Counted from the stretch's first letter, positions 1 through 64,000 are shown. The stretch: DNA of 64,000 nt from an uncultured Rikenellaceae bacterium (GCA_964638545.1 CAZXAM010000001.1:83330-147329), one strand, 5' to 3'. Made by a program: numbers and translations. The notes: generated from the letters alone by a model not told the origin.

Positions 1-960
1 AACCTCTCAATATCGGACCACCGTTGACCTGTATATGCAGCAAAACAGAATAGATCTCTGACATGGTCAAATGTAGGACGGTCGGAGAAATCATGATTGT
101 AGAACTGTGTTAATTCCTGCAGTGTCAAGGTGACAATTTCCTGAACTGGTTTCTTTCGTTTCCGGTTCGCTGCAGAAAAATTCTTGAATTGTTTGAAGAC
201 TGTATATTTATTATAGTTCCTTTCTTCAGACCACCTGCAGAATGTTTTCAAACATTCAATATATTTTCCTTCGGTATCTATTAAAAGACCGTCTTGATGA
301 TCTTCAGGACGTGATTTCTGTCTTCCTCTTGGTTTTTGATTCCGCAGAAACTTGACATACGCATCTTTAAACTGGTGATCAATTTGACTGAAGGAAAGAT
401 TCTGATATTTCTTGTTTGTACTGCCGAACTTAATGAGACTATTTTTCAGAGTAGTATATTTCTGTGCGGTCCGATATGTAACCTCTCCTTTCAAATAGTC
501 AATGTATTCATCCAGTACCTGAAAGATATTCTTGTTTTGCTCCAAGAATGGAATTTCCTTTGTCTTTCCGAACTCATACATTATCCGGTATATTCCTGAA
601 TAAGTCATATCAGGATGATCTTTGACGGTCTGATTATACTTATCAAGGATGTCTTGTTTCAACTGAAGTAGATCACGATTGAAATCCGCTGCACCTGGAA
701 TATTCTCTTTCTTCAGTTGTTTCTTGAAGTCCCATTGTGCAGGTGAAATGGTGTGAGCAGTCTTGATCTTAATTACTTCATGCATACGAATAATTAACAC
801 TGCATAAAGTCTGACTTCCTTACTTACCAGTGTTTTTTTCTTCTTTTTGCCACCATTCGTGCGATCTGTGACACTTTCTCCGGTAAACTGATCATGCACC
901 TCATTTGAAGGTGTATCCTTCTTGTACGGTCTGTGAAGGATTAATTTTACGGTTGCCATT
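1..960 (-). CDS. Tyrosine-type site-specific recombinase/integrase, N-terminal ~320 aa (3' end runs off the left window edge)
   Basis: Absent from the ORF track because it has no in-window stop. Hand translation of the minus strand from ATG 960-958 gives MATVKLILHRPYKKDTPSNE...TAQKYTTLKNSLIKFGS...HVRDLFCFAAYTGQRWSDIER, open to base 1. The SAM-like core-binding region followed by the A-Y-T-G-x-R-x-S-D box (first catalytic Arg) is typical of Bacteroidota phage-integrase-family proteins. Confidence 0.85.
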
Positions 961-1007
961 TCTACAAGTATTAGCGGAAGATTAATAAAACTGTACAAAT
1001 ATATACA

Positions 1008-1040
1008 TTGTAGAAATATTGTAGAAATAATGTAGTGATA
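1008..1040. repeat. Three tandem 11-bp units (TTGTAGAAATA, TTGTAGAAATA, ATGTAGTGATA) about 50 bp upstream of the integrase start
   Basis: Read directly from cattgtagaaatattgtagaaataatgtagtgatattt. Further TGTTTACA/TGTTACA/TGTACA words lie nearby. Candidate arm-type or operator sites. Confidence 0.6.
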
Positions 1041-1169
1041 TTTATCAACAGTTGTTTACATTATGTTACAACAAAATATTACTAATACCTTATTTATAAC
1101 TGAATACGTGTACACTTCCGTAAATTTCAACTGCAATACTATTTACCTTTGAATAGCACTCCCTCCGCT

Positions 1170-1364
1170 ACACCGAAAAAACCTTGCCGTGAAACGGCAG
1201 GGTTTTTTTATTGACAGCCCGACAACAGCTTGCTGTTGGAAGGGATGGAAATAAAAAACCCGTACCACGCGACAGCGTAAAAAGTTTTTTCGGTGTTAAG
1301 CAGCCCCTGAGGATCATGCGACCGAAGGGAGCATAATCCTCTGATCTCCTGTACTCACCCCCAA
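1170..1364. repeat. Composite ~195-bp intergenic repeat, copy 1 (hairpin-terminator module + TTTTCGGTGTTAAGCA..CCCTGAGGA..GCATAATCCT.TGATCT module)
   Basis: Colinear with 4444..4640 in the same orientation. Shared blocks by eye: ACACC[GA]AAAAA-hairpin-TTTTTTATTG, AATAAAAA.(C)CCGTACC, TTTTCGGTGTTAAGCA[GC]CCCCTGAGGA, GAGCATAATCCT[CA]TGATCT, CCCCCAA. Confidence 0.75.
1175..1209 (-). terminator. Hairpin flanked by an A-run and a T-run (bidirectional intrinsic-terminator shape), downstream of the frameshifted TIR gene
   Basis: aaaaaaaCCTTGCCGtgaaaCGGCAGGGttttttt: 8-bp stem with one G-T pair. Read on the minus strand it is followed by a U-run. Confidence 0.6.
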
Positions 1365-1483
1365 TACTGTATATAATTGTTGAGGTGATTGCCTGACAAG
1401 ACTTTTTCTATGCTAGCTCCCAAAAAAGGATCATAGGTAAAGCGAGTAATCCTTCTATGATAAATGCTATTGGGTATTGGTTA

Positions 1484-4284
1484 TCATTTTACGGGACCCA
1501 GGTAATTATCCATGAAGGTTAAAACCTCCCTGATCATTTCATTTTTGGGGATGTAATGATCTGTTTCATAAATACGGATATGTTTATCCTTTAACGGAGT
1601 TCCCATCAGATCAAAAAAAGGTTTCACCGTTGTTTCATATGGAAATGCCATGTCATATTTTCCGTTTAGCATTAAAACTGGAATCCTTGCATAAGGAAGA
1701 TAATTGAACTCATCAGCTTCGGGAATTCGATCATTTGATTCCAGCCCTCCAACAATTAATACGCTCGCTTTAAGGCGGTCTTCAACTGCCGGGATAATAG
1801 CTCCGAGGCTAGCTCCCCAACTATGCCCGTAATAGCATAATTTCCCGGTGTCAATATCCGGTCGCGTCTGCAGGTAATCAATGGACCTGCTGAAATCTTT
1901 AACCCACTTAATTAACCATTCCTCATACTGACGGCCCTGCCAGGTTATAGTTTCCTGGCCATCTTTTCTCTCGAATGTTCCCTTGTAGACTGGGTATAAA
2001 ACAGCCCGGCCACTCTTAAGAATAAAATCGGTAAACCAGTTTGCCCAGTAATTATCGTTGAAGTCCTTGCTGCCAATCGCATTGCTTCCAGGGAAAAAGA
2101 TAAGGGTTTGGTAGGGAGGAGTTGTATTTCTAGGTAAAAAAAGATAACCGATCATTCTTTCATTGTCATAAGCCGCATTGAATGTAATTTTCTCGATAAT
2201 CCAATCCTGGAAACTGCTGTCACTGCTTTCAATTGCTGTGTTCAACTCCTTATTATCATAAAGAAACCTGTTTTTATAAATTCTGAATACAGATTCCGTA
2301 ACTGGCTTTTCTTTGGAATAATCTCTTTTTTCGCTGAATTCATAAGTCTGGAATGCAGTCTGTGGGATTTCCTCTTTATCGATATACTTAACACAACGAA
2401 ACCCGTTTTTTGGTGACCTGTTAAGAGGAGGCAGCTGGCTTATATTGCTGTACATGTAAACAACATCGTCCCATCCGCCACCTCGCACAACCCGTCCATC
2501 AGGTGCCATATTCCAGCACCATTCCCTCACATTCCCAGCCATATCGAAGGCACCAAAACAATTTATCCCCGGATTACTGCCTACCCTTTCCGCGCTAATT
2601 CCTTTAAAGTTGCTGAATGGAAAAAGTCTGGAATAAAAATAGTTACCGAATGCTTCATAGTCAAATCCAGATGCACTTGCCCAATGGCCGATCGTAGGAA
2701 GTTCCTTATCAGAATATTCGGCAAAGGCTGCAGCCTCGTACCAGCAGACTCCTGAAACCGGATAATCATCTTGTCCGTCCGGAAAATCGCCTGCTACCCA
2801 ATTGGAGGGTCCTGGCTGCCCGGTCTTGTCCGTAAATTCAGCCAAAGCTTCCTTAAAGGAAATTGTCTTTCCATCTTTTATGAATGTATTCTTCCAGAAT
2901 TCTGCCTTCCTGTAACCACCATTTTCGATGAATTCTTTGTACTGTCTGTTTGTTACTTCATAACGGTCAATAAAGAATCCATTTTTGGGCCCTAAGTAGT
3001 TACTTGTCAATTCGTTCTTGTAACCGTACACATAGACCATGCCTTCAGGCATTTCACCTAGTTTGAATAATTTGCGATAAACCGTGTCGATTCTTGTCTG
3101 CATTACCCCCAAAACACTTTCGTAACCAGGTTTCTCCATCTTCATCAGATAGAACGAATGTTTTGGTACCTGCAACTGTTCAATAGGTGTTTGGCCTAGA
3201 GCCTTCCATATGCCAGAAGTATCTGAGTATTCTCTGATCAGGACATTCGCTCCGACAGGTTCTGATATTATAGTAATCTTATTTGTAAAAGTTGAGACCA
3301 ATTCTATGAATCTTTCATCGTTTCCAATGTACTTTCCTGCTTTTTGAGATAAAGCAAATGCCTCATCCATTTTGGTTGCATTGGCCAATTGTTCAATCTT
3401 TGGCAAGGCTTCCCGTTTTGCCCAGTTAACCTTGGATTGATGATTAAGCAAAAATGATGTTCCGGTCAAAATTGCCAAAATTACCAGTATCCCAGGTATC
3501 AAAATCCAATGTTTGAACAAAATCCGGGACTTTTGATTATTCCCAGACTTATCTTTCTCTGTTAAGCCTTCAGGTCCTGACCTAATTATTTCGTTTTCAG
3601 ATATCTCTGAAACATTACTCTCCTTTCTCTTCTCGCCTGCTTTTCCCGCGATTTCTTTTTGCTTTGCTTTATCCTCTGGAGTATGATATTTCATACTTTC
3701 AATGATCTCCTTTATTGTCAACGCGACTTTATTTACCTGGTCACGGTAAAGTACCTGCCCCGAGCTTTTTATTATATCATCATCTTTAGCTCTAAGTTGA
3801 CGATTAACACCGGTTTCTTTATATACAAAGTCAATTGATCTCATCACACCTCCGACAACTGACTCAAATAGCCTGGTATCGGCAATTTCAAGGTCATGAA
3901 TCCGAATAGGAAGAACCCTGTTGGCAACATTGCCGCTGGATAGTTTAATTTTAAATCCAAACCTATCCTCTGTTGCCATCTTTATGAATGTTTTTAGCTC
4001 ATTGTCCCAGGCAAACGACCTTGGATCACAGTATGTCCGCGAAATATAGGCACAAAAACCAAGCTTTTCAGTTTATCTTGAAGTGAAGCATTCACATCAT
4101 AGGACTCAAGAAGATAGTCGCTGGGATTAATGTCAAAATATACACTTATTTCATCCTTAAACATTGTCTCAAGTTCTCCCTTCAGGTTATCTACAAACTC
4201 TGTTACCCACCCATCATGCTTGTTGTCCTTCTGGCGGTAGCTGATGAAGATGTCGTAATTATATCCTTCAATTATGCTTGACAT
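1484..4284 (-). pseudogene. Frameshifted paralogue of the TIR-TM-PEGA-FGE-like-alpha/beta-hydrolase receptor
   Basis: ORFs 3994..4287 (97 aa) and 1484..3979 (831 aa) are two halves of one gene. The 97-aa piece matches residues 1-80 of the intact paralogue (11579..14386), then leaves frame. Shifting frame at about 4045-4048 restores ISRTYCDPRSFAWDNELKTFIKMATEDRFGFKIKL, colinear with the paralogue. A 1-nt deletion in CCTAT.ATTTCG explains this. The true start is ATG 4284-4282 (the first M in the track is a TTG). It could also be a sequencing error. Confidence 0.75.
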
Positions 4285-4307
4285 CAATGTATTATTTGGT
4301 TCATTAT

Positions 4308-4339
4308 CAAAGTTAAACCATTGTCAGGCTAAATGCAAA
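4308..4339 (-). promoter_or_regulatory. Putative Bacteroidota sigma-A promoter (TTTGCA ... 20 nt ... TAACTTTG) of the TIR gene
   Basis: Minus-strand reading: TTTGCATTTAGCCTGACAATGGTTTAACTTTG, about 24 nt before the ATG. It fits the -33 TTTG / -7 TAnnTTTG consensus and is conserved upstream of four TIR genes. Confidence 0.5.
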
Positions 4340-4396
4340 ATATTCTTTTTATTTTAGAAAATCAATACAAAACCTCTACCAGTTCAACTAATTCTA

Positions 4397-4446
4397 CTAT
4401 GTCTCTGATTAAACTCAGGTTAGATATTTCAAACCTCTTGTCTACA
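4397..4446 (-). promoter_or_regulatory. Conserved ~50-nt upstream motif (CTATGTCTCTGATTAA.CTCAGGT.AGATATTT.AAACC..TTGT.TACA)
   Basis: Near-identical block at 14496..14545, at the same distance upstream of the other TIR-FGE gene. A 27-nt core, TCAAGGTTAGATATTTCAAACCTCTTG, recurs at 16219..16245. Confidence 0.5.
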
Positions 4447-4640
4447 CCAAAAAAGCCCTGGCGCAAAGCGCCGGGGTTTTTTATTGGAGATCCGTCATCC
4501 CGCCTTGCAGGATGTAAGGATCGAACAATAAAAACTCCGTACCGTGCGAATGCACGGCAGGGCTTTTTCGGTGTTAAGCACCCCCTGAGGAACGCGATCC
4601 GCCGGCTGGCGGAGAGCATAATCCTATGATCTACCCCCAA
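4444..4640. repeat. Composite ~195-bp intergenic repeat, copy 2
   Basis: Direct-orientation partner of 1170..1364. It also contains the small hairpin TCCGCC-GGCT-GGCGGA, which recurs at about 51132-51147. Confidence 0.75.
4449..4482 (-). terminator. Hairpin flanked by an A-run and a T-run, homologous to 1175..1209 but with a different stem sequence
   Basis: aaaaaagCCCTGGCGCaaaGCGCCGGGGtttttt. The structure is kept while the stem sequence differs from copy 1. Confidence 0.55.
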
Positions 4641-4898
4641 ACCCCACCTCGCCTTCGCGTAGCCGCTTCGGCGGAGCAAGGCAAGGGGGGCTTTAATGCT
4701 GAAAATAATTGACTATTTTTTATACAATAAAGCTCTCTAAAAGATTGCGCTGCAAGGCTTTTGACTTGTTAAGCACCCCCAAAAGGATCATGTAATAATC
4801 CTCCCCTTACCTCCCATCCGGATAATTTAACCTCATTCAAATGAATATATCTAATTGAAAATTCATTTATATCTGGCCAAATCTGGCGGAGCATAAAA

Positions 4899-7076
4899 TT
4901 ATTTTTTAGGCAGATTAACCTTTTTCAGAAATTCATCCCAACGGGGATCATCATGAAGAGATGTAAAAACCGGTAGTACGGCTGCCCAGGCTGCATTGCC
5001 TGAATGTGGTTCATAATTAAGCCATTTGAAAGCTTCATCTTTTCTACCCATTGCTGCATAAACCTTCGATCGTTGATATGCACTCATTGGCGTTACTTCT
5101 TTTTTTTCTATCTCGGCCAGGATCTTTTCAGCTTCCTCCTGGTGCCCTGTCGCAATATATGTCAGGCATAGGGGAAATAGATTGCCAGGAGCGACTTCTG
5201 CATGTTTCAAATGTGCTTTAATCGCTTCCTCATTTCTACCCAAACCCAGATACGCATTACCCAGTATCTGATAGCCAAGAGGATAATCCTTTTGAATTTC
5301 AAGGGATCTAAGGGCTTCCTGAATTGCTTCTTCATTCCTGCCCGCATAAATATATAAACCTCCCAGCCAGGCTGTATGGAGCGGATTATACGGATCATAT
5401 TTCTGAGCCAATTTATGTTCTGCAATGGCTTCTTCCATGCGACCCCAAAGGAACAGGCCCCAGGCAAAATGGTAATGGGCCATATCCAGGTTCGGATTTA
5501 ATTCCAGGGCACGCTTAAAATGTTTTTCTGATTTAGCAAAATCCCATGATTTATAGAGGTATACTATAGCCAGAGCAGCATGGACTTCAGCAATAGTAGA
5601 ATCAAGCATAAGTGCTTTATAAGCAAATTCTTCTCCTTTTGCGAGTACATCTCCGGGATCAAGCGGACTATGAGCAATTGACAGATAACCCAGTGCAAGC
5701 CCTGCGTTTGCAAATGCATCTTCAGGAGCGATCCTTACCGCTTCATGAAGGTATTCCAGTCCTTTTGCGTTTCCTTCTTTCGTCGATTTTTCTATTTCAG
5801 CCATTCCCCTGGAATATGCTTCATAAGATTGCGGATTGACCCTGCTTGGCTGAGAAAGTTTTAACAAGTCCTGCGGCAGTAAATCAAGTCCGATCTTCTG
5901 AGTAATCTGCTCTGCAATGTTTTTATGCACTATATGAATATTTGAACGGCTAATTGAATAATTGTTCGCCAGAATAAGTTTTTCTTCGGGAAATATCTGG
6001 ATCAGCCTTATCATAATTTCCTCAAGGTCACCGGATCCTAATACTGAACCTTCAATCAGAAAATCGACCCGGGCATCCTTAGCTATTTTGGCTAATGACA
6101 CTCTATCCCTTTCTAACGCAGCAGTTGTCCGTAAGCCTACAATTCTTAATGGTTTTACCTGGCTTATTCTTCCTAACTCCTGATACGAAGCCTCACGGTG
6201 CATATCAGTCAGATAATCATTTGAAGAATCACCTGTAAGATTTTTAAAAGGCATTAAAGCGACCGACCTTTCAACACCTGGCTCATCTGACTTTCTGAAT
6301 AATTTCGGATAAACAAGTATTGCAGCGATTATTAATATCACCGTGATTAATCCTCCATAAATTACCTTCTGTCTGGATGATTTTGAAATTCCTGCATGCT
6401 TCGATACTTTTTCTTCTCCGACTACTTCTTCGATTGTCCTTTTTTGTTGATCCTTTTCTATCAGTGATTCAGATGGTATTGTGAGTAATCCCATAATAAG
6501 CTCTTTTATTGCAAGAGCGACTTTATTTATCTGATTACGATAATTGGTTTTGTTTAAGTTTTTTTCCTCATTATCTTTTGGTGAAAGTGATCTGTTAACT
6601 CCTGGTTCTTTATAAATGAATTCGACACCACGGAGCACTCCTCCTGTCAGTGATTCACAAAGCTCTATATCCTCATTATCCAGGTCATGAATGCGAACAG
6701 GTAGAACTCTGCTGGCCACATTGCCATTTGGTAATTTTACTTTTAATCCAAACTGGTCCTTAGATGCCTGTTCAACAAACGCCTTAAATTCATGTTCCCA
6801 TGCAAAAGACTTTGGATCACAATAGGTTCGGGAAATAATCGGAATAAAAACCAGGCACCTGAGCTTTTCTTTCAGCGACTCATCCACATCATGTGTTTCA
6901 AGAAGGCCGTCATGAGGATTTATATCGAAGTAAACACTGATTTCTTCCTTAAAAGTGGCTTCGAGCTCTTTCTTCAGGTTTTCAACGAACTCAGTTACCC
7001 ACCCGTCATACTTGTTGTCCTTCTGGCGGTAACTGATAAAGATGTCGTAATTATATCCCTCAATTATACTTGACAT
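4899..7076 (-). CDS. TIR-domain single-pass membrane receptor with TolB-N-like + TPR periplasmic tail (725 aa)
   Basis: The N-terminus MSSIIEGYNYDIFISYRQKDNKYDGWV...VFIPIISRTYCDPKSFAWEHEF gives a TIR_2-like signature. One hydrophobic helix (VIYGGLITVILIIAAILVYP) follows. Next comes VALMPFKNLTGDSSNDYL...LIEGSV, the module seen in CadC/cyclase/kinase-linked TPR sensors. TPR-like repeats run to the C-terminus. Confidence 0.8.
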   Translation of the reverse strand: MSSIIEGYNYDIFISYRQKDNKYDGWVTEFVENLKKELEATFKEEISVYFDINPHDGLLETHDVDESLKEKLRCLVFIPIISRTYCDPKSFAWEHEFKAFVEQASKDQFGLKVKLPNGNVASRVLPVRIHDLDNEDIELCESLTGGVLRGVEFIYKEPGVNRSLSPKDNEEKNLNKTNYRNQINKVALAIKELIMGLLTIPSESLIEKDQQKRTIEEVVGEEKVSKHAGISKSSRQKVIYGGLITVILIIAAILVYPKLFRKSDEPGVERSVALMPFKNLTGDSSNDYLTDMHREASYQELGRISQVKPLRIVGLRTTAALERDRVSLAKIAKDARVDFLIEGSVLGSGDLEEIMIRLIQIFPEEKLILANNYSISRSNIHIVHKNIAEQITQKIGLDLLPQDLLKLSQPSRVNPQSYEAYSRGMAEIEKSTKEGNAKGLEYLHEAVRIAPEDAFANAGLALGYLSIAHSPLDPGDVLAKGEEFAYKALMLDSTIAEVHAALAIVYLYKSWDFAKSEKHFKRALELNPNLDMAHYHFAWGLFLWGRMEEAIAEHKLAQKYDPYNPLHTAWLGGLYIYAGRNEEAIQEALRSLEIQKDYPLGYQILGNAYLGLGRNEEAIKAHLKHAEVAPGNLFPLCLTYIATGHQEEAEKILAEIEKKEVTPMSAYQRSKVYAAMGRKDEAFKWLNYEPHSGNAAWAAVLPVFTSLHDDPRWDEFLKKVNLPKK

Positions 7077-7099
7077 CTGCCTATTAAATGGTTCATTAT

Positions 7100-7131
7100 C
7101 AAAATTAACCCATTATCAGGGTAATTGCAAA
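7100..7131 (-). promoter_or_regulatory. Putative promoter of the 4899..7076 TIR gene (TTTGCA ... TAATTTTG)
   Basis: Minus strand: TTTGCAATTACCCTGATAATGGGTTAATTTTG. Same architecture and near-identical sequence as at 4308..4339, 14409..14440 and 30113..30144. Confidence 0.5.
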
Positions 7132-7309
7132 AATTTTTTCTATGACTGAAGGCAACGGCAATGAAGCACAGCTGATGCGGGATTGCCAATTGATTCTGGC
7201 GTTTAAGGATCAGTTCATCTGGCTTAGACATCAAAATAATCTTCTATCTTGTATTTCATAGGTTTATTTTGTATTTTTGATATAACTGAGAGTAGCTAAA
7301 ACCCAGATA

Positions 7310-9265
7310 ATGAACCTGGCTCACACAAGTGACAGGGAGTTTATTCAAAAGCTGACTGAATTAGTCGAATTAAACCTTGAGGATGAAAAATTCGGAGTGG
7401 ATGTTCTTATACAACTCTCTGGCTTAAGTCCACACATTGTAAGGCAAAGGATTAAAAAAATCTCTCAAAAAACTATAAGCCAGTTCATTAACGAAATCAG
7501 GTTGCGACGGGCAATGGAGATGTTGCAACAGGGCATGATAACAGCCTCAGAAGTCGCCTATAAAGTAGGTTTCGGAAGCGCTACTTATTTTAACAACTGT
7601 TTCCATGATTTCTATGGTTATCCTCCGGGGGAAGTGAAGAAAAGAGGTATGACCGGGATTAAAGAGGACCATGGCGGACATGACCCAGGGAATTTGATGC
7701 CCGTATCAGTAAAGAAAAGACCCTCCCTTAAGCGGAAGATAGTGATCGTTTCATTTGCTCTTTTAGCTGTTCTTCTGTCAGCTCTTATAATTTATTATTT
7801 TCTGTTTAATAAATCGGGAAGAAATTTTAGCAGTCCGGACAAGGAAATCTCTATTGCAGTACTGCCTTTTACAAACCTGAGTGATTCTCCTGAAAACAGA
7901 TATTTCACGGATGGTGTAATGGAAGACATCCTGAGCAACCTGAACCGGATCAGTTCAATAAAGGTTACTTCCAGAACATCGGTTGAAAAGTACCGACAGA
8001 CAACCAGGGGTGCAACAGAAATAGCAAAAGAGCTGAACGTCAGGTATATTCTTGAGGGGAGTGTTCAGAGGAGCAATGATAAGGTAAGAGTCAGGGTGCA
8101 ACTGATCGATGCCAGGCGCGACCAGCATATTCTATCCGAAACATTTGACAGGGAGCTGGATGATATCTTCTATATCCAAAGCAATATTGCAATCCAGATA
8201 GCCAACGAACTGGAAGCTGCACTTTCGCCCGGGGAGACTGAAATGATCGGATATATCCCTACCAGGAATACAGAAGCCTATTCGCTCTATTTAAAAGGCC
8301 GTTATTTCTGGTATAAAAGGACAAGGGAAGGATTCGAAAAAAGTATTGAATTTTTCGAGAAAGCTGTTGAAGCCGATCCCGGTTATGCACTGGCATGGGC
8401 AGGACTGGGTGATGGCTATTTCTATCTTTCATGGTACAATTGGTTTGAACCTGGCCGGGAACAAGGATTTGAAAAAGCAAAAGAAATTGCATTGAAGGCC
8501 ATCAGACTTGATAATGACCTGGCGGAAGCTCATGTTTTGCTGGGAAATGTTTATTTCTGGCATGAATGGAACTGGCAGGAAGCAGAAAAGGAGTTGTCAT
8601 TAGCTGTCAAATTGAATCCGAACTATTACATGGCTCATTGGGTTTATGCAGAACTACTGGATGTTCTGGCCAAAAGAGTGGAAGCCAGAGCCCATTTAAA
8701 CCGCGCACTTGAACTGGACCCGGTTTTTTACCTCCCCTACAGCACCAGTGCATTGCTTTATTACAATGATGGAAATTTTAAGGGTGCGATTAAAGATTGC
8801 CACAAGTGCATTGAGTTAAATCCGGATTATAATTCAGCTTACTATCATGCCTGGTTTAGTTACCTGCAGCTCGACAGTATTCCCCAGGCTATTCACTTCC
8901 TTCAGGAATTGTTATTGGTTGATTATAATACCGGTTATTCAGATTCAAAATACTATGAATCTGTAGATTCCGTCTTCAAAACGGCAGGCATGGAAGGATT
9001 ACTGCAATGGATGCTTCAAAACAGATATGCGCAATCCAGTTTTATAGGAAAAGCCAGATTACTTATGATGATTGGCAACAGGGAGGAAGCGGTCAGGAGC
9101 CTTGAACTGGGATATAAATTGCATGAGCGTGATATGGTCAGAATCATCTCAATATATGATTTAGTTGATCTCCGCTCTGAGCCACGTTATATGGAAATCG
9201 TCAAAAACATGGGGTTGGCGGATTACTTAAATGTAGCCCTGGCTTCAGGACAGTTGCCACAATGA
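7310..9265 (+). CDS. AraC-family HTH single-pass membrane regulator with TolB-N-like + TPR periplasmic tail (651 aa)
   Basis: The N-terminal region FINEIRLRRAMEMLQQGMITASEVAYKVGFGSATYFNNCFHDFYGYPPGEV is a classic AraC/XylS HTH_18 region. It is followed by a TM helix (IVIVSFALLAVLLSALIIYYFLF), then ISIAVLPFTNLSDSPENRYFTDGVMEDIL...YILEGSVQ...VQLIDAR, then TPRs. The tail is roughly half identical by eye to the tail of the TIR protein at 57961..60105. Confidence 0.85.
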   Translation: MNLAHTSDREFIQKLTELVELNLEDEKFGVDVLIQLSGLSPHIVRQRIKKISQKTISQFINEIRLRRAMEMLQQGMITASEVAYKVGFGSATYFNNCFHDFYGYPPGEVKKRGMTGIKEDHGGHDPGNLMPVSVKKRPSLKRKIVIVSFALLAVLLSALIIYYFLFNKSGRNFSSPDKEISIAVLPFTNLSDSPENRYFTDGVMEDILSNLNRISSIKVTSRTSVEKYRQTTRGATEIAKELNVRYILEGSVQRSNDKVRVRVQLIDARRDQHILSETFDRELDDIFYIQSNIAIQIANELEAALSPGETEMIGYIPTRNTEAYSLYLKGRYFWYKRTREGFEKSIEFFEKAVEADPGYALAWAGLGDGYFYLSWYNWFEPGREQGFEKAKEIALKAIRLDNDLAEAHVLLGNVYFWHEWNWQEAEKELSLAVKLNPNYYMAHWVYAELLDVLAKRVEARAHLNRALELDPVFYLPYSTSALLYYNDGNFKGAIKDCHKCIELNPDYNSAYYHAWFSYLQLDSIPQAIHFLQELLLVDYNTGYSDSKYYESVDSVFKTAGMEGLLQWMLQNRYAQSSFIGKARLLMMIGNREEAVRSLELGYKLHERDMVRIISIYDLVDLRSEPRYMEIVKNMGLADYLNVALASGQLPQ

Positions 9266-9504
9266 TTGAATTGAGCAGTTGTATGTCTCGCACCTGCTCA
9301 GTCGCCAGGAATTTATGATATACAGCTGGTTCCGAAAAATCCTATCCTTAAAAAACCTTAAGGTTTTTTGAAAAGTTTCAACAATAGTTTTAAAAACTTC
9401 AACTTTCAGGAAAGAAATTTCTATGCACCCCCTTTCCGTTTTCCCGAAATTTATATAAGGATTGAATGAATAATCCTTCTTGTAAAACTTAAAACTTTTA
9501 TATC

Positions 9505-11007
9505 ATGAAAACACCTGGAAGATTTTTATTCATTGCGGCTTTTATGAGCCTGATCATTGGTTGCAGTGAGAAGGAGACTGGGATAGGCGGATTGGCTGAA
9601 TCAGATCTGAATATAGCATCATTAAATCTGAAAGCAGCAAGCGGTTCAGCCATATTTGTTGTCAATCCGAGCGGAGGTGATGATACCCCTGCTGTTTTAG
9701 AGGCATTTGATAACGCCAAAGCCGCCGGACCTGGCTCGGTGGTCCAACTGGAAGAAGGTACTTATCACCTGAATTTTCTGGAGGTACGTGAATTTAACGG
9801 TAAATTCAATGGAGCCGGCAGGGGTAAAACTATAATCACAACGGTACCTGATCTCGATGTTAACACACTGATCGATTTGAAATTAAATACAATTTTGATC
9901 CGATTTGTAGGAGGCGATGTTTGCATGAGTAACATGACAGTAACGACACCTTACGGCCCATTGAGCACAGGCAAGGAATCTTATATCGACGGACTGGTTG
10001 GATTTTCAGCCCGGACTTATCAGTATACTTCAATGAATGATTATATAAAAGCGGTTGTCGATAATGTCGGATTTAAAGGACACTGGGAAAATACTCTCCA
10101 TGGATTAAAAGCAGAATTCGGTACCAGAGCAAATGCAAGGATTCCCGGAGGATGGCCTCTCTCGTACATGGAGATTTCAGTCAATAACTGCTCTTTTGAT
10201 GGTTTCTATTCTTTTGGTGCACTTTTTCAACATTTCAACGGTGGAAAGATCGTTGCCGGAACCAAAAACCGCGGAAACATTTTTGATAACAATAGCGTAA
10301 GCGGAAATGTCCCATTTGAAACAGGAGGCGGTGGATCACTTGGGATCTGGAGTAATGTCAATGTTGAAATGTCTGTTGAGGGGAATACATTCACTGTCCC
10401 GGAGGGAGTACGTTGGGGTATTGAAATATTCAGTTCACCCGTTCCTGCCCGTCTCGCGCAGGTAACGCAAACAAAAGTTACGGTTTGCAATATTGAAAAA
10501 AATGTTTTCAACATTACCGGGGGTGCAGGAGGTGTGTCTGTCAATGACCGACGCCGATTCTTCTTTCCTGAAGAATTGCCTATGATTGTTCAGGTCAAAA
10601 ACAATATGTTCAATCTAAGTAATGAGACATTTTCGGCTATAAGTTCCTGTAACATGAAGGGTATGGTTATTCGGAATAACAAGTTTGAGGGAAATGGACA
10701 ATATGGAGTCCGGATAATCGGCCCCATTGTTGCCAGTAGTGGTCAGTCTCCCCTGCCGCCTAACGAAAATGGCCTGATGCTTGGTAACAACTATAGCAAT
10801 TCAACTTTTTCAGTAGCTTCAGTCCTTCTTGATGAACGAACAAATAACTGGACAATAGTGGGTGGTAACCTGGGTGAAAGTCTGATCGACATGACCAACG
10901 GGGCAGGAAATCATCTCATCACCGGAATGAATGTAAACACTTCCGATGTTCCTTTAGGCCAGACTATTACAGATAACCTGGAAGAAATAAGAGAAGGAAT
11001 GAAATAG
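9505..11007 (+). CDS. Secreted lipoprotein, probable right-handed parallel beta-helix (pectate-lyase-superfamily-like) protein
   Basis: Lipoprotein signal MKTPGRFLFIAAFMSLIIGC. The motif NPSGGDDTPAVLEAFDNAKAAGPGSVVQLEEGTYHL resembles the N-terminal cap of pectate_lyase_3-type beta-helix proteins. Repetitive N/G-rich turns follow. Confidence 0.5.
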   Translation: MKTPGRFLFIAAFMSLIIGCSEKETGIGGLAESDLNIASLNLKAASGSAIFVVNPSGGDDTPAVLEAFDNAKAAGPGSVVQLEEGTYHLNFLEVREFNGKFNGAGRGKTIITTVPDLDVNTLIDLKLNTILIRFVGGDVCMSNMTVTTPYGPLSTGKESYIDGLVGFSARTYQYTSMNDYIKAVVDNVGFKGHWENTLHGLKAEFGTRANARIPGGWPLSYMEISVNNCSFDGFYSFGALFQHFNGGKIVAGTKNRGNIFDNNSVSGNVPFETGGGGSLGIWSNVNVEMSVEGNTFTVPEGVRWGIEIFSSPVPARLAQVTQTKVTVCNIEKNVFNITGGAGGVSVNDRRRFFFPEELPMIVQVKNNMFNLSNETFSAISSCNMKGMVIRNNKFEGNGQYGVRIIGPIVASSGQSPLPPNENGLMLGNNYSNSTFSVASVLLDERTNNWTIVGGNLGESLIDMTNGAGNHLITGMNVNTSDVPLGQTITDNLEEIREGMK

Positions 11008-11030
11008 AAATTCAACTTATCTTGAATTGC

Positions 11031-11064
11031 CGGATTGCAGTTGGCTTCAGCCAACTGCAATCCG
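11031..11064 (+). terminator. Intrinsic terminator-like hairpin after the lipoprotein gene
   Basis: CGGATTGCAGTTGGC-ttca-GCCAACTGCAATCCG: a perfect 15-bp stem followed by tcgttttctc. A related GGCTTCAGCC core recurs at about 60196-60209. Confidence 0.6.
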
Positions 11065-11230
11065 TCGTTTTCTCAACATATACTAAAGTAGAAAAGCCGG
11101 TGACCTTGACCACTTTAACCTATACTTGATTGACCACCTATTATCAAAACTAATCCTCTGATAAATAAACAAATACTTAATTGATATTATGACCGGCTGA
11201 ATCTGGTCAGGCCTTCCGGCTTAGGCTGGG

Positions 11231-11437
11231 GAAGAAGATCCTTCACTTCGTTCAGGATGACAGTCATTAGTAGAATGTAAGTGGGGATGAAGCGGCGCGT
11301 TTTGTATTATGTTGTTTCTATGAACAGATTTTCTACGAAACGCGCCGCTTCATCCCCTATAACCTGATACCTGCACCTGTCATCCTGAATGCAGCCAATA
11401 CCGAGTGAGCGAGGTATTGGCGAAATGAAGGATCTCC
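11231..11437. repeat. Nested palindromic REP/MITE-like element
   Basis: The outer arms are GAAGAAGATCCTTCACTTCGTTCAGGATGACAG (11231-11263) and CTGTCATCCTGAA[32-nt hairpin GCCAATACC..GGTATTGGC]GAAATGAAGGATCT (11378-11435). The inner part is a perfect 20-bp inverted repeat, GGGGATGAAGCGGCGCGTTT (11283-11302) / AAACGCGCCGCTTCATCCCC (11338-11357), with a 35-nt loop. Confidence 0.8.
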
Positions 11438-11495
11438 TTCCTATTCCGGTTTGCAGGTATAATAATCATAGGTAAAGCCAACACTCCGGGGTTGA
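11384..11495. repeat. 112-bp repeat immediately 3' of a TIR gene, copy 1
   Basis: Aligns without gaps to 27512..27623, with about 9 mismatches by hand count. The aligned sequence is CCTGAATGCAGCCAATACCG.GTGAGCGAGGTATTGGCGAAATGAAGGATCT...AATAATCATAGGTAAAGCCAAC.CTCCGGGGTTGA. Confidence 0.8.
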
Positions 11496-11578
11496 GTGTA
11501 TCCCGGGCATCTCTGACCACGGGTGTGACCGTGGTTATTGGAATTCCAGCGCTGCAAGGCTTTTTCGTTGTTTGGTTT

Positions 11579-14386
11579 TTATTTTACCCTACCAAGATAG
11601 ATGTCAAGGAATTCAAGGACATCCTTTATCATATCATCTTTGCGAATATAATGGTCAGTATCATAAATCTTTAAATGCTTATCTTCTGGCTGCGTTCCCA
11701 AAAGATCATAAAAAGGTTTTACGTTTGTCTCAAATGGAAATGCAAGATCATATTTGCCGTTCAACATTAATACTGGTATCTTTACATAAGGCAGATAATT
11801 TAATTCATCTGCTTCAGGAATGCGTTTTCTCGTAGGTAAGCCCCCGACAATTAAGACACTAACTTTAAGACGGTCTTCAACTGCAGGAATTATCGCTCCA
11901 AGTCTCCCGCCCCAGCTATGACCATAGTAGGCCAGTTTCCCGGTATCAATATCCGATCTGGTAAAAAGATAATCAATCGATCTTTTAAAATCCTTAACCC
12001 ATTTAGTCAACCAATCAGCGTACTGATGGCCCTCATTTGTTACTGGTTTTTCGTTATCTATTCTTTCAAAGGTCCCATCATAAACCGGATATAGGACAGC
12101 ACGTCCGCTCTTCAGAATAAAGTCTGTGAACCAATTTGCCCAGTAATTTTTATTGAAATCCGTGGTACTAAGCGCATTACTGCCGGGGAAAAAAATGAGT
12201 GTCTGATAGGGCGGTGGAGAATTTTTTGGTATGAAGAGATATGCAATCATCTTTTCATTATTATACGCTGCATTGAAGGTGACTTTTTCAAGTATCCAAT
12301 CCTGATAACTGCTGTCCCGGCTTTCTATCAGGGCGTCTAATGGTATATTATCATAAAGAAACCTGCTTTTATAAATCCTGTAGGTAACCTCCGGAACCGG
12401 CCTTTCGATTGCATAGTTTCTGGATTCAGGGAGTATATACGATTGAAAAGCCGATTCAGGAATTTTTTCTTCATTTAAATATTTAACACATCGAAATCCA
12501 TTTTTGGGTGATCTGTCAAATGGAGGCAGCTGACTTATATTACCATACATATAAACAACATCATCCCACCCGCCTCCTCTCATTATCCTGCCATCAGGAC
12601 CCTGGTTCCAGCACCATTCTCTTACATTGCCCGCCATATCAAGCGCCCCGAAGCAGTTAATTGCAAAATTGGTTCCAACAGGTAAAGGGCCTGCTCCTTT
12701 AAAGTTGCTTAAAGGAAATAGTTTTGAATAGAAATAGTTTCCGAATGCTTCAAATTGGAATCCAGCTGCACTTCCCCAGTGATTGACGGTTGGAAGTTTC
12801 TTGCCGGCGTATTCAGCATAGGCTGCAGCCTCATACCAACTTATACCAGATACCGGATAATTTTCATATCCATCAGGGTAGTCGCCGGCAATCCACGTTG
12901 ATGGTCCGGGTTGTCCCGTTTTGTCCTTAAACTCAGTGAATGCCTCACTTAACGTTAATTTTTTCCCATCCTTTATGAAGTCATATTTCCAGTATTCTGG
13001 TTTCCTGTAACCACCTTCATTAACGAATTTTTTAAATTCTTTATTGGTAACTTCACAGCGATCAATCAAAAAACCATTCTTGTTTTTAAGATAATTACCT
13101 AATAATTCATTCTGGTAACCATATACATATATCATCCCGGGTGGAATAGTTCCCTGCTTGAATAACCTTCTGAAAATCGTATCAATCCTTGTCTGCATTA
13201 CAGCATCAATACTCTCATAGCCGGGTTTTTCAATTTTCATAAGGTAGAAGCTATGTTTTGGGACCAGGACTTGTCCTATCGGTGTCTTACCAAGATACTT
13301 CCATTGAGCAGCCGTATCAGAAAAGTCTCTGATCCTTACCTCCGCACCATCAGGATCAGTAATAATTGAAATATTTGTGGTAAAAGAAGATACCAATTCA
13401 TTGTAATTCTTGTTTTTTGAAAGATACTTTGCAACTTCCTGAGACAGCTTAAATGCTTCATCCATATTATTGCTGTTTGCAAGCTGTTCAATTTGAGGTA
13501 GCGCTTTTTCTCTTGCCCATTTGATCTTTGATTGCCGGTTAATTAAAATACCAATCATTAAAACAGAAGATAAAACAAACAGTATTAAAAGGAACATAAA
13601 CCATTTCCTTTTAAATAATAAAATCGCTCTTCTTCTTTCAGGGATTGGTAACTCCATTATTTGATCCTTCCCGATTACTTCTCCATTTTTATATTCAGGT
13701 TTTTCTGACCTAATTCTAATTTCATCTTCCCCCTTATGATCAAAATCTCTGATGTTATTTTCGGTCTTCATGTTCTCAGATGAGAAGGATATCATACTAT
13801 CAACCATCTCCTTGATTGCTAATGCAACCTTATTAATCTGGTCTCGGAAAAGTACCTGGCCCGGATATCTTACTATATCATCATCCTTACTTCTCAGCTG
13901 TCGGTTTACACCTGTTTCCTTATAAACAAAATCAATTGATCTCATAATACCGCCAACAACTGATTCGAATAATTTTATATCCCCTGGATCAAGATCATGA
14001 ATCCGGATTGGCAACACTCTGCACGCCACATTTCCGTTCAGAAGCTTGATTCTTAATCCAAACTTGTCTTCAGATGCCAGCTTCACAAATTCTTTCAACT
14101 CATTGTCCCAGGCAAATGCTTTTGGATCGCAATATGTCCTTGAAACAATCGGAATGAATATCAGACATTTGAGTCTGTCTCTTAAAGAGTCTTTTACGTC
14201 ATATGATTCAAGAAGATAGTCGCTGGGATTTATATCATAATATAGACTTACATCATCTTTAAACATTGAATCAAGTTCTCCTTTGAGATTCTCAACAAAC
14301 TCCGCCACCCAGTTATCGTGTTTGTTATCCTTCTGGCGGTAACTAATAAAGATGTCGTAATTGTAACTTTCAATAATGCTTGACAT
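11579..14386 (-). CDS. TIR-TM-PEGA-FGE/SUMF1-like-alpha/beta-hydrolase receptor (935 aa)
   Basis: TIR head at residues 1-~190 (DIFISYRQKDNKHDNWV...IFIPIVSRTYCDPKAFAWDNEL). TM helix at about 262-282 (WFMFLLILFVLSSVLMIGILI). PEGA-like segment at about 338-395 (ITDPDGAEVRIRD...GKTPIG...KIEKPGYES). FGE-sulfatase-like domain at about 418-636 (IDRCEVTNKEFKKFV...GNVREWCWN...RGGGWDD...GFRCVKY). C-terminal alpha/beta-hydrolase with G-H-S824-W-G, D880 and H912 (DLH / S9-peptidase-like). Confidence 0.85.
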   Translation of the reverse strand: MSSIIESYNYDIFISYRQKDNKHDNWVAEFVENLKGELDSMFKDDVSLYYDINPSDYLLESYDVKDSLRDRLKCLIFIPIVSRTYCDPKAFAWDNELKEFVKLASEDKFGLRIKLLNGNVACRVLPIRIHDLDPGDIKLFESVVGGIMRSIDFVYKETGVNRQLRSKDDDIVRYPGQVLFRDQINKVALAIKEMVDSMISFSSENMKTENNIRDFDHKGEDEIRIRSEKPEYKNGEVIGKDQIMELPIPERRRAILLFKRKWFMFLLILFVLSSVLMIGILINRQSKIKWAREKALPQIEQLANSNNMDEAFKLSQEVAKYLSKNKNYNELVSSFTTNISIITDPDGAEVRIRDFSDTAAQWKYLGKTPIGQVLVPKHSFYLMKIEKPGYESIDAVMQTRIDTIFRRLFKQGTIPPGMIYVYGYQNELLGNYLKNKNGFLIDRCEVTNKEFKKFVNEGGYRKPEYWKYDFIKDGKKLTLSEAFTEFKDKTGQPGPSTWIAGDYPDGYENYPVSGISWYEAAAYAEYAGKKLPTVNHWGSAAGFQFEAFGNYFYSKLFPLSNFKGAGPLPVGTNFAINCFGALDMAGNVREWCWNQGPDGRIMRGGGWDDVVYMYGNISQLPPFDRSPKNGFRCVKYLNEEKIPESAFQSYILPESRNYAIERPVPEVTYRIYKSRFLYDNIPLDALIESRDSSYQDWILEKVTFNAAYNNEKMIAYLFIPKNSPPPYQTLIFFPGSNALSTTDFNKNYWANWFTDFILKSGRAVLYPVYDGTFERIDNEKPVTNEGHQYADWLTKWVKDFKRSIDYLFTRSDIDTGKLAYYGHSWGGRLGAIIPAVEDRLKVSVLIVGGLPTRKRIPEADELNYLPYVKIPVLMLNGKYDLAFPFETNVKPFYDLLGTQPEDKHLKIYDTDHYIRKDDMIKDVLEFLDIYLGRVK

Positions 14387-14408
14387 AAGATTATTAAATA
14401 GTTAATAT

Positions 14409-14440
14409 CAAAATTAAACCATAATCAGGCTAATTGCAAA
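14409..14440 (-). promoter_or_regulatory. Putative promoter of the 11579..14386 TIR gene (TTTGCA ... TAATTTTG)
   Basis: Minus strand: TTTGCAATTAGCCTGATTATGGTTTAATTTTG. There are 20 nt between TTTG and TA, and the -7 box lies about 22 nt before the ATG. Confidence 0.5.
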
Positions 14441-14495
14441 AATTTTTCTTATGCCAGAATATCATTCTAAAAACCTTCCAGTCCAACTAGGGCCA

Positions 14496-14545
14496 CTATG
14501 TCTCTGATTAATCTCAGGTCAGATATTTAAAACCCTTGTTTACAA
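14496..14545 (-). promoter_or_regulatory. Conserved ~50-nt upstream motif, second copy
   Basis: CTATGTCTCTGATTAATCTCAGGTCAGATATTTAAAACCCTTGTTTACA compared with 4397..4446. Confidence 0.5.
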
Positions 14546-14626
14546 AGACATCTTACTGCTCACGACAGTATGCTACAGGTATCCCCGACAATCAGTCGTC
14601 GGCCGGGATGAAAGCAAAAGAGATTA

Positions 14627-15880
14627 TTAAACTCCCAGAGAGGCAAGTGATATAATATTGATACCATCGGGACGAGTGTAACTTACACCTGTTCCGACAA
14701 TGATATTCAGCGACTTTGGCGGGCCAATGTTTCTTATATCGAGTGTCGTTGCTAATTTTTTTAAATTTGAGGCAACTTCAGTAATCATACCCATCCCGAG
14801 TTTAATTTCAAATGCGGCCCAATCACCGTTGCGCTTCTGAACAATGCAGTCGATCTCCAGACCACTTGAATCAGAGTAATGGCTGACGCCGGCATCATTT
14901 GCCTGGGCGTAGACTCGCAGATCATGTGTTGCAAGCGATTCGAACAAAAAGCCTGTAAATTTCACATCTTTCAATAATGATCCTTTATCGGCTCCCAATG
15001 CAGCTACTGATAATGAGACATCTGTAAAATGTATTTTCGGGGATTTCCTAAGCGATGCAGATGAGCGGATATGTGTGCTCCAAGCTGGTTGGTTTTCAAT
15101 AATCATCAGCCGTTCAAGAGCATCGAGATATTCATGAACGGTTGGACGCGAAATATCACCGCTGTCATTCTCCTTTATATCCTTCACGATAGCAGTTTTG
15201 GCTGCCAGCGTTGCCGTATTTCTTGCAATAGACCTGAAAATGTTTTTCACTTTAATCGGGTCACGTTTAATGTTCGAAATACGACTCATATCGATCCCGG
15301 CTATTAAATCGATATACGCTCGATTAATCATTAAGGCTTCATCTGTTGTGGACGTCAGTAAGCCAGGCCAGCCACCTTTGATAATTCTTTCGACGATGGT
15401 TTCCAGATCAACAGATCTGTCTGACAGATCAATTTTCTTATCAGATAATAACTGTTTCATACTGGCCTGACCCGTGGAATAGCCCAATTCCTGCCATGAC
15501 AGGGTACGCATATCAACCGTAGTGAATCTTCCTGCCCCGGAATGAATAGGAATTTTATCATCGGGAGTGGAAGAACCGGTAAGAATAAACTGTGACTTTG
15601 CTTTCCGGGCGTCTATTTCGTGCCGTATGTAGTTCCAGAGTTTTGGCTGTTCCTGCCATTCGTCAATCAGCCGGGGTACCTGCCCTGTTAAAAGTCGTTT
15701 GGGATCGGCATCCATCAGGTAGGGCACCTGCTCATCCTGGTCAACCCGGAGAACGCTTGACGCTGATCGCAAAGCTGTTTCTGTCTTTCCGCATGCCTTT
15801 GGACCTCGAATCAGAACTGCTCCGGAAGCATTCAGCTTGGCATTAATCTCTGCCTCAACAATTCTTTTAATATAACTCAT
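14627..15880 (-). CDS. AAA-type ATPase of the AAA_14 + DUF4143 kind
   Basis: Walker A is LIRGPKACGKTE and Walker-B-like is RLIDEWQ. The overall pattern (…FILTGSS…, …GGWPG…, C-terminal restriction-endonuclease-like DUF4143 region with EIDCIV…FEIK) is typical of this common Bacteroidota family. Confidence 0.75.
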   Translation of the reverse strand: MSYIKRIVEAEINAKLNASGAVLIRGPKACGKTETALRSASSVLRVDQDEQVPYLMDADPKRLLTGQVPRLIDEWQEQPKLWNYIRHEIDARKAKSQFILTGSSTPDDKIPIHSGAGRFTTVDMRTLSWQELGYSTGQASMKQLLSDKKIDLSDRSVDLETIVERIIKGGWPGLLTSTTDEALMINRAYIDLIAGIDMSRISNIKRDPIKVKNIFRSIARNTATLAAKTAIVKDIKENDSGDISRPTVHEYLDALERLMIIENQPAWSTHIRSSASLRKSPKIHFTDVSLSVAALGADKGSLLKDVKFTGFLFESLATHDLRVYAQANDAGVSHYSDSSGLEIDCIVQKRNGDWAAFEIKLGMGMITEVASNLKKLATTLDIRNIGPPKSLNIIVGTGVSYTRPDGINIISLASLGV

Positions 15881-15891
15881 TATGTTTGTAT

Positions 15892-15966
15892 TTTACACAT
15901 TTTGAATGAATCAATTTACATTTTTTGAACAATCTGATTTACATATTTAGAGCAAATCGTTTTACA
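15892..15966. repeat. Four TTTACA words at exactly 23-bp spacing (degenerate 23-bp tandem units) directly upstream of the ATPase start
   Basis: TTTACA occurs at 15892-15897, 15915-15920, 15938-15943 and 15961-15966. The units are cattttgaatgaatcaatttaca / ttttttgaacaatctgatttaca / tatttagagcaaatcgttttaca. Confidence 0.6.
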
Positions 15967-16218
15967 AAAATAAAAATAACAGATCAGATCTGCTAACTTT
16001 TGACCTTTTTTAATCATAAAAAGCACATAGTACAAGGCTAGTTTGCTTTGCAGCGACAATTATCGCGGATTTCAATAAATTGGCTCATATTTTTCTTTTA
16101 TCAGGCCACATCAGTCCTGTTGAACAGGGCTTAAGAAAACATTGAGTCATGGCCCGCTCATTATGGTATAACCAGGACTTACCCAAGTGTAATAATTTTT
16201 CTCATGTATCTTATCAAG

Positions 16219-16245
16219 TCAAGGTTAGATATTTCAAACCTCTTG
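16219..16245. repeat. Third copy of the 27-nt core of the TIR-upstream motif
   Basis: TCAAGGTTAGATATTTCAAACCTCTTG is identical to 4420..4446 apart from the first bases. Here it lies upstream of the acyltransferase gene. Confidence 0.6.
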
Positions 16246-16400
16246 CCCCCAACCCCTTTTTTCTTATGTACCCGATCCCGCATCGCGGGCAATTAATCAC
16301 ACCATACTTGATTTGTCATAAATTCTGTATTTTTATAGCCGATCATACAACTGCCCGTGTAATAATATCTTCATTAAACATTTCACTGTCAGTATATTAA

Positions 16401-17636
16401 ATGATGTTAATGCCAAAGAAGAACGTGCCCCCTGTGCGCAGGCCCAATGCTTTCTTGTATTATAGTGTTCTCTTTCTGGCTGGTTTTTACTTTCGATGGT
16501 TCCTTGGACTCAGGGTTGATCGCTCTGCAATAAAAAATATCAGACCCCCCTTCTTTGTGATAGCCGGACACACCAGCTGGCTCGACTTTCTTACAGTATC
16601 CATTGCGCTTTACCCGCACAGGTTGAATTACATTGCTGCATACAACTTTTTCAGGGATCCTGTGCTGAAATTCCTGCTGGGTCTCATGGGAGCTATCTCC
16701 AAAAATCAATTTACAAATGATAACCAGGCCATACTCAAAACGAAAAATGTGATAGGAAGCGGTGGCATTGTAGCCATATTCCCTCACGGATGCCTGTCCA
16801 ACGAAGGTCGCCCGGGGGGATTCGCTGCTCCAAGCATAGCAAAACTCATTAAGGCATTTAAAATACCGGTAGTGGCAGTGAAGATTTCCGGCGGATATCT
16901 CACAAACCCCCGCTGGACAAAAAGAATTCGTAAAGGGCGCATGGATGCAACTGTTACAGGAATTCTTACCAGCGAGGAGCTTAATAACTTTTCTGTAGAT
17001 GATATTTACCGCAGGGTGTTGAGCGCCATCGACTTTGATGACTACAAATGGCAGAGAGAAAATCAAGTTACTTTTAAAGGAATCCGCCTGGCCGAAGGTG
17101 CCGAACTGGTGCTGTACAAATGCCCCAAATGCCTGGCAGAGTTTACATTACGCTCCAGGGGGAATAAACTGTTTTGCCTTAACTGCGGCAATGAAGCCCT
17201 GGTGAACAACAAACTGTTTTTTGAACCCGGTACGAAGGATAGCATCGTTTTTGACGGCTTTGATAATTGGTATGACTTCCAGAAGGAGTCTCTTTTAACC
17301 GAAATTCAGGATCCGGGATTTAGAATTACAGCAACCACAGCACTCTTATGGAATGAACCAGGAAAGTACGGTTACCAGGAAATGGGGCACGGTAAGCTTA
17401 GTCTAACCCGCGAAGCAGTAACCTACGAAGGGAAAATATTTGACAGAACTGCTGTCCAATCCTTTGAAATGAAAGATATCCTTATGGTACCATTTGCTGC
17501 CGGAGAGTACTTCGAGATAGCCAACGGGTCTGACCTCCGGCGTTTCGTGCTGGACGATGTCAGGATGATGATGAAATGGGTGCTTGCAATCCGGCTTATC
17601 CGTGACACATACTATGAAAATAATCCTGAAACATGA
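16401..17636 (+). CDS. PlsC-family lysophospholipid acyltransferase with an internal Cys4 zinc-ribbon-like motif
   Basis: The HX4D acyltransferase box is present in VIAGHTSWLDF and a second box in FPHGCLSNEGRPG. The motif CPKC...(17 aa)...CLNC follows the catalytic domain. Confidence 0.7.
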   Translation: MMLMPKKNVPPVRRPNAFLYYSVLFLAGFYFRWFLGLRVDRSAIKNIRPPFFVIAGHTSWLDFLTVSIALYPHRLNYIAAYNFFRDPVLKFLLGLMGAISKNQFTNDNQAILKTKNVIGSGGIVAIFPHGCLSNEGRPGGFAAPSIAKLIKAFKIPVVAVKISGGYLTNPRWTKRIRKGRMDATVTGILTSEELNNFSVDDIYRRVLSAIDFDDYKWQRENQVTFKGIRLAEGAELVLYKCPKCLAEFTLRSRGNKLFCLNCGNEALVNNKLFFEPGTKDSIVFDGFDNWYDFQKESLLTEIQDPGFRITATTALLWNEPGKYGYQEMGHGKLSLTREAVTYEGKIFDRTAVQSFEMKDILMVPFAAGEYFEIANGSDLRRFVLDDVRMMMKWVLAIRLIRDTYYENNPET

Positions 17637-19087
17637 AAAACAGAAAAGAACTATTCAGCAAGATTGCCTATGCCTGCGGCGATATCTACGGAGGAGGAGC
17701 CTTTATAATTATAGGCTTACTGCTGCTGGTTTACCTGACAAATGTTGAGGGGTTCTCCGGAACACTTGCCGGCATCATCATTTTCATTGGGAAAACCTGG
17801 GATGCCGTTACCGATCCCTTTATGGGGCAGCTGTCAGACAGAACCAGATCACGCTTTGGTCGCCGCCGCATATATTTTCTGCTGGGCAGCCTTCCTGTCT
17901 TCGCATCATGGGTAATGCTGTGGTACGGTTTTGGTATCACCGGAACCACTGCTAAATTCATATACTATGCACTTTCTTACATCTTCTTTTCCACTGCTTT
18001 CACAATAGTGATGGTTCCCTATAACGCCATTCTGTCCGACATGGTAAGGGACTATAACAGGCGCAGTGCCTTCACCGGTATGCGCCTTGGATTTTCTGCT
18101 GCAGCTGCAATCTTATGTGCCACTGTTCCGGCGCTGATTACAGGAGCCTACCCTGATCCCAAACAGGGTTACCTTATGATGGGGCTTACCTTTGGAATTG
18201 TATTCGCAATAGGCTGGCTGGCAGTATTTTTTGGTACGTGGGAGAATGAGACAAAACCAAACCCTGTAATATCCCTGAAGGACTGGCTGGTAGTGCTCAA
18301 AAACCGTTCATTCAGTGTTTATGTGAGAGTATTCATTCTCTGTCAGATGGCTATTGATACTGTTATGACACTGGCTGTATATTTCCTGACGGTTTCATTG
18401 AAGAAGGCTGAACTTTTCGTTCCGATTATGGGAACTATCCTTGTAACCCAACTCGTCTTTATCGGTATTTTCTCGCAAGTGGCTCAGAAAAAGGGCAAGA
18501 CTGCTCCGGCTTATATTTCCGCCGGCCTGTGGATTGCTGCCAGCATTGCCATAGCGTTCCTGACTCCTGCCACACCTGATATTATTGTAATCTCGATCTG
18601 CTCGCTCATCGGAGTTGGAAGTGCCGGATGCAATCTCTTCTCATGGTCTGTCTTACCCGACATAGCCGATGTTGATGAACTTATTACCGGACGCCGTAGG
18701 GAGGGTCTCTACTCAGGTGTATCCACCTTCCTGCGTAAACTATCCGGAGGTGTTGTAGTCGGTGTACTTGGCATAGCTTTGGATGTGATCGGTTACAGCA
18801 AGGAAGCTGTCAACGCAGGAAACATTTCACCAACAACAGACTGGGGCATACGGATTCTTTTCTGCGCCATACCAATCACATTCCTGATTTTCGCAATTAT
18901 ATACCTCCGTAAATATAAGCTGGGCAGACAGGAATTCGCTATAATGAGCAGCATTCTGAACCGTTTCAGAAATGGTGAACCAAACATAACCCTTGAGGGG
19001 GAGGATCTCAGGGTTTGCCAGCAACTGACAGGATTGAAGGGGACCCGGTTCTTTGGTATCGATCAGGGGCCAGATCATCTGATTTGA
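17633..19087 (+). CDS. MFS transporter of the glycoside-pentoside-hexuronide (GPH/MelB-like) type
   Basis: GPH signature KTWDAVTDPFMGQLSDRTRSRFGRRR, with about 12 hydrophobic segments. The start overlaps the upstream stop (ATGA at 17633-17636), implying co-translation with the acyltransferase. Confidence 0.75.
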   Translation: MKNRKELFSKIAYACGDIYGGGAFIIIGLLLLVYLTNVEGFSGTLAGIIIFIGKTWDAVTDPFMGQLSDRTRSRFGRRRIYFLLGSLPVFASWVMLWYGFGITGTTAKFIYYALSYIFFSTAFTIVMVPYNAILSDMVRDYNRRSAFTGMRLGFSAAAAILCATVPALITGAYPDPKQGYLMMGLTFGIVFAIGWLAVFFGTWENETKPNPVISLKDWLVVLKNRSFSVYVRVFILCQMAIDTVMTLAVYFLTVSLKKAELFVPIMGTILVTQLVFIGIFSQVAQKKGKTAPAYISAGLWIAASIAIAFLTPATPDIIVISICSLIGVGSAGCNLFSWSVLPDIADVDELITGRRREGLYSGVSTFLRKLSGGVVVGVLGIALDVIGYSKEAVNAGNISPTTDWGIRILFCAIPITFLIFAIIYLRKYKLGRQEFAIMSSILNRFRNGEPNITLEGEDLRVCQQLTGLKGTRFFGIDQGPDHLI

Positions 19088-19215
19088 TTTGTGACACTTT
19101 AGTCCTGAATATTTTCACAAATTTTCGCCGGCAGATTATTTTAAATTAAACCTGATTATTGTTTATGGAAAAACGCGTACTTTGAATTGTTACATCATCC
19201 TCAAAATCTCTTTGA

Positions 19216-20886
19216 ATGAGAATTACTGTAAACAACACTTTGCTTGAACTTCACGACGGAGCCAGAGTTAAAGATGCAATTCTGAGTTTCTATATGAACT
19301 CTGGCCGAAGGGTACCTAAAAAATTACCCGTTATTGAAGATCGTTTTGGGAACAGGATAGCCCCTGATGGCGAAATGACAGAAGGTAACACACTTTTCAT
19401 CGTGCCAAAGCGCAAAAAAAAGCCCTCGTCTTTGATACTGATCACCGCTGTGCTGGTCATCGGATCTCTTCCTGCCTGCATCAGCATGAAGCATGCCGGA
19501 ACCGCTGTACTACCTGAACGACAGGCGGTTATTTTCGCCGTGAATGATATGCATGCGGCAATCGATAACTTTCCAAAACTTGCATATCTGGTCGACAGCC
19601 TCAAAACAATCTACCCTGACATGCTGCTTGTTGCCGCCGGTGACAACCAGACCGGCAACCCGGTGAATGACCAGTACCCTGAGAAGGGCTGGCCGGTGAT
19701 AGACCTTATGAATGCCGTCGGTTTCAACCTCAGCGCCCTTGGTAACCACGAGTTCGACACCGGTCCTGAAGGATTCGCTAACCTTACCGCCAGGGCCAGC
19801 TTCAGCTTTATCTGTGCCAATGTGACTGCTGGCGGTCAGAATACACCAAAGATCAGTCCCTATAGAATCTTCACGCTGCCCAACGGACTTAAACTTGCTT
19901 TCCTCGGACTGCTGCAACTTGGTCAGAACGGCATCCCCGACAGCCATCCCGACAATGTAAAAGGATTCTCCTTCCGTTCTCCGTTTGAAACAGCACCCGA
20001 ATACATGCGGCTGAAAGACAGTAGTGATATTTTTATTGCACTTACACATATCGGATTTGAAGAGGACGTAAAACTGGCTGAAACCATGCCGGCAGGTATC
20101 GATCTGATCATTGGAGGACATTCTCATACCAGGGTTGAGAAGGAACAGATCCACAACAGGATCCTGATAACACAGGCTGAAAACAAACTGAAGTACGGCA
20201 CACTGATCAGGATGATAGTCAGCAGCGATGGTACAATCACGAAAAGTATGCAGCTTATCGACATCAGGAATTCAAAGAATGAGAAATCATCCATCCGGGC
20301 AATAGTTGATAAATACAACGATAATCCTGTGTTGAATGAAGTGATTGCTACAGCTGCCGGCGATTTTACATCATATGAAGAACTTGGTTACCTGATGGCC
20401 GATGCGCAGCGTGATGCTGCCGGAGCGGATATTGCCCTGATGAACCCCGGAGGTGTCCGTATGGATCGCCTTGATAAAGGTCCGGTAACGATCAAGAACG
20501 TCTATCAACTCGATCCCTTTGGAAATGAGCTGGTGGTTACAAATCTTACCGGCAGTGAGATTTACTCGCTTATGAGAGCCGCCTGGACTGTTGATGACAA
20601 ATCACCTCTCTATCCTTCTGGGATCAGAACGGAACTGAAAATTGATGCTGAAGGTAACCCGGGTGAAATAACAATCCTGACCGAAAACGGCGTCCCTATC
20701 GATATGAACCACATCTACTCGGTTGCCATGAACAGTTATATCACTCAGGTTTACAGGTATCAGCACAGCGACCCCGGGCATTCACTTTTTATAACAACAG
20801 CTGAAGCACTGATCAGCTACCTGAAAAAACAGAATACCGTAAGAAGTTACCGGAACGAAAAGAGAGTAAAAATCTCTGGTATTTAG
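19216..20886 (+). CDS. Bifunctional metallophosphatase/5'-nucleotidase (UshA-like), membrane-anchored or lipoprotein
   Basis: Calcineurin-like motifs are present (AVNDMH, AAGDNQTGN, GNHEFD, IGGHSH), followed by a 5'-nucleotidase C-terminal region. An alternative start at ATG 19375 would give the lipoprotein signal MTEGNTLFIVPKRKKKPSSLILITAVLVIGSLPAC. Confidence 0.8.
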   Translation: MRITVNNTLLELHDGARVKDAILSFYMNSGRRVPKKLPVIEDRFGNRIAPDGEMTEGNTLFIVPKRKKKPSSLILITAVLVIGSLPACISMKHAGTAVLPERQAVIFAVNDMHAAIDNFPKLAYLVDSLKTIYPDMLLVAAGDNQTGNPVNDQYPEKGWPVIDLMNAVGFNLSALGNHEFDTGPEGFANLTARASFSFICANVTAGGQNTPKISPYRIFTLPNGLKLAFLGLLQLGQNGIPDSHPDNVKGFSFRSPFETAPEYMRLKDSSDIFIALTHIGFEEDVKLAETMPAGIDLIIGGHSHTRVEKEQIHNRILITQAENKLKYGTLIRMIVSSDGTITKSMQLIDIRNSKNEKSSIRAIVDKYNDNPVLNEVIATAAGDFTSYEELGYLMADAQRDAAGADIALMNPGGVRMDRLDKGPVTIKNVYQLDPFGNELVVTNLTGSEIYSLMRAAWTVDDKSPLYPSGIRTELKIDAEGNPGEITILTENGVPIDMNHIYSVAMNSYITQVYRYQHSDPGHSLFITTAEALISYLKKQNTVRSYRNEKRVKISGI

Positions 20887-21032
20887 TTTATCGGCGATTT
20901 AAATTTATGTTACAAGCCCCTTCCCTTGTGATTGCAGTATCATGGGGATTGAACCGCAGGGATCTTCTGGTATCCCGCTCACCGGATCAGATTGCAGATA
21001 AACCTGAAGATCTGATTGAATGTGTAGTGTCG

Positions 21033-24000
21033 CTATTCAACCATTAACCGTTCAATATCAAGACTCTTCTTTTCGCTGTTTCGCCCCTTCCCCGAATGGA
21101 GGATCTTATACATTACAGGCACCACAATCAATGTCAGGAAAGTTGAAAGCAACATCCCTCCGATTATCACCCATGCCAGGCCGTTCCTCAGTTCTGCCCC
21201 GGCTCCTTTTGAAAGGGCAACAGGAAGCATCCCGATGATCGTTGAAAGCGCAGTCATGAGGATCGGTCGGGTACGAATCCGCACCGCCTGAAGAAGAGCT
21301 TCGTTGATCTCTTTTCCTTCCTTTATTGCATCATTGGCGAAATCGACCAGGAGGATAGCATTCTTCCCGACGAGCCCGATAAGCATAACAAGTCCCAGCA
21401 TGCCGTAAACGCTCAGTGCGGTGTTTGTCAGTGCCAGCGCCAGGATAGCCCCCAGGATTGCAAGCGGGATTGAAAACAGAACAACAAACGGATCTGTCCA
21501 GTTATTATAAAGAACAACAAGGGAAAGGTAAATAAGCACAATCGACAGGAGAAGAGCCCCGGTCATGACGGTCATTGAATCTCCCATTGACTGCATATCA
21601 CCCGTTACGACAAGTTTGGTCCCCTGCGGCTTTTGCATCTTCTCAATCCTGTCGCTGAATTCCTGTGAAACCTCTCCCGAAGTAGCGCCGAGAACCTGCG
21701 TACGGATAGTAACGGAACTGTTCCGGTTGAATCTTTCCAGCCGACTTGGACCGGTTCCGAGGGTGACATCAGCAAATTGTGACAGGCGGATTGCCTCGCC
21801 CCTGCTATTCATGAATGTAAGGTTACCGACATCTTCCACCTGTTCCCTGTATGCCTTATCAGCTCTTATATTAATATCATATTCATAGTTGTTTTCAGTA
21901 TACTTAAGAGAGTTGTTTCCCTGGTATGTCATCTGCATTGTAAAGCCGACATTGTCAAGCGTCAGGCCGAGTGAAGACATCTTATCACGGTCTACAGACA
22001 CATTTATCTCGGGCGTTCCGCTTTCGACTGACAACTCCTGCTGCATAGTACCCGGAATGGATCGCATAACCTCAAGAGCCTGGTCAGCGAAGATCATCAC
22101 AGAATCGGCATCATTGCCTGTGATTACGTATTCAACTGCGGCCTTCGCAGCCTGACCTGTCACAGCAACACTGAAGATATTTACATTCGCATCAACAAGG
22201 TAATCGGACAGAGGCTTTTTGATTTTTGCAATATACAGTCTTGTGTTTTCGTCACGTTGTTTTGACGGTACAAGCTTCACGTTAAGCTCTGCAAGAAATG
22301 GTGTCCCCTGTGTACTCTGGGTATTGTCACTTGTAAGACCCACCATTGTGACAACCTTGCTCACCTCTGGTTTGAGCCGGAACCAGTCTTCGGCTTTCCG
22401 GACAAGAGCATTCGATTCTTCAAGCGAGATATCCTTGGGCATCTCAAGCTGTACGATGAACTCACCCCTGTCGACGTCGGGTAAAAACTCAAATCCTATA
22501 AAGCCCAGCGGGAAAAGAGAAAATACTGCAATTGTAATTCCAAGAATGATCAGTGCCAGCCATCGCTTGTGAAAAAGCGCCCACTTTAATAATCGCGATA
22601 TCCAAAGGCCAAATGCCACTATCATTTTTTCAAATCCAATCAAAACCTTCTCAAACAGGTTCTTTCCAGTCAGTACCTGAATGTTGCCAAACCTGGAAGT
22701 AAGGAGAGGAACAAGAGTAAGCGCAGCAAGAAGGCTGACGAGGATTGAGAATATTATCACCCCGCAGAACTGCCGGAGAATGTCTGAAACGAGTGTATTT
22801 GTCAGAGCAATTGGTAAGAAAACAATAACAAGCACAATAGTGATGGAAATTACCGTGAATCCAATTTCCTTCATTGCATCCCATGAGGCACGCACCCGGT
22901 TTTTGCCCATCTCGATATGCCGGTACACGTTTTCTATTACTACAATTGCATCGTCAACAAGCACCCCGATAACAAGTGAGAGGCCAAGCAGTGACATCAG
23001 GTTAAGCGAAAAATTAAAAAGATTCATGCCAATGAATGTCGAGATAAGTGATACGGGCACGACAACCATTACTACTATGGCATTCCTGAAATTATGAAGG
23101 AAAAGCAACATGACAAGTGAGACAAGCAAGACTGCCAGGAGAAGATCTGTCAGCACCGATGAAATTGATTCACGCGTAAAGTCGGTGGAATCCTGGGCAA
23201 TCTCCATTGCCAGACCGTTTTCCGAATATTCATTTTCGAGTGACTTGATTGTCTTCCGGATATTATCACTTACATCAACGGCGTTAGCGTCAGATTGCTT
23301 ATATATGTTGATGAGTATCGCATCTTCCCCGTTTACCCGGGCGAGACTGGCGGGATCTTTAATTGCATCCGTAATTTCCGCTATATCCTGCAACCTTACC
23401 TGTGTGCCGGTTGGAGTTGTCATCAGCACGAGGTTACTGATTTCATCCACGCTGGTGAATTTACCTGAAAGGCGGACTGCGGTCTGGGTCTCCGAATTAC
23501 GAAGGCTGCCTGTCGGGAAATCAAGGTTGGAAGATCTTATTACTCCCTGTATCTGAGCTGGCGTTACGCCTAAAGCCCGCATCCTGGCGGCATCGAGATT
23601 GACCTGAATCTCCCTTTGCAATCCTCCGATAAGTGTCCCCTTTGAGACACCTTTTATACCTGAGAGCTGTGGAAGGATACGTTTGTCCATCAGATCAAAA
23701 AACCGTGTCGGCTCAAGATCTGAAGTTGCAGATAAAATAATTATCGCCTTGTCATCAACAGTAACCTTTGAAATAACCGGCGACAGTACTGATACCGGAA
23801 GCTGGGATCTTTTTGCATCAATGAAATTCTGCGCATCAGTTATTGATTTGTCTACATCAGTACCATATTTGAAGGTGACAAAGAGCATAGACATACTTTC
23901 ATATGAATAGGACTGTATCTTGTCAATGCCCTCCATGCTTGAGAGAGCATCTTCAACCTTGCGGGTCAATGAATTCTCTACCTCCGAAGGAGATGCGCCC

Positions 24001-24155
24001 GGGTAAACTATCTGGACATTTATCACCGGAGGCGTGAATTTTGGCATCAGCTCGGCGCTCAGATCTTTGTAGCTGATAAAACCCAGGATTGCCAGAACCG
24101 AAAACAAAACAATTACATATATCGGTCGCTTTATTGATATCTCTGATATTTTCAT
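21033..24155 (-). CDS. RND efflux pump inner-membrane permease (AcrB/HAE1 family)
   Basis: 1040 aa with a 12-TM, two-large-loop layout. The start MKISEISIKRPIYVIVLF and the motif LVIGVLVDDAIVVIEN are typical of the family. Confidence 0.9.
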   Translation of the reverse strand: MKISEISIKRPIYVIVLFSVLAILGFISYKDLSAELMPKFTPPVINVQIVYPGASPSEVENSLTRKVEDALSSMEGIDKIQSYSYESMSMLFVTFKYGTDVDKSITDAQNFIDAKRSQLPVSVLSPVISKVTVDDKAIIILSATSDLEPTRFFDLMDKRILPQLSGIKGVSKGTLIGGLQREIQVNLDAARMRALGVTPAQIQGVIRSSNLDFPTGSLRNSETQTAVRLSGKFTSVDEISNLVLMTTPTGTQVRLQDIAEITDAIKDPASLARVNGEDAILINIYKQSDANAVDVSDNIRKTIKSLENEYSENGLAMEIAQDSTDFTRESISSVLTDLLLAVLLVSLVMLLFLHNFRNAIVVMVVVPVSLISTFIGMNLFNFSLNLMSLLGLSLVIGVLVDDAIVVIENVYRHIEMGKNRVRASWDAMKEIGFTVISITIVLVIVFLPIALTNTLVSDILRQFCGVIIFSILVSLLAALTLVPLLTSRFGNIQVLTGKNLFEKVLIGFEKMIVAFGLWISRLLKWALFHKRWLALIILGITIAVFSLFPLGFIGFEFLPDVDRGEFIVQLEMPKDISLEESNALVRKAEDWFRLKPEVSKVVTMVGLTSDNTQSTQGTPFLAELNVKLVPSKQRDENTRLYIAKIKKPLSDYLVDANVNIFSVAVTGQAAKAAVEYVITGNDADSVMIFADQALEVMRSIPGTMQQELSVESGTPEINVSVDRDKMSSLGLTLDNVGFTMQMTYQGNNSLKYTENNYEYDINIRADKAYREQVEDVGNLTFMNSRGEAIRLSQFADVTLGTGPSRLERFNRNSSVTIRTQVLGATSGEVSQEFSDRIEKMQKPQGTKLVVTGDMQSMGDSMTVMTGALLLSIVLIYLSLVVLYNNWTDPFVVLFSIPLAILGAILALALTNTALSVYGMLGLVMLIGLVGKNAILLVDFANDAIKEGKEINEALLQAVRIRTRPILMTALSTIIGMLPVALSKGAGAELRNGLAWVIIGGMLLSTFLTLIVVPVMYKILHSGKGRNSEKKSLDIERLMVE

Positions 24156-24218
24156 CTGTATATTTTTAGTCAGGTCAGAACTCTTCTCCTTTACGAAATT
24201 GCCTGAAAGGGTTTCGGT

Positions 24219-25280
24219 TTACCGGTCAGCTTTATTCTTTACAATTATACCGTCCGACACATTTATAAGTCCTGCAACTATTACACTGTCACCAGCCTGG
24301 AGACCATCAAGGATCTCTACCCTGTTTCCGATCATGGAACCCACAATCACTTCTTTTTCTGCGGCTTTGCCATCAGTGACAGTAAAGACCTTCGCATTTT
24401 TCACACTCCCGGTAATAGCGCTTCTGGGGATCATTATTACTTTGTTCCCGGATTCAACATTAAAATATGCCGTTACATACATACCGGCTTTAAGTTTCTT
24501 CTTTTCAGGGCCTGAAACAGAAATCTCAACGGGATAATTAAGTGATCTGTCAGCCTTTGATCCGACAAACGTAATTTTCCCGGTGTATTTTTCTCCGGGA
24601 AATGCATCGCATTCGATTCTTACATTCTGGCCTTCTTTCAGGAGAAGAACCTGCCGTTCCGTAACATTACACAATGCTTTAAGCTGGGAATCATCAATAA
24701 TATCGAAAAGCCTTGCACCCGGATTGAGATAGGCTCCGATCTCCACATATCGCTTGATTACCGTCCCTGAAATTGGCGATTTGATCCTTGCATCGGAGAG
24801 ACGGCGTTTACTGCTTGTATATCTGCTTTCGGCAGCAATATACTGCGTTCTTATTGTTTCAAGCTGCTGATCGGTTACGCCTCCATTAGCATTGGCATTT
24901 GTAAAACGTTCAAGGTCTGTCTTCAATGCATTATATGCTGCCTCGCTGGCTGTAAAATCGGCTTTCAGCATCTCGTCATCGACCTGAACAAGCACCTTCC
25001 CCTTGCTGACATAGGTTCCTTCATCAGCAAACAGTTCAAGCACTCGACCTGATGCATCTGAAACAAAGGAGAGCTCGCGGAACGGTTCAAGAGAACCATT
25101 CGATGAGAAGCTCCGGTCTGCCTGCTCTTCGCTTACCTCAACAATCCCGACAGTTACACTTGTGGATGCCTCTGAAGCAATCTGGGTTTTTTCCATGCTG
25201 CGATTTTTATTGATCACCAGGATTGCAACAATTACAGCTATCAGACCTATTACTGCGATTATGGATAATATTTTTTTCAT
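24219..25280 (-). CDS. RND efflux periplasmic adaptor (membrane fusion protein)
   Basis: N-terminal anchor, coiled-coil hairpin region, lipoyl/beta-barrel pattern (…GTYVSKGKVLVQVD…, …IKSPISGTVIKR…). Sits between the TolC and RND genes. Confidence 0.85.
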   Translation of the reverse strand: MKKILSIIAVIGLIAVIVAILVINKNRSMEKTQIASEASTSVTVGIVEVSEEQADRSFSSNGSLEPFRELSFVSDASGRVLELFADEGTYVSKGKVLVQVDDEMLKADFTASEAAYNALKTDLERFTNANANGGVTDQQLETIRTQYIAAESRYTSSKRRLSDARIKSPISGTVIKRYVEIGAYLNPGARLFDIIDDSQLKALCNVTERQVLLLKEGQNVRIECDAFPGEKYTGKITFVGSKADRSLNYPVEISVSGPEKKKLKAGMYVTAYFNVESGNKVIMIPRSAITGSVKNAKVFTVTDGKAAEKEVIVGSMIGNRVEILDGLQAGDSVIVAGLINVSDGIIVKNKADR

Positions 25281-25379
25281 GATTTTAAAGATTTTGCCTC
25301 CCCTTCCTGTCCCGGTGGAACCTCCCGGCTCAGCATTGTCCGTTTATTTGATTTTTATTATGATTTCATGCATTTTAAA

Positions 25380-26747
25380 TTACCTGACAAGGTCCCTGAT
25401 TGTACCATTGGCCTTAAGCAGCTCAACATAGGCCTTCATGAAGTTGTTGAGTGCATCCGCATAGCTCATCTGCGCCTGTACCAGCGAGGAGTTGGCATTC
25501 AGCACATCTGACATCGAAGCGATGCCCTGCGAATAGTTCTTTTCGGTGATGCGGTACACTTCTTCTGCAAGGGCCATGTTCTCTTCCTGGACATGAATGG
25601 CACTGCGATTATCTTCAAGCTTCAGTGATGCATTCTTGTACGCCATGTTGAGCGACTGTTCAAGAATGACTCCGTCTTCTTTGATCTTGAGGATCTCAAA
25701 GTCAGCCTGCTTTATTTTTGAGCTTCTCGAAAGCCCTCCAAATAAAGGGATACGCAAGTTCAGCCCTGCCATTGATGATCCGTACCAGTAATTCGTTTCT
25801 CCTCTGAAAAACTCATCTGATACACCGTTATAATTATAATTGATCATAGCTGTCAGAACAGGAAAATTCTCATACACGGCGGCCTTCCTTTGCAGCTGCT
25901 GCAGATTCTGCTGTTGAGTCAGCATTTTGAATGATGTATGAAGGTTAGGATTGAAATTTTGAGTATTTCCGGTTTTTGCCTGGTTCTCAAATGTTTTAAG
26001 ATTGATCTTTTCAATTTCCAGGTCACCTGATATATCCATTCCCATCTGCAGCTTCAGCAGATTTTTCTGTACCTCGACGGCATTTCTGACTGATGCTCTT
26101 TGCGTGGCCATGTTCGTCCTTGTAACCTTTAATCTGTCGAGATCGACTTTTCTTATCAGTCCGCTGGCGTAACTTGCCTCCAGTGAAGTCAGTACAGAAT
26201 CAATGATTTCAATGCTCCTGCCAAACATCTCAGCAGCGTAATCCGTCGCCTGGATTGCATAAAAAAGATTGGCGGTCTGACTTATAACATCTTCCTCTTT
26301 GGCCTCGGCGGCCAGTGATGTCAGCTCCTCAGCTGTCCTGGCTATGTCTACGGCATTGAAAAGCGAGAGGTTGACTATCTGCTGGTTCAGGGCAGCTCCT
26401 ATCCCTGCTGAATAGTTGGTCCCCATTTCAATTGTCATATATTTGGCCGCATTGGGATCCTGCATATTCGGAGGAAGGAAATCATTAATGAAATTGGGCA
26501 TGATGAACCTTGGCTTCTGAATGTTATAGTTCAGATTGCCGGAACCTGATATTTGCGGCAACAGGGCGCCAAGTATTTCGTGCCTGGCCTGAATTGATTT
26601 CTCCTTGTCGAACTGAGCCTTGCGAATATTATGGTTGTTTTCCAGCGCAAATTTCAGACAGCTCTCAAGATTGTATGCCTGCTGTGCGCTTACGCTGGCA
26701 CATATGCAGGCTGCTACTGTTAATAAAATAGTTCTGGCTTTATTCAT
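25380..26747 (-). CDS. TolC-family outer-membrane efflux protein
   Basis: Signal peptide followed by two OEP-like repeats (…LESCLKFALENNHNIRKAQ…, …AEEVYRITEKNYSQGIASMSDVLNA…). First structural gene of the efflux operon. Confidence 0.85.
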   Translation of the reverse strand: MNKARTILLTVAACICASVSAQQAYNLESCLKFALENNHNIRKAQFDKEKSIQARHEILGALLPQISGSGNLNYNIQKPRFIMPNFINDFLPPNMQDPNAAKYMTIEMGTNYSAGIGAALNQQIVNLSLFNAVDIARTAEELTSLAAEAKEEDVISQTANLFYAIQATDYAAEMFGRSIEIIDSVLTSLEASYASGLIRKVDLDRLKVTRTNMATQRASVRNAVEVQKNLLKLQMGMDISGDLEIEKINLKTFENQAKTGNTQNFNPNLHTSFKMLTQQQNLQQLQRKAAVYENFPVLTAMINYNYNGVSDEFFRGETNYWYGSSMAGLNLRIPLFGGLSRSSKIKQADFEILKIKEDGVILEQSLNMAYKNASLKLEDNRSAIHVQEENMALAEEVYRITEKNYSQGIASMSDVLNANSSLVQAQMSYADALNNFMKAYVELLKANGTIRDLVR

Positions 26748-26750
26748 TTT

Positions 26751-27368
26751 TTACACTACTTTTTTGTGGTTGTGATTTTCCGTATCAAGCAGTCTCTGCC
26801 CCTTTGCAGTAACAACCGCATGCAGGTGGTAATCGATTATGGATTTGAAATAGTCTCTCGCTGAATACTCACTGCGAGTCAGAACATTACTGATAAAAAA
26901 GCTGACAACAGAGGTTATGAAGAAGCGGCTTATCAGTTCAACCTTAATATCCTGCCTGTACAATCTTTCTTTTTTCCCTTTGATCAGGTTCTTTTTCATG
27001 CCTTCAAGAAAAGCTCCAAACCCTGCTTTATGCTGTGTCCCGGAAAGGGCAGGGAACATCTTCCTAAGGTCCTCAAAAAAAACGGGGCTCAGTGAATGAA
27101 AAACCTCTCCCATTCCATAAACTCCCGATTTAAATCCTGTAATTGCATTGACATCTTCAGCATACATTATGGCTATCTTCTTTTCCATATCATTACTAAG
27201 AGTCAGCATGCAGAATTTTAAAAGCCCTTCCTTTGATTCAAAATGATTGTAAATAGTTTTTTTGGTGACACCAGACTTCTCTGCAATTTCATCTATTGAA
27301 ATATGAAGACCAAACTGTTTGAAGACCTCCATGGCCTTTACCGCATATTTCTCCTTCCTGACCGTCAT
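26751..27368 (-). CDS. TetR/AcrR-family transcriptional regulator
   Basis: HTH region ISIDEIAEKSGVTKKTIYNHFESKEGLL. I place the start at ATG 27368. The track's TTG start (27404) lies inside a TATATTTG -7-like box at 27402-27409, so it is probably promoter rather than coding. Confidence 0.8.
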   Translation of the reverse strand: MTVRKEKYAVKAMEVFKQFGLHISIDEIAEKSGVTKKTIYNHFESKEGLLKFCMLTLSNDMEKKIAIMYAEDVNAITGFKSGVYGMGEVFHSLSPVFFEDLRKMFPALSGTQHKAGFGAFLEGMKKNLIKGKKERLYRQDIKVELISRFFITSVVSFFISNVLTRSEYSARDYFKSIIDYHLHAVVTAKGQRLLDTENHNHKKVV

Positions 27369-27511
27369 TGAAATACTTAATTTTTTCAGCTGAATATTTT
27401 GCAAATATACACTTTTTATATTATATTAGTGTATTTAGTATATTACAGACCGGAAATAATTTTCTGACTTTTGACAACGGGTGAGGCGGGAAGTGGTCAG
27501 ATGCTTCGATA

Positions 27512-27623
27512 CCTGAATGCAGCCAATACCGTGTGAGCGAGGTATTGGCGAAATGAAGGATCTACTACTAATTCCGGCTTGCAAGTACAATAATCATAGG
27601 TAAAGCCAACGCTCCGGGGTTGA
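27512..27623. repeat. 112-bp repeat immediately 3' of a TIR gene, copy 2
   Basis: See 11384..11495. It contains the GCCAATACC-N10-GGTATTGGC hairpin. Confidence 0.8.
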
Positions 27624-27674
27624 AAGACTTCCTGGTATCCCAAACGACGTGTGTCATAATTGTTAAGGGAAATC

Positions 27675-30089
27675 TCAGTTCTGATTATACTTTTCCAAGA
27701 TATTCTTAAACTCAGGCTGATTTTTTAATGGTTCCCATATCGGGTCCGTCTCGAGGATCTTAGTTGAGAGGAATCCCGGCATTGCCAAAAGATATTTTAT
27801 TTGCTCCAATGCTTCAGGGTATTTTCCAATCATCACATAGGTATGTGCAAGATCCTCAACCAGGAAAACTCCCCTCCATGCTTCTTTGCTTACCGGGAGC
27901 ATCTTTACGGCTTTCTCATTTAGGCTGACTGCTGCTTCTTCCATGCCTAATCCGGCATTAGCTATTCCCAGAGAACTGTACAGCCTAGGATCCTGCGGAA
28001 AACGATTGATCATATTTTCAAGCATTATGCGGGCTGAATCGTAATAGGCATGCTCGAGCTCAGGTTTATTAATAAAACCGTAAGCAGCAGCATAGTAAAG
28101 ATATTTTGGCCTGAAATAAAACTGACTCTGAAATGCGGCCGATGAGGTCAACGAAAGATCTGCCAGAGCTTCTTTGTATCTGCCATCATATAAATCTATA
28201 ACGACTTTCAATTCTACAAAAAGGGAATCTGACATAAAAGACCTGTTATTAATTTCTCCGTTTTCCAGTACTGCCCTTGCTTTTTTACTGTCGCCCTGCC
28301 ATCTGAGAAACATCTGAGACATGTAAAGATATGGTTGAATCCATTCCGGCTGAAGCATGATAGACAAATTATAATAATATTCAGCTTTCGGATAGTTTCG
28401 ACGCAGGTCAAATATTTCAGCAGCATCATCTGCATACCGGGAAGATCTAGGGTCAAGTTCAAAAGCCCTGGTTAAACAAGACTCCGCCAATGCCCAGTTC
28501 CCTGACCGCCTGTGTACAGCCCCTGACCAATATATAGCTTCCGTGTTTTTGGGTTGCTCTTTCAGTACTATTTCAAATTGTTTAAGGGCTTCAGGGTAAT
28601 TCAAATAACCCATATAGTAATAAATCCCAAAAACCAGATGGGCCTCGGGAAGGTCGGGATCAATCTCGAAAGCTATGTCAATAGCCTGTTTGCACTTAGG
28701 GATTATATCTTCACTTCTGTCCTGGTTAAACCAGTATCTGATCAATAAGCAATAAGCAGTTCCTGTATAAGCCAGGGCAAATTCAGGATCAAGTTCTATT
28801 GCTTTTCCATATAGTTTGTTGGCGGTTTTCAGGTCTTCAATATCGAAACTTTTCCGATAATAGAAATTCGCCTGAAGATAGTAATTGTAAGCTTCCAGGT
28901 TATTTGTCGGTTTCTTTTCAATTTTTTCTAATTCGTCAGGCGACAGAATCTCTTTAAGTTCGCTCGCAATGTCTTTGGCTATGTCGCTCTGAAGAGAAAA
29001 GATCTGTTGCATTTCCCTAACATATTCATTTGACCAGATATGTTTATCGGATTTTGAATCAATCAATTGAACCCAAATCTTTAATTTATTCCCTTCACGT
29101 CCAACACTCCCTTCAACCAGATAATTTGCATTAAGCTCGTTACCGATTATAGCAATGGATTTTTTTGAATCCCTGTATTGGTCTGAAGATGTTCTGGACC
29201 TTACCGTGAAACTTTTTACTGTCTGAAGATTATTGAGGACCTCCTCCATAAAACCATCACAAAAGTACAACTGGGTTGTATCATTGCTGAGGTTCCGGAA
29301 AGGGAGAACCGCAATAGTTTTTTCAGTCGTTTTGAACGGTTTAATGTATTTAGGAATAAAGAAGTACGCAAGCAGAACAAGAACAAGCAATACGAAAATA
29401 ACCGTAATGATTTTTGGTTTCAGATTTCTTCCCAGTTCAGGCTTTTCTTCTACATATCCTTTTGAAACCTTGCCACCCTCTATACTAAATGCATTCAGGG
29501 CAGAAATAACCTCTTTGATTGCATTACCAACCTTATTTATCTGGTTCCTGTAATTTGTATGATTCAGATTTTCCTGTGGATTTTCCTCCTTCGGCATCAA
29601 TGGCCTGTTTACCCCAGCCGATCTGAAGATAAAGTCAACACCGCGAAGCATTCCGCCCAAAACTGATTCACACGATTTAATATCGGTGGCGTCCAGATCA
29701 TAAATACGAACAGGAAGTACTCTGCTCGCAACATTCCCGTTAGGTAATTTTACCTTCAATCCAAACCTGTCATTGGATGCCTGCTCCACAAATGCCTTAA
29801 ACTCATGCTCCCATGCAAAGGATTTCGGATCGCAGTACGTGCGGGAAATAATCGGAATAAAAACCAGGCACCTGAGCTTTTCTTTCAGCGACTCATCCAC
29901 ATCATGTGTCTCAAGAAGTCCGTCATGAGGATTTTGATCGAAGTAGACACTGATTTCTTCCTTAAAAGTGGCTTCGACCTCTTTCTTAAGGTTTTCAACG
30001 AACTCAGTTACCCATCCGTCATACTTATTGTCTTTCTGTCGGTAACTGATAAAGATGTCGTAATTATATCCTTCGATAATGCTTGACAT
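27675..30089 (-). CDS. TIR-domain single-pass membrane receptor with TolB-N-like + TPR periplasmic tail (804 aa)
   Basis: Head residues 1-129 differ from the 4899..7076 protein at only 4 positions by my count. A TM helix (IITVIFVLLVLVLLAYFFIP) follows, then IAVLPFRNLSNDTTQLYFCDGFMEEVL...YLVEGSV...VQLID, then a long TPR-like region. Confidence 0.8.
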   Translation of the reverse strand: MSSIIEGYNYDIFISYRQKDNKYDGWVTEFVENLKKEVEATFKEEISVYFDQNPHDGLLETHDVDESLKEKLRCLVFIPIISRTYCDPKSFAWEHEFKAFVEQASNDRFGLKVKLPNGNVASRVLPVRIYDLDATDIKSCESVLGGMLRGVDFIFRSAGVNRPLMPKEENPQENLNHTNYRNQINKVGNAIKEVISALNAFSIEGGKVSKGYVEEKPELGRNLKPKIITVIFVLLVLVLLAYFFIPKYIKPFKTTEKTIAVLPFRNLSNDTTQLYFCDGFMEEVLNNLQTVKSFTVRSRTSSDQYRDSKKSIAIIGNELNANYLVEGSVGREGNKLKIWVQLIDSKSDKHIWSNEYVREMQQIFSLQSDIAKDIASELKEILSPDELEKIEKKPTNNLEAYNYYLQANFYYRKSFDIEDLKTANKLYGKAIELDPEFALAYTGTAYCLLIRYWFNQDRSEDIIPKCKQAIDIAFEIDPDLPEAHLVFGIYYYMGYLNYPEALKQFEIVLKEQPKNTEAIYWSGAVHRRSGNWALAESCLTRAFELDPRSSRYADDAAEIFDLRRNYPKAEYYYNLSIMLQPEWIQPYLYMSQMFLRWQGDSKKARAVLENGEINNRSFMSDSLFVELKVVIDLYDGRYKEALADLSLTSSAAFQSQFYFRPKYLYYAAAYGFINKPELEHAYYDSARIMLENMINRFPQDPRLYSSLGIANAGLGMEEAAVSLNEKAVKMLPVSKEAWRGVFLVEDLAHTYVMIGKYPEALEQIKYLLAMPGFLSTKILETDPIWEPLKNQPEFKNILEKYNQN

Positions 30090-30112
30090 TCTGAAACTAA
30101 TTTGTTCATTAT

Positions 30113-30144
30113 CAAAGTTAAACCATTATGATAACAAATGCAAG
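30113..30144 (-). promoter_or_regulatory. Putative promoter of the 27675..30089 TIR gene (cTTGCA ... TAACTTTG)
   Basis: Minus strand: CTTGCATTTGTTATCATAATGGTTTAACTTTG. Homologous to the other three TIR promoters, with a weaker -33. Confidence 0.45.
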
Positions 30145-30170
30145 AAGAAGATCCTTCACTTCGTTCAGGA
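30144..30170. repeat. 27-nt REP arm GAAGAAGATCCTTCACTTCGTTCAGGA
   Basis: Identical to 11231..11257 and inverted relative to the arm at 27512-27562. Confidence 0.8.
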
Positions 30171-30178
30171 AGTGGTAC

Positions 30179-30221
30179 AAAAAAAATGGTGCGATTTAAT
30201 ATGAATCTTAAATCGCACCAT
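30179..30221 (-). terminator. Rho-independent terminator of the esterase gene string
   Basis: The minus strand shows ATGGTGCGATTTAA-8 nt-TTAAATCGCACCAT (14-bp perfect stem) followed by an 8-nt U-run, 20 nt after the stop at 30241. Confidence 0.8.
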
Positions 30222-30240
30222 CAGCTATTATTTGTTGTTC

Positions 30241-31569
<1,329 letters not shown>

Positions 31570-31576
31570 TTATTAG

Positions 31577-32854
<1,278 letters not shown>

Positions 32855-32890
32855 TTAAAGATTCTTAATTTATTGAATTGATACTATTTC

Positions 32891-34207
<1,317 letters not shown>

Positions 34208-34258
34208 TTAAAATATAACAATAACTTTTTCTATCATTTATTCTTATCAGTCAGTTGT

Positions 34259-35560
<1,302 letters not shown>

Positions 35561-35669
35561 TTAAAAAACTGAGAATTGGCAATAGTTAATTAGGGTTTAT
35601 ATTCACAATCACACTTTTAATCTGGTAAATCATGGAATTTATTCGCAGTCACCTTTTTTAAAGGAATAA

Positions 35670-37088
35670 TTATCTTGGTATTCCGCCGCCCTTAAATTCC
35701 GGGGTAGCGCTCATCTTTAAAACAGCCTTTTCCCCTTCCACATTGAATATCATAAATTCAGGACGCTCTGGCGTGTAAGGTGTCCAGATCCCAGCTGCGC
35801 TGCCGTTCGGATCGCCGTATTTGGCGAAATTTGTCCAGAAATCAACCATTTTTTTGCTCAGTTCGTCATCGCCTGCATTGAAAGGACGCCAGCTGTGCCT
35901 GAAAGAATGGAACACATACCAGAGATCAGAAGAGTGGAAAGCTCCGCTGCTGTCGCCGGGCAGAGGTCGTGCAAATAAATATGCATATGCAGAATGGCTG
36001 CTCTTTTCAGCCCTGAGAGCGCAAAAATCACCGACAGGCTTTGTCATGTCGTTCATGTCATTAGCTGTAAAGCCAATCATATAAGGGACATCTGCAATCT
36101 GATTGGCAAGCGCCATTTCACTGAAAGTGCCGGTCAACAGGTAATTATCTGTCACAGGGCTCCACATCACACGTTTTCTGGTTTCTGCGGTATAATCAGC
36201 GGACATCTGGCGCATATCATCAAATGTAAGAGCCCTCATTTGTTCGAGAGTAGTCTTGCCGAAATGGTCCATCATCCTCTTATTGGCAATCTGTGCAGTA
36301 TCGAGTAAAATACCAGGTCTCATGTTGCTAAGGCCGCCTCCGCTCATGATGACAGCCTTGCTTATCAGACCCTTCGACAGCGGTGAGGCGCACAGCGACT
36401 GAACGCTGCCTGCACCGGCACTCTGGCCGAAGATCATTACCTTATCAGGGTCGCCTCCAAACTGGGCAATATTGTTCTTTATCCATTTAAGTGCTGCAAC
36501 CTGGTCCAGTAAACCATAGTTCCCCGACACTCCATTCGGGCTTTCAGCCGACAGTAGGGGGTGTGAAAAGAATCCCATTGAGCCGAGACGGTAAGTTACC
36601 TGAACAAGGATCACTCCACGTGAAGCATAGTCCTCTCCTCCGTCCATTTCAGGTTCAAAGCCAAATCCTTCACGGTAGCCTCCGCCATGGATCCACATGG
36701 CAACAGGCAGTTTCTTCCCAGCTTTGCCTGCAGCAGGAGTCCAGACATTAAGATAGAGACAGTCTTCACTGAAAGGAACAGACCCGCTTGCCCTCCATTC
36801 CCTGCCATAAAAACTCTGTGGGTCCCAAGTCATTTGAGAAGCTGCATCACCATATTTGTCCGCCACCTTCACTCCCTCCCAGGGTACAACGGGTTGAGGC
36901 TCTTTCCAGCGCAGTTCGCCTACCGGAGGAGCTGCAAAAGGAATACCCTTGTATGCAATAACCCCCTTTGTCGGAGTTGGCACGCCGGTGATTTTTCCGC
37001 CCTCAACGGTCAGAACAGGATTTGAATCGCTGCAGGAGACCAATGCCCATCCAGCAATTGCCAGGATAATAAGAATTTTGCTTTTCAT
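35670..37088 (-). CDS. Type-B carboxylesterase (COesterase family)
   Basis: Matches the family in EDCLYLNVWTP, MWIHGGGY, FGGDPDKVMIFGQSAGAGS (G-x-S-x-G) and LWYVF. Lipoprotein-like signal ILAIAGWALVSC. Confidence 0.85.
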   Translation of the reverse strand: MKSKILIILAIAGWALVSCSDSNPVLTVEGGKITGVPTPTKGVIAYKGIPFAAPPVGELRWKEPQPVVPWEGVKVADKYGDAASQMTWDPQSFYGREWRASGSVPFSEDCLYLNVWTPAAGKAGKKLPVAMWIHGGGYREGFGFEPEMDGGEDYASRGVILVQVTYRLGSMGFFSHPLLSAESPNGVSGNYGLLDQVAALKWIKNNIAQFGGDPDKVMIFGQSAGAGSVQSLCASPLSKGLISKAVIMSGGGLSNMRPGILLDTAQIANKRMMDHFGKTTLEQMRALTFDDMRQMSADYTAETRKRVMWSPVTDNYLLTGTFSEMALANQIADVPYMIGFTANDMNDMTKPVGDFCALRAEKSSHSAYAYLFARPLPGDSSGAFHSSDLWYVFHSFRHSWRPFNAGDDELSKKMVDFWTNFAKYGDPNGSAAGIWTPYTPERPEFMIFNVEGEKAVLKMSATPEFKGGGIPR

Positions 37089-37186
37089 AGTATTTACAGG
37101 TTAACTAAATTTTCGGGTTTCTATTAAAAATTTCAACAGTAAGTCCTGATGAGGGTATTAAATACCACTTATTTTTAAACATCCTG

Positions 37187-38104
37187 TCACTTAATGTTCT
37201 TTCTGTCAGTCTTCCAGTTGGGATCTTTCGACAGGCCGCACGGATCTCCCGTAAAGAGAGCGCCGGCTACCTTGTCGCCTTTCAGCTGCCACTGACACCA
37301 GGCTGTTGCCACTTTGGCGAATTCACCTCCGTGAGGCTTGCTGTAGGTCCCTCCGTGTCCGACATCCATGTTAGCGGCAAATACCGGCAGATTGTTTATG
37401 CGGTTGAAATCATCCATGCCGTTTGCATAAGCAATGTCCTTCTCGCCTCCGAGCAAGTAAAGGACCGGTGTATGAAGTTTCAGGAGATGTTCCTTTGTCA
37501 GGCCCGGCATTCCTGCCATTCCGGCTCCCGGATTGGGAAGTATACCGCTGTTACAAACTATAACGGTGGATACTCTCGGATCAGGTCCTGCTTCGAGCGC
37601 CTGCAAACCTCCGCACGACATTCCGCTGACCGCGATCTTCGTTATATCGATTTTATTATAATAGGGACTTGCTTTGTCGTTGTTCTGAGCTATCGCCCAA
37701 TTGATAGCATCGATAATCGTCCCTGATCCCGATCTGCCCATACCGCCTTTTTCACCTTCCTGCGGCATAGGCCCTATGGCAATCACCAGGAAGCCATGGG
37801 AAGCAATCTCCGACAGGAAGTTTATATGTTCCCAGGGCGAATTGGCGCATGCTCCGTTACCCCAGGAAATAACCGGCAGTTTTGTTTTGCTTCCGAATGG
37901 TTTCAGGTCGGCGGGCCTGAAAACAGTATGTGTCGGAAGAGAGCTTTCTGACAGCATTATTGCAGGCCATTGACCTGTACCGCCATCTTCCACTGTCCTT
38001 TGAGTCGGCTTTCCGGGTGAAGATGGTTCTTGTGATCTGCCCTGATACGTTATGCCCAGTCCGGCAGCTAACAGAAGAATAAAAAGTGATTGTGCTTTTT
38101 TCAT
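37187..38104 (-). CDS. Secreted alpha/beta-hydrolase (esterase; family not resolved)
   Basis: Signal peptide, a nucleophile-elbow-like segment AVSGMSCGG, and late D/H candidates (GGEKD, VGHGG). Its context among xylan esterases suggests a carbohydrate esterase. Confidence 0.5.
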   Translation of the reverse strand: MKKAQSLFILLLAAGLGITYQGRSQEPSSPGKPTQRTVEDGGTGQWPAIMLSESSLPTHTVFRPADLKPFGSKTKLPVISWGNGACANSPWEHINFLSEIASHGFLVIAIGPMPQEGEKGGMGRSGSGTIIDAINWAIAQNNDKASPYYNKIDITKIAVSGMSCGGLQALEAGPDPRVSTVIVCNSGILPNPGAGMAGMPGLTKEHLLKLHTPVLYLLGGEKDIAYANGMDDFNRINNLPVFAANMDVGHGGTYSKPHGGEFAKVATAWCQWQLKGDKVAGALFTGDPCGLSKDPNWKTDRKNIK

Positions 38105-38263
38105 GTGTTAATTTTTATTTTATAATGAAAGAAGATCGATCTAAATAGAGTTTTAATTTTAATCAAATTAAGGTTCTTAAAGAATAGAAGAAACAGCAAT
38201 TCCTTTCAATTTTTCGTCACGGATTTTAAATATATGTCAAAAATAATGAAATTGAGATAAAAG

Positions 38264-40654
38264 CTATTCATACCTCAGGGAATCGACAGGATTCTTTGCC
38301 GAAGCCCTGTAGCTTTGGAAAATAACGGATCCTACGGCAATTAAAAATGCAATAATTCCCGTCAATGCAAAGATCAGCCAGCTGACAGTGGTCTGATAGG
38401 CGAATCCCTGAAGCCATCTGCGCATTATTATCCAGGCAACAGGGCAGGCAATAATAAAAGCCGGTATCTCGAACCTTATAAAGTATGACAGCATCAGCAG
38501 GATTATATCTTTTGTTTCTGCTCCGTTGACTTTTCTGTAACCAATCTCCTTTGTACGCTGCTCTGCAATGGAGCTTACCAGTCCGAACAGCCCGAGGGCA
38601 ACTACAAGTATGGCCAGCAGAGCAAATGCCGTCAGGATCCTGCTCAGCCTTTTCTCTTCGTTGTATTGCCTGTCGAAATATTCGGTGCTTAAAAAGTAAT
38701 CAAAAGGATCTCCTGGATAGTGTTTAGGCCATACAGACTGAAGATGGGCCAGCATTTTTTGCTGATCGCCCTGAAACCTGAAAGAATAAAATCCAAATTC
38801 AAAAGGATGCCTGTGAATGAAAACGACTGGTTCCGTTGGCTTTTTAAGTCCCTCGTGGTGAAAATCATTTACAACCCCTTTGATTGTGTATCTGACGTTT
38901 CCGATGAGGAATTGTTTTCCTACAGCAGCCTGTGGTGAGTCATATTCAAGAACTTTTACAAGCGATTCAGATATGATGGCTCTGGCTGTATCCAGTATTA
39001 TCGGTTGTTCGAAGTTCCTGCCTGCCAGCAGCTTTAGTCCATAGGCAGGAATATATCCGTCGTCGATAAGGCCTTGTACTACTTCAAGTTTCAGGTTTCC
39101 CGGCATATCGGATCTTGAAATATTGCTGATCCTGAACCTCATGGGCTGGCCCGGAACATTCATGCTCGCTGTTCCGCTTACAAATCCGGATTGCTGGAGG
39201 ACCTCATCGCGAAATGCAAGAAAATGTTCCCTGCGCAAGGAATCGGTATGTGTTGATGCTGCACCCCTGAGAACTATAACCTGGTTCAGGTCAATGCCAA
39301 GATCAGCTTTCTGCATGAAACGTATCTGCCTGGTCACTGTCAATGAGCAGATCACAAGGAAGCACGACATAAAGAACTGGATTCCCACAAGCCATAGTGA
39401 ACCGCTGTTCTTTGAGATTTTCTTCTGCTGTGCAAGTGAAGGATCGACCTTCAGGGAGGGTACAGATCCTATTAATGCCATCACGATTATCCCTGCCGGG
39501 ATCAGTGCAGCAGTCAGAAGAATGATATTTGAGTAATTGACATAACCATCCGAAATAGGAGTGTTGATCAGCCTGCTGAAAAAGCCCGAAGTGAGAAAAT
39601 ACAATAGCACTGAAATGATCACAGCTGCAGAATTGATGATAATACTTTCAGTAAGTGACATCCCGAACAAGGAGCGCCTGCCTGCTCCAAGCTTCCTGTG
39701 TATTGCAAATACATTCAGTCTTTTACGTGCAATAGCCGTTGACATGTTCACATAGTTCATCCAGATTATAACCAGTATGAGAGCAGCAATGACCGAGAGG
39801 GCATTAATTGTTTTTACCCTCGTACTTGTACCGAATTCTCCGGCCCGGTCCGTACTATAATGCAGGCTTTCGAGAGGCTGCAGGGTAAACTTACCTGTAC
39901 GATTCTGTCTCTCAAGGAAAGTAAGGTACTTCTTTGAGATCTCTTCCAGTGATTTTTCAACATTCAGAGGATCAGCACCTTTTTTAATTTTAATATATGT
40001 CCACCAACCCGCTCCGTTGAAATTCTCCGTTCGTGGGATCCCTCCGTCTTCCACCCATGTCCGGATTGGCATAAAATAGTCGCAATGAATATGGCAGTTT
40101 ACAGGAAGATCTTTAAATATTCCCGTGATTTCGTGACGCATGCCCTGGTTTACCAGAAGGACTTTGCCGATAGGATCCTCATTCCCGAAGATTTCCCTGG
40201 CTTTTGATTCAGAAATAATGCAGAAGAACGGGTCATTTAATCTTGCTGCTCCGCGGATCATTTCCAATTCAAACATTTCAGCAAAATCCCCTTCCACCCA
40301 CAGGTCGCTCTGATCGCTGAAAAGATGTTCGTCGTATTTTACCAGTACATCTTCATAATAGGTTGTGGCGCTCAGTTCGATTTCAGGAATTTCTTCCTTT
40401 ACAACCCTGAAGAGCCTTCGCGGAGTCTTGGCTGAATGAAGAACACTTTCACCGTTCTGGGTAATGTCGTAGTTTATACGATAGATCTGTTTATAGGATT
40501 TGAAATATTTATCATATCCTTTTTCATAACCAATATATATGACAAGCCGGACAAAGAACAGCATTCCAACCGCAAGGCCAAATACGTTCAGCAGTGCATG
40601 AAATTTATTCTTCCGGAGGTGATTCCAGGTAGACCGGAGGTTTATGAGATTCAT
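38264..40654 (-). CDS. FtsX/MacB-like ABC transporter permease (orphan, no adjacent ATPase)
   Basis: 796 aa with two MacB_PCD-like periplasmic regions, each followed by an FtsX 3-4 TM bundle. The start …LRKNKFHALLNVFGLAVGM… is typical of the family. Confidence 0.8.
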   Translation of the reverse strand: MNLINLRSTWNHLRKNKFHALLNVFGLAVGMLFFVRLVIYIGYEKGYDKYFKSYKQIYRINYDITQNGESVLHSAKTPRRLFRVVKEEIPEIELSATTYYEDVLVKYDEHLFSDQSDLWVEGDFAEMFELEMIRGAARLNDPFFCIISESKAREIFGNEDPIGKVLLVNQGMRHEITGIFKDLPVNCHIHCDYFMPIRTWVEDGGIPRTENFNGAGWWTYIKIKKGADPLNVEKSLEEISKKYLTFLERQNRTGKFTLQPLESLHYSTDRAGEFGTSTRVKTINALSVIAALILVIIWMNYVNMSTAIARKRLNVFAIHRKLGAGRRSLFGMSLTESIIINSAAVIISVLLYFLTSGFFSRLINTPISDGYVNYSNIILLTAALIPAGIIVMALIGSVPSLKVDPSLAQQKKISKNSGSLWLVGIQFFMSCFLVICSLTVTRQIRFMQKADLGIDLNQVIVLRGAASTHTDSLRREHFLAFRDEVLQQSGFVSGTASMNVPGQPMRFRISNISRSDMPGNLKLEVVQGLIDDGYIPAYGLKLLAGRNFEQPIILDTARAIISESLVKVLEYDSPQAAVGKQFLIGNVRYTIKGVVNDFHHEGLKKPTEPVVFIHRHPFEFGFYSFRFQGDQQKMLAHLQSVWPKHYPGDPFDYFLSTEYFDRQYNEEKRLSRILTAFALLAILVVALGLFGLVSSIAEQRTKEIGYRKVNGAETKDIILLMLSYFIRFEIPAFIIACPVAWIIMRRWLQGFAYQTTVSWLIFALTGIIAFLIAVGSVIFQSYRASAKNPVDSLRYE

Positions 40655-40708
40655 TGTCTTTTGTAATTTTTGAAAATATTGTTCTCCTTTTAGCTTTTAT
40701 TATTCTTA

Positions 40709-40797
40709 TCCTTTATGTATCCTTTGAGCGCCTTTGTGGTTAATTTTTTTTACCACAAAGTATCTCAAAGGTTATCACAAAGGAACACAAAGGAATA
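40709..40797. repeat. Inverted cluster of CTTTGNG / CNCAAAG heptamer words
   Basis: CCTTTGAGcgcCTTTGTGGTta-attttttttt-aCCACAAAGtatCTCAAAGG forms an imperfect hairpin at 40721-40771. It is followed by tatCACAAAGGaaCACAAAGGaa. Confidence 0.75.
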
Positions 40798-40800
40798 CTT

Positions 40801-42105
40801 TTAATGATCGGTTTTTCTGAAATCTGCTGTTATCTTTCCTTTTGCTTTGGTAAGATCAACTTCTTTTGAGATTCCGTTTACAGTTACCTTGTATTTGCCG
40901 TAAAAGGCCGGAACTGAGAATTTACCTTTTTTGCCTGCAACTCCCGACTCTTTTGTCCACCACTCTTTAAAGATAAGATTTTTGTAAGCTGCTGCTGAGG
41001 GTGTCGGTGTCCAGTCCCGCTTGTAAAGTGATGAAGAAGGGATCCAGTTTGCACCTTCCCAGAAGCCCCACATAATTATGCCTTCGACAGCATGATGCGC
41101 AAAACAGATCCTGTAAAAATCAACTATCTCCTTCGCCTTTGCTTCCTCCTGCTCAGCTGAAAGCTGGCTTTGCTTGTACTTTGAGCGCATTCCCGGGATA
41201 TTAAATTCCGTGATACGAATCGGCAATTTAAAGATTGCCAGAGAATCCAGGCATCTGACGAGTTCCTTACGGTCGAATGTTTCAAGGTAGCTGTGCCCCT
41301 GCACTCCAATCCCGGCAATGGGGACTCCCTGCCTGAGCAATTTCCTTATATGTGCCATATATTCCGGCAGCCCTATACCCAGCGGAGAATCGGAAATCAG
41401 AATATCATAATCATTCACCCATAGTTTTGCACCCGGATCGCCGTTAAGCGCCCATTGCGCCATAAGTTTTGTAATCTCAGGCCCAAGCCGGTCTTCATAG
41501 TAGTTCCCGTGGATCATCTCATTATTGAAGTCGTAATCGGAGAACCGTCCCTTATAGCGCCTTGTGATTGTCTCAGCCCTATCCTGTATTCTTTGCTTTA
41601 GTTCATCATTGCCCATGTCCATAACCCACTGTTGTACATATTGCTGACCGGTGTTTGGCGACTTTACGATCCCCCAGAAGAGGTTATGTCCCCGGAGAGG
41701 CAGATTATTCTTCTCGGTCCAGCTGAGTATTGAATCCACAACTGCGTAATTTACCTTATCCTTCTGCGGTTCCATTATCATCCACTTCAATGCATTTTCG
41801 GTGACAGCTGAATTGAAATTCTCAAGAAATTTCTCCCTGAACATTTTTTGATTGGCTGCCGACATTCCTCCTGCAAAGTTATTTGGTATCGCACACCCGA
41901 ACCAGAATTCATGCCCCAACTGCTCTACAGTTATCCCGGAACCCCTTTTTGCCTTTACTATCAGCTCCCCTTTACGGTATTTCGATATCGAGTCGTTTAT
42001 ACCGGCATATTGGGCTTTTATTTTCTGAGGCCAGGAAAAATATGTCATAAAAATGGCAAGAATGAGAATAAACGCTCTTTTGATTTCCTGGTTATAATTT
42101 TTCAT
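40801..42105 (-). CDS. GH10-like glycoside hydrolase (probable endo-beta-1,4-xylanase) with a C-terminal beta-sandwich-like extension
   Basis: GH10 landmarks are present: ENALKWMIMEP, LRGHNLFWG, the acid/base box DFNNE and the nucleophile box RITEFNI. Confidence 0.65.
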   Translation of the reverse strand: MKNYNQEIKRAFILILAIFMTYFSWPQKIKAQYAGINDSISKYRKGELIVKAKRGSGITVEQLGHEFWFGCAIPNNFAGGMSAANQKMFREKFLENFNSAVTENALKWMIMEPQKDKVNYAVVDSILSWTEKNNLPLRGHNLFWGIVKSPNTGQQYVQQWVMDMGNDELKQRIQDRAETITRRYKGRFSDYDFNNEMIHGNYYEDRLGPEITKLMAQWALNGDPGAKLWVNDYDILISDSPLGIGLPEYMAHIRKLLRQGVPIAGIGVQGHSYLETFDRKELVRCLDSLAIFKLPIRITEFNIPGMRSKYKQSQLSAEQEEAKAKEIVDFYRICFAHHAVEGIIMWGFWEGANWIPSSSLYKRDWTPTPSAAAYKNLIFKEWWTKESGVAGKKGKFSVPAFYGKYKVTVNGISKEVDLTKAKGKITADFRKTDH

Positions 42106-42681
42106 ATTGTCGTTTTTATTCTTTTCCTTTATAAAGATTCCGTAAGTGTCCCTGATGGTCTTTCAAAAATATGTTTTTTATGCCAAAAACTCTCAAACGA
42201 ACTAAACAACCCGTTAACTTTAAATGTAAAAAATACAATTCATTAAAAATTCATCCTTATTTCCTATTAACTACTCATTATGAGGTCTTTAACTAATCAT
42301 TGTAATAAACAGCACCTGCTAATGATCTGAATTTTGACAGAAAAATTGAAGAGAATGACCAATTATTAATAGTTATTTTTTAACGAGGTAAGTATTTTCA
42401 TAGATTATAAATTTTATCAGAGAAGGTTAATTAGTTGGAGATGATCCAACAGGTATTTTCTTTAAATAAATCCGGATTAATCTTTGAAGCTGACGGATAA
42501 GAAAAAGTAAGGAATTAAGATTTGATTTTTCACTGCGAAATATTTTTTTATTAAATAACCCTAAACCTAAAATTTGCATTGCCTATGAAGAGACTTTAAC
42601 ACTGGTAACAGGGGAAAACCTTAATTCCTCTGATCAATTTGAAATTAACTAAAATTTTAACCTAATCTAAACCTTTTAAGT

Positions 42682-45600
42682 ATGGAGAAACATAATTTGT
42701 TATGGCCTTCAAACAGATTCTCAGGAAAACTGATCACTACAATCGCTGTTGTTATGATCTGTTTTTCCGATCTGTTCGCTGTGCCTGGCGATCCTGTGAC
42801 TGCAGGTGCTTATGGTAGCAATCAGCAGCAGCTGACTGTTGCAGGAAAGATCACTGATGCCTCAACCGGTGAAGCATTAGCTGGTGTTAACGTTGTTGTG
42901 GAAGGCACAACAATAGGCACCACATCCGATGTTAACGGGGCATATTCACTGCCCGGCGTTAATCGTAATGCCAGTCTTTCATTCTCATTCATCGGGTATG
43001 TAAAGCAGGTTGTTCAGGTATCAGGCAGAACGGTAATCAATGTAGTTCTTACTGCTGAGATTACCGGGCTCGAAGAAGTAGTTGTAATCGGCTACGGAAC
43101 TCAGAAGAAAGAGACATTAACCGGCTCGGTTGCTGCTATTAAGTCGGATCAGATCCTGTCCACAAAAAGTCTTAGCCTTGCAAGTAACATCCAGGGTAAG
43201 ATACCAGGGGTTCAGATCCGTCAGCAGACTGGTCAGCCCGGAACTTTCAACAGCCGTATCAGTGTTAGGGGATTTGGCGAACCTCTTCTGGTTATCGACG
43301 GCGTCGTACGCGACCAGATGGATGATTTTGAAAGGCTGAATCCGGAAGACATCGAGACCATCTCTGTTCTTAAGGATGCTTCTGCGTCCATATATGGCCT
43401 TGGCGCTGCAAACGGAGTTTTTATCGTAACAACAAAGAAGGGATTTGCAGGAAAAACAGAGTTTTCTCTCAATACAATGTATTCTGTTAAACAACCTACA
43501 AACGACTGGTCTGTCATAAACGTAGACGCCTATACAATGCGCTACATGTGGAATGAAATGAGCAGGAACTCGGAAAGCTCATCCAATATAACCAGTCCTG
43601 AAGAGCTTGCAAAATGGAAAGCCGGCACCGAAAAGTATTATACCGATTATAACTGGTGGGATAACCTTGTAAGGAAAAACGTCAATTCAAGTGAAATTAC
43701 CTTCAATGCCAGGGGAGGTAATGAGCAGATCACCTTCTTCTCAAGCTTTGGTTATAATAATGACGGCGGATACTTCAAGAATAATGAGCTTTTGCAATAT
43801 GACAGGTACACTTTCCGTACAAATGTTGAAGCAAAGCTGGCCAAGGGTTTGAAGATGGGTGTCAATGTTTACGGCAGATATGAAAATACGCTCAGCCCCA
43901 CAAGAGGAACAAGTTGGACATTCAAGCGTATAATTACGAATGACCGAGGTATAGGCCCCTTCACACTCGACGGTAATAACAATTACACACAGGTTCCTTC
44001 GGAAAACACTAACGTTTTTGCTGAGCTTTCGAGAGACGCATCAGGTTATGTACAATCCCTGAAATTACAGTATCAGACTACCGTTAATATCAATTATGAA
44101 CTCCCCTTCCTTAAAGGTTTATCAGTTGGGGCACAGATTGCATACGACGGACAGGTTAACGAAGGCAGGAATCTGAATGTGAATTTCTTATTATACGATT
44201 ATGTTACCGGACTTCCAAAGTCAGCATCAGTAGCTCCCACAAAATTTACAAATTCGTTCGATACCTATACCAGGAAGGATCTTCAGGCAAATATGACCTT
44301 CAGAAGAACTTTTGGTTCGCACAATATCGGAGCAAATTTTGTTTACCAGTTAAGGAGGATCGACAATAACAATCTTTCGGGAGTAAGGCAGTTCGATGAT
44401 CTCTACACCAAGGATATACTAAACCAGGCCAGCCTTACGGGCCAGTCAACAGCCGGGTCACGATCGGAAGCAGCATATATATCCTATATAGGCAGGTTCA
44501 ACTACGACTACAAATCCAAATACCTGCTTGAGTTCAGCTTCAGGGAGGACGGATCGTACAGGTATTCTCCCGCCCAGAGATGGGGATTCTTCCCTTCTGT
44601 TCAGGCAGCATGGAGGATCGGGCAGGAACCATTCATCAAGAACGCTCTCCCCATGGTTTCAGACCTTAAACTAAGAGCGACATGGGGCAAGTCAGGAAAT
44701 GATGCCGGAAGTGCATTCCAGTATTATGAAGGATACACCTGGAGCGGCGTCAGCGGCGGTTTTATATTTGCAGACGGTATCCTTACCAAAGGCATGGTCC
44801 CTCCCGGAATTGTTAATGATAATCTTACCTGGGTCGGTACAACTCAAAAAGACGTGGGTATTGACGTTGAACTGTGGAAAGGAAAACTGGGATTTACATT
44901 CGATTTTTTCAGAAGGAATTTGGTCGGCGAGCTCGGAACCCGCGCCTCCTCTCTGCCCAACACATTCGGTGCAAGCTTCCCGCAGGAGAATCTCAACAGC
45001 AGTTTCAATCAGGGATACGACTTAATGCTTACTCATCGCAATACCATAAAGAAGTTCAATTACGGTTTCAACGCAACATTAGGTTACAGCCGCACGTATC
45101 TTACTCATCGTGAGCGCACTGCGAATCAGAGTACCTGGGATGTCTGGAAGAACGGAAATGATACATATGATGATAAGGGACGTATCCAGGGAAGAGCGTT
45201 TATTAATGAGAGAGATGGTATCTATACAACTCTTGAAGAGATGGAGACAGCTCCTCTCGCTGGCGGAACCCTCGGTAACTATATGATGCTGCCCGGTATG
45301 GACAGGATCAAAGATACTGACGGCGATGGAAGGATAAGCGGTGGCGATGACCAGCTGCCTATATCCTGGTCGGCTCAGGGAACTAACCCTCCGTTGCAGT
45401 TCGGAGCAGGCCTGAATGCCAACTACATGGGTTTTGATGTAGTTATCAATATGGCAGGATCGTCCCTGTTTACAATGGGCAAGAGCAGAGGTGACCAGTG
45501 GGGTTATGGAACTCAATACAGGTTCTTCCTTGCAGAATATATGGACCGCTGGCATACAGCAAATGATACAGACAATCCGCGTGATCCTGCAACAGTATGG

Positions 45601-45915
45601 ATACCCGGCAAATGGGAAGCTCTTACAATTAACGGGAACAATACGACAACCGGAACCACCACTGATAAATGGAGAATGGATGCAACCTATTTAAGGATAA
45701 AGACCGTTGAACTTGGTTACAATGTTCCTTCGAGATTTGTAAAAGTTGTAGGACTTAAAGGTGTAAGGGTTTACGTTAACGGCTATAACCTGGTTACTTT
45801 CTGCAAAGATTTTCTTAAGGACATGGACCCTGAAAGGGATGAAGGATCATACGGTGCAGGAAATACATATCCCATCATGAGATCATTTAACATGGGTCTG
45901 AACATTAAATTCTAA
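42682..45915 (+). CDS. SusC/RagA-family TonB-dependent outer-membrane transporter
   Basis: Carboxypeptidase-regulatory-like N-domain (VAGKITDASTGEALAGVNVVVEGTTIGTTSDVNGAYSL), plug (VVVIGYGTQKKETLTGSV), a long barrel, and the C-terminal MGLNIKF. Immediately followed by a SusD gene. Confidence 0.92.
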   Translation: MEKHNLLWPSNRFSGKLITTIAVVMICFSDLFAVPGDPVTAGAYGSNQQQLTVAGKITDASTGEALAGVNVVVEGTTIGTTSDVNGAYSLPGVNRNASLSFSFIGYVKQVVQVSGRTVINVVLTAEITGLEEVVVIGYGTQKKETLTGSVAAIKSDQILSTKSLSLASNIQGKIPGVQIRQQTGQPGTFNSRISVRGFGEPLLVIDGVVRDQMDDFERLNPEDIETISVLKDASASIYGLGAANGVFIVTTKKGFAGKTEFSLNTMYSVKQPTNDWSVINVDAYTMRYMWNEMSRNSESSSNITSPEELAKWKAGTEKYYTDYNWWDNLVRKNVNSSEITFNARGGNEQITFFSSFGYNNDGGYFKNNELLQYDRYTFRTNVEAKLAKGLKMGVNVYGRYENTLSPTRGTSWTFKRIITNDRGIGPFTLDGNNNYTQVPSENTNVFAELSRDASGYVQSLKLQYQTTVNINYELPFLKGLSVGAQIAYDGQVNEGRNLNVNFLLYDYVTGLPKSASVAPTKFTNSFDTYTRKDLQANMTFRRTFGSHNIGANFVYQLRRIDNNNLSGVRQFDDLYTKDILNQASLTGQSTAGSRSEAAYISYIGRFNYDYKSKYLLEFSFREDGSYRYSPAQRWGFFPSVQAAWRIGQEPFIKNALPMVSDLKLRATWGKSGNDAGSAFQYYEGYTWSGVSGGFIFADGILTKGMVPPGIVNDNLTWVGTTQKDVGIDVELWKGKLGFTFDFFRRNLVGELGTRASSLPNTFGASFPQENLNSSFNQGYDLMLTHRNTIKKFNYGFNATLGYSRTYLTHRERTANQSTWDVWKNGNDTYDDKGRIQGRAFINERDGIYTTLEEMETAPLAGGTLGNYMMLPGMDRIKDTDGDGRISGGDDQLPISWSAQGTNPPLQFGAGLNANYMGFDVVINMAGSSLFTMGKSRGDQWGYGTQYRFFLAEYMDRWHTANDTDNPRDPATVWIPGKWEALTINGNNTTTGTTTDKWRMDATYLRIKTVELGYNVPSRFVKVVGLKGVRVYVNGYNLVTFCKDFLKDMDPERDEGSYGAGNTYPIMRSFNMGLNIKF

Positions 45916-45926
45916 AAACTACTGAT

Positions 45927-47924
45927 ATGAGAAAAGGTTTAATATATATTGCAGTTACAGCATTTCTCCTTGGCCTGGGCTCATGTAAGGATTTCCTTGC
46001 GCTTGAACCTTTGGATAAGGTGTCTGCTGAAAACCTGTTAGCAACCTCGGCAGGGGTGAAAACCCTGATGGCAACCCTGTACAACCAGATGCCTATGGAA
46101 GATTTTTCCTTCAACCCGGGAAGCGGATTCAACCAGCACCCCGGTGTGGGTAGCGGAGGCGCAGGCGACGGAGGATGGAGCCTGGCTTCAAATACCGATG
46201 AAGCAATTATTTGGGGCCCCAACAATTATAACTCCAGCCCTACGTCAGGAATTACAGGCACCTGGGATTACACAGGGATCAGGTATATAAACCGGTTCCT
46301 GGAGATAATTGAAAGTCTTAAGGCCGCCAACAAGCTTTCCGAAGCTGATTATAAGCAGCTGTTTGGCGAAGCCCATTTTTTAAGGGCTTGGAAATATTAC
46401 TCAATGGTACAGCGCTACGGAGGCGTTCCCATAATTGATGTGGTCCAGCCATTGCCAGCATCCGACGTTACTGAAGTCATGGTTCCCCGCTCTACAGAAA
46501 AGGCAACCTGGGATTTCGTGCTCACCGAACTCGATCTGGCAATCGCAAACCTGCCGGTCGACAGGCCGTCGAACGGAATGTACAGGGCCACAAAATGGGT
46601 AGCACTCTCTCTTAAATCGAGAGTTGCCCTCTATGCAGCTTCGGTAGCCAAACACTGGAACAAGGCTCCTCTGACCGGTGCGGCCGTTGATGCCAAGCTG
46701 GTAGGCGGAATGACGACATCTGATGCCAACGCTTATTACCTGGCATGCATTAATGCTTCGAAAGAGATCATGGATAATACATCTTTCTCCCTTTACCAGC
46801 CTAATCCGGCAAATAAAGCGGCAGCAGCCAAGAATTACCAGGATATGTTCGAATTTGCATCGTTTGCCAATCCTGAAATGATCTACATCAAACCCTATAT
46901 CGACGGTGCATCAAACAGCGGTCAGGGTCACGTTACAGATTTCTGGTTTACCCCGAAACAGCTCTGCTACCATACTCTTTATATGTCGTCAAGATGGAGT
47001 ACTACCCTCGATGCTGTTGATTGGTATGAAGATTACACCGACGACGGTACAGGGGCAAGCGCTCCGGTAAAGACGCGTGTTGATGGTGTTGAGAATTATG
47101 TTATTCCCAATCCAAAATCTATCACCGGTTTTGACCCGGCTAATTACGTACATTATACCACTCAGTATGGACCTTTTGTCGATAAGGATGTAAGGCTGAC
47201 CGCAAGCGTACTGCTTCCGGGATCAACTTTAAAAGGCACTCTTATCAATATGCAGGGTGGTATGGTCAAACCTGACGGATCCTATCTTGTTTATACTGAC
47301 GGCAATGTTGAAAAAGACGGTGTTACATATTACGCATTCGGGTCAGATAACATAAGCGGCTATTCAGCTTTTGGAGCTCTTGGCACTGCACAGGATAATT
47401 ACAGCAATACGGGATTCGCGCTCAGAAAATACCTTCAGGATTCCAAGACTGTCACAAACCTCGGTCTGTACGGCTCAACTCAGCCATGGGTTGAAATGCG
47501 TCTTGCCGAGATCTATCTCAACTATGCTGAAGCCGTTGCTGAAAGCGGCCAGGGTGATGCCACACTTGCTGCCACATGCCTGAATGCGATCCGCAAAAGG
47601 GCTGCCCATACAGACAATATCCCTCTTACACTTGAAAACGTACTGAAAGAGAGACGGGTTGAATTGTTATTTGAGGGTAAGCGCTACTGGGATCTCAGAC
47701 GCAGAAGGGACTTCCACGAAAGGTTTAGTGGCAACACATGCAGGTATTCGCTCATCCCGATGATCGACCTCACTGTGACTCCTCCGACATATATTTTCAT
47801 ACGTGCTCAGAACTACTACGACCAGAGAGCAAATGGATTTGAATTCGTGGAGAGAAGTTACTACGAGTCGATTCCGGGAACTGCAGGGAATAAGTTGATT
47901 CAGAACCCTGAATATGCTAAGTAA
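45927..47924 (+). CDS. SusD/RagB-family outer-membrane nutrient-binding lipoprotein
   Basis: Lipoprotein signal LLGLGSC. SusD hallmarks are present: EAHFLRAWKYYSMVQRYGGVPI, …RLAEIYLNYAEA…, ERRVELLFEGKRYWDLRR. Confidence 0.92.
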   Translation: MRKGLIYIAVTAFLLGLGSCKDFLALEPLDKVSAENLLATSAGVKTLMATLYNQMPMEDFSFNPGSGFNQHPGVGSGGAGDGGWSLASNTDEAIIWGPNNYNSSPTSGITGTWDYTGIRYINRFLEIIESLKAANKLSEADYKQLFGEAHFLRAWKYYSMVQRYGGVPIIDVVQPLPASDVTEVMVPRSTEKATWDFVLTELDLAIANLPVDRPSNGMYRATKWVALSLKSRVALYAASVAKHWNKAPLTGAAVDAKLVGGMTTSDANAYYLACINASKEIMDNTSFSLYQPNPANKAAAAKNYQDMFEFASFANPEMIYIKPYIDGASNSGQGHVTDFWFTPKQLCYHTLYMSSRWSTTLDAVDWYEDYTDDGTGASAPVKTRVDGVENYVIPNPKSITGFDPANYVHYTTQYGPFVDKDVRLTASVLLPGSTLKGTLINMQGGMVKPDGSYLVYTDGNVEKDGVTYYAFGSDNISGYSAFGALGTAQDNYSNTGFALRKYLQDSKTVTNLGLYGSTQPWVEMRLAEIYLNYAEAVAESGQGDATLAATCLNAIRKRAAHTDNIPLTLENVLKERRVELLFEGKRYWDLRRRRDFHERFSGNTCRYSLIPMIDLTVTPPTYIFIRAQNYYDQRANGFEFVERSYYESIPGTAGNKLIQNPEYAK

Positions 47925-47948
47925 CATTAATCTGTAAAATATATAGAT

Positions 47949-48722
47949 ATGAAAAAAATATTCTATCTGATTTTCATTGTAGGATCCTTTCTATTCTCCG
48001 CCACTTCGTGCAAGGTAGATAACTATCCGGAACCTGATGCCCAGGTTTACGGGGGGATCCGGGATATTGTTGGAGGAGGCCTTGTTGAGACTGACATGAA
48101 TTCAGGCTCTATGATCGGCGTTCGGGAGCTGGGCCAATACAAAGATAACCCCACGCGTAAGACCTGGTATATAAAACAGAATGGCGAATACCGGAAGAAC
48201 CTTGTCTATTCAAATGAATACCAGTTTGATTTTACAAGCTGTAACTTTTTCCCGTTTGAAGTGCTCAAAACTATTAAACCAGGGGAAAATCTGGTGGACT
48301 TCACAGTTACGCCATTCATCCGCATCAAGAATCTTCAAATTACTCATGATGCAGCAGCGAACAAGGTCAATGCCACTTTCACCATTGAAGGCGGAGCGCC
48401 GGAGGTTAAGGTCCAGTGGGTTACCCTGTACGCCTGGACCGATATGTATGTTGGCGAATATGTTAAAAAGACCCTTGCTGCGGGTACAGGTCAGCCTAAA
48501 AGGAGTTTCTCCGGAGCTGCGCAGACAATCAACACGGCAACAGTTTACAATTTGTCGATTGACCTGGCTGCAAATAATAATGACACAAGGAATGGATTCG
48601 GCATAAAGAGGAATTACTATTTCAGGGTTGGCGCACTGGCAACTGGCCTTACCGGCGTCGGCACGATCAGGCCAAACTATGCTCCTTATGTTGTATTTAA
48701 TATTGATCTTCCTAACCCGTAG
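47949..48722 (+). CDS. PUL-associated surface lipoprotein, DUF3823-like
   Basis: Signal FSATSC followed by KVDNYPEPDAQVYGGIRD, as I recall for DUF3823 proteins encoded after SusD genes. This is a call from memory, not a search. Confidence 0.5.
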   Translation: MKKIFYLIFIVGSFLFSATSCKVDNYPEPDAQVYGGIRDIVGGGLVETDMNSGSMIGVRELGQYKDNPTRKTWYIKQNGEYRKNLVYSNEYQFDFTSCNFFPFEVLKTIKPGENLVDFTVTPFIRIKNLQITHDAAANKVNATFTIEGGAPEVKVQWVTLYAWTDMYVGEYVKKTLAAGTGQPKRSFSGAAQTINTATVYNLSIDLAANNNDTRNGFGIKRNYYFRVGALATGLTGVGTIRPNYAPYVVFNIDLPNP

Positions 48723-48795
48723 GCCATAAGATCAGAGTCTTTAACTGACATCTGATATGTCTTAAACAAACACTGTTAAAGACACGATACCATGA

Positions 48796-48838
48796 ACAGG
48801 CAGTGCAACTATAAATCAACGCACTGCCTGTTTTTTTT
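48796..48838 (+). terminator. Rho-independent terminator after the SusC/SusD/DUF3823 unit
   Basis: ACAGGCAGTGC-14 nt-GCACTGCCTGT followed by TTTTTTTT. Confidence 0.8.
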
Positions 48839-48860
48839 AACAAAATAACCTGAACCAACA

Positions 48861-50984
48861 ATGTGCAAATTGAACTTAAAAACAGTAATTCTGCTTGTTG
48901 CAGTAATGATGATTGCCGGCATTTCATGCAATCAGGTATCCAACAACAAAACAGGCAGTGCGGAGACTTTTTCCGTCAGGATAACGGACAGTCCGACGAC
49001 ATTCTGCAATCCTATCCCTCTGATAGTAGGCTCCGAAAGAGCCCGCAGGGCGGGGGAACCGGTTGTAGTACTCTACAAGGATGATTATTACCTGTTTGTT
49101 ACAGGGGGCAGGGGATACTGGTATTCAGCCAACCTCAGGGACTGGACATATGTCAGCGTCCCTGATTTTGTAAGAGGTGTTCCGGGAGCTGCAACTGACG
49201 GTGAAACCATGTATGCCTGTGGAATGAATGCAAAAGAGGTTTTCGCAAGTACGGATCCTAAAAGCGGTGTATGGAAACAGATTGGCACTTTTGACAGCGA
49301 CAGATATGGAGACGCTGATATCTTTATCGATGACGACGGACGATTCTATATGTATTGGGGCTGGTCACAAATATTGCCATTTCAGGTCGTTGAACTCGAT
49401 CCGAAGAATGGTTTCAAGGAAAAAGGAGAACCTGCAATATGTTTCTTCGGCGATTATGAAAATCACGGATTTGAGCGAAGAAGGGACGAGGATGTTATAT
49501 TTCCGTATTTTACTCACCGGCCTTACTTCCCTGAAGAATCACCATGGATCGAAGGACCATGGATGGTAAAATACAAAGGTAAATACTACCTGCAATATGC
49601 CGCAATAGGTCTCGAGTTTTCTTCATATTCTCACGGAGTGTATGTTTCTGACAGCCCGATGGGGCCTTTTAAATATTCCCAGCATAACCCGCTTACCTTT
49701 AAAACATCCGGATATGTCCTGGGTGCCGGTCATGGAAGCACCTTTCAGGACAAAAACGGGCAGTTCTGGACCATCTGCATGATCCCTGCATTCTATGGAG
49801 GCAGAGGAGGCGGAGAGATGGTGATATTCCCTTCAAATGTTGATGCTGAAGGGGTGATGTACTCCAATACCGCATTCGGCGATTATCCTCAGTATTACCC
49901 CGGCATAAAAGAAAATGCCGTTGACAACAACTTTACAGGCTGGATGCTTTTGTCTCATAAAAAATTTGTGGAAGTTTCGTCCACACTCCAGGGCTTTGGA
50001 CCGGCTGACGCTGTTGATGAAAATTTTATGACCCACTGGTGTGCTGCATCCGGGGATCCGGGCGAATACCTGACGGTGGATCTTGGAAAGGAATGCGACA
50101 TCCGTGCCATGCAGGTAAATTTTGACAGGCAGGATCCAAAAGTTGAAGTTGGCCGCGGCTTTGCCATGCCCGCCCCGATAAGCCGGTATCAGTCATATAC
50201 AGTGGAAGTTTCTGATAACAATGCAGATTGGACCATGCTGATTGATAAAAGCAACAACACAGCCGACAACAGGCATGATTATACTGAACTTTCAAAACCG
50301 GTAAAAGCAAGGTATGTCAAAGTGACCAACGTGTTTACCCACGATGAAGGGAAATTTGCAATTCAGGAGCTGCGCGTTTTCGGAAATCCCGACAAGGCAA
50401 AATTTACGAAAGTGACCGACATGCTGGTTGCACGTAACCCTGAAGACAGGCGCGATGCAACGATCACCTGGAAACCTGTTGAAGGAGCCGATGGTTACGT
50501 TGTCAGGTATGGCATTGAACCAGGAAAACTTTATAATAATTACATGGTTTATGATGATTTTACAATCACCATCCACAGCCTGAACAAGGATCCCGAGTAT
50601 TATTTTGAGGTCGAAGCTTTCGACAGCGGAACAGATTATTACAGGGAGAGGACGGAACAGACAATGGGCAGAGGTGCGGAAATTGAACTTGCCCTGGGCA
50701 GGAATATGATTGAAAGAAAAATGATCAAAGAAGGATTGAACGAGTATGTTTTTGACAGCATAACGCCCGGCGAATATACATTCCGACACACTTTCGGTCC
50801 CGTATTGTGGAGAGGAGAGCTGACAAAGGACAATTTGATAGGGACTGGTGATCAGGCTACAGTAACTGATACGCTAACTGCTCTTGGAGTCGGAACCAAA
50901 GTGACCGGACAGATGGAGATGAAGGTCCTGCCCGGAAAAGAATTCGGGAAGTTTGTTGTGATACTGAACTACTTTAAAAAATAA
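48861..50984 (+). CDS. GH43 glycoside hydrolase (xylosidase/arabinofuranosidase type) + F5/8-type-C (CBM32-like) + FN3-like domains
   Basis: Lipoprotein signal MMIAGISC. GH43 blades are recognisable (EPVVVLYKDDYYLFVTGG, DADIFIDDDGRFYMYWG, IEGPWMVKYKGKYYLQYAA). A discoidin-like region (AVDENFMTHWCAASGDPGEYLTVDLGKECDIRAMQVNF) and an FN3-like region (ITWKPVEGADGYVVRYG) follow. Confidence 0.8.
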   Translation: MCKLNLKTVILLVAVMMIAGISCNQVSNNKTGSAETFSVRITDSPTTFCNPIPLIVGSERARRAGEPVVVLYKDDYYLFVTGGRGYWYSANLRDWTYVSVPDFVRGVPGAATDGETMYACGMNAKEVFASTDPKSGVWKQIGTFDSDRYGDADIFIDDDGRFYMYWGWSQILPFQVVELDPKNGFKEKGEPAICFFGDYENHGFERRRDEDVIFPYFTHRPYFPEESPWIEGPWMVKYKGKYYLQYAAIGLEFSSYSHGVYVSDSPMGPFKYSQHNPLTFKTSGYVLGAGHGSTFQDKNGQFWTICMIPAFYGGRGGGEMVIFPSNVDAEGVMYSNTAFGDYPQYYPGIKENAVDNNFTGWMLLSHKKFVEVSSTLQGFGPADAVDENFMTHWCAASGDPGEYLTVDLGKECDIRAMQVNFDRQDPKVEVGRGFAMPAPISRYQSYTVEVSDNNADWTMLIDKSNNTADNRHDYTELSKPVKARYVKVTNVFTHDEGKFAIQELRVFGNPDKAKFTKVTDMLVARNPEDRRDATITWKPVEGADGYVVRYGIEPGKLYNNYMVYDDFTITIHSLNKDPEYYFEVEAFDSGTDYYRERTEQTMGRGAEIELALGRNMIERKMIKEGLNEYVFDSITPGEYTFRHTFGPVLWRGELTKDNLIGTGDQATVTDTLTALGVGTKVTGQMEMKVLPGKEFGKFVVILNYFKK

Positions 50985-51035
50985 CAGAACTTCTGCTTTT
51001 ATGATTAACGAAGGCGTCTCAAAAGAAAAAATCCA

Positions 51036-51178
51036 TTAACCGCAAAGGTCGCAAAGATCTAACGCAAAGACCGCAAAGTATTATTTACCTACTTCTTAGC
51101 TTTGCGTTCTTTGCGTGGATCTACCCGCCGGATCCGCCAGCCGGCGGAGCAGGCGGGCTTAGCGCACTTTGCGGTTAA
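51036..51178. repeat. Inverted cluster of CGCAAAG / CTTTGCG heptamer words with an embedded GC hairpin
   Basis: The forward words are TTAACCGCAAAGgtCGCAAAGatctaaCGCAAAGacCGCAAAG. The inverted words are CTTTGCGttCTTTGCGtggatc … CTTTGCGGTTAA. The inner hairpin is CCCGCCggaTCCGCC-AGCC-GGCGGAgcaGGCGGG. Lies between the convergent GH43 and GH10 genes. Confidence 0.8.
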
Positions 51179-51294
51179 AATTGGCTTTTAATTCACCTTC
51201 TCTTTCTTCACAACTCATTATTATATCTTTTCCCGAGAACAATCTTATCTCCGGAATCATCAAGCTTATGGATCTCCGCAGCTGCTCCAGGGAG

Positions 51295-52536
51295 TTATTT
51301 CTGATAAACCGACTTCACACTGTAATATGCTTTTTTCGGCTTCATCTCCCTGTCGAAAAGAAGCGGATAATCAGTCCTTCCGCGTACGGGGAATCCGTTA
51401 AGCCAGGTCATCCCGTCGTGCAGGCCCCAGAATGTGACTGAAGTTATCTTTCTGGCATTTTTGTGCATAACCTCAAAGAAAGTCTTATATTTCTCTGCAA
51501 GCAGGTCCTCTACCTCCTTTGAATATGGCTGGGTTTCCTTAACCTGGTTCTTTGCCCCGTCGCCGTGGAAATTGGAATATGTAGTTACATCGAGCTCTGT
51601 CATCTGTACTTCGAGGCCGAGTTTTGCAAAACGCTTAATGGCTGTGTTAAGCATTTTACCAGTCACCTCCTTGCTCCAGTGAGCCTGCATTCCGACACCA
51701 TCGACAGGAACACCTGCATCCTTCATCCCCTTCAGCAGAGTAATGGCACGCTCGAGTTTTGCAGGATCGACAAGATTATAATCGTTATATATCAGTTTTA
51801 CATCAGGGTTAATGCTGTGTGCAATACGGAAAGCTTCAGGAATAAAATCCGGACCGCATATCTGATACCACGTGCTTGTTGTCCTTAAAAGGTTATCGGG
51901 AGAGTCGGAGAGTGCCTCATTGACCACATCCCAGCAAAATATGACATCTTTATAGCGGTTCATCACGGCAGTCATATAAATTCTCAGCCTTTCATAAAGC
52001 TGTTCTTTGGTAAGCTGGTTTCCCTTATCGTCTGTAAAGAATGCGGCGGGAGTCTGGCTGTGCCATACAAGAGTATGTCCGCGTATGGTCATTTTATTCT
52101 GCCTTGCAAAATCTGCAATACGGTCGGCTGATGCCCAGTTGAATATCAGTCCGTTTATGGTATCGAGTTTCAGGGGACCCTGCTGGAATCCGCCAAATCC
52201 CTGCGGCGGCATTCCGCCCTGTGGAGGCTGGCCCTGCTGGCCTGCCTGAGGCGCGCCGGCCGGCCTCTGCTGTGCATTCTGGCCCTGAGGAGCCATGGCA
52301 GGACGAGGAAAATAAAGCAGGTTCTGTGGTTTCATCTCGTTTTCACAGGTGAGTGTGTTGAAGTTGCTTAAAACCATCTTCCCTGCTTCTCCGGTGATTG
52401 TTCGTGCGTTAACGGCCACACCGACTAAAAAATCTTTTTTGAAAAGTTCCTTGAGAGGAACAAAGCCGGGGTCTGACTGAGCCGAAACTGTCAGCCCCAG
52501 CGTTATGGCAATAAATAATCCGGATAGTTTTTTCAT
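51295..52536 (-). CDS. GH10 endo-beta-1,4-xylanase with a low-complexity insert in the catalytic domain
   Basis: Signal peptide plus the GH10 landmarks ENEMKP, IRGHTLVWHSQ, CWDVVNE (acid/base) and QMTELDV (nucleophile). A P/Q/G/A-rich segment of about 55 aa (PRPAMAPQGQNAQQRPAGAPQAGQQGQPPQGGMPPQGFGGFQQGP) lies between ENEMKPQNL and FNW. Confidence 0.85.
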   Translation of the reverse strand: MKKLSGLFIAITLGLTVSAQSDPGFVPLKELFKKDFLVGVAVNARTITGEAGKMVLSNFNTLTCENEMKPQNLLYFPRPAMAPQGQNAQQRPAGAPQAGQQGQPPQGGMPPQGFGGFQQGPLKLDTINGLIFNWASADRIADFARQNKMTIRGHTLVWHSQTPAAFFTDDKGNQLTKEQLYERLRIYMTAVMNRYKDVIFCWDVVNEALSDSPDNLLRTTSTWYQICGPDFIPEAFRIAHSINPDVKLIYNDYNLVDPAKLERAITLLKGMKDAGVPVDGVGMQAHWSKEVTGKMLNTAIKRFAKLGLEVQMTELDVTTYSNFHGDGAKNQVKETQPYSKEVEDLLAEKYKTFFEVMHKNARKITSVTFWGLHDGMTWLNGFPVRGRTDYPLLFDREMKPKKAYYSVKSVYQK

Positions 52537-52600
52537 ATTTTTTATTTTTTAGTTAATAATTTGCTTCAGTCTGACGACATTTCATCAAAGCCTGATTGCC

Positions 52601-53869
52601 TTATCCCCACCAGGTTTCTCCCTCAACCAGGCACTTCATTGCAAAATCCTTATTTATCTCCACTCCCAGTCCTGGTTTGTCGGAAAGCTGGATATATCCA
52701 TCCTGGATGATTTCCCTGTCGTAAACAACCAGGGTTTCCCAGCCTGCATGTCCGTCGCGGGAATCTTGTTTATAATCATAACTCTCGTGACCGATAAAAT
52801 CAAGCATTGTTGCTGCACAGTTTGCCGAGGCAATAGTTGCTACGGGCCCCATAACATTGTGAGTGGCCACAGGCATATAATATGCATTTGCCAGGGTAGC
52901 TATCTTTTTTGCTTCGAGCAGCCCTCCTGCCATTGAGATATCGATCTCCACCATATGAACTGCCTGGTTAATAATAAATGGAAGGAAGTCGTAAAGGGTA
53001 TAGAGATTCTCTCCGCAGAGAATTGCAACCGGTGATGCTGCAGTCAGCTTTGCCCAGGTGTCGACATAGTTGATTGGCATCGGATCCTCTATCCACCATG
53101 GCCTGATGGGTTCCAGGGCTTTGGCAAAGCTCAGTGCGTCGAAAAATCCGAATTCCCAGTGGCAGTGAACTATTATTTCAAATTCCTTGCCTGCTGCCTC
53201 CCTCAGGTTAGTGTATGCCTTGATATTATTATCCATTTCGGTAAAGGAAAGACGGCGGTTCAGGGCTTCGCCTCCCGGGCGCCTTGAAATCCTGAATGGC
53301 TTGGCAGCTGTCCATTTTTGCACAGAGTTGTTGATGTATCCGATCCATTCCTTGCATGCTGCCGGATCGAGCATGTTCCTTGGCTGGCTGGTAAGATAAG
53401 CCCTGACACGGTTGGTGTAGCAACCTCCTCCGAGGATCTTCCTTAGCGGCATGCCGAGAAGTTTGCCGACAAGATCCCACAGGGCAATTTCACAACCTGT
53501 CACGGCATGCATGCCTATTCCGCCATTGCCGCCCAGGTAGGAGACCCGGAATTTCATTTGTTCTGTAAGCCGTGCAATGTCGAATGGATCCTGTTTTACC
53601 AGGATCTGTTTAAATGCATTTATTACAACGTCTTTGGCCCCCAGTCCTGTAACATCGTGATGACACTCTCCTATTCCGTACACACCGGCATCTGTCTCGA
53701 TCTTCACAAGGGGAAGGACATGGCCCCTGCCAATCTGCACCCTCATGCATTTAACATCAGTTATTCTTACCTTTCCCAGCTCGGTTTCCGCTAATCCGCT
53801 GAAAGTTGGAACCACAGCTGCAGCCGGAACGGTTGCAGCCATAGTCTTGACAAATTCATTTCTGTTCAT
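52601..53869 (-). CDS. Enolase-superfamily enzyme (mandelate racemase / muconate-lactonizing / sugar-acid dehydratase-like)
   Basis: Capping-domain start VRITDVKCMRV…IKIETDAGVYGIGE, and barrel residues consistent with MR/MLE-family proteins (…HCHWEF…, WIEDP, GENLY, HN). The N-terminal 27 aa look like a degenerate Tat-type leader. Confidence 0.65.
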   Translation of the reverse strand: MNRNEFVKTMAATVPAAAVVPTFSGLAETELGKVRITDVKCMRVQIGRGHVLPLVKIETDAGVYGIGECHHDVTGLGAKDVVINAFKQILVKQDPFDIARLTEQMKFRVSYLGGNGGIGMHAVTGCEIALWDLVGKLLGMPLRKILGGGCYTNRVRAYLTSQPRNMLDPAACKEWIGYINNSVQKWTAAKPFRISRRPGGEALNRRLSFTEMDNNIKAYTNLREAAGKEFEIIVHCHWEFGFFDALSFAKALEPIRPWWIEDPMPINYVDTWAKLTAASPVAILCGENLYTLYDFLPFIINQAVHMVEIDISMAGGLLEAKKIATLANAYYMPVATHNVMGPVATIASANCAATMLDFIGHESYDYKQDSRDGHAGWETLVVYDREIIQDGYIQLSDKPGLGVEINKDFAMKCLVEGETWWG

Positions 53870-53919
53870 ATCAGGTATAGTTTATAATAGTTATATCCGC
53901 TGCCAGGCAAAGTGAAGCT

Positions 53920-55041
53920 TTACTTATTCCTGACTGAAAACCGGTAAATAGTTCTCGACTTAAAGTTCTTTCCCGGCTCAAGTATTGTCGATGGAAATTC
54001 AGGTTGATTGGGGCTGTCGGGATAATGCTGGGTTTCGAGTGCAAATCCCGACCTGGTATTTACCGGCTTGGTTCCTGACGATGCTGCCTTCTTCCATGCT
54101 GCGCCGCTTCCCGAATAAAACTGCATCCCCGGCTGGTCGGTTATTACCTCCATCACCCGTCCGCTCTCAGGCTCGTAAACCGAAGCATCAACCTTCTTTT
54201 TATTGTCAAGGACATAATTATGGTCATAACCGTCAAAATTTGCATTTTCATATGTTTCCCCGATTTTCTCACCAATCTTCATGGGTAATGTAAAATCGAA
54301 CGGCGTTCCTTTAACGGGTTTGATCTCGCCTGTGGGTATTTTCACGGCATTGAAAGGAGTGAAAGAGGAAGCATTAAGAACCATTATATGGTCGAAAATA
54401 TACCCATTGCCGGCGCCCCTGAGATTGAAATAGGCATGATTTGTTACATTAAGAACGGTCTTTTTATCAGTGGATGCATTATAATCGATCACAATTTCAT
54501 TCTTATCGGTCCAGGTGTATGTAACCTCGATCAGGACATTCCCCGGGAATCCCTCTTCCAGGTCGGGGCTGTTATAAGAAAGCCTGACCGCAGGAAATTT
54601 CCCTTTTTCGATTATTTCAGCATCCCATACTTTTGAGAACCACCCGTTTCTGCCTCCATGAAGCGTATTCGGCCTGTTGTTTACAGGCAGATTGTATTCT
54701 ATGCCATCGAGTGTGAATTTACCGTTGGCGATCCTGTTGGCAAACCTTCCCACTATTGTTCCGCCGTACATGTCTCCCCTGATGATACCATCGAATGTTT
54801 CGGCCCCTAAGGTCACATTTGCCTTTTCACCATTTTTATCGGGAACATCAATCCTTACAATCTTAGCGCCATAATTTGTTACCTTGAGGACATTCCCTTT
54901 CTTGTTGGTCAGGGTAAAAAGATATACTTCTTTCTCATTATGATTGCCGAGGACTTCTTTTTTCACCGGTTCCTTCGAGCCATACGCCTGATTACAAATA
55001 ACAACCATCAGGACAGCAGCAATGAAATTTAAATTCTTCAT
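53920..55041 (-). CDS. Aldose 1-epimerase (galactose mutarotase family), secreted
   Basis: Family motifs are present: GRFANRIANGKFTLDGIEYNLPVNNRPNTLHGG, NVTNHAYFNL, FALETQHYPDSPN. A signal peptide is present. Confidence 0.85.
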   Translation of the reverse strand: MKNLNFIAAVLMVVICNQAYGSKEPVKKEVLGNHNEKEVYLFTLTNKKGNVLKVTNYGAKIVRIDVPDKNGEKANVTLGAETFDGIIRGDMYGGTIVGRFANRIANGKFTLDGIEYNLPVNNRPNTLHGGRNGWFSKVWDAEIIEKGKFPAVRLSYNSPDLEEGFPGNVLIEVTYTWTDKNEIVIDYNASTDKKTVLNVTNHAYFNLRGAGNGYIFDHIMVLNASSFTPFNAVKIPTGEIKPVKGTPFDFTLPMKIGEKIGETYENANFDGYDHNYVLDNKKKVDASVYEPESGRVMEVITDQPGMQFYSGSGAAWKKAASSGTKPVNTRSGFALETQHYPDSPNQPEFPSTILEPGKNFKSRTIYRFSVRNK

Positions 55042-55276
55042 AATAATTATTTTGATAAGTTAACTGTTTCCCAAATATAGAGGATTATTATTCCGGAAAT
55101 GCAGTACCATATTTGATAAATTAAGAATATTTAACGGATTAATAAGAACATCGGGATTCTTTTACAATTTTTAACAGAATAATTAATTATATTGATTGTA
55201 ATTTTGGCCGGGGCAGAATTATCTTGCATATGCATACTTATTGATTTCCAATTTATAAACCTTAAAACTCACCTGA

Positions 55277-56386
55277 ATGAAAGTAAGATCAATTTTCTCA
55301 ACACTGTTTACAATTATTGCAGTGTTATCGTTAGTTTCAGCACTATTGCTGTCGAGCAGCTGCGGCGTAGGTGGTAAAGCCGGAGAAGTTGACTCCACCT
55401 TAGGGCTGAAGGATTTTTATAAGGATTATTTCCCGATGGGAGTTGCAGTTACTCCGTACAATCTTACTGGAGAATCGGGAGAGCTGATCAAAAAGCACTT
55501 CAACAGCCTCACGGCCGAGAATGACATGAAACCACAGCTCATCCAGCCCCAGGAAGGAAACTTCAACTGGGAAGCTGCTGACAAGATCGTTGATTTTGCG
55601 GTGGCAAACGGAATGAAAGTACGCGGACATACACTCTGCTGGGATACACAGACAGGAAAATGGATGTTCGAGGATAAGGACGGCAAACCGGCGTCAAAAG
55701 AACTTGCTCTCAAGAGGCTTGAAGAACACATTAAAGCTGTTGTCACCCGATATAAAGGGAAGATTTATGCATGGGATGTCCTTAATGAGATAATTACTGA
55801 TGACCCCTCTCCTACAAAAATCTACCAGGATAATTGGCCATGGATCGAGATATGCGGAACCGATTTCGTTCCCCTGATCTTCAAATGGGCTCATGAGGCA
55901 GATCCTGACTGCCAGCTGTTCTACAACGATTACAACACCGAGAATCCCATCAAGCGCGAAAAGATCTATAATTTTCTTAAGGAGCTTCTGGATCAGGGTG
56001 TTCCGATTCACGGAGTAGGTCTGCAGGCACACTGGAACATCAATAATCCTTCGGAAGAGAATCTTCGCGCATCGATCGACAGGTTTTCATCGCTTGGCCT
56101 GAAAGTACAGTTCACGGAGCTCGATATTGCAGTCTATGCCGGGAGACGCGACACGATAGGCATAGGATTCACTCCTGAAAGGGAGCAGAAGCAGATTGAC
56201 CAGTATAATATGGTGTTTAAAGTTTTCAGGGAGAAGAAAGATAAGATCACAGGCATAACCTTCTGGAATGTATCAGACAGGGGAAGCTGGCTCGACAGAA
56301 GAAATCCGGGCGGCAAAGCTTATCCTCTTCTTTTCGACACGAACCTGAAACCCAAAAAGGCTTTCTGGGAAGTAGTGAAATTCTGA
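55277..56386 (+). CDS. GH10 endo-beta-1,4-xylanase (lipoprotein)
   Basis: GH10 landmarks are present: LTAENDMKP, VRGHTLCW, AWDVLNE, QFTELDI. The signal ends in LLLSSSC. Confidence 0.88.
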   Translation: MKVRSIFSTLFTIIAVLSLVSALLLSSSCGVGGKAGEVDSTLGLKDFYKDYFPMGVAVTPYNLTGESGELIKKHFNSLTAENDMKPQLIQPQEGNFNWEAADKIVDFAVANGMKVRGHTLCWDTQTGKWMFEDKDGKPASKELALKRLEEHIKAVVTRYKGKIYAWDVLNEIITDDPSPTKIYQDNWPWIEICGTDFVPLIFKWAHEADPDCQLFYNDYNTENPIKREKIYNFLKELLDQGVPIHGVGLQAHWNINNPSEENLRASIDRFSSLGLKVQFTELDIAVYAGRRDTIGIGFTPEREQKQIDQYNMVFKVFREKKDKITGITFWNVSDRGSWLDRRNPGGKAYPLLFDTNLKPKKAFWEVVKF

Positions 56387-56434
56387 TAGTTGTTTCGTAA
56401 GTTATTGAAGAACTTACACGGAGGAGAACCAGAG

Positions 56435-56525
56435 TCCCGATAGTCATCGGGACACAGAGGGACACAGAGTAGTTAAGTTTAATGCCTCTGTGTTTCTCTG
56501 TGACTTCTCTGTGAAACTCTGTGTG
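56435..56525. repeat. Inverted cluster of CACAGAG / CTCTGTG heptamer words preceded by a 7-bp hairpin
   Basis: The sequence reads TCCCGAT-agtc-ATCGGGA CACAGAGgga CACAGAG -16 nt- CTCTGTGttt CTCTGTGactt CTCTGTGaaa CTCTGTGTG. Confidence 0.8.
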
Positions 56526-56703
56526 ATGAAAAAATGTTCTTCACAAATAAAACCAATAATATGGGGGGATTCTCGGCTTCTGAGACATCCCCTTCTTTTT
56601 ACAGTATATTGTTATTTAATTTCGTCGGGCTTCATGTCCAATTAAATTTGAAATGGTCAGGATTATTGTTGAACTTTGAATAGTTAACAATAAAAGGAGA
56701 AGC

Positions 56704-57771
56704 ATGAAAAAAATCCTTCGGATCTTTTTGCGCATTACGGTAATTCTGATAATAGGCTTCCTGAGCCTGATTGTTTACGCTCTGATCTCCGATTACAGGC
56801 CTGCGGAAAAGGAGATAATCTCACAATCCGACAATCCTTCAATACTTAACAATGCACTCACCTTTACACTTTTAACCTGGAACCTCGGTTATGCCGGACT
56901 TGATCAGAACATGGATTTTTTCAAGGATGGCGGTACAAAAGTAATAACACCTAAAGACAAGTGTCTGGATAATATTTCTGCAATTGGGAACTTCCTGAAA
57001 ATGAATGATACAATTGATTTTATTCTCCTTCAGGAAGTTGACAGGAAGAGCAAAAGAAGCTACCGGATCGATGAATACCAGGGTCTGTCAGAGAAACTCG
57101 CCGGTCACTATCCCTTCTTTGCAAAAAACTATGATGTTTTCTTCGTTCCGGTTCCGCCTGCAAAACCTATGGGAAAAGTTCTATCAGGCATAGCCATCTA
57201 TTCGAAATATATCCCGGCATCATCAACAAGATATTCTCTCCCCGGGGATTTCGGATTCCCGACCCGGCTTTTTTACCTCGACAGATGTTTTATGGTGAAC
57301 AGATATAAAATTGAAAATGGAAGGGAACTTGTAATCATCAACACCCATAACGAGGCATTCGATGAGGGTGGAACGATAAGAAAGGCTCAGATGGAGAGTC
57401 TCAGGGAATTTGTTCAGAATGAATATAAAACAGGTAATTACGTAATAACAGGAGGTGACTGGAATCAGTATCCTCCCGATTTTAAGCCTGCTTTCTCCGG
57501 AAATAAGGAATTCACGGGCCAGATAGGAAACTTCAATCTCAAAGGCATAGAATCAGACTTCCTGCCGGGGGATTGGAGATGGAATTATGATCCATCAACA
57601 CCTTCATTCCGTACACTGATGGCAGCGTATGATCCTGCGACTACGCCAACGAGTGTTTGTGATATGTTCCTGGTTTCGCCAAATATAGAATCTGTTTCTG
57701 TAAAATGCCATCATCTCGATTTTAAGAACTCGGATCACAATCCGGTTATCATTCAGGTAAAACTAAGGTAA
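56704..57771 (+). CDS. Endonuclease/exonuclease/phosphatase (EEP) family protein with an N-terminal membrane anchor
   Basis: EEP landmarks are present: LLTWNLGYAG, FILLQEVD, INTHNEAFD, GGDWN, NSDHNPV. N-terminal helix ITVILIIGFLSLIVYALI. Confidence 0.8.
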   Translation: MKKILRIFLRITVILIIGFLSLIVYALISDYRPAEKEIISQSDNPSILNNALTFTLLTWNLGYAGLDQNMDFFKDGGTKVITPKDKCLDNISAIGNFLKMNDTIDFILLQEVDRKSKRSYRIDEYQGLSEKLAGHYPFFAKNYDVFFVPVPPAKPMGKVLSGIAIYSKYIPASSTRYSLPGDFGFPTRLFYLDRCFMVNRYKIENGRELVIINTHNEAFDEGGTIRKAQMESLREFVQNEYKTGNYVITGGDWNQYPPDFKPAFSGNKEFTGQIGNFNLKGIESDFLPGDWRWNYDPSTPSFRTLMAAYDPATTPTSVCDMFLVSPNIESVSVKCHHLDFKNSDHNPVIIQVKLR

Positions 57772-57870
57772 GCAGGGCTTTGGATTAAGGGAATTTTTCA
57801 TGAAGGATTCCCTTTCAAAATTGTGGATCATCAGGGAGATCCCTCATCCCACTGTCGCGGGATGAGGGAT
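57766..57870. repeat. 105-bp perfect direct repeat, copy A (overlaps the last 6 nt of the EEP gene)
   Basis: The sequence AGGTAAGCAGGGCTTTGGATTAAGGGAATTTTTCATGAAGGATTCCCTTTCAAAATTGTGGATCATCAGGGAGATCCCTCATCCCACTGTCGCGGGATGAGGGAT is identical base for base to 60222..60326. It contains the 12-bp-stem hairpin ATCCCTCATCCC-8 nt-GGGATGAGGGAT. Confidence 0.9.
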
Positions 57871-57960
57871 TTCCCGAAATGTGCAGAAAAGAAAATTAAA
57901 GTTTGTCAGCCGGAGCTTAAGCGATAGATGATGCCGTATTCGCTGAAACCGTGTATATTT

Positions 57961-60105
57961 TTACATTTTCACTTTCCCCATGATCTCGGTAAACTCCCGG
58001 GTGGACCTGAGATTTCTGTATGATGTCGTATCCACGTTCATCAATAAAAGGAAGAATTCTTCCCTCTCTTCATATCCCATTCTGAGATAGTTCAGCGCCT
58101 CCTTATTCCGGCCTATCTCTGCCATCAGGGCTCCTATCATGCTCCGGGGAACGAATCCGGTCCTGTTCCTTGCCAATAATGTATCGAGCAATCTGCCGGT
58201 TTCATTCAGGGCGCCTGATCTGCTGTATGCAACGCCCAGATGAGTTATCGACAGCGGAGAGAAGCCTGCCAGTGTTTTCTCCAATTCCTCGATTGATTTT
58301 TTATACTCTCCCTCAAAAAGATAAATTGCCCCCAGATAATAGTGACACACTGGAAATTTCCCGACCATTTTTGTAAGCAGGGATATGGCTGAATCCTTCT
58401 CACCAGCCTTATAGAGATGCACTGCATATAAGCCGTCGTTTATTGAATATGAAGGGTCAAGATCTATGTTCATGGCACGACGATCCCATTCAACTGCCTC
58501 AGCGAATTTCCCCATGAAGAATGACATTTCAGCAAAGTATTTATATACCTCAGGATTATTGGGGGCTAATTCAAGGGCTCGTCTGTAGTTTCGTTCAGCA
58601 GTTTCAAAATTGAAATTATATAAGAGGTCAGCGACACCGATAACAAAGTAGGCGTCAGCAAGCAAACTGTCAAGTTCCAGGGCTTTGTATGCAAGTTCCA
58701 CGGATGGAGGGTACGCTTCAACCGGCCTCAGATTTGCATAAAATGCCAAAGTCCCGTAGCAACGGGCAAGTCCGGTATATGCTTTTGCAAACCCGGGATC
58801 TGCTTCAATGGCTTTCTCAAAAAGCGTTTTGGCTTTCCATAATGATTCCGGTGTGCGCTGTGCACGCAAATGCTCTCCGAGAAGAAAGTAATCATAGGCC
58901 TCCAGGTTTTCAGAAGGGATTTTCTCAATCAGGTTTTTTTCCTCAGGCTCGATGACAGCTTTCAGTTCCCTGGCAACAGTCTGTGCCACCTCACTCTGAA
59001 TGGAAAAGATGTCGGAAATGTCTTTGTCATAGATCTCCGACCATAGATGTGTATCGGTCCGGGCATCAATCAGCTGAACCGAAATACGCACATTATTGCC
59101 CATCTTCCTCACACTCCCTGCAAGGATAGCCCCAACATTCAACTCACGGGCTATCTCCTTTAACGACAGAGTAGTGTTTTTGTATCTCATAGTTGTTGTG
59201 CGGGAAGTTACTTTCAGATCGCCTATTTTAAAAAGGCGGTCAATTATCTCATCCACCATTCCATCGCTGAAATATTCCTGGTTCGGATCGTTGCTCAGGT
59301 TTGCAAACGGCAGGACAGCTATGGATTTATCAATTGCTGATGAACTTCCCGGGGAATGCTTTATTAACGGGGGAATGATAAACAAACCTGCGATCAGAAA
59401 AGTGATGAACAGGGCAGCAGGGAGTGTTATCTTTTTCCATGGAATCTTCCCTTTTTCACTTTTATTCTCTGTTATTAACGATGCCCCTGATTGAGTCTTC
59501 ACATCTGGTTTCTGAATCCCTTCAATGATCTCTTTTATTGCATTGGCAACCTTATTTATCTGATTTTTGTATCTTGTCTTATTCAAATTTTTCTTTTCAT
59601 CATCGACAGGAGTAAGCGGTCTGTTAACTCCGGGCTCTTTATAAATAAACTCGACACCACGCAGCATTCCTCCTGAAACTGATTCATATTCTTTAATATC
59701 TGCAACATCCAGGTCATGAATGCAAACCGGCAGCACCCTGCTTGCTACATTCCCGCCAGAAAGTTTTATTTTCAATCCGAACTGATCTTTCGAAGCCTGT
59801 TCAACAAACGCCCTGAACTCATGTTCCCAGGCAAATGATTTAGGATCGCAATAAGTACGGGAGATGACAGGAATGAATATCAGGCATTTCAGTTTCTCCT
59901 TCAACGATTCATCCACATCATGTGTTTCAAGCAATCCGTCGTGTGGATTGATATCGAAATAAACACTGATCTCCTCCTTGAATGTAGATTCGAGTTCCGT
60001 TTTTAATGAATCTACAAACTCACTTACCCACTGCTCACCTTTATTATCCTTCTGGCGGTAAGAGATGAAGATGTCGTAATTATATCCGGGGATCAGGCTT
60101 GGCAT
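57961..60105 (-). CDS. TIR-domain single-pass membrane receptor with TolB-N-like + TPR periplasmic tail (714 aa)
   Basis: The head is MPSLIPGYNYDIFISYRQKDNKGEQWV...IFIPVISRTYCDPKSFAWEHEF. A TM helix (ITLPAALFITFLIAGLFIIPPLI) follows, then SIAVLPFANLSNDPNQEYFSDGMVDEII...ILAGSV...VQLIDAR, then TPRs. Confidence 0.8.
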   Translation of the reverse strand: MPSLIPGYNYDIFISYRQKDNKGEQWVSEFVDSLKTELESTFKEEISVYFDINPHDGLLETHDVDESLKEKLKCLIFIPVISRTYCDPKSFAWEHEFRAFVEQASKDQFGLKIKLSGGNVASRVLPVCIHDLDVADIKEYESVSGGMLRGVEFIYKEPGVNRPLTPVDDEKKNLNKTRYKNQINKVANAIKEIIEGIQKPDVKTQSGASLITENKSEKGKIPWKKITLPAALFITFLIAGLFIIPPLIKHSPGSSSAIDKSIAVLPFANLSNDPNQEYFSDGMVDEIIDRLFKIGDLKVTSRTTTMRYKNTTLSLKEIARELNVGAILAGSVRKMGNNVRISVQLIDARTDTHLWSEIYDKDISDIFSIQSEVAQTVARELKAVIEPEEKNLIEKIPSENLEAYDYFLLGEHLRAQRTPESLWKAKTLFEKAIEADPGFAKAYTGLARCYGTLAFYANLRPVEAYPPSVELAYKALELDSLLADAYFVIGVADLLYNFNFETAERNYRRALELAPNNPEVYKYFAEMSFFMGKFAEAVEWDRRAMNIDLDPSYSINDGLYAVHLYKAGEKDSAISLLTKMVGKFPVCHYYLGAIYLFEGEYKKSIEELEKTLAGFSPLSITHLGVAYSRSGALNETGRLLDTLLARNRTGFVPRSMIGALMAEIGRNKEALNYLRMGYEEREEFFLLLMNVDTTSYRNLRSTREFTEIMGKVKM

Positions 60106-60221
60106 GGAATGATATAACTATGATAAAGTTATGAAAGAAAGATGTGCAAGTCAAATAAATTATATCATAGCTATTCATGAAATGGAAATTGCCGTCGGCT
60201 TCAGCCGACAGTAAGGGTTTC

Positions 60222-60326
60222 AGGTAAGCAGGGCTTTGGATTAAGGGAATTTTTCATGAAGGATTCCCTTTCAAAATTGTGGATCATCAGGGAGATCCCT
60301 CATCCCACTGTCGCGGGATGAGGGAT
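60222..60326. repeat. 105-bp perfect direct repeat, copy B
   Basis: Identical to 57766..57870. Together the two copies bracket a 2351-bp segment holding only the TIR gene and its upstream region. Confidence 0.9.
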
Positions 60327-60348
60327 GACAAGCTCCTCATTGGAGGTG

Positions 60349-60425
60349 GGGGGAAGAAGAGGCGATTCGCAAAACTAACTGGAAAATTAAAGAGGTTGCT
60401 GGTGCGAATCGCCTCTTCTTCCCCC
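60349..60425. repeat. Long perfect hairpin (23-bp stem, 31-nt loop)
   Basis: GGGGGAAGAAGAGGCGATTCGCA … TGCGAATCGCCTCTTCTTCCCCC, followed by TTTTT. The stem sequence is related to the 20-bp stem at 11283..11357. Confidence 0.8.
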
Positions 60426-60525
60426 TTTTTGCCCCAAAAAAAATGTCATCCCGAGTCCCGTTTTATACGGGACGAGGGATCTCCCTGGTCATGCAGGTAA
60501 CTCTAAAAAAACTCCTCCGCAAAAT

Positions 60526-61662
60526 CTAAATGTCCCTGAAGTAATAATTCTTCAGCCATTCCCTGAATAGGGGATCGAGGATTGAAACCTTTCCGGATTC
60601 AATGTCAATTATTTCTCTTGCCATCAGCGCTTTTTTGATCTTCATGATGTTGCCTGAAGTTCCGAGCCCATAATCAATTATTACTTCCTGAGAACTTAAT
60701 TGCCCTACATTATTCACAACTGCTTTGAGAAAATTTACCTGGGTATCGCTCAGGTCGTTAGCCAGGTTCTGAAATAACAAGCTTAATTGCGATACCAGGC
60801 TGCTGAAAGCTGATTCAACTATTGCATTATTGCATCTCGACCTGCTCCTGAACCAGCATTGCTGGGAAAGCTGCTGCACATAGTACGGATGACAATCCGC
60901 TGACTCAGCGATGCGTCGCGCCACTTTGTTTTCGATAATTTTACCGGTATCGGCAAATCTCTTTTTTATAAAGAGTATCCATTCCTCAACCGGTATTTTC
61001 CTGAGTGGAATAATATTTCCGAATTTAAATAACGGCATTGCCTGTGAAGCAAAAATATCCATCATTACCTGAGGTCTGCTCCCTGAGAGACAGTATGAAA
61101 CCATGGAATGTTTCTGCCAGCGTGCTCTCAGCTTTTTCTGAAAGTCGATACTATTTTCGAAATCCGAAATATTCTGAAACTCATCGATGCAGACTACAAA
61201 TTTAATTTTCTTTTCAGTTGCTATTTTTTCTGCCAGATCCAGGATATCGTCAGGATTCCTTTTTACTTCCTTCAGGTTTAGTTCGAGTTTAATTAACGTA
61301 TCAGGTCCGGGATCTGATGTTACTTCAGGTGCGAACCTTCCAAGGAAACGTCCGGCAATATCCGTAACCTCCCTTATTTTTTTTGAAGAGCCCTGAAGAA
61401 CGGCAGCTGCGAAATTCCGGTAAAATTGTTCCTCGCTCCTGACATTTATAAGATCCGCGAAACAAAACCTGATCCTCTTTCTTTTCCTGAGAAGCGTTTC
61501 AGCAGCATGAGCTGCAAGTGATGATTTTCCCCATTTCGCGGGCGATATAAGGATTGAATTAACGGAAGAAGTGAAATTATGCATCAGGCTTTCCGTCTCC
61601 TGTTTTCTGCCGGTGAAATCGCTGCCGGCAGCAACCTTTCCATAAACAAATGGCGTCTTCAT
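60526..61662 (-). CDS. Arch_ATPase/DUF234-like AAA ATPase with a C-terminal winged-helix-like region
   Basis: The start FVYGKVAAGSDFTGRKQETESL is typical of the family. Walker A is the variant SPAKWGKSSL and Walker B is FVVCIDEFQ. The C-terminus is …DPLFREWL…. Confidence 0.7.
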   Translation of the reverse strand: MKTPFVYGKVAAGSDFTGRKQETESLMHNFTSSVNSILISPAKWGKSSLAAHAAETLLRKRKRIRFCFADLINVRSEEQFYRNFAAAVLQGSSKKIREVTDIAGRFLGRFAPEVTSDPGPDTLIKLELNLKEVKRNPDDILDLAEKIATEKKIKFVVCIDEFQNISDFENSIDFQKKLRARWQKHSMVSYCLSGSRPQVMMDIFASQAMPLFKFGNIIPLRKIPVEEWILFIKKRFADTGKIIENKVARRIAESADCHPYYVQQLSQQCWFRSRSRCNNAIVESAFSSLVSQLSLLFQNLANDLSDTQVNFLKAVVNNVGQLSSQEVIIDYGLGTSGNIMKIKKALMAREIIDIESGKVSILDPLFREWLKNYYFRDI

Positions 61663-61695
61663 TTCTTCTGCAAATATAAGAATTTATTAATAACA

Positions 61696-61741
61696 TACTA
61701 TTTGGTATGTTATCTTTTTATATGTTACTATTTGGTATGTT
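61696..61741. promoter_or_regulatory. Two 16-bp direct repeats (TACTATTTGGTATGTT) 30 bp apart in the ATPase promoter region, the first forming the palindrome AACATAC-N6-GTATGTT
   Basis: The copies lie at 61696-61711 and 61726-61741. A TATATTTG -7-like box (minus strand, about 61669-61676) sits between them and the ATPase ATG at 61662. Confidence 0.5.
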
Positions 61742-61944
61742 CTCAAAATTTCATGTCTTTTCCATCGTGATCTGAACTAATTATTAACACATGACTGTTA
61801 AGTTTTCCACATTCATCAATTTTTACAATCTTTTACTATAGCTTCGTAACAAATCTTATTGCGATTAAAGTAGTAGTACTATACGATCTGAATCCCGCGT
61901 GGGACAACCTCGAAATCAGCACAGCCCGGTGCTCGAACAAGATA

Positions 61945-62868
61945 TTGGCTGAAGCGCTGAAAGAAGAGGGGATTGAAACTTATCTGGAAGAACTCAGAGA
62001 CCCGAACCTGGGAAGAATACTGAAGAAATACAACCCCGACGAAACCATTATTTTCAACATTTGTGAAACTCTTCCGGGAATACCGAACAGCGAAAGAAGA
62101 GTTCTGGAAATTATTGAAAGCAGGGGATTCACCTATACCGGGAACGAACCGGAACTTATTGAGCTGAGCTGCGATAAAAAGAAAACTATGTCAATTGCAG
62201 GTTCACTCGGTGTAAGGGTTCCTTACGGTGCAGTGCTTTCTCCGGAAGAGGCAGATACATGGAGTATCTTTCCTGCTATCGTCAAGCCCTCGCATGACCA
62301 TTGCAGTCTTACATTGAGTGAAAAATCAGTTGTCTACGATACATTTTCCCTTAAGCAGCAAATATTGCTGCTGAACAATGAGCTGAATCAATCCGCCCTG
62401 GTAGAAGATTTTATAGACGGACGTGAATTCCATGTATCAGTGTGGAATAATGATCCTCCTGAAATTCTTCCTCCGGTTGAGATGGATTTTTCCGCTTTCG
62501 ACGAAGCAAGGAAAAGATTATGCACCTATGACTCAAAGTTCATTCCGGGCTCTGAACACTACGAGAAAATCGAAACAATAATACCTGCTCCTCTGGATGA
62601 CAAACTCTTCAGGAAACTGAAAAAGGATACCCTTACAATATGGAGAGGATTCGGTTGTCTCGATTATGCCCGGTTCGATTTCCGGCTTCGTGACGATAAA
62701 TTCTATCTCCTCGATATAAACCCCAATAACGATATCAGCTCTGACGCCAGTTTCGCCGCTGCGGCAGAATCAGTCAATTATTCATACGGCCAGCTGGTAA
62801 AAAGGATCGTCATGATGGCCGCCGAGCGACATCCTGTATTTGGAGAAAAAGTCCTGGTATCAGCATGA
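61945..62868 (+). CDS. ATP-grasp enzyme of the D-alanine--D-alanine-ligase-like family
   Basis: The ATP-grasp pattern is present (…FPAIVKPSHDHCS…, …ALVEDFIDGREFHVSVW…, …ARFDFRLRDDKFYLLDINPN…). The track start is a TTG. Coding-looking sequence (AIKVVVLYDLNPAWDNLEISTARCSNKI) continues in frame upstream to about 61861 without an ATG/GTG/TTG. Confidence 0.7.
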   Translation: MAEALKEEGIETYLEELRDPNLGRILKKYNPDETIIFNICETLPGIPNSERRVLEIIESRGFTYTGNEPELIELSCDKKKTMSIAGSLGVRVPYGAVLSPEEADTWSIFPAIVKPSHDHCSLTLSEKSVVYDTFSLKQQILLLNNELNQSALVEDFIDGREFHVSVWNNDPPEILPPVEMDFSAFDEARKRLCTYDSKFIPGSEHYEKIETIIPAPLDDKLFRKLKKDTLTIWRGFGCLDYARFDFRLRDDKFYLLDINPNNDISSDASFAAAAESVNYSYGQLVKRIVMMAAERHPVFGEKVLVSA

Positions 62869-62924
62869 TCGTTCGCAAAGATCATTTCTCTTAAACACGA
62901 TAATTTATTCTTCCTGCCAGCACC

Positions 62925-64000
62925 TTATTCCTTTATTTTCAAAGCCCAGTCACGAACGCAAGGATTTTCGGAGTCAGGGAAAGCAGGGATTGCCAATGAT
63001 CCCCTGCTGTCGCTTTTAATTGTCAGAGGTTCTTTCCACTCTCCCGTGAGAGGATCATACCATATTAACTTATATGATCTTCCCGGATTGAATCCTTCCA
63101 GAACCGGCAGAACCGATCTGTTTTCAAAATAGAGCAGCGCAAGATCTTTTTCGTTATTCCTCATCATGTATGACCAGCCGTCAAGACCATCCTCAAAGCT
63201 TCCTTCAGCTTTTCTCTGAAGAATGTCAACCTGCGCAGGCTCAAGTTTCTGGTACTTCTTGCCTTCGGATAAGACAAACTTGCTTAAGTATTTCATATAC
63301 TCTGCTGATTCATATTTCAAGGCGTCCCATATATGGGGCCTGAACCCTGCAGGCTCGCCTGTAGTGGTTATATCATAGGCTGCCGTTCCATGAACATGTC
63401 CCGATATGCCTCCTGAAAGCACAGAGACATACATCATAGCCCTCGAAAAGTAATTGTCCCGTTCTGAATCAGCAGCCGGTCTCTCTCCGTGCGGCTTGTT
63501 AAGTGAATGGTCCCACCCTGTGTAATAAGGTTCAAAATTGATTGCAGGGTACGCAGGCTTAAGCATAAACAAAGTGTCAAGCATGGCAGAGACACGATGA
63601 TCGCGCGGGTTGTTGCCAACACTGTGCATGGTGAGCCACGGACAATTTTCGCCGTGACCAAACTGAGTGTAAGTGGAGTTGTTGATGAGAGTAGTATGGG
63701 GCTGTCCGAATGGCATCGGCCCATATTTCTCCAGGTGATATTTCAGGGCTTCATTAAATTCGTCGGCTGTGAGGCTGTATTCTTTTGGTATCCAGTCGAG
63801 ATGTATCCCGCTGAAAAGAATATTGAAGGCTCCATATCTTGAGACAAGATATTGGATGAACCTAGAATATGATTCATTGAAATCGAAGTATGCTTTCCAT
63901 GCAGGACAGTTATCCCGCCTTACACTCTCGAGCAGGGGAACAAATCCCTCCTCAGAGAGATATTGCATCTTCCTGTCAAGACTCTGGAAATAGGCTGGTA
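62925..64000 (-). CDS. DUF4038/GH140-like glycoside hydrolase with a C-terminal beta-sandwich, N-terminally truncated by the window edge
   Basis: The reading frame stays open upstream of the track's Met (…PAYFQSLDRKMQYLSEEGF…) to base 64000. The family call is from memory of DUF4038 proteins (…FEPYYTGWDH…, C-terminal collagen-binding-like domain) and is tentative. Confidence 0.5.
   Translation of the reverse strand, partial: PAYFQSLDRKMQYLSEEGFVPLLESVRRDNCPAWKAYFDFNESYSRFIQYLVSRYGAFNILFSGIHLDWIPKEYSLTADEFNEALKYHLEKYGPMPFGQPHTTLINNSTYTQFGHGENCPWLTMHSVGNNPRDHRVSAMLDTLFMLKPAYPAINFEPYYTGWDHSLNKPHGERPAADSERDNYFSRAMMYVSVLSGGISGHVHGTAAYDITTTGEPAGFRPHIWDALKYESAEYMKYLSKFVLSEGKKYQKLEPAQVDILQRKAEGSFEDGLDGWSYMMRNNEKDLALLYFENRSVLPVLEGFNPGRSYKLIWYDPLTGEWKEPLTIKSDSRGSLAIPAFPDSENPCVRDWALKIKE

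Follow-up and report, generated by a model that had tools for sequence, protein, structure and literature searches.

In the 64-kb window (the whole stretch of DNA analyzed, 64,000 nucleotides from an uncultured Rikenellaceae bacterium), a gene of the endonuclease/exonuclease/phosphatase (EEP) family (56704-57771, plus strand; Pfam PF03372) is followed by a gene for a TIR-like/TPR protein of 714 amino acids (57961-60105, minus strand) and by a predicted AAA+/PF01637-type ATPase gene (60526-61662, minus strand), apparently the ancestral upstream neighbor of the TIR-like gene. A 105-bp sequence occurs on either side of the TIR-like gene, as copy A (57766-57870, plus strand), which separates the EEP stop from the 3' flank of that gene, and as copy B (60222-60326, plus strand). 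The native last codon and stop codon of the EEP gene (AGG TAA, 57766-57771) overlap the start of copy A, an overlap already claimed in the initial annotation and confirmed from the EEP reading frame; the EEP homologs examined end in ...VKLK/R at the same position. The enclosed content also agrees with the earlier description (TIR gene, upstream region and about 90 bp of 3' flank): a 90-bp spacer (57871-57960) separates copy A from the stop codon of the TIR-like gene, and a 116-bp native upstream region (60106-60221, minus strand; 90.5% identical to the related sequence L013) separates the gene start from copy B. This upstream region harbors a predicted promoter-like site from 60188 to 60159 (TTTCCA-18-TATAAT with TG) and a small hairpin at approximately 60186-60210; a 26-mer from the promoter hairpin had its only match in an unrelated intergenic hairpin cluster of an Acidobacteria MAG.

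The TIR-like gene product combines a conserved N-terminal domain of 185 aa, TIR-like below threshold, with one transmembrane segment, a TolB_N/CadC-like region and TPR repeats. The Pfam model TIR_2 matched four of five paralogous N-termini at E = 0.006-0.14, below the gathering score, that of this gene among them at E = 0.013 (16 bits vs. a cut-off of 28); the fifth paralog is a frameshifted gene (1484-4287), for which the scanned segment lay downstream of the TIR-like ORF. The NCBIfam model "TIR-like FxsC" matched at E = 0.008. Alignment with a bona fide TIR_2 domain (hhalign) gave a probability of 5% and matched only the DIFISY strand; a PDB profile search and a PADLOC search returned no match, and the AlphaFold2 model of the N-terminal 185 aa was unusable (pLDDT 41). 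An exhaustive HMMER search collected 1287 cluster representatives with this N-terminal domain and gave no link from them to annotated TIR proteins. For this membrane-sensor gene, the previous label "TIR receptor" is weak in its TIR part, the TIR assignment being sub-threshold.

Copies A and B form a direct repeat that is identical at 105 of 105 positions, with a start-to-start spacing of 2456 bp. Beyond the repeat borders only chance matches are found (4/40 and 8/40); identity ends sharply on both sides, and the perfect repeat reported previously is borne out, with two copies only in the window. Low-stringency blastn found no further copy of the 105-bp unit in the window, and 72 kb of the same genome (the 64-kb window plus approximately 8 kb of contig L011) contain no unit beyond these two. 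The 33-nt hairpin core occurs twice in 64 kb with up to three mismatches allowed (0 occurrences expected from shuffles); a 30-mer from the linker between the hairpins of the repeat had no match in metagenome_contigs or genome_contigs, and a 21-mer common to the window and L013 had none in metagenome_contigs. A multi-site element would recur at many unrelated sites, with borders that coincide with the element ends; the 105-mer shows neither property. With two copies in 72 kb, it also differs from the high-copy dispersed repeat that the initial annotation had named as one way in which the flanking could be coincidental, mis-assembly being the other. Since the repeat is perfect, the event that produced it should be recent, and the earlier claim of a very recent event holds for a repeat that is real.

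The reality of the duplication was examined with independent Logan contigs (k=31) from two sequencing runs: L002 ends at 57795, L001 extends from 57841 to 60251, and L011, from the second run, starts at 60297. Each of the three contigs enters the repeat by exactly 30 nt, consistent with a repeat that constitutes a two-in, two-out node of the assembly graph; therefore all four junction sequences exist in reads. In principle, a graph loop could have been threaded into the chromosome, for example from a single-repeat chromosome and a separate or circular gene-bearing molecule, and the region does form a loop (repeat, gene segment, repeat) in the k=31 graph that topology alone cannot resolve. Such an artefact is nevertheless hardly credible: the four junction sequences all occur in the reads of independent assemblies, the junction between the gene and copy B is the native arrangement also found in L013, and a 2.46-kb circle without a replication gene would itself need an origin from an integrated form.

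The 105-bp unit contains two hairpins, located in copy A at 57787-57814 (8-bp stem) and at 57839-57870 (12-bp stem). Both appear in the DNA fold (-19.7 kcal/mol, z = -3.7), and the 12-bp-stem hairpin reported previously is real. It has relatives in the window, as the earlier assignment to the GTCATCC...GGATC REP family implied: GTCATCC...GGATCTCC units are located at approximately 4494, 11253, 11379, 60445, and 60290-60329, with a partial one at 57839-57870. The hairpin part of the repeat, and that part only, thus has what is expected of a REP, a short palindrome whose conserved motif recurs in several extragenic copies. At site A, the bases TTCCC that begin the 90-bp spacer lengthen the REP stem to 17 bp with one mismatch.

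At site B the hairpin belongs to a larger structure, a REPIN-like REP doublet of 196 bp (60286-60481) that is bounded by GGATC (60281-60285 and 60477-60481) and absent from L013; this difference could reflect insertion in the window lineage or deletion in L013. The doublet contains the unit REP_B (approximately 60290-60329), whose GTC head (60327-60329) lies directly beyond copy B and is missing at copy A, a nested perfect hairpin with a 23-bp stem (60349-60425), and the inverted unit REP2 (60445-60495), of which 60445-60481 lie inside the doublet segment and the tail (60482-60495) lies outside and is present in L013. The arms of REP_B and REP2 are 85% complementary, and the region 60275-60500 folds with -70.4 kcal/mol (z = -12); two inverted REPs within one hairpin are found at site B only. 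Rfam yielded only sub-threshold microRNA-model matches to the long hairpin, which were taken as chance, and a known RNA was discarded as a candidate.

The initial annotation interpreted the bracketed gene as a 2.35-kb cassette that had either duplicated its target upon insertion or had entered one of two REP copies. Synteny in relatives bears directly on this interpretation. In the closest relative on the EEP side, L007/L009 (82-87% nucleotide identity; 86.8% in the gene and 81-83% in the flanks), gene order and orientation are those of the window (aldose epimerase-GH10-EEP-TIR/TPR), and the ortholog of the TIR-like gene is 89% identical at the amino acid level. The unit is absent from site A and from the region upstream of the gene in L007/L009; the EEP-to-gene spacer of L007 measures 100 bp without a repeat, comparable to the 90 bp that remain of the window spacer after subtraction of the repeat, in a site-A comparison that draws on one relative lineage with intergenic DNA too diverged for base-by-base alignment. 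On the other side, L013 (from run SRR27710296) carries the ATPase gene, a 216-bp spacer and the same gene start (56/56 aa identical), and L012 carries the ATPase gene, an 86-bp spacer and a TIR/TPR paralog, such that the adjacency to the ATPase gene is kept in both. The duplication is seen in none of these closest relatives (L007/L009, L013, L012). Judged by these gene neighborhoods, the TIR-like/TPR gene is apparently an old resident between the EEP and ATPase genes. Other orthologs, with 84-85% amino acid identity (L003-L006, L010), are surrounded by unrelated genes (integrase, HipAB, Fer4 protein, peptidase S8), with homology to these loci confined to the coding region; diverged flanking repeats of approximately 91 nt in L003 were considered as an insertion scar and rejected, as they represent a terminator-like module after each of two consecutive TIR-family genes.

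Against L013, the non-REP part of the repeat, from GGATC, aligns with 50 matches, 8 mismatches and one 6-nt gap, and the alignment runs unbroken past 60221/60222 into the promoter region (105/116 identical). Collinearity with L013 thus extends past the left border of copy B, which identifies the first 64 nt of the repeat (60222-60285 in copy B) as native spacer upstream of the gene; the other 41 nt (60286-60326) form the start of the REP doublet. Where copy B reads AGGT, at the very left edge of the repeat, L013 reads TGAC. Site B of the window may have differed there by chance, making the microhomology longer, or else 4 nt were transferred from site A to site B, a transfer that a simple local-copy model does not predict.

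A recent insertion of a TIR-like cassette into an EEP-repeat-ATPase arrangement, with the target duplicated by a staggered break or by Campbell-type integration of a repeat-carrying circle, accordingly appears very improbable. It would account for the perfect identity of the two copies, and for the native EEP end on the left of copy A and the canonical GTC head of the REP on the right of copy B, the pattern expected if a single copy had once joined the EEP gene directly to the ATPase side. The cassette reading fails because of synteny: the gene is in place in relatives without the duplication, beside EEP in L007/L009 and beside the ATPase gene in L013 (and, as a paralog, in L012), and the collinearity of L013 over the supposed insertion junction 60221/60222 already contradicts it. 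Insertion into one of two REP copies meets the same obstacle, with repeat nucleotides 1-64 being native spacer at site B. Whereas a mobile element should have two novel borders, this one is native in L013. An empty site (EEP, one repeat, ATPase), a comparison that had been proposed for verification, was found in none of the relatives L007/L009, L013 and L012, and relatives carry the gene at the locus; moreover, an EEP-repeat-ATPase allele is the product of a deletion between the copies, so that it may exist as a descendant and is not required as an ancestor. The 2.35-kb segment contains a single ORF, that of the TPR membrane protein; transposase, integrase and RAYT genes were found neither in this segment nor among 31 window ORFs scanned with Pfam (23 of them full-length), and terminal inverted repeats were not found on the segment. 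Neither plasmids nor phages gave a megablast match to 57766-60326. A target duplication of 105 bp is also far longer than the duplications that known transposases produce. An integron attC or att site was considered and rejected, given that no integrase was found in the window and that the unit is ordinary spacer in L013.

We therefore consider it likely that the gene is resident and that a 105-bp stretch at site B was recently copied, locally, to site A. As the unit is a composite of site B (64 nt of spacer plus 41 nt of doublet), the copy behind the EEP stop would be the derived one and copy B the source; the reverse, with copy A original and copy B derived, was rejected by the collinearity of L013. 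The window lineage would have possessed the 196-bp REP doublet beside an ordinary spacer at site B, upstream of the gene; the 105 bp straddling the spacer/doublet junction would then have been copied 2.4 kb away from B to A in the same orientation, with the foot of the 12-bp REP hairpin as the exact end of the copied stretch and the new copy placed right after the EEP stop codon. On its left, copy A is joined within a microhomology of 6-11 nt, of which AGGTAA is certain and which extends up to AGGTAAGCAGG, and the EEP reading frame therefore remained intact; the native AGGTAA at the EEP end, together with AAGTAAGCAAG at the EEP end of L007, fits a junction formed in microhomology. The right junction is located at the foot of the REP hairpin and has no clear microhomology. 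This junction anatomy makes a hairpin-associated template switch or short-patch ectopic conversion the most likely mechanism. In the first case, replication or repair synthesis would switch templates twice: it would prime at the microhomology, copy site B, stall at the REP structure and then resume at site A; short-patch ectopic conversion would be an equivalent route. The features of a templated insertion are present: a nearby native donor, a copy in a foreign context, microhomology at one junction, and no target duplication.

The REP hairpin at the border raises the question of a more active role for REP sequences. Two papers (PMC3337134, PMC3116915) describe REPINs as inverted REP doublets that are mobilized by RAYT, and REP_B belongs to an inverted doublet of the REPIN type; on its right, the repeat ends precisely where the conserved GTC head of a REP adjoins the hairpin stem, and a RAYT encoded elsewhere in the genome might have cut there, moving the REP arm plus 64 nt of flank to site A in an aberrant, one-ended event. 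We regard this as unlikely, since what was copied differs from the element itself (its left end lies 64 nt outside the doublet, its right end 41 nt within it), sites A and B share no common target sequence, the window ORFs scanned include no RAYT gene, and further copies are lacking in the window, in the 72 kb of this genome and, for the linker 30-mer, in two public collections. A broader version seems somewhat less likely still. Here the REP structure itself, or a transposase associated with REPs, would have moved the REP arm plus 64 nt and so bracketed one gene of a multi-copy family of TIR-like sensors with direct repeats ready for recombination; if true, the locus could act as a presence/absence switch by loop-out, possibly with a circular intermediate that re-enters at the single remaining copy.

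About as doubtful is an old duplication whose copies have been kept identical by repeated gene conversion; under such concerted evolution, perfect identity would lose its value for dating. Gene conversion can act between direct repeats at a distance of 2.4 kb, and site A of the L013 genome lies outside the available sequence. Against an old origin, L007/L009 carry the unit neither at site A nor in the region upstream of the gene, part of the copied sequence comes from a REP doublet absent from L013, and direct repeats of 105 bp would be expected to cause loss of the gene in the long run.

With recent local copying as the preferred explanation, the initial annotation stands with regard to the repeat, its recency, the REP hairpin and the deletability of the gene, and falls with regard to cassette insertion. 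The deletability follows from the arrangement: since the gene and its promoter are flanked by two 105-bp direct copies, RecA-type recombination should be able to loop them out and leave EEP-repeat-ATPase. The repeat itself needs no function. The main value of this locus lies in the correction, as it has the look of a cassette scar and yet consists of a resident gene and a small local copy-paste event beside a REP; it also offers a clear case from nature of a templated duplication whose border coincides exactly with a REP hairpin, and shows how such a duplication opens a gene to deletion by recombination. Should reads from deletion and circle junctions be found in the population, the locus would represent a simple instance of gene presence/absence variation linked to a REP, in an uncultured lineage of Bacteroidales; failing that, it is a small rearrangement, a matter of ordinary genome wear.

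Among known systems, transposons and integrative elements with their target-site duplications or attL/attR sites resemble the locus in that direct repeats bracket a gene with its own promoter; unlike these, the locus has no recombinase and no element ends, its repeat is 105 bp long, the gene is syntenic in relatives, and one of the "junctions" is native sequence. REP and REPIN elements are matched by the short extragenic palindromes with head GTCATCC and tail GGATCTCC, several of which occur in the window, and by the two inverted REP units around a spacer that fold as one long hairpin at site B. In contrast to such elements, only 41/105 nt of the repeat belong to the doublet, the other 64 nt being unique local spacer, and the doublet, at 196 bp with a nested 23-bp hairpin, differs from a REPIN.

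Chromosomal rearrangements mediated by REP sequences consist of recombination between two REPs that yields large tandem duplications; in Salmonella, work by Shyamala and colleagues in 1990 reportedly showed such duplications to be joined at REP sequences. The REP hairpin at the rearrangement border is a shared trait; the copying of a single 105-bp patch is not. Finally, in FoSTeS/MMBIR, microhomology-mediated template switching generates templated insertions and small ectopic duplications. The locus differs from these, and from short-patch conversion, in a right junction without clear microhomology and in the 4-nt difference from L013 at the left edge, which this model leaves unexplained; it resembles them in the proximity and shared orientation of donor and copy, in the junction microhomology (AGGTAA...), in having neither target-site duplication nor element ends, and in a border that coincides with a stable secondary structure.

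The two 105-bp copies, copy A at 57766-57870 and copy B at 60222-60326, are identical and in direct orientation at a spacing of 2456 bp, as the initial annotation had stated, and their identity drops sharply at both borders; no third copy turned up in the window when stringency was lowered. Copy A begins inside the end of ORF 56704-57771, a Pfam Exo_endo_phos (EEP) gene whose last codon and stop are AGG TAA. Between the copies lie, in agreement with the earlier description of a gene with its upstream region and about 90 bp of 3' flank, 90 bp, a minus-strand ORF of 714 aa (57961-60105) and, upstream of it, 116 bp; a promoter-like site of the gene runs from 60188 to 60159. Mis-assembly as the source of the duplication is disfavoured by junction evidence from independent Logan assemblies (k=31), whose contigs stop exactly 30 nt into the repeat: L002 on the EEP side ends at 57795, L001 spans 57841-60251, and L011, from a different run, begins at 60297. 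These contig ends imply that all four junction sequences are present in the raw reads, the repeat acting as a two-in, two-out node.

The DNA is chromosomal and comes from a Bacteroidales-like organism, with homologues under names such as 'MAG: Bacteroidales bacterium'; the window has a xylan-type polysaccharide utilisation region (GH10, GH43), efflux pumps and esterases; large ORFs at 42682-47924 were read as a putative SusC/SusD-like pair, and no transposase or integrase domains were found among the window ORFs scanned. Four tandem paralogous esterase-like genes of ~430 aa each (30241-35539) contain GC-rich repeats with a 24-nt period, encoding Ala/Pro/Gly-rich linkers. The proposal that the enclosed gene arrived recently as an inserted cassette is contradicted by gene order in relatives. 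In the closest relative on the EEP side, one strain represented by two JGI contigs (L007 and L009, 99.6% mutual identity), the genes for aldose epimerase, GH10, EEP and TIR-like/TPR follow in the same order and orientation as in the window, with nucleotide identities to the window of 81-83% for the flanking genes and 86.8% for the enclosed gene. On the other side, in Logan contig L013 (ATPase 86% aa), 216 bp separate the ATPase stop from the start of the same gene, which is identical to the window gene over its first 56 residues, and L012 (ATPase side 85.7% nt) carries the ATPase, an 86-bp spacer and then a paralogous TIR-like/TPR gene. Since the gene adjoins EEP in L007/L009 and the ATPase in L013 and L012, its position between the EEP and ATPase genes (the latter at 60526-61662, minus strand) predates the split from these relatives; an empty EEP-repeat-ATPase site was looked for in relatives and not found. 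The neighbourhood is entirely different around a more distant EEP homologue (L008, 79% aa). In L009, the neighbour on the upstream side of the TIR-like gene (2-136, plus strand in window orientation) starts as a SusC-type receptor would, with 43% identity to the start of ORF 42682, and not as the ATPase does; the far side of the gene was thus rearranged in the L007/L009 lineage. In another genome, L003, an orthologue (84% aa) likewise lies between direct repeats of ~91 nt (7786-7876 and 10301-10392, 80-92% identity), which form a terminator-like module after each of two successive genes of the TIR family; directly downstream is a phage-type integrase gene.

The enclosed protein consists of a 185-aa N-terminal domain, a transmembrane segment, a TolB_N/CadC-like region and TPR repeats. 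The N-terminal domain is very strongly conserved (1287 cluster representatives) and is common to five window genes at the DNA level (family D1). Its matches to TIR profiles are all sub-threshold (TIR_2, E = 0.006-0.14; FxsC TIR-like, E = 0.008); a PDB profile search, hhalign against a true TIR_2 domain and PADLOC gave no TIR support, nor did an AlphaFold2 model with pLDDT 41, and "TIR-like" is best taken as a plausible label, not an established one. The first of the five genes (1484-4287, minus strand) is broken: its N-terminal ORF (3994-4287) leaves the family frame after ...LVFVPI and then meets a stop, while the FGE-sulfatase/DLH body forms a separate ORF (1484-3979), the result of either a frameshift in a pseudogene or a sequencing error. 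Directly 3' of two other family members (11579-14386 and 27675-30089) lies a 163-nt repeat, 82% identical between its copies (11384-11546 and 27512-27674), which carries a long-stem member of the REP family found at site B, the place of copy B; the 3' flanks of these paralogues thus have modules in common.

As single-stranded DNA, the repeat unit folds into hairpins with 8-bp and 12-bp stems (-19.7 kcal/mol, z = -3.7). The 12-bp-stem hairpin was correctly assigned to a REP family, a small one with the layout GTC-hairpin-CTCCCTG and further members in the window near 4494, 11253, 11379 and 60445. Site B harbours a segment of 196 bp (60286-60481) that is absent from L013 and has GGATC at both ends; it comprises REP_B, a nested hairpin and the inverted REP2 minus its tail (60482-60495), which is present in L013. 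The region 60275-60500 folds at -70.4 kcal/mol (z = -12), and the doublet matches the REPIN layout as outlined in the abstracts of PMC3337134 and PMC3116915. The nested hairpin (60349-60425), which has no second copy in the window, has a perfect 23-bp stem and a 31-nt loop and is followed by TTTTT on the plus strand, where the nearest gene end is that of EEP, across the TIR-like gene. An intergenic hairpin cluster in an Acidobacteria MAG with 56% GC (L014, 3299-3324) matches a small hairpin upstream of the gene (60184-60212, GTCGGCTGAAGCCGACGGCAATTTCC) exactly over 26 nt; such a match is unexpected by chance and suggests a widely shared motif.

The alignment of L013 with the window, 105/116 identical over the upstream region from the start codon on (read on the plus strand), crosses the 60221/60222 border unbroken and runs on into the repeat, where it reaches GGATC at 60281-60285 with 50 matches, 8 mismatches and one 6-nt gap. 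Ordinary spacer, native upstream of the gene, therefore makes up nucleotides 1-64 of the unit, and the other 41 nt are the first 41 nt of the doublet, up to precisely the base of the 12-bp stem; the conserved GTC head of REP_B falls immediately outside copy B and does not occur at copy A. The unit is thus a composite in which native spacer is joined to one end of the REP doublet. Since this junction is natural at site B alone, copy A must be derived. In keeping with this, the spacer between EEP and the gene measures 90 bp without the unit, against 100 bp in L007. The L007/L009 spacer lacks the unit, and only AAGTAAGCAAG at the EEP stop resembles its first 11 nt; this absence speaks against an old duplication kept uniform by conversion, and the repeat, being perfect, must be of recent origin, as proposed initially. 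At the left edge of copy B (60222-60225), the window has AGGT where L013 has TGAC, a cluster of four differences that may reflect chance divergence of the window's site B, lengthening the microhomology, or four bases moved from A to B.

The EEP protein ends in ...VKLR at the same position as in the homologues examined, so AGG TAA is native at site A. The left junction of copy A falls within a stretch common to both sites, of which 6 nt are certain; judged by the L007 sequence, the stretch may reach 11 nt. The right junction, at the hairpin foot, reads GGGAT|TTCCC. No target duplication, inverted ends or target sequence common to both sites was found around copy A. At 57866-57875, TTCCC pairs with GGGAG upstream of the REP stem, turning the 12-bp stem into one of 17 bp (one mismatch), perhaps by coincidence, perhaps as a remnant of a REP tail that was there before. 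The anatomy of these junctions fits templated insertion, in which a DNA end growing from the EEP stop would have paired with the microhomology upstream of the gene, copied ~100 nt from site B, stalled at the REP structure and returned to site A; short-patch ectopic conversion would have the same outcome. A cut at the REP foot by a REP-associated tyrosine transposase (RAYT) is a weaker alternative, as the copied stretch begins 64 nt outside the doublet and stops 41 nt inside it and is thus not the element itself.

Direct copies of 105 bp comfortably exceed the length that RecA-dependent recombination requires, so that the gene and its promoter-like site can be looped out, with EEP, one copy, the REP doublet and the ATPase as the predicted product. 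The EEP-one copy-ATPase allele, initially taken for the ancestor, would on present evidence be a descendant instead. That REP-driven movement of flanking DNA makes a loop-out switch for a sensor gene seems to us very unlikely. The hairpin part of the repeat belongs to a REP family and the doublet at site B is REPIN-like, but none of the terms REP, REPIN, transposon scar and att site applies to the 105-bp repeat as a whole. It is a small ectopic duplication bordered by a REP hairpin, and events of this kind are known.
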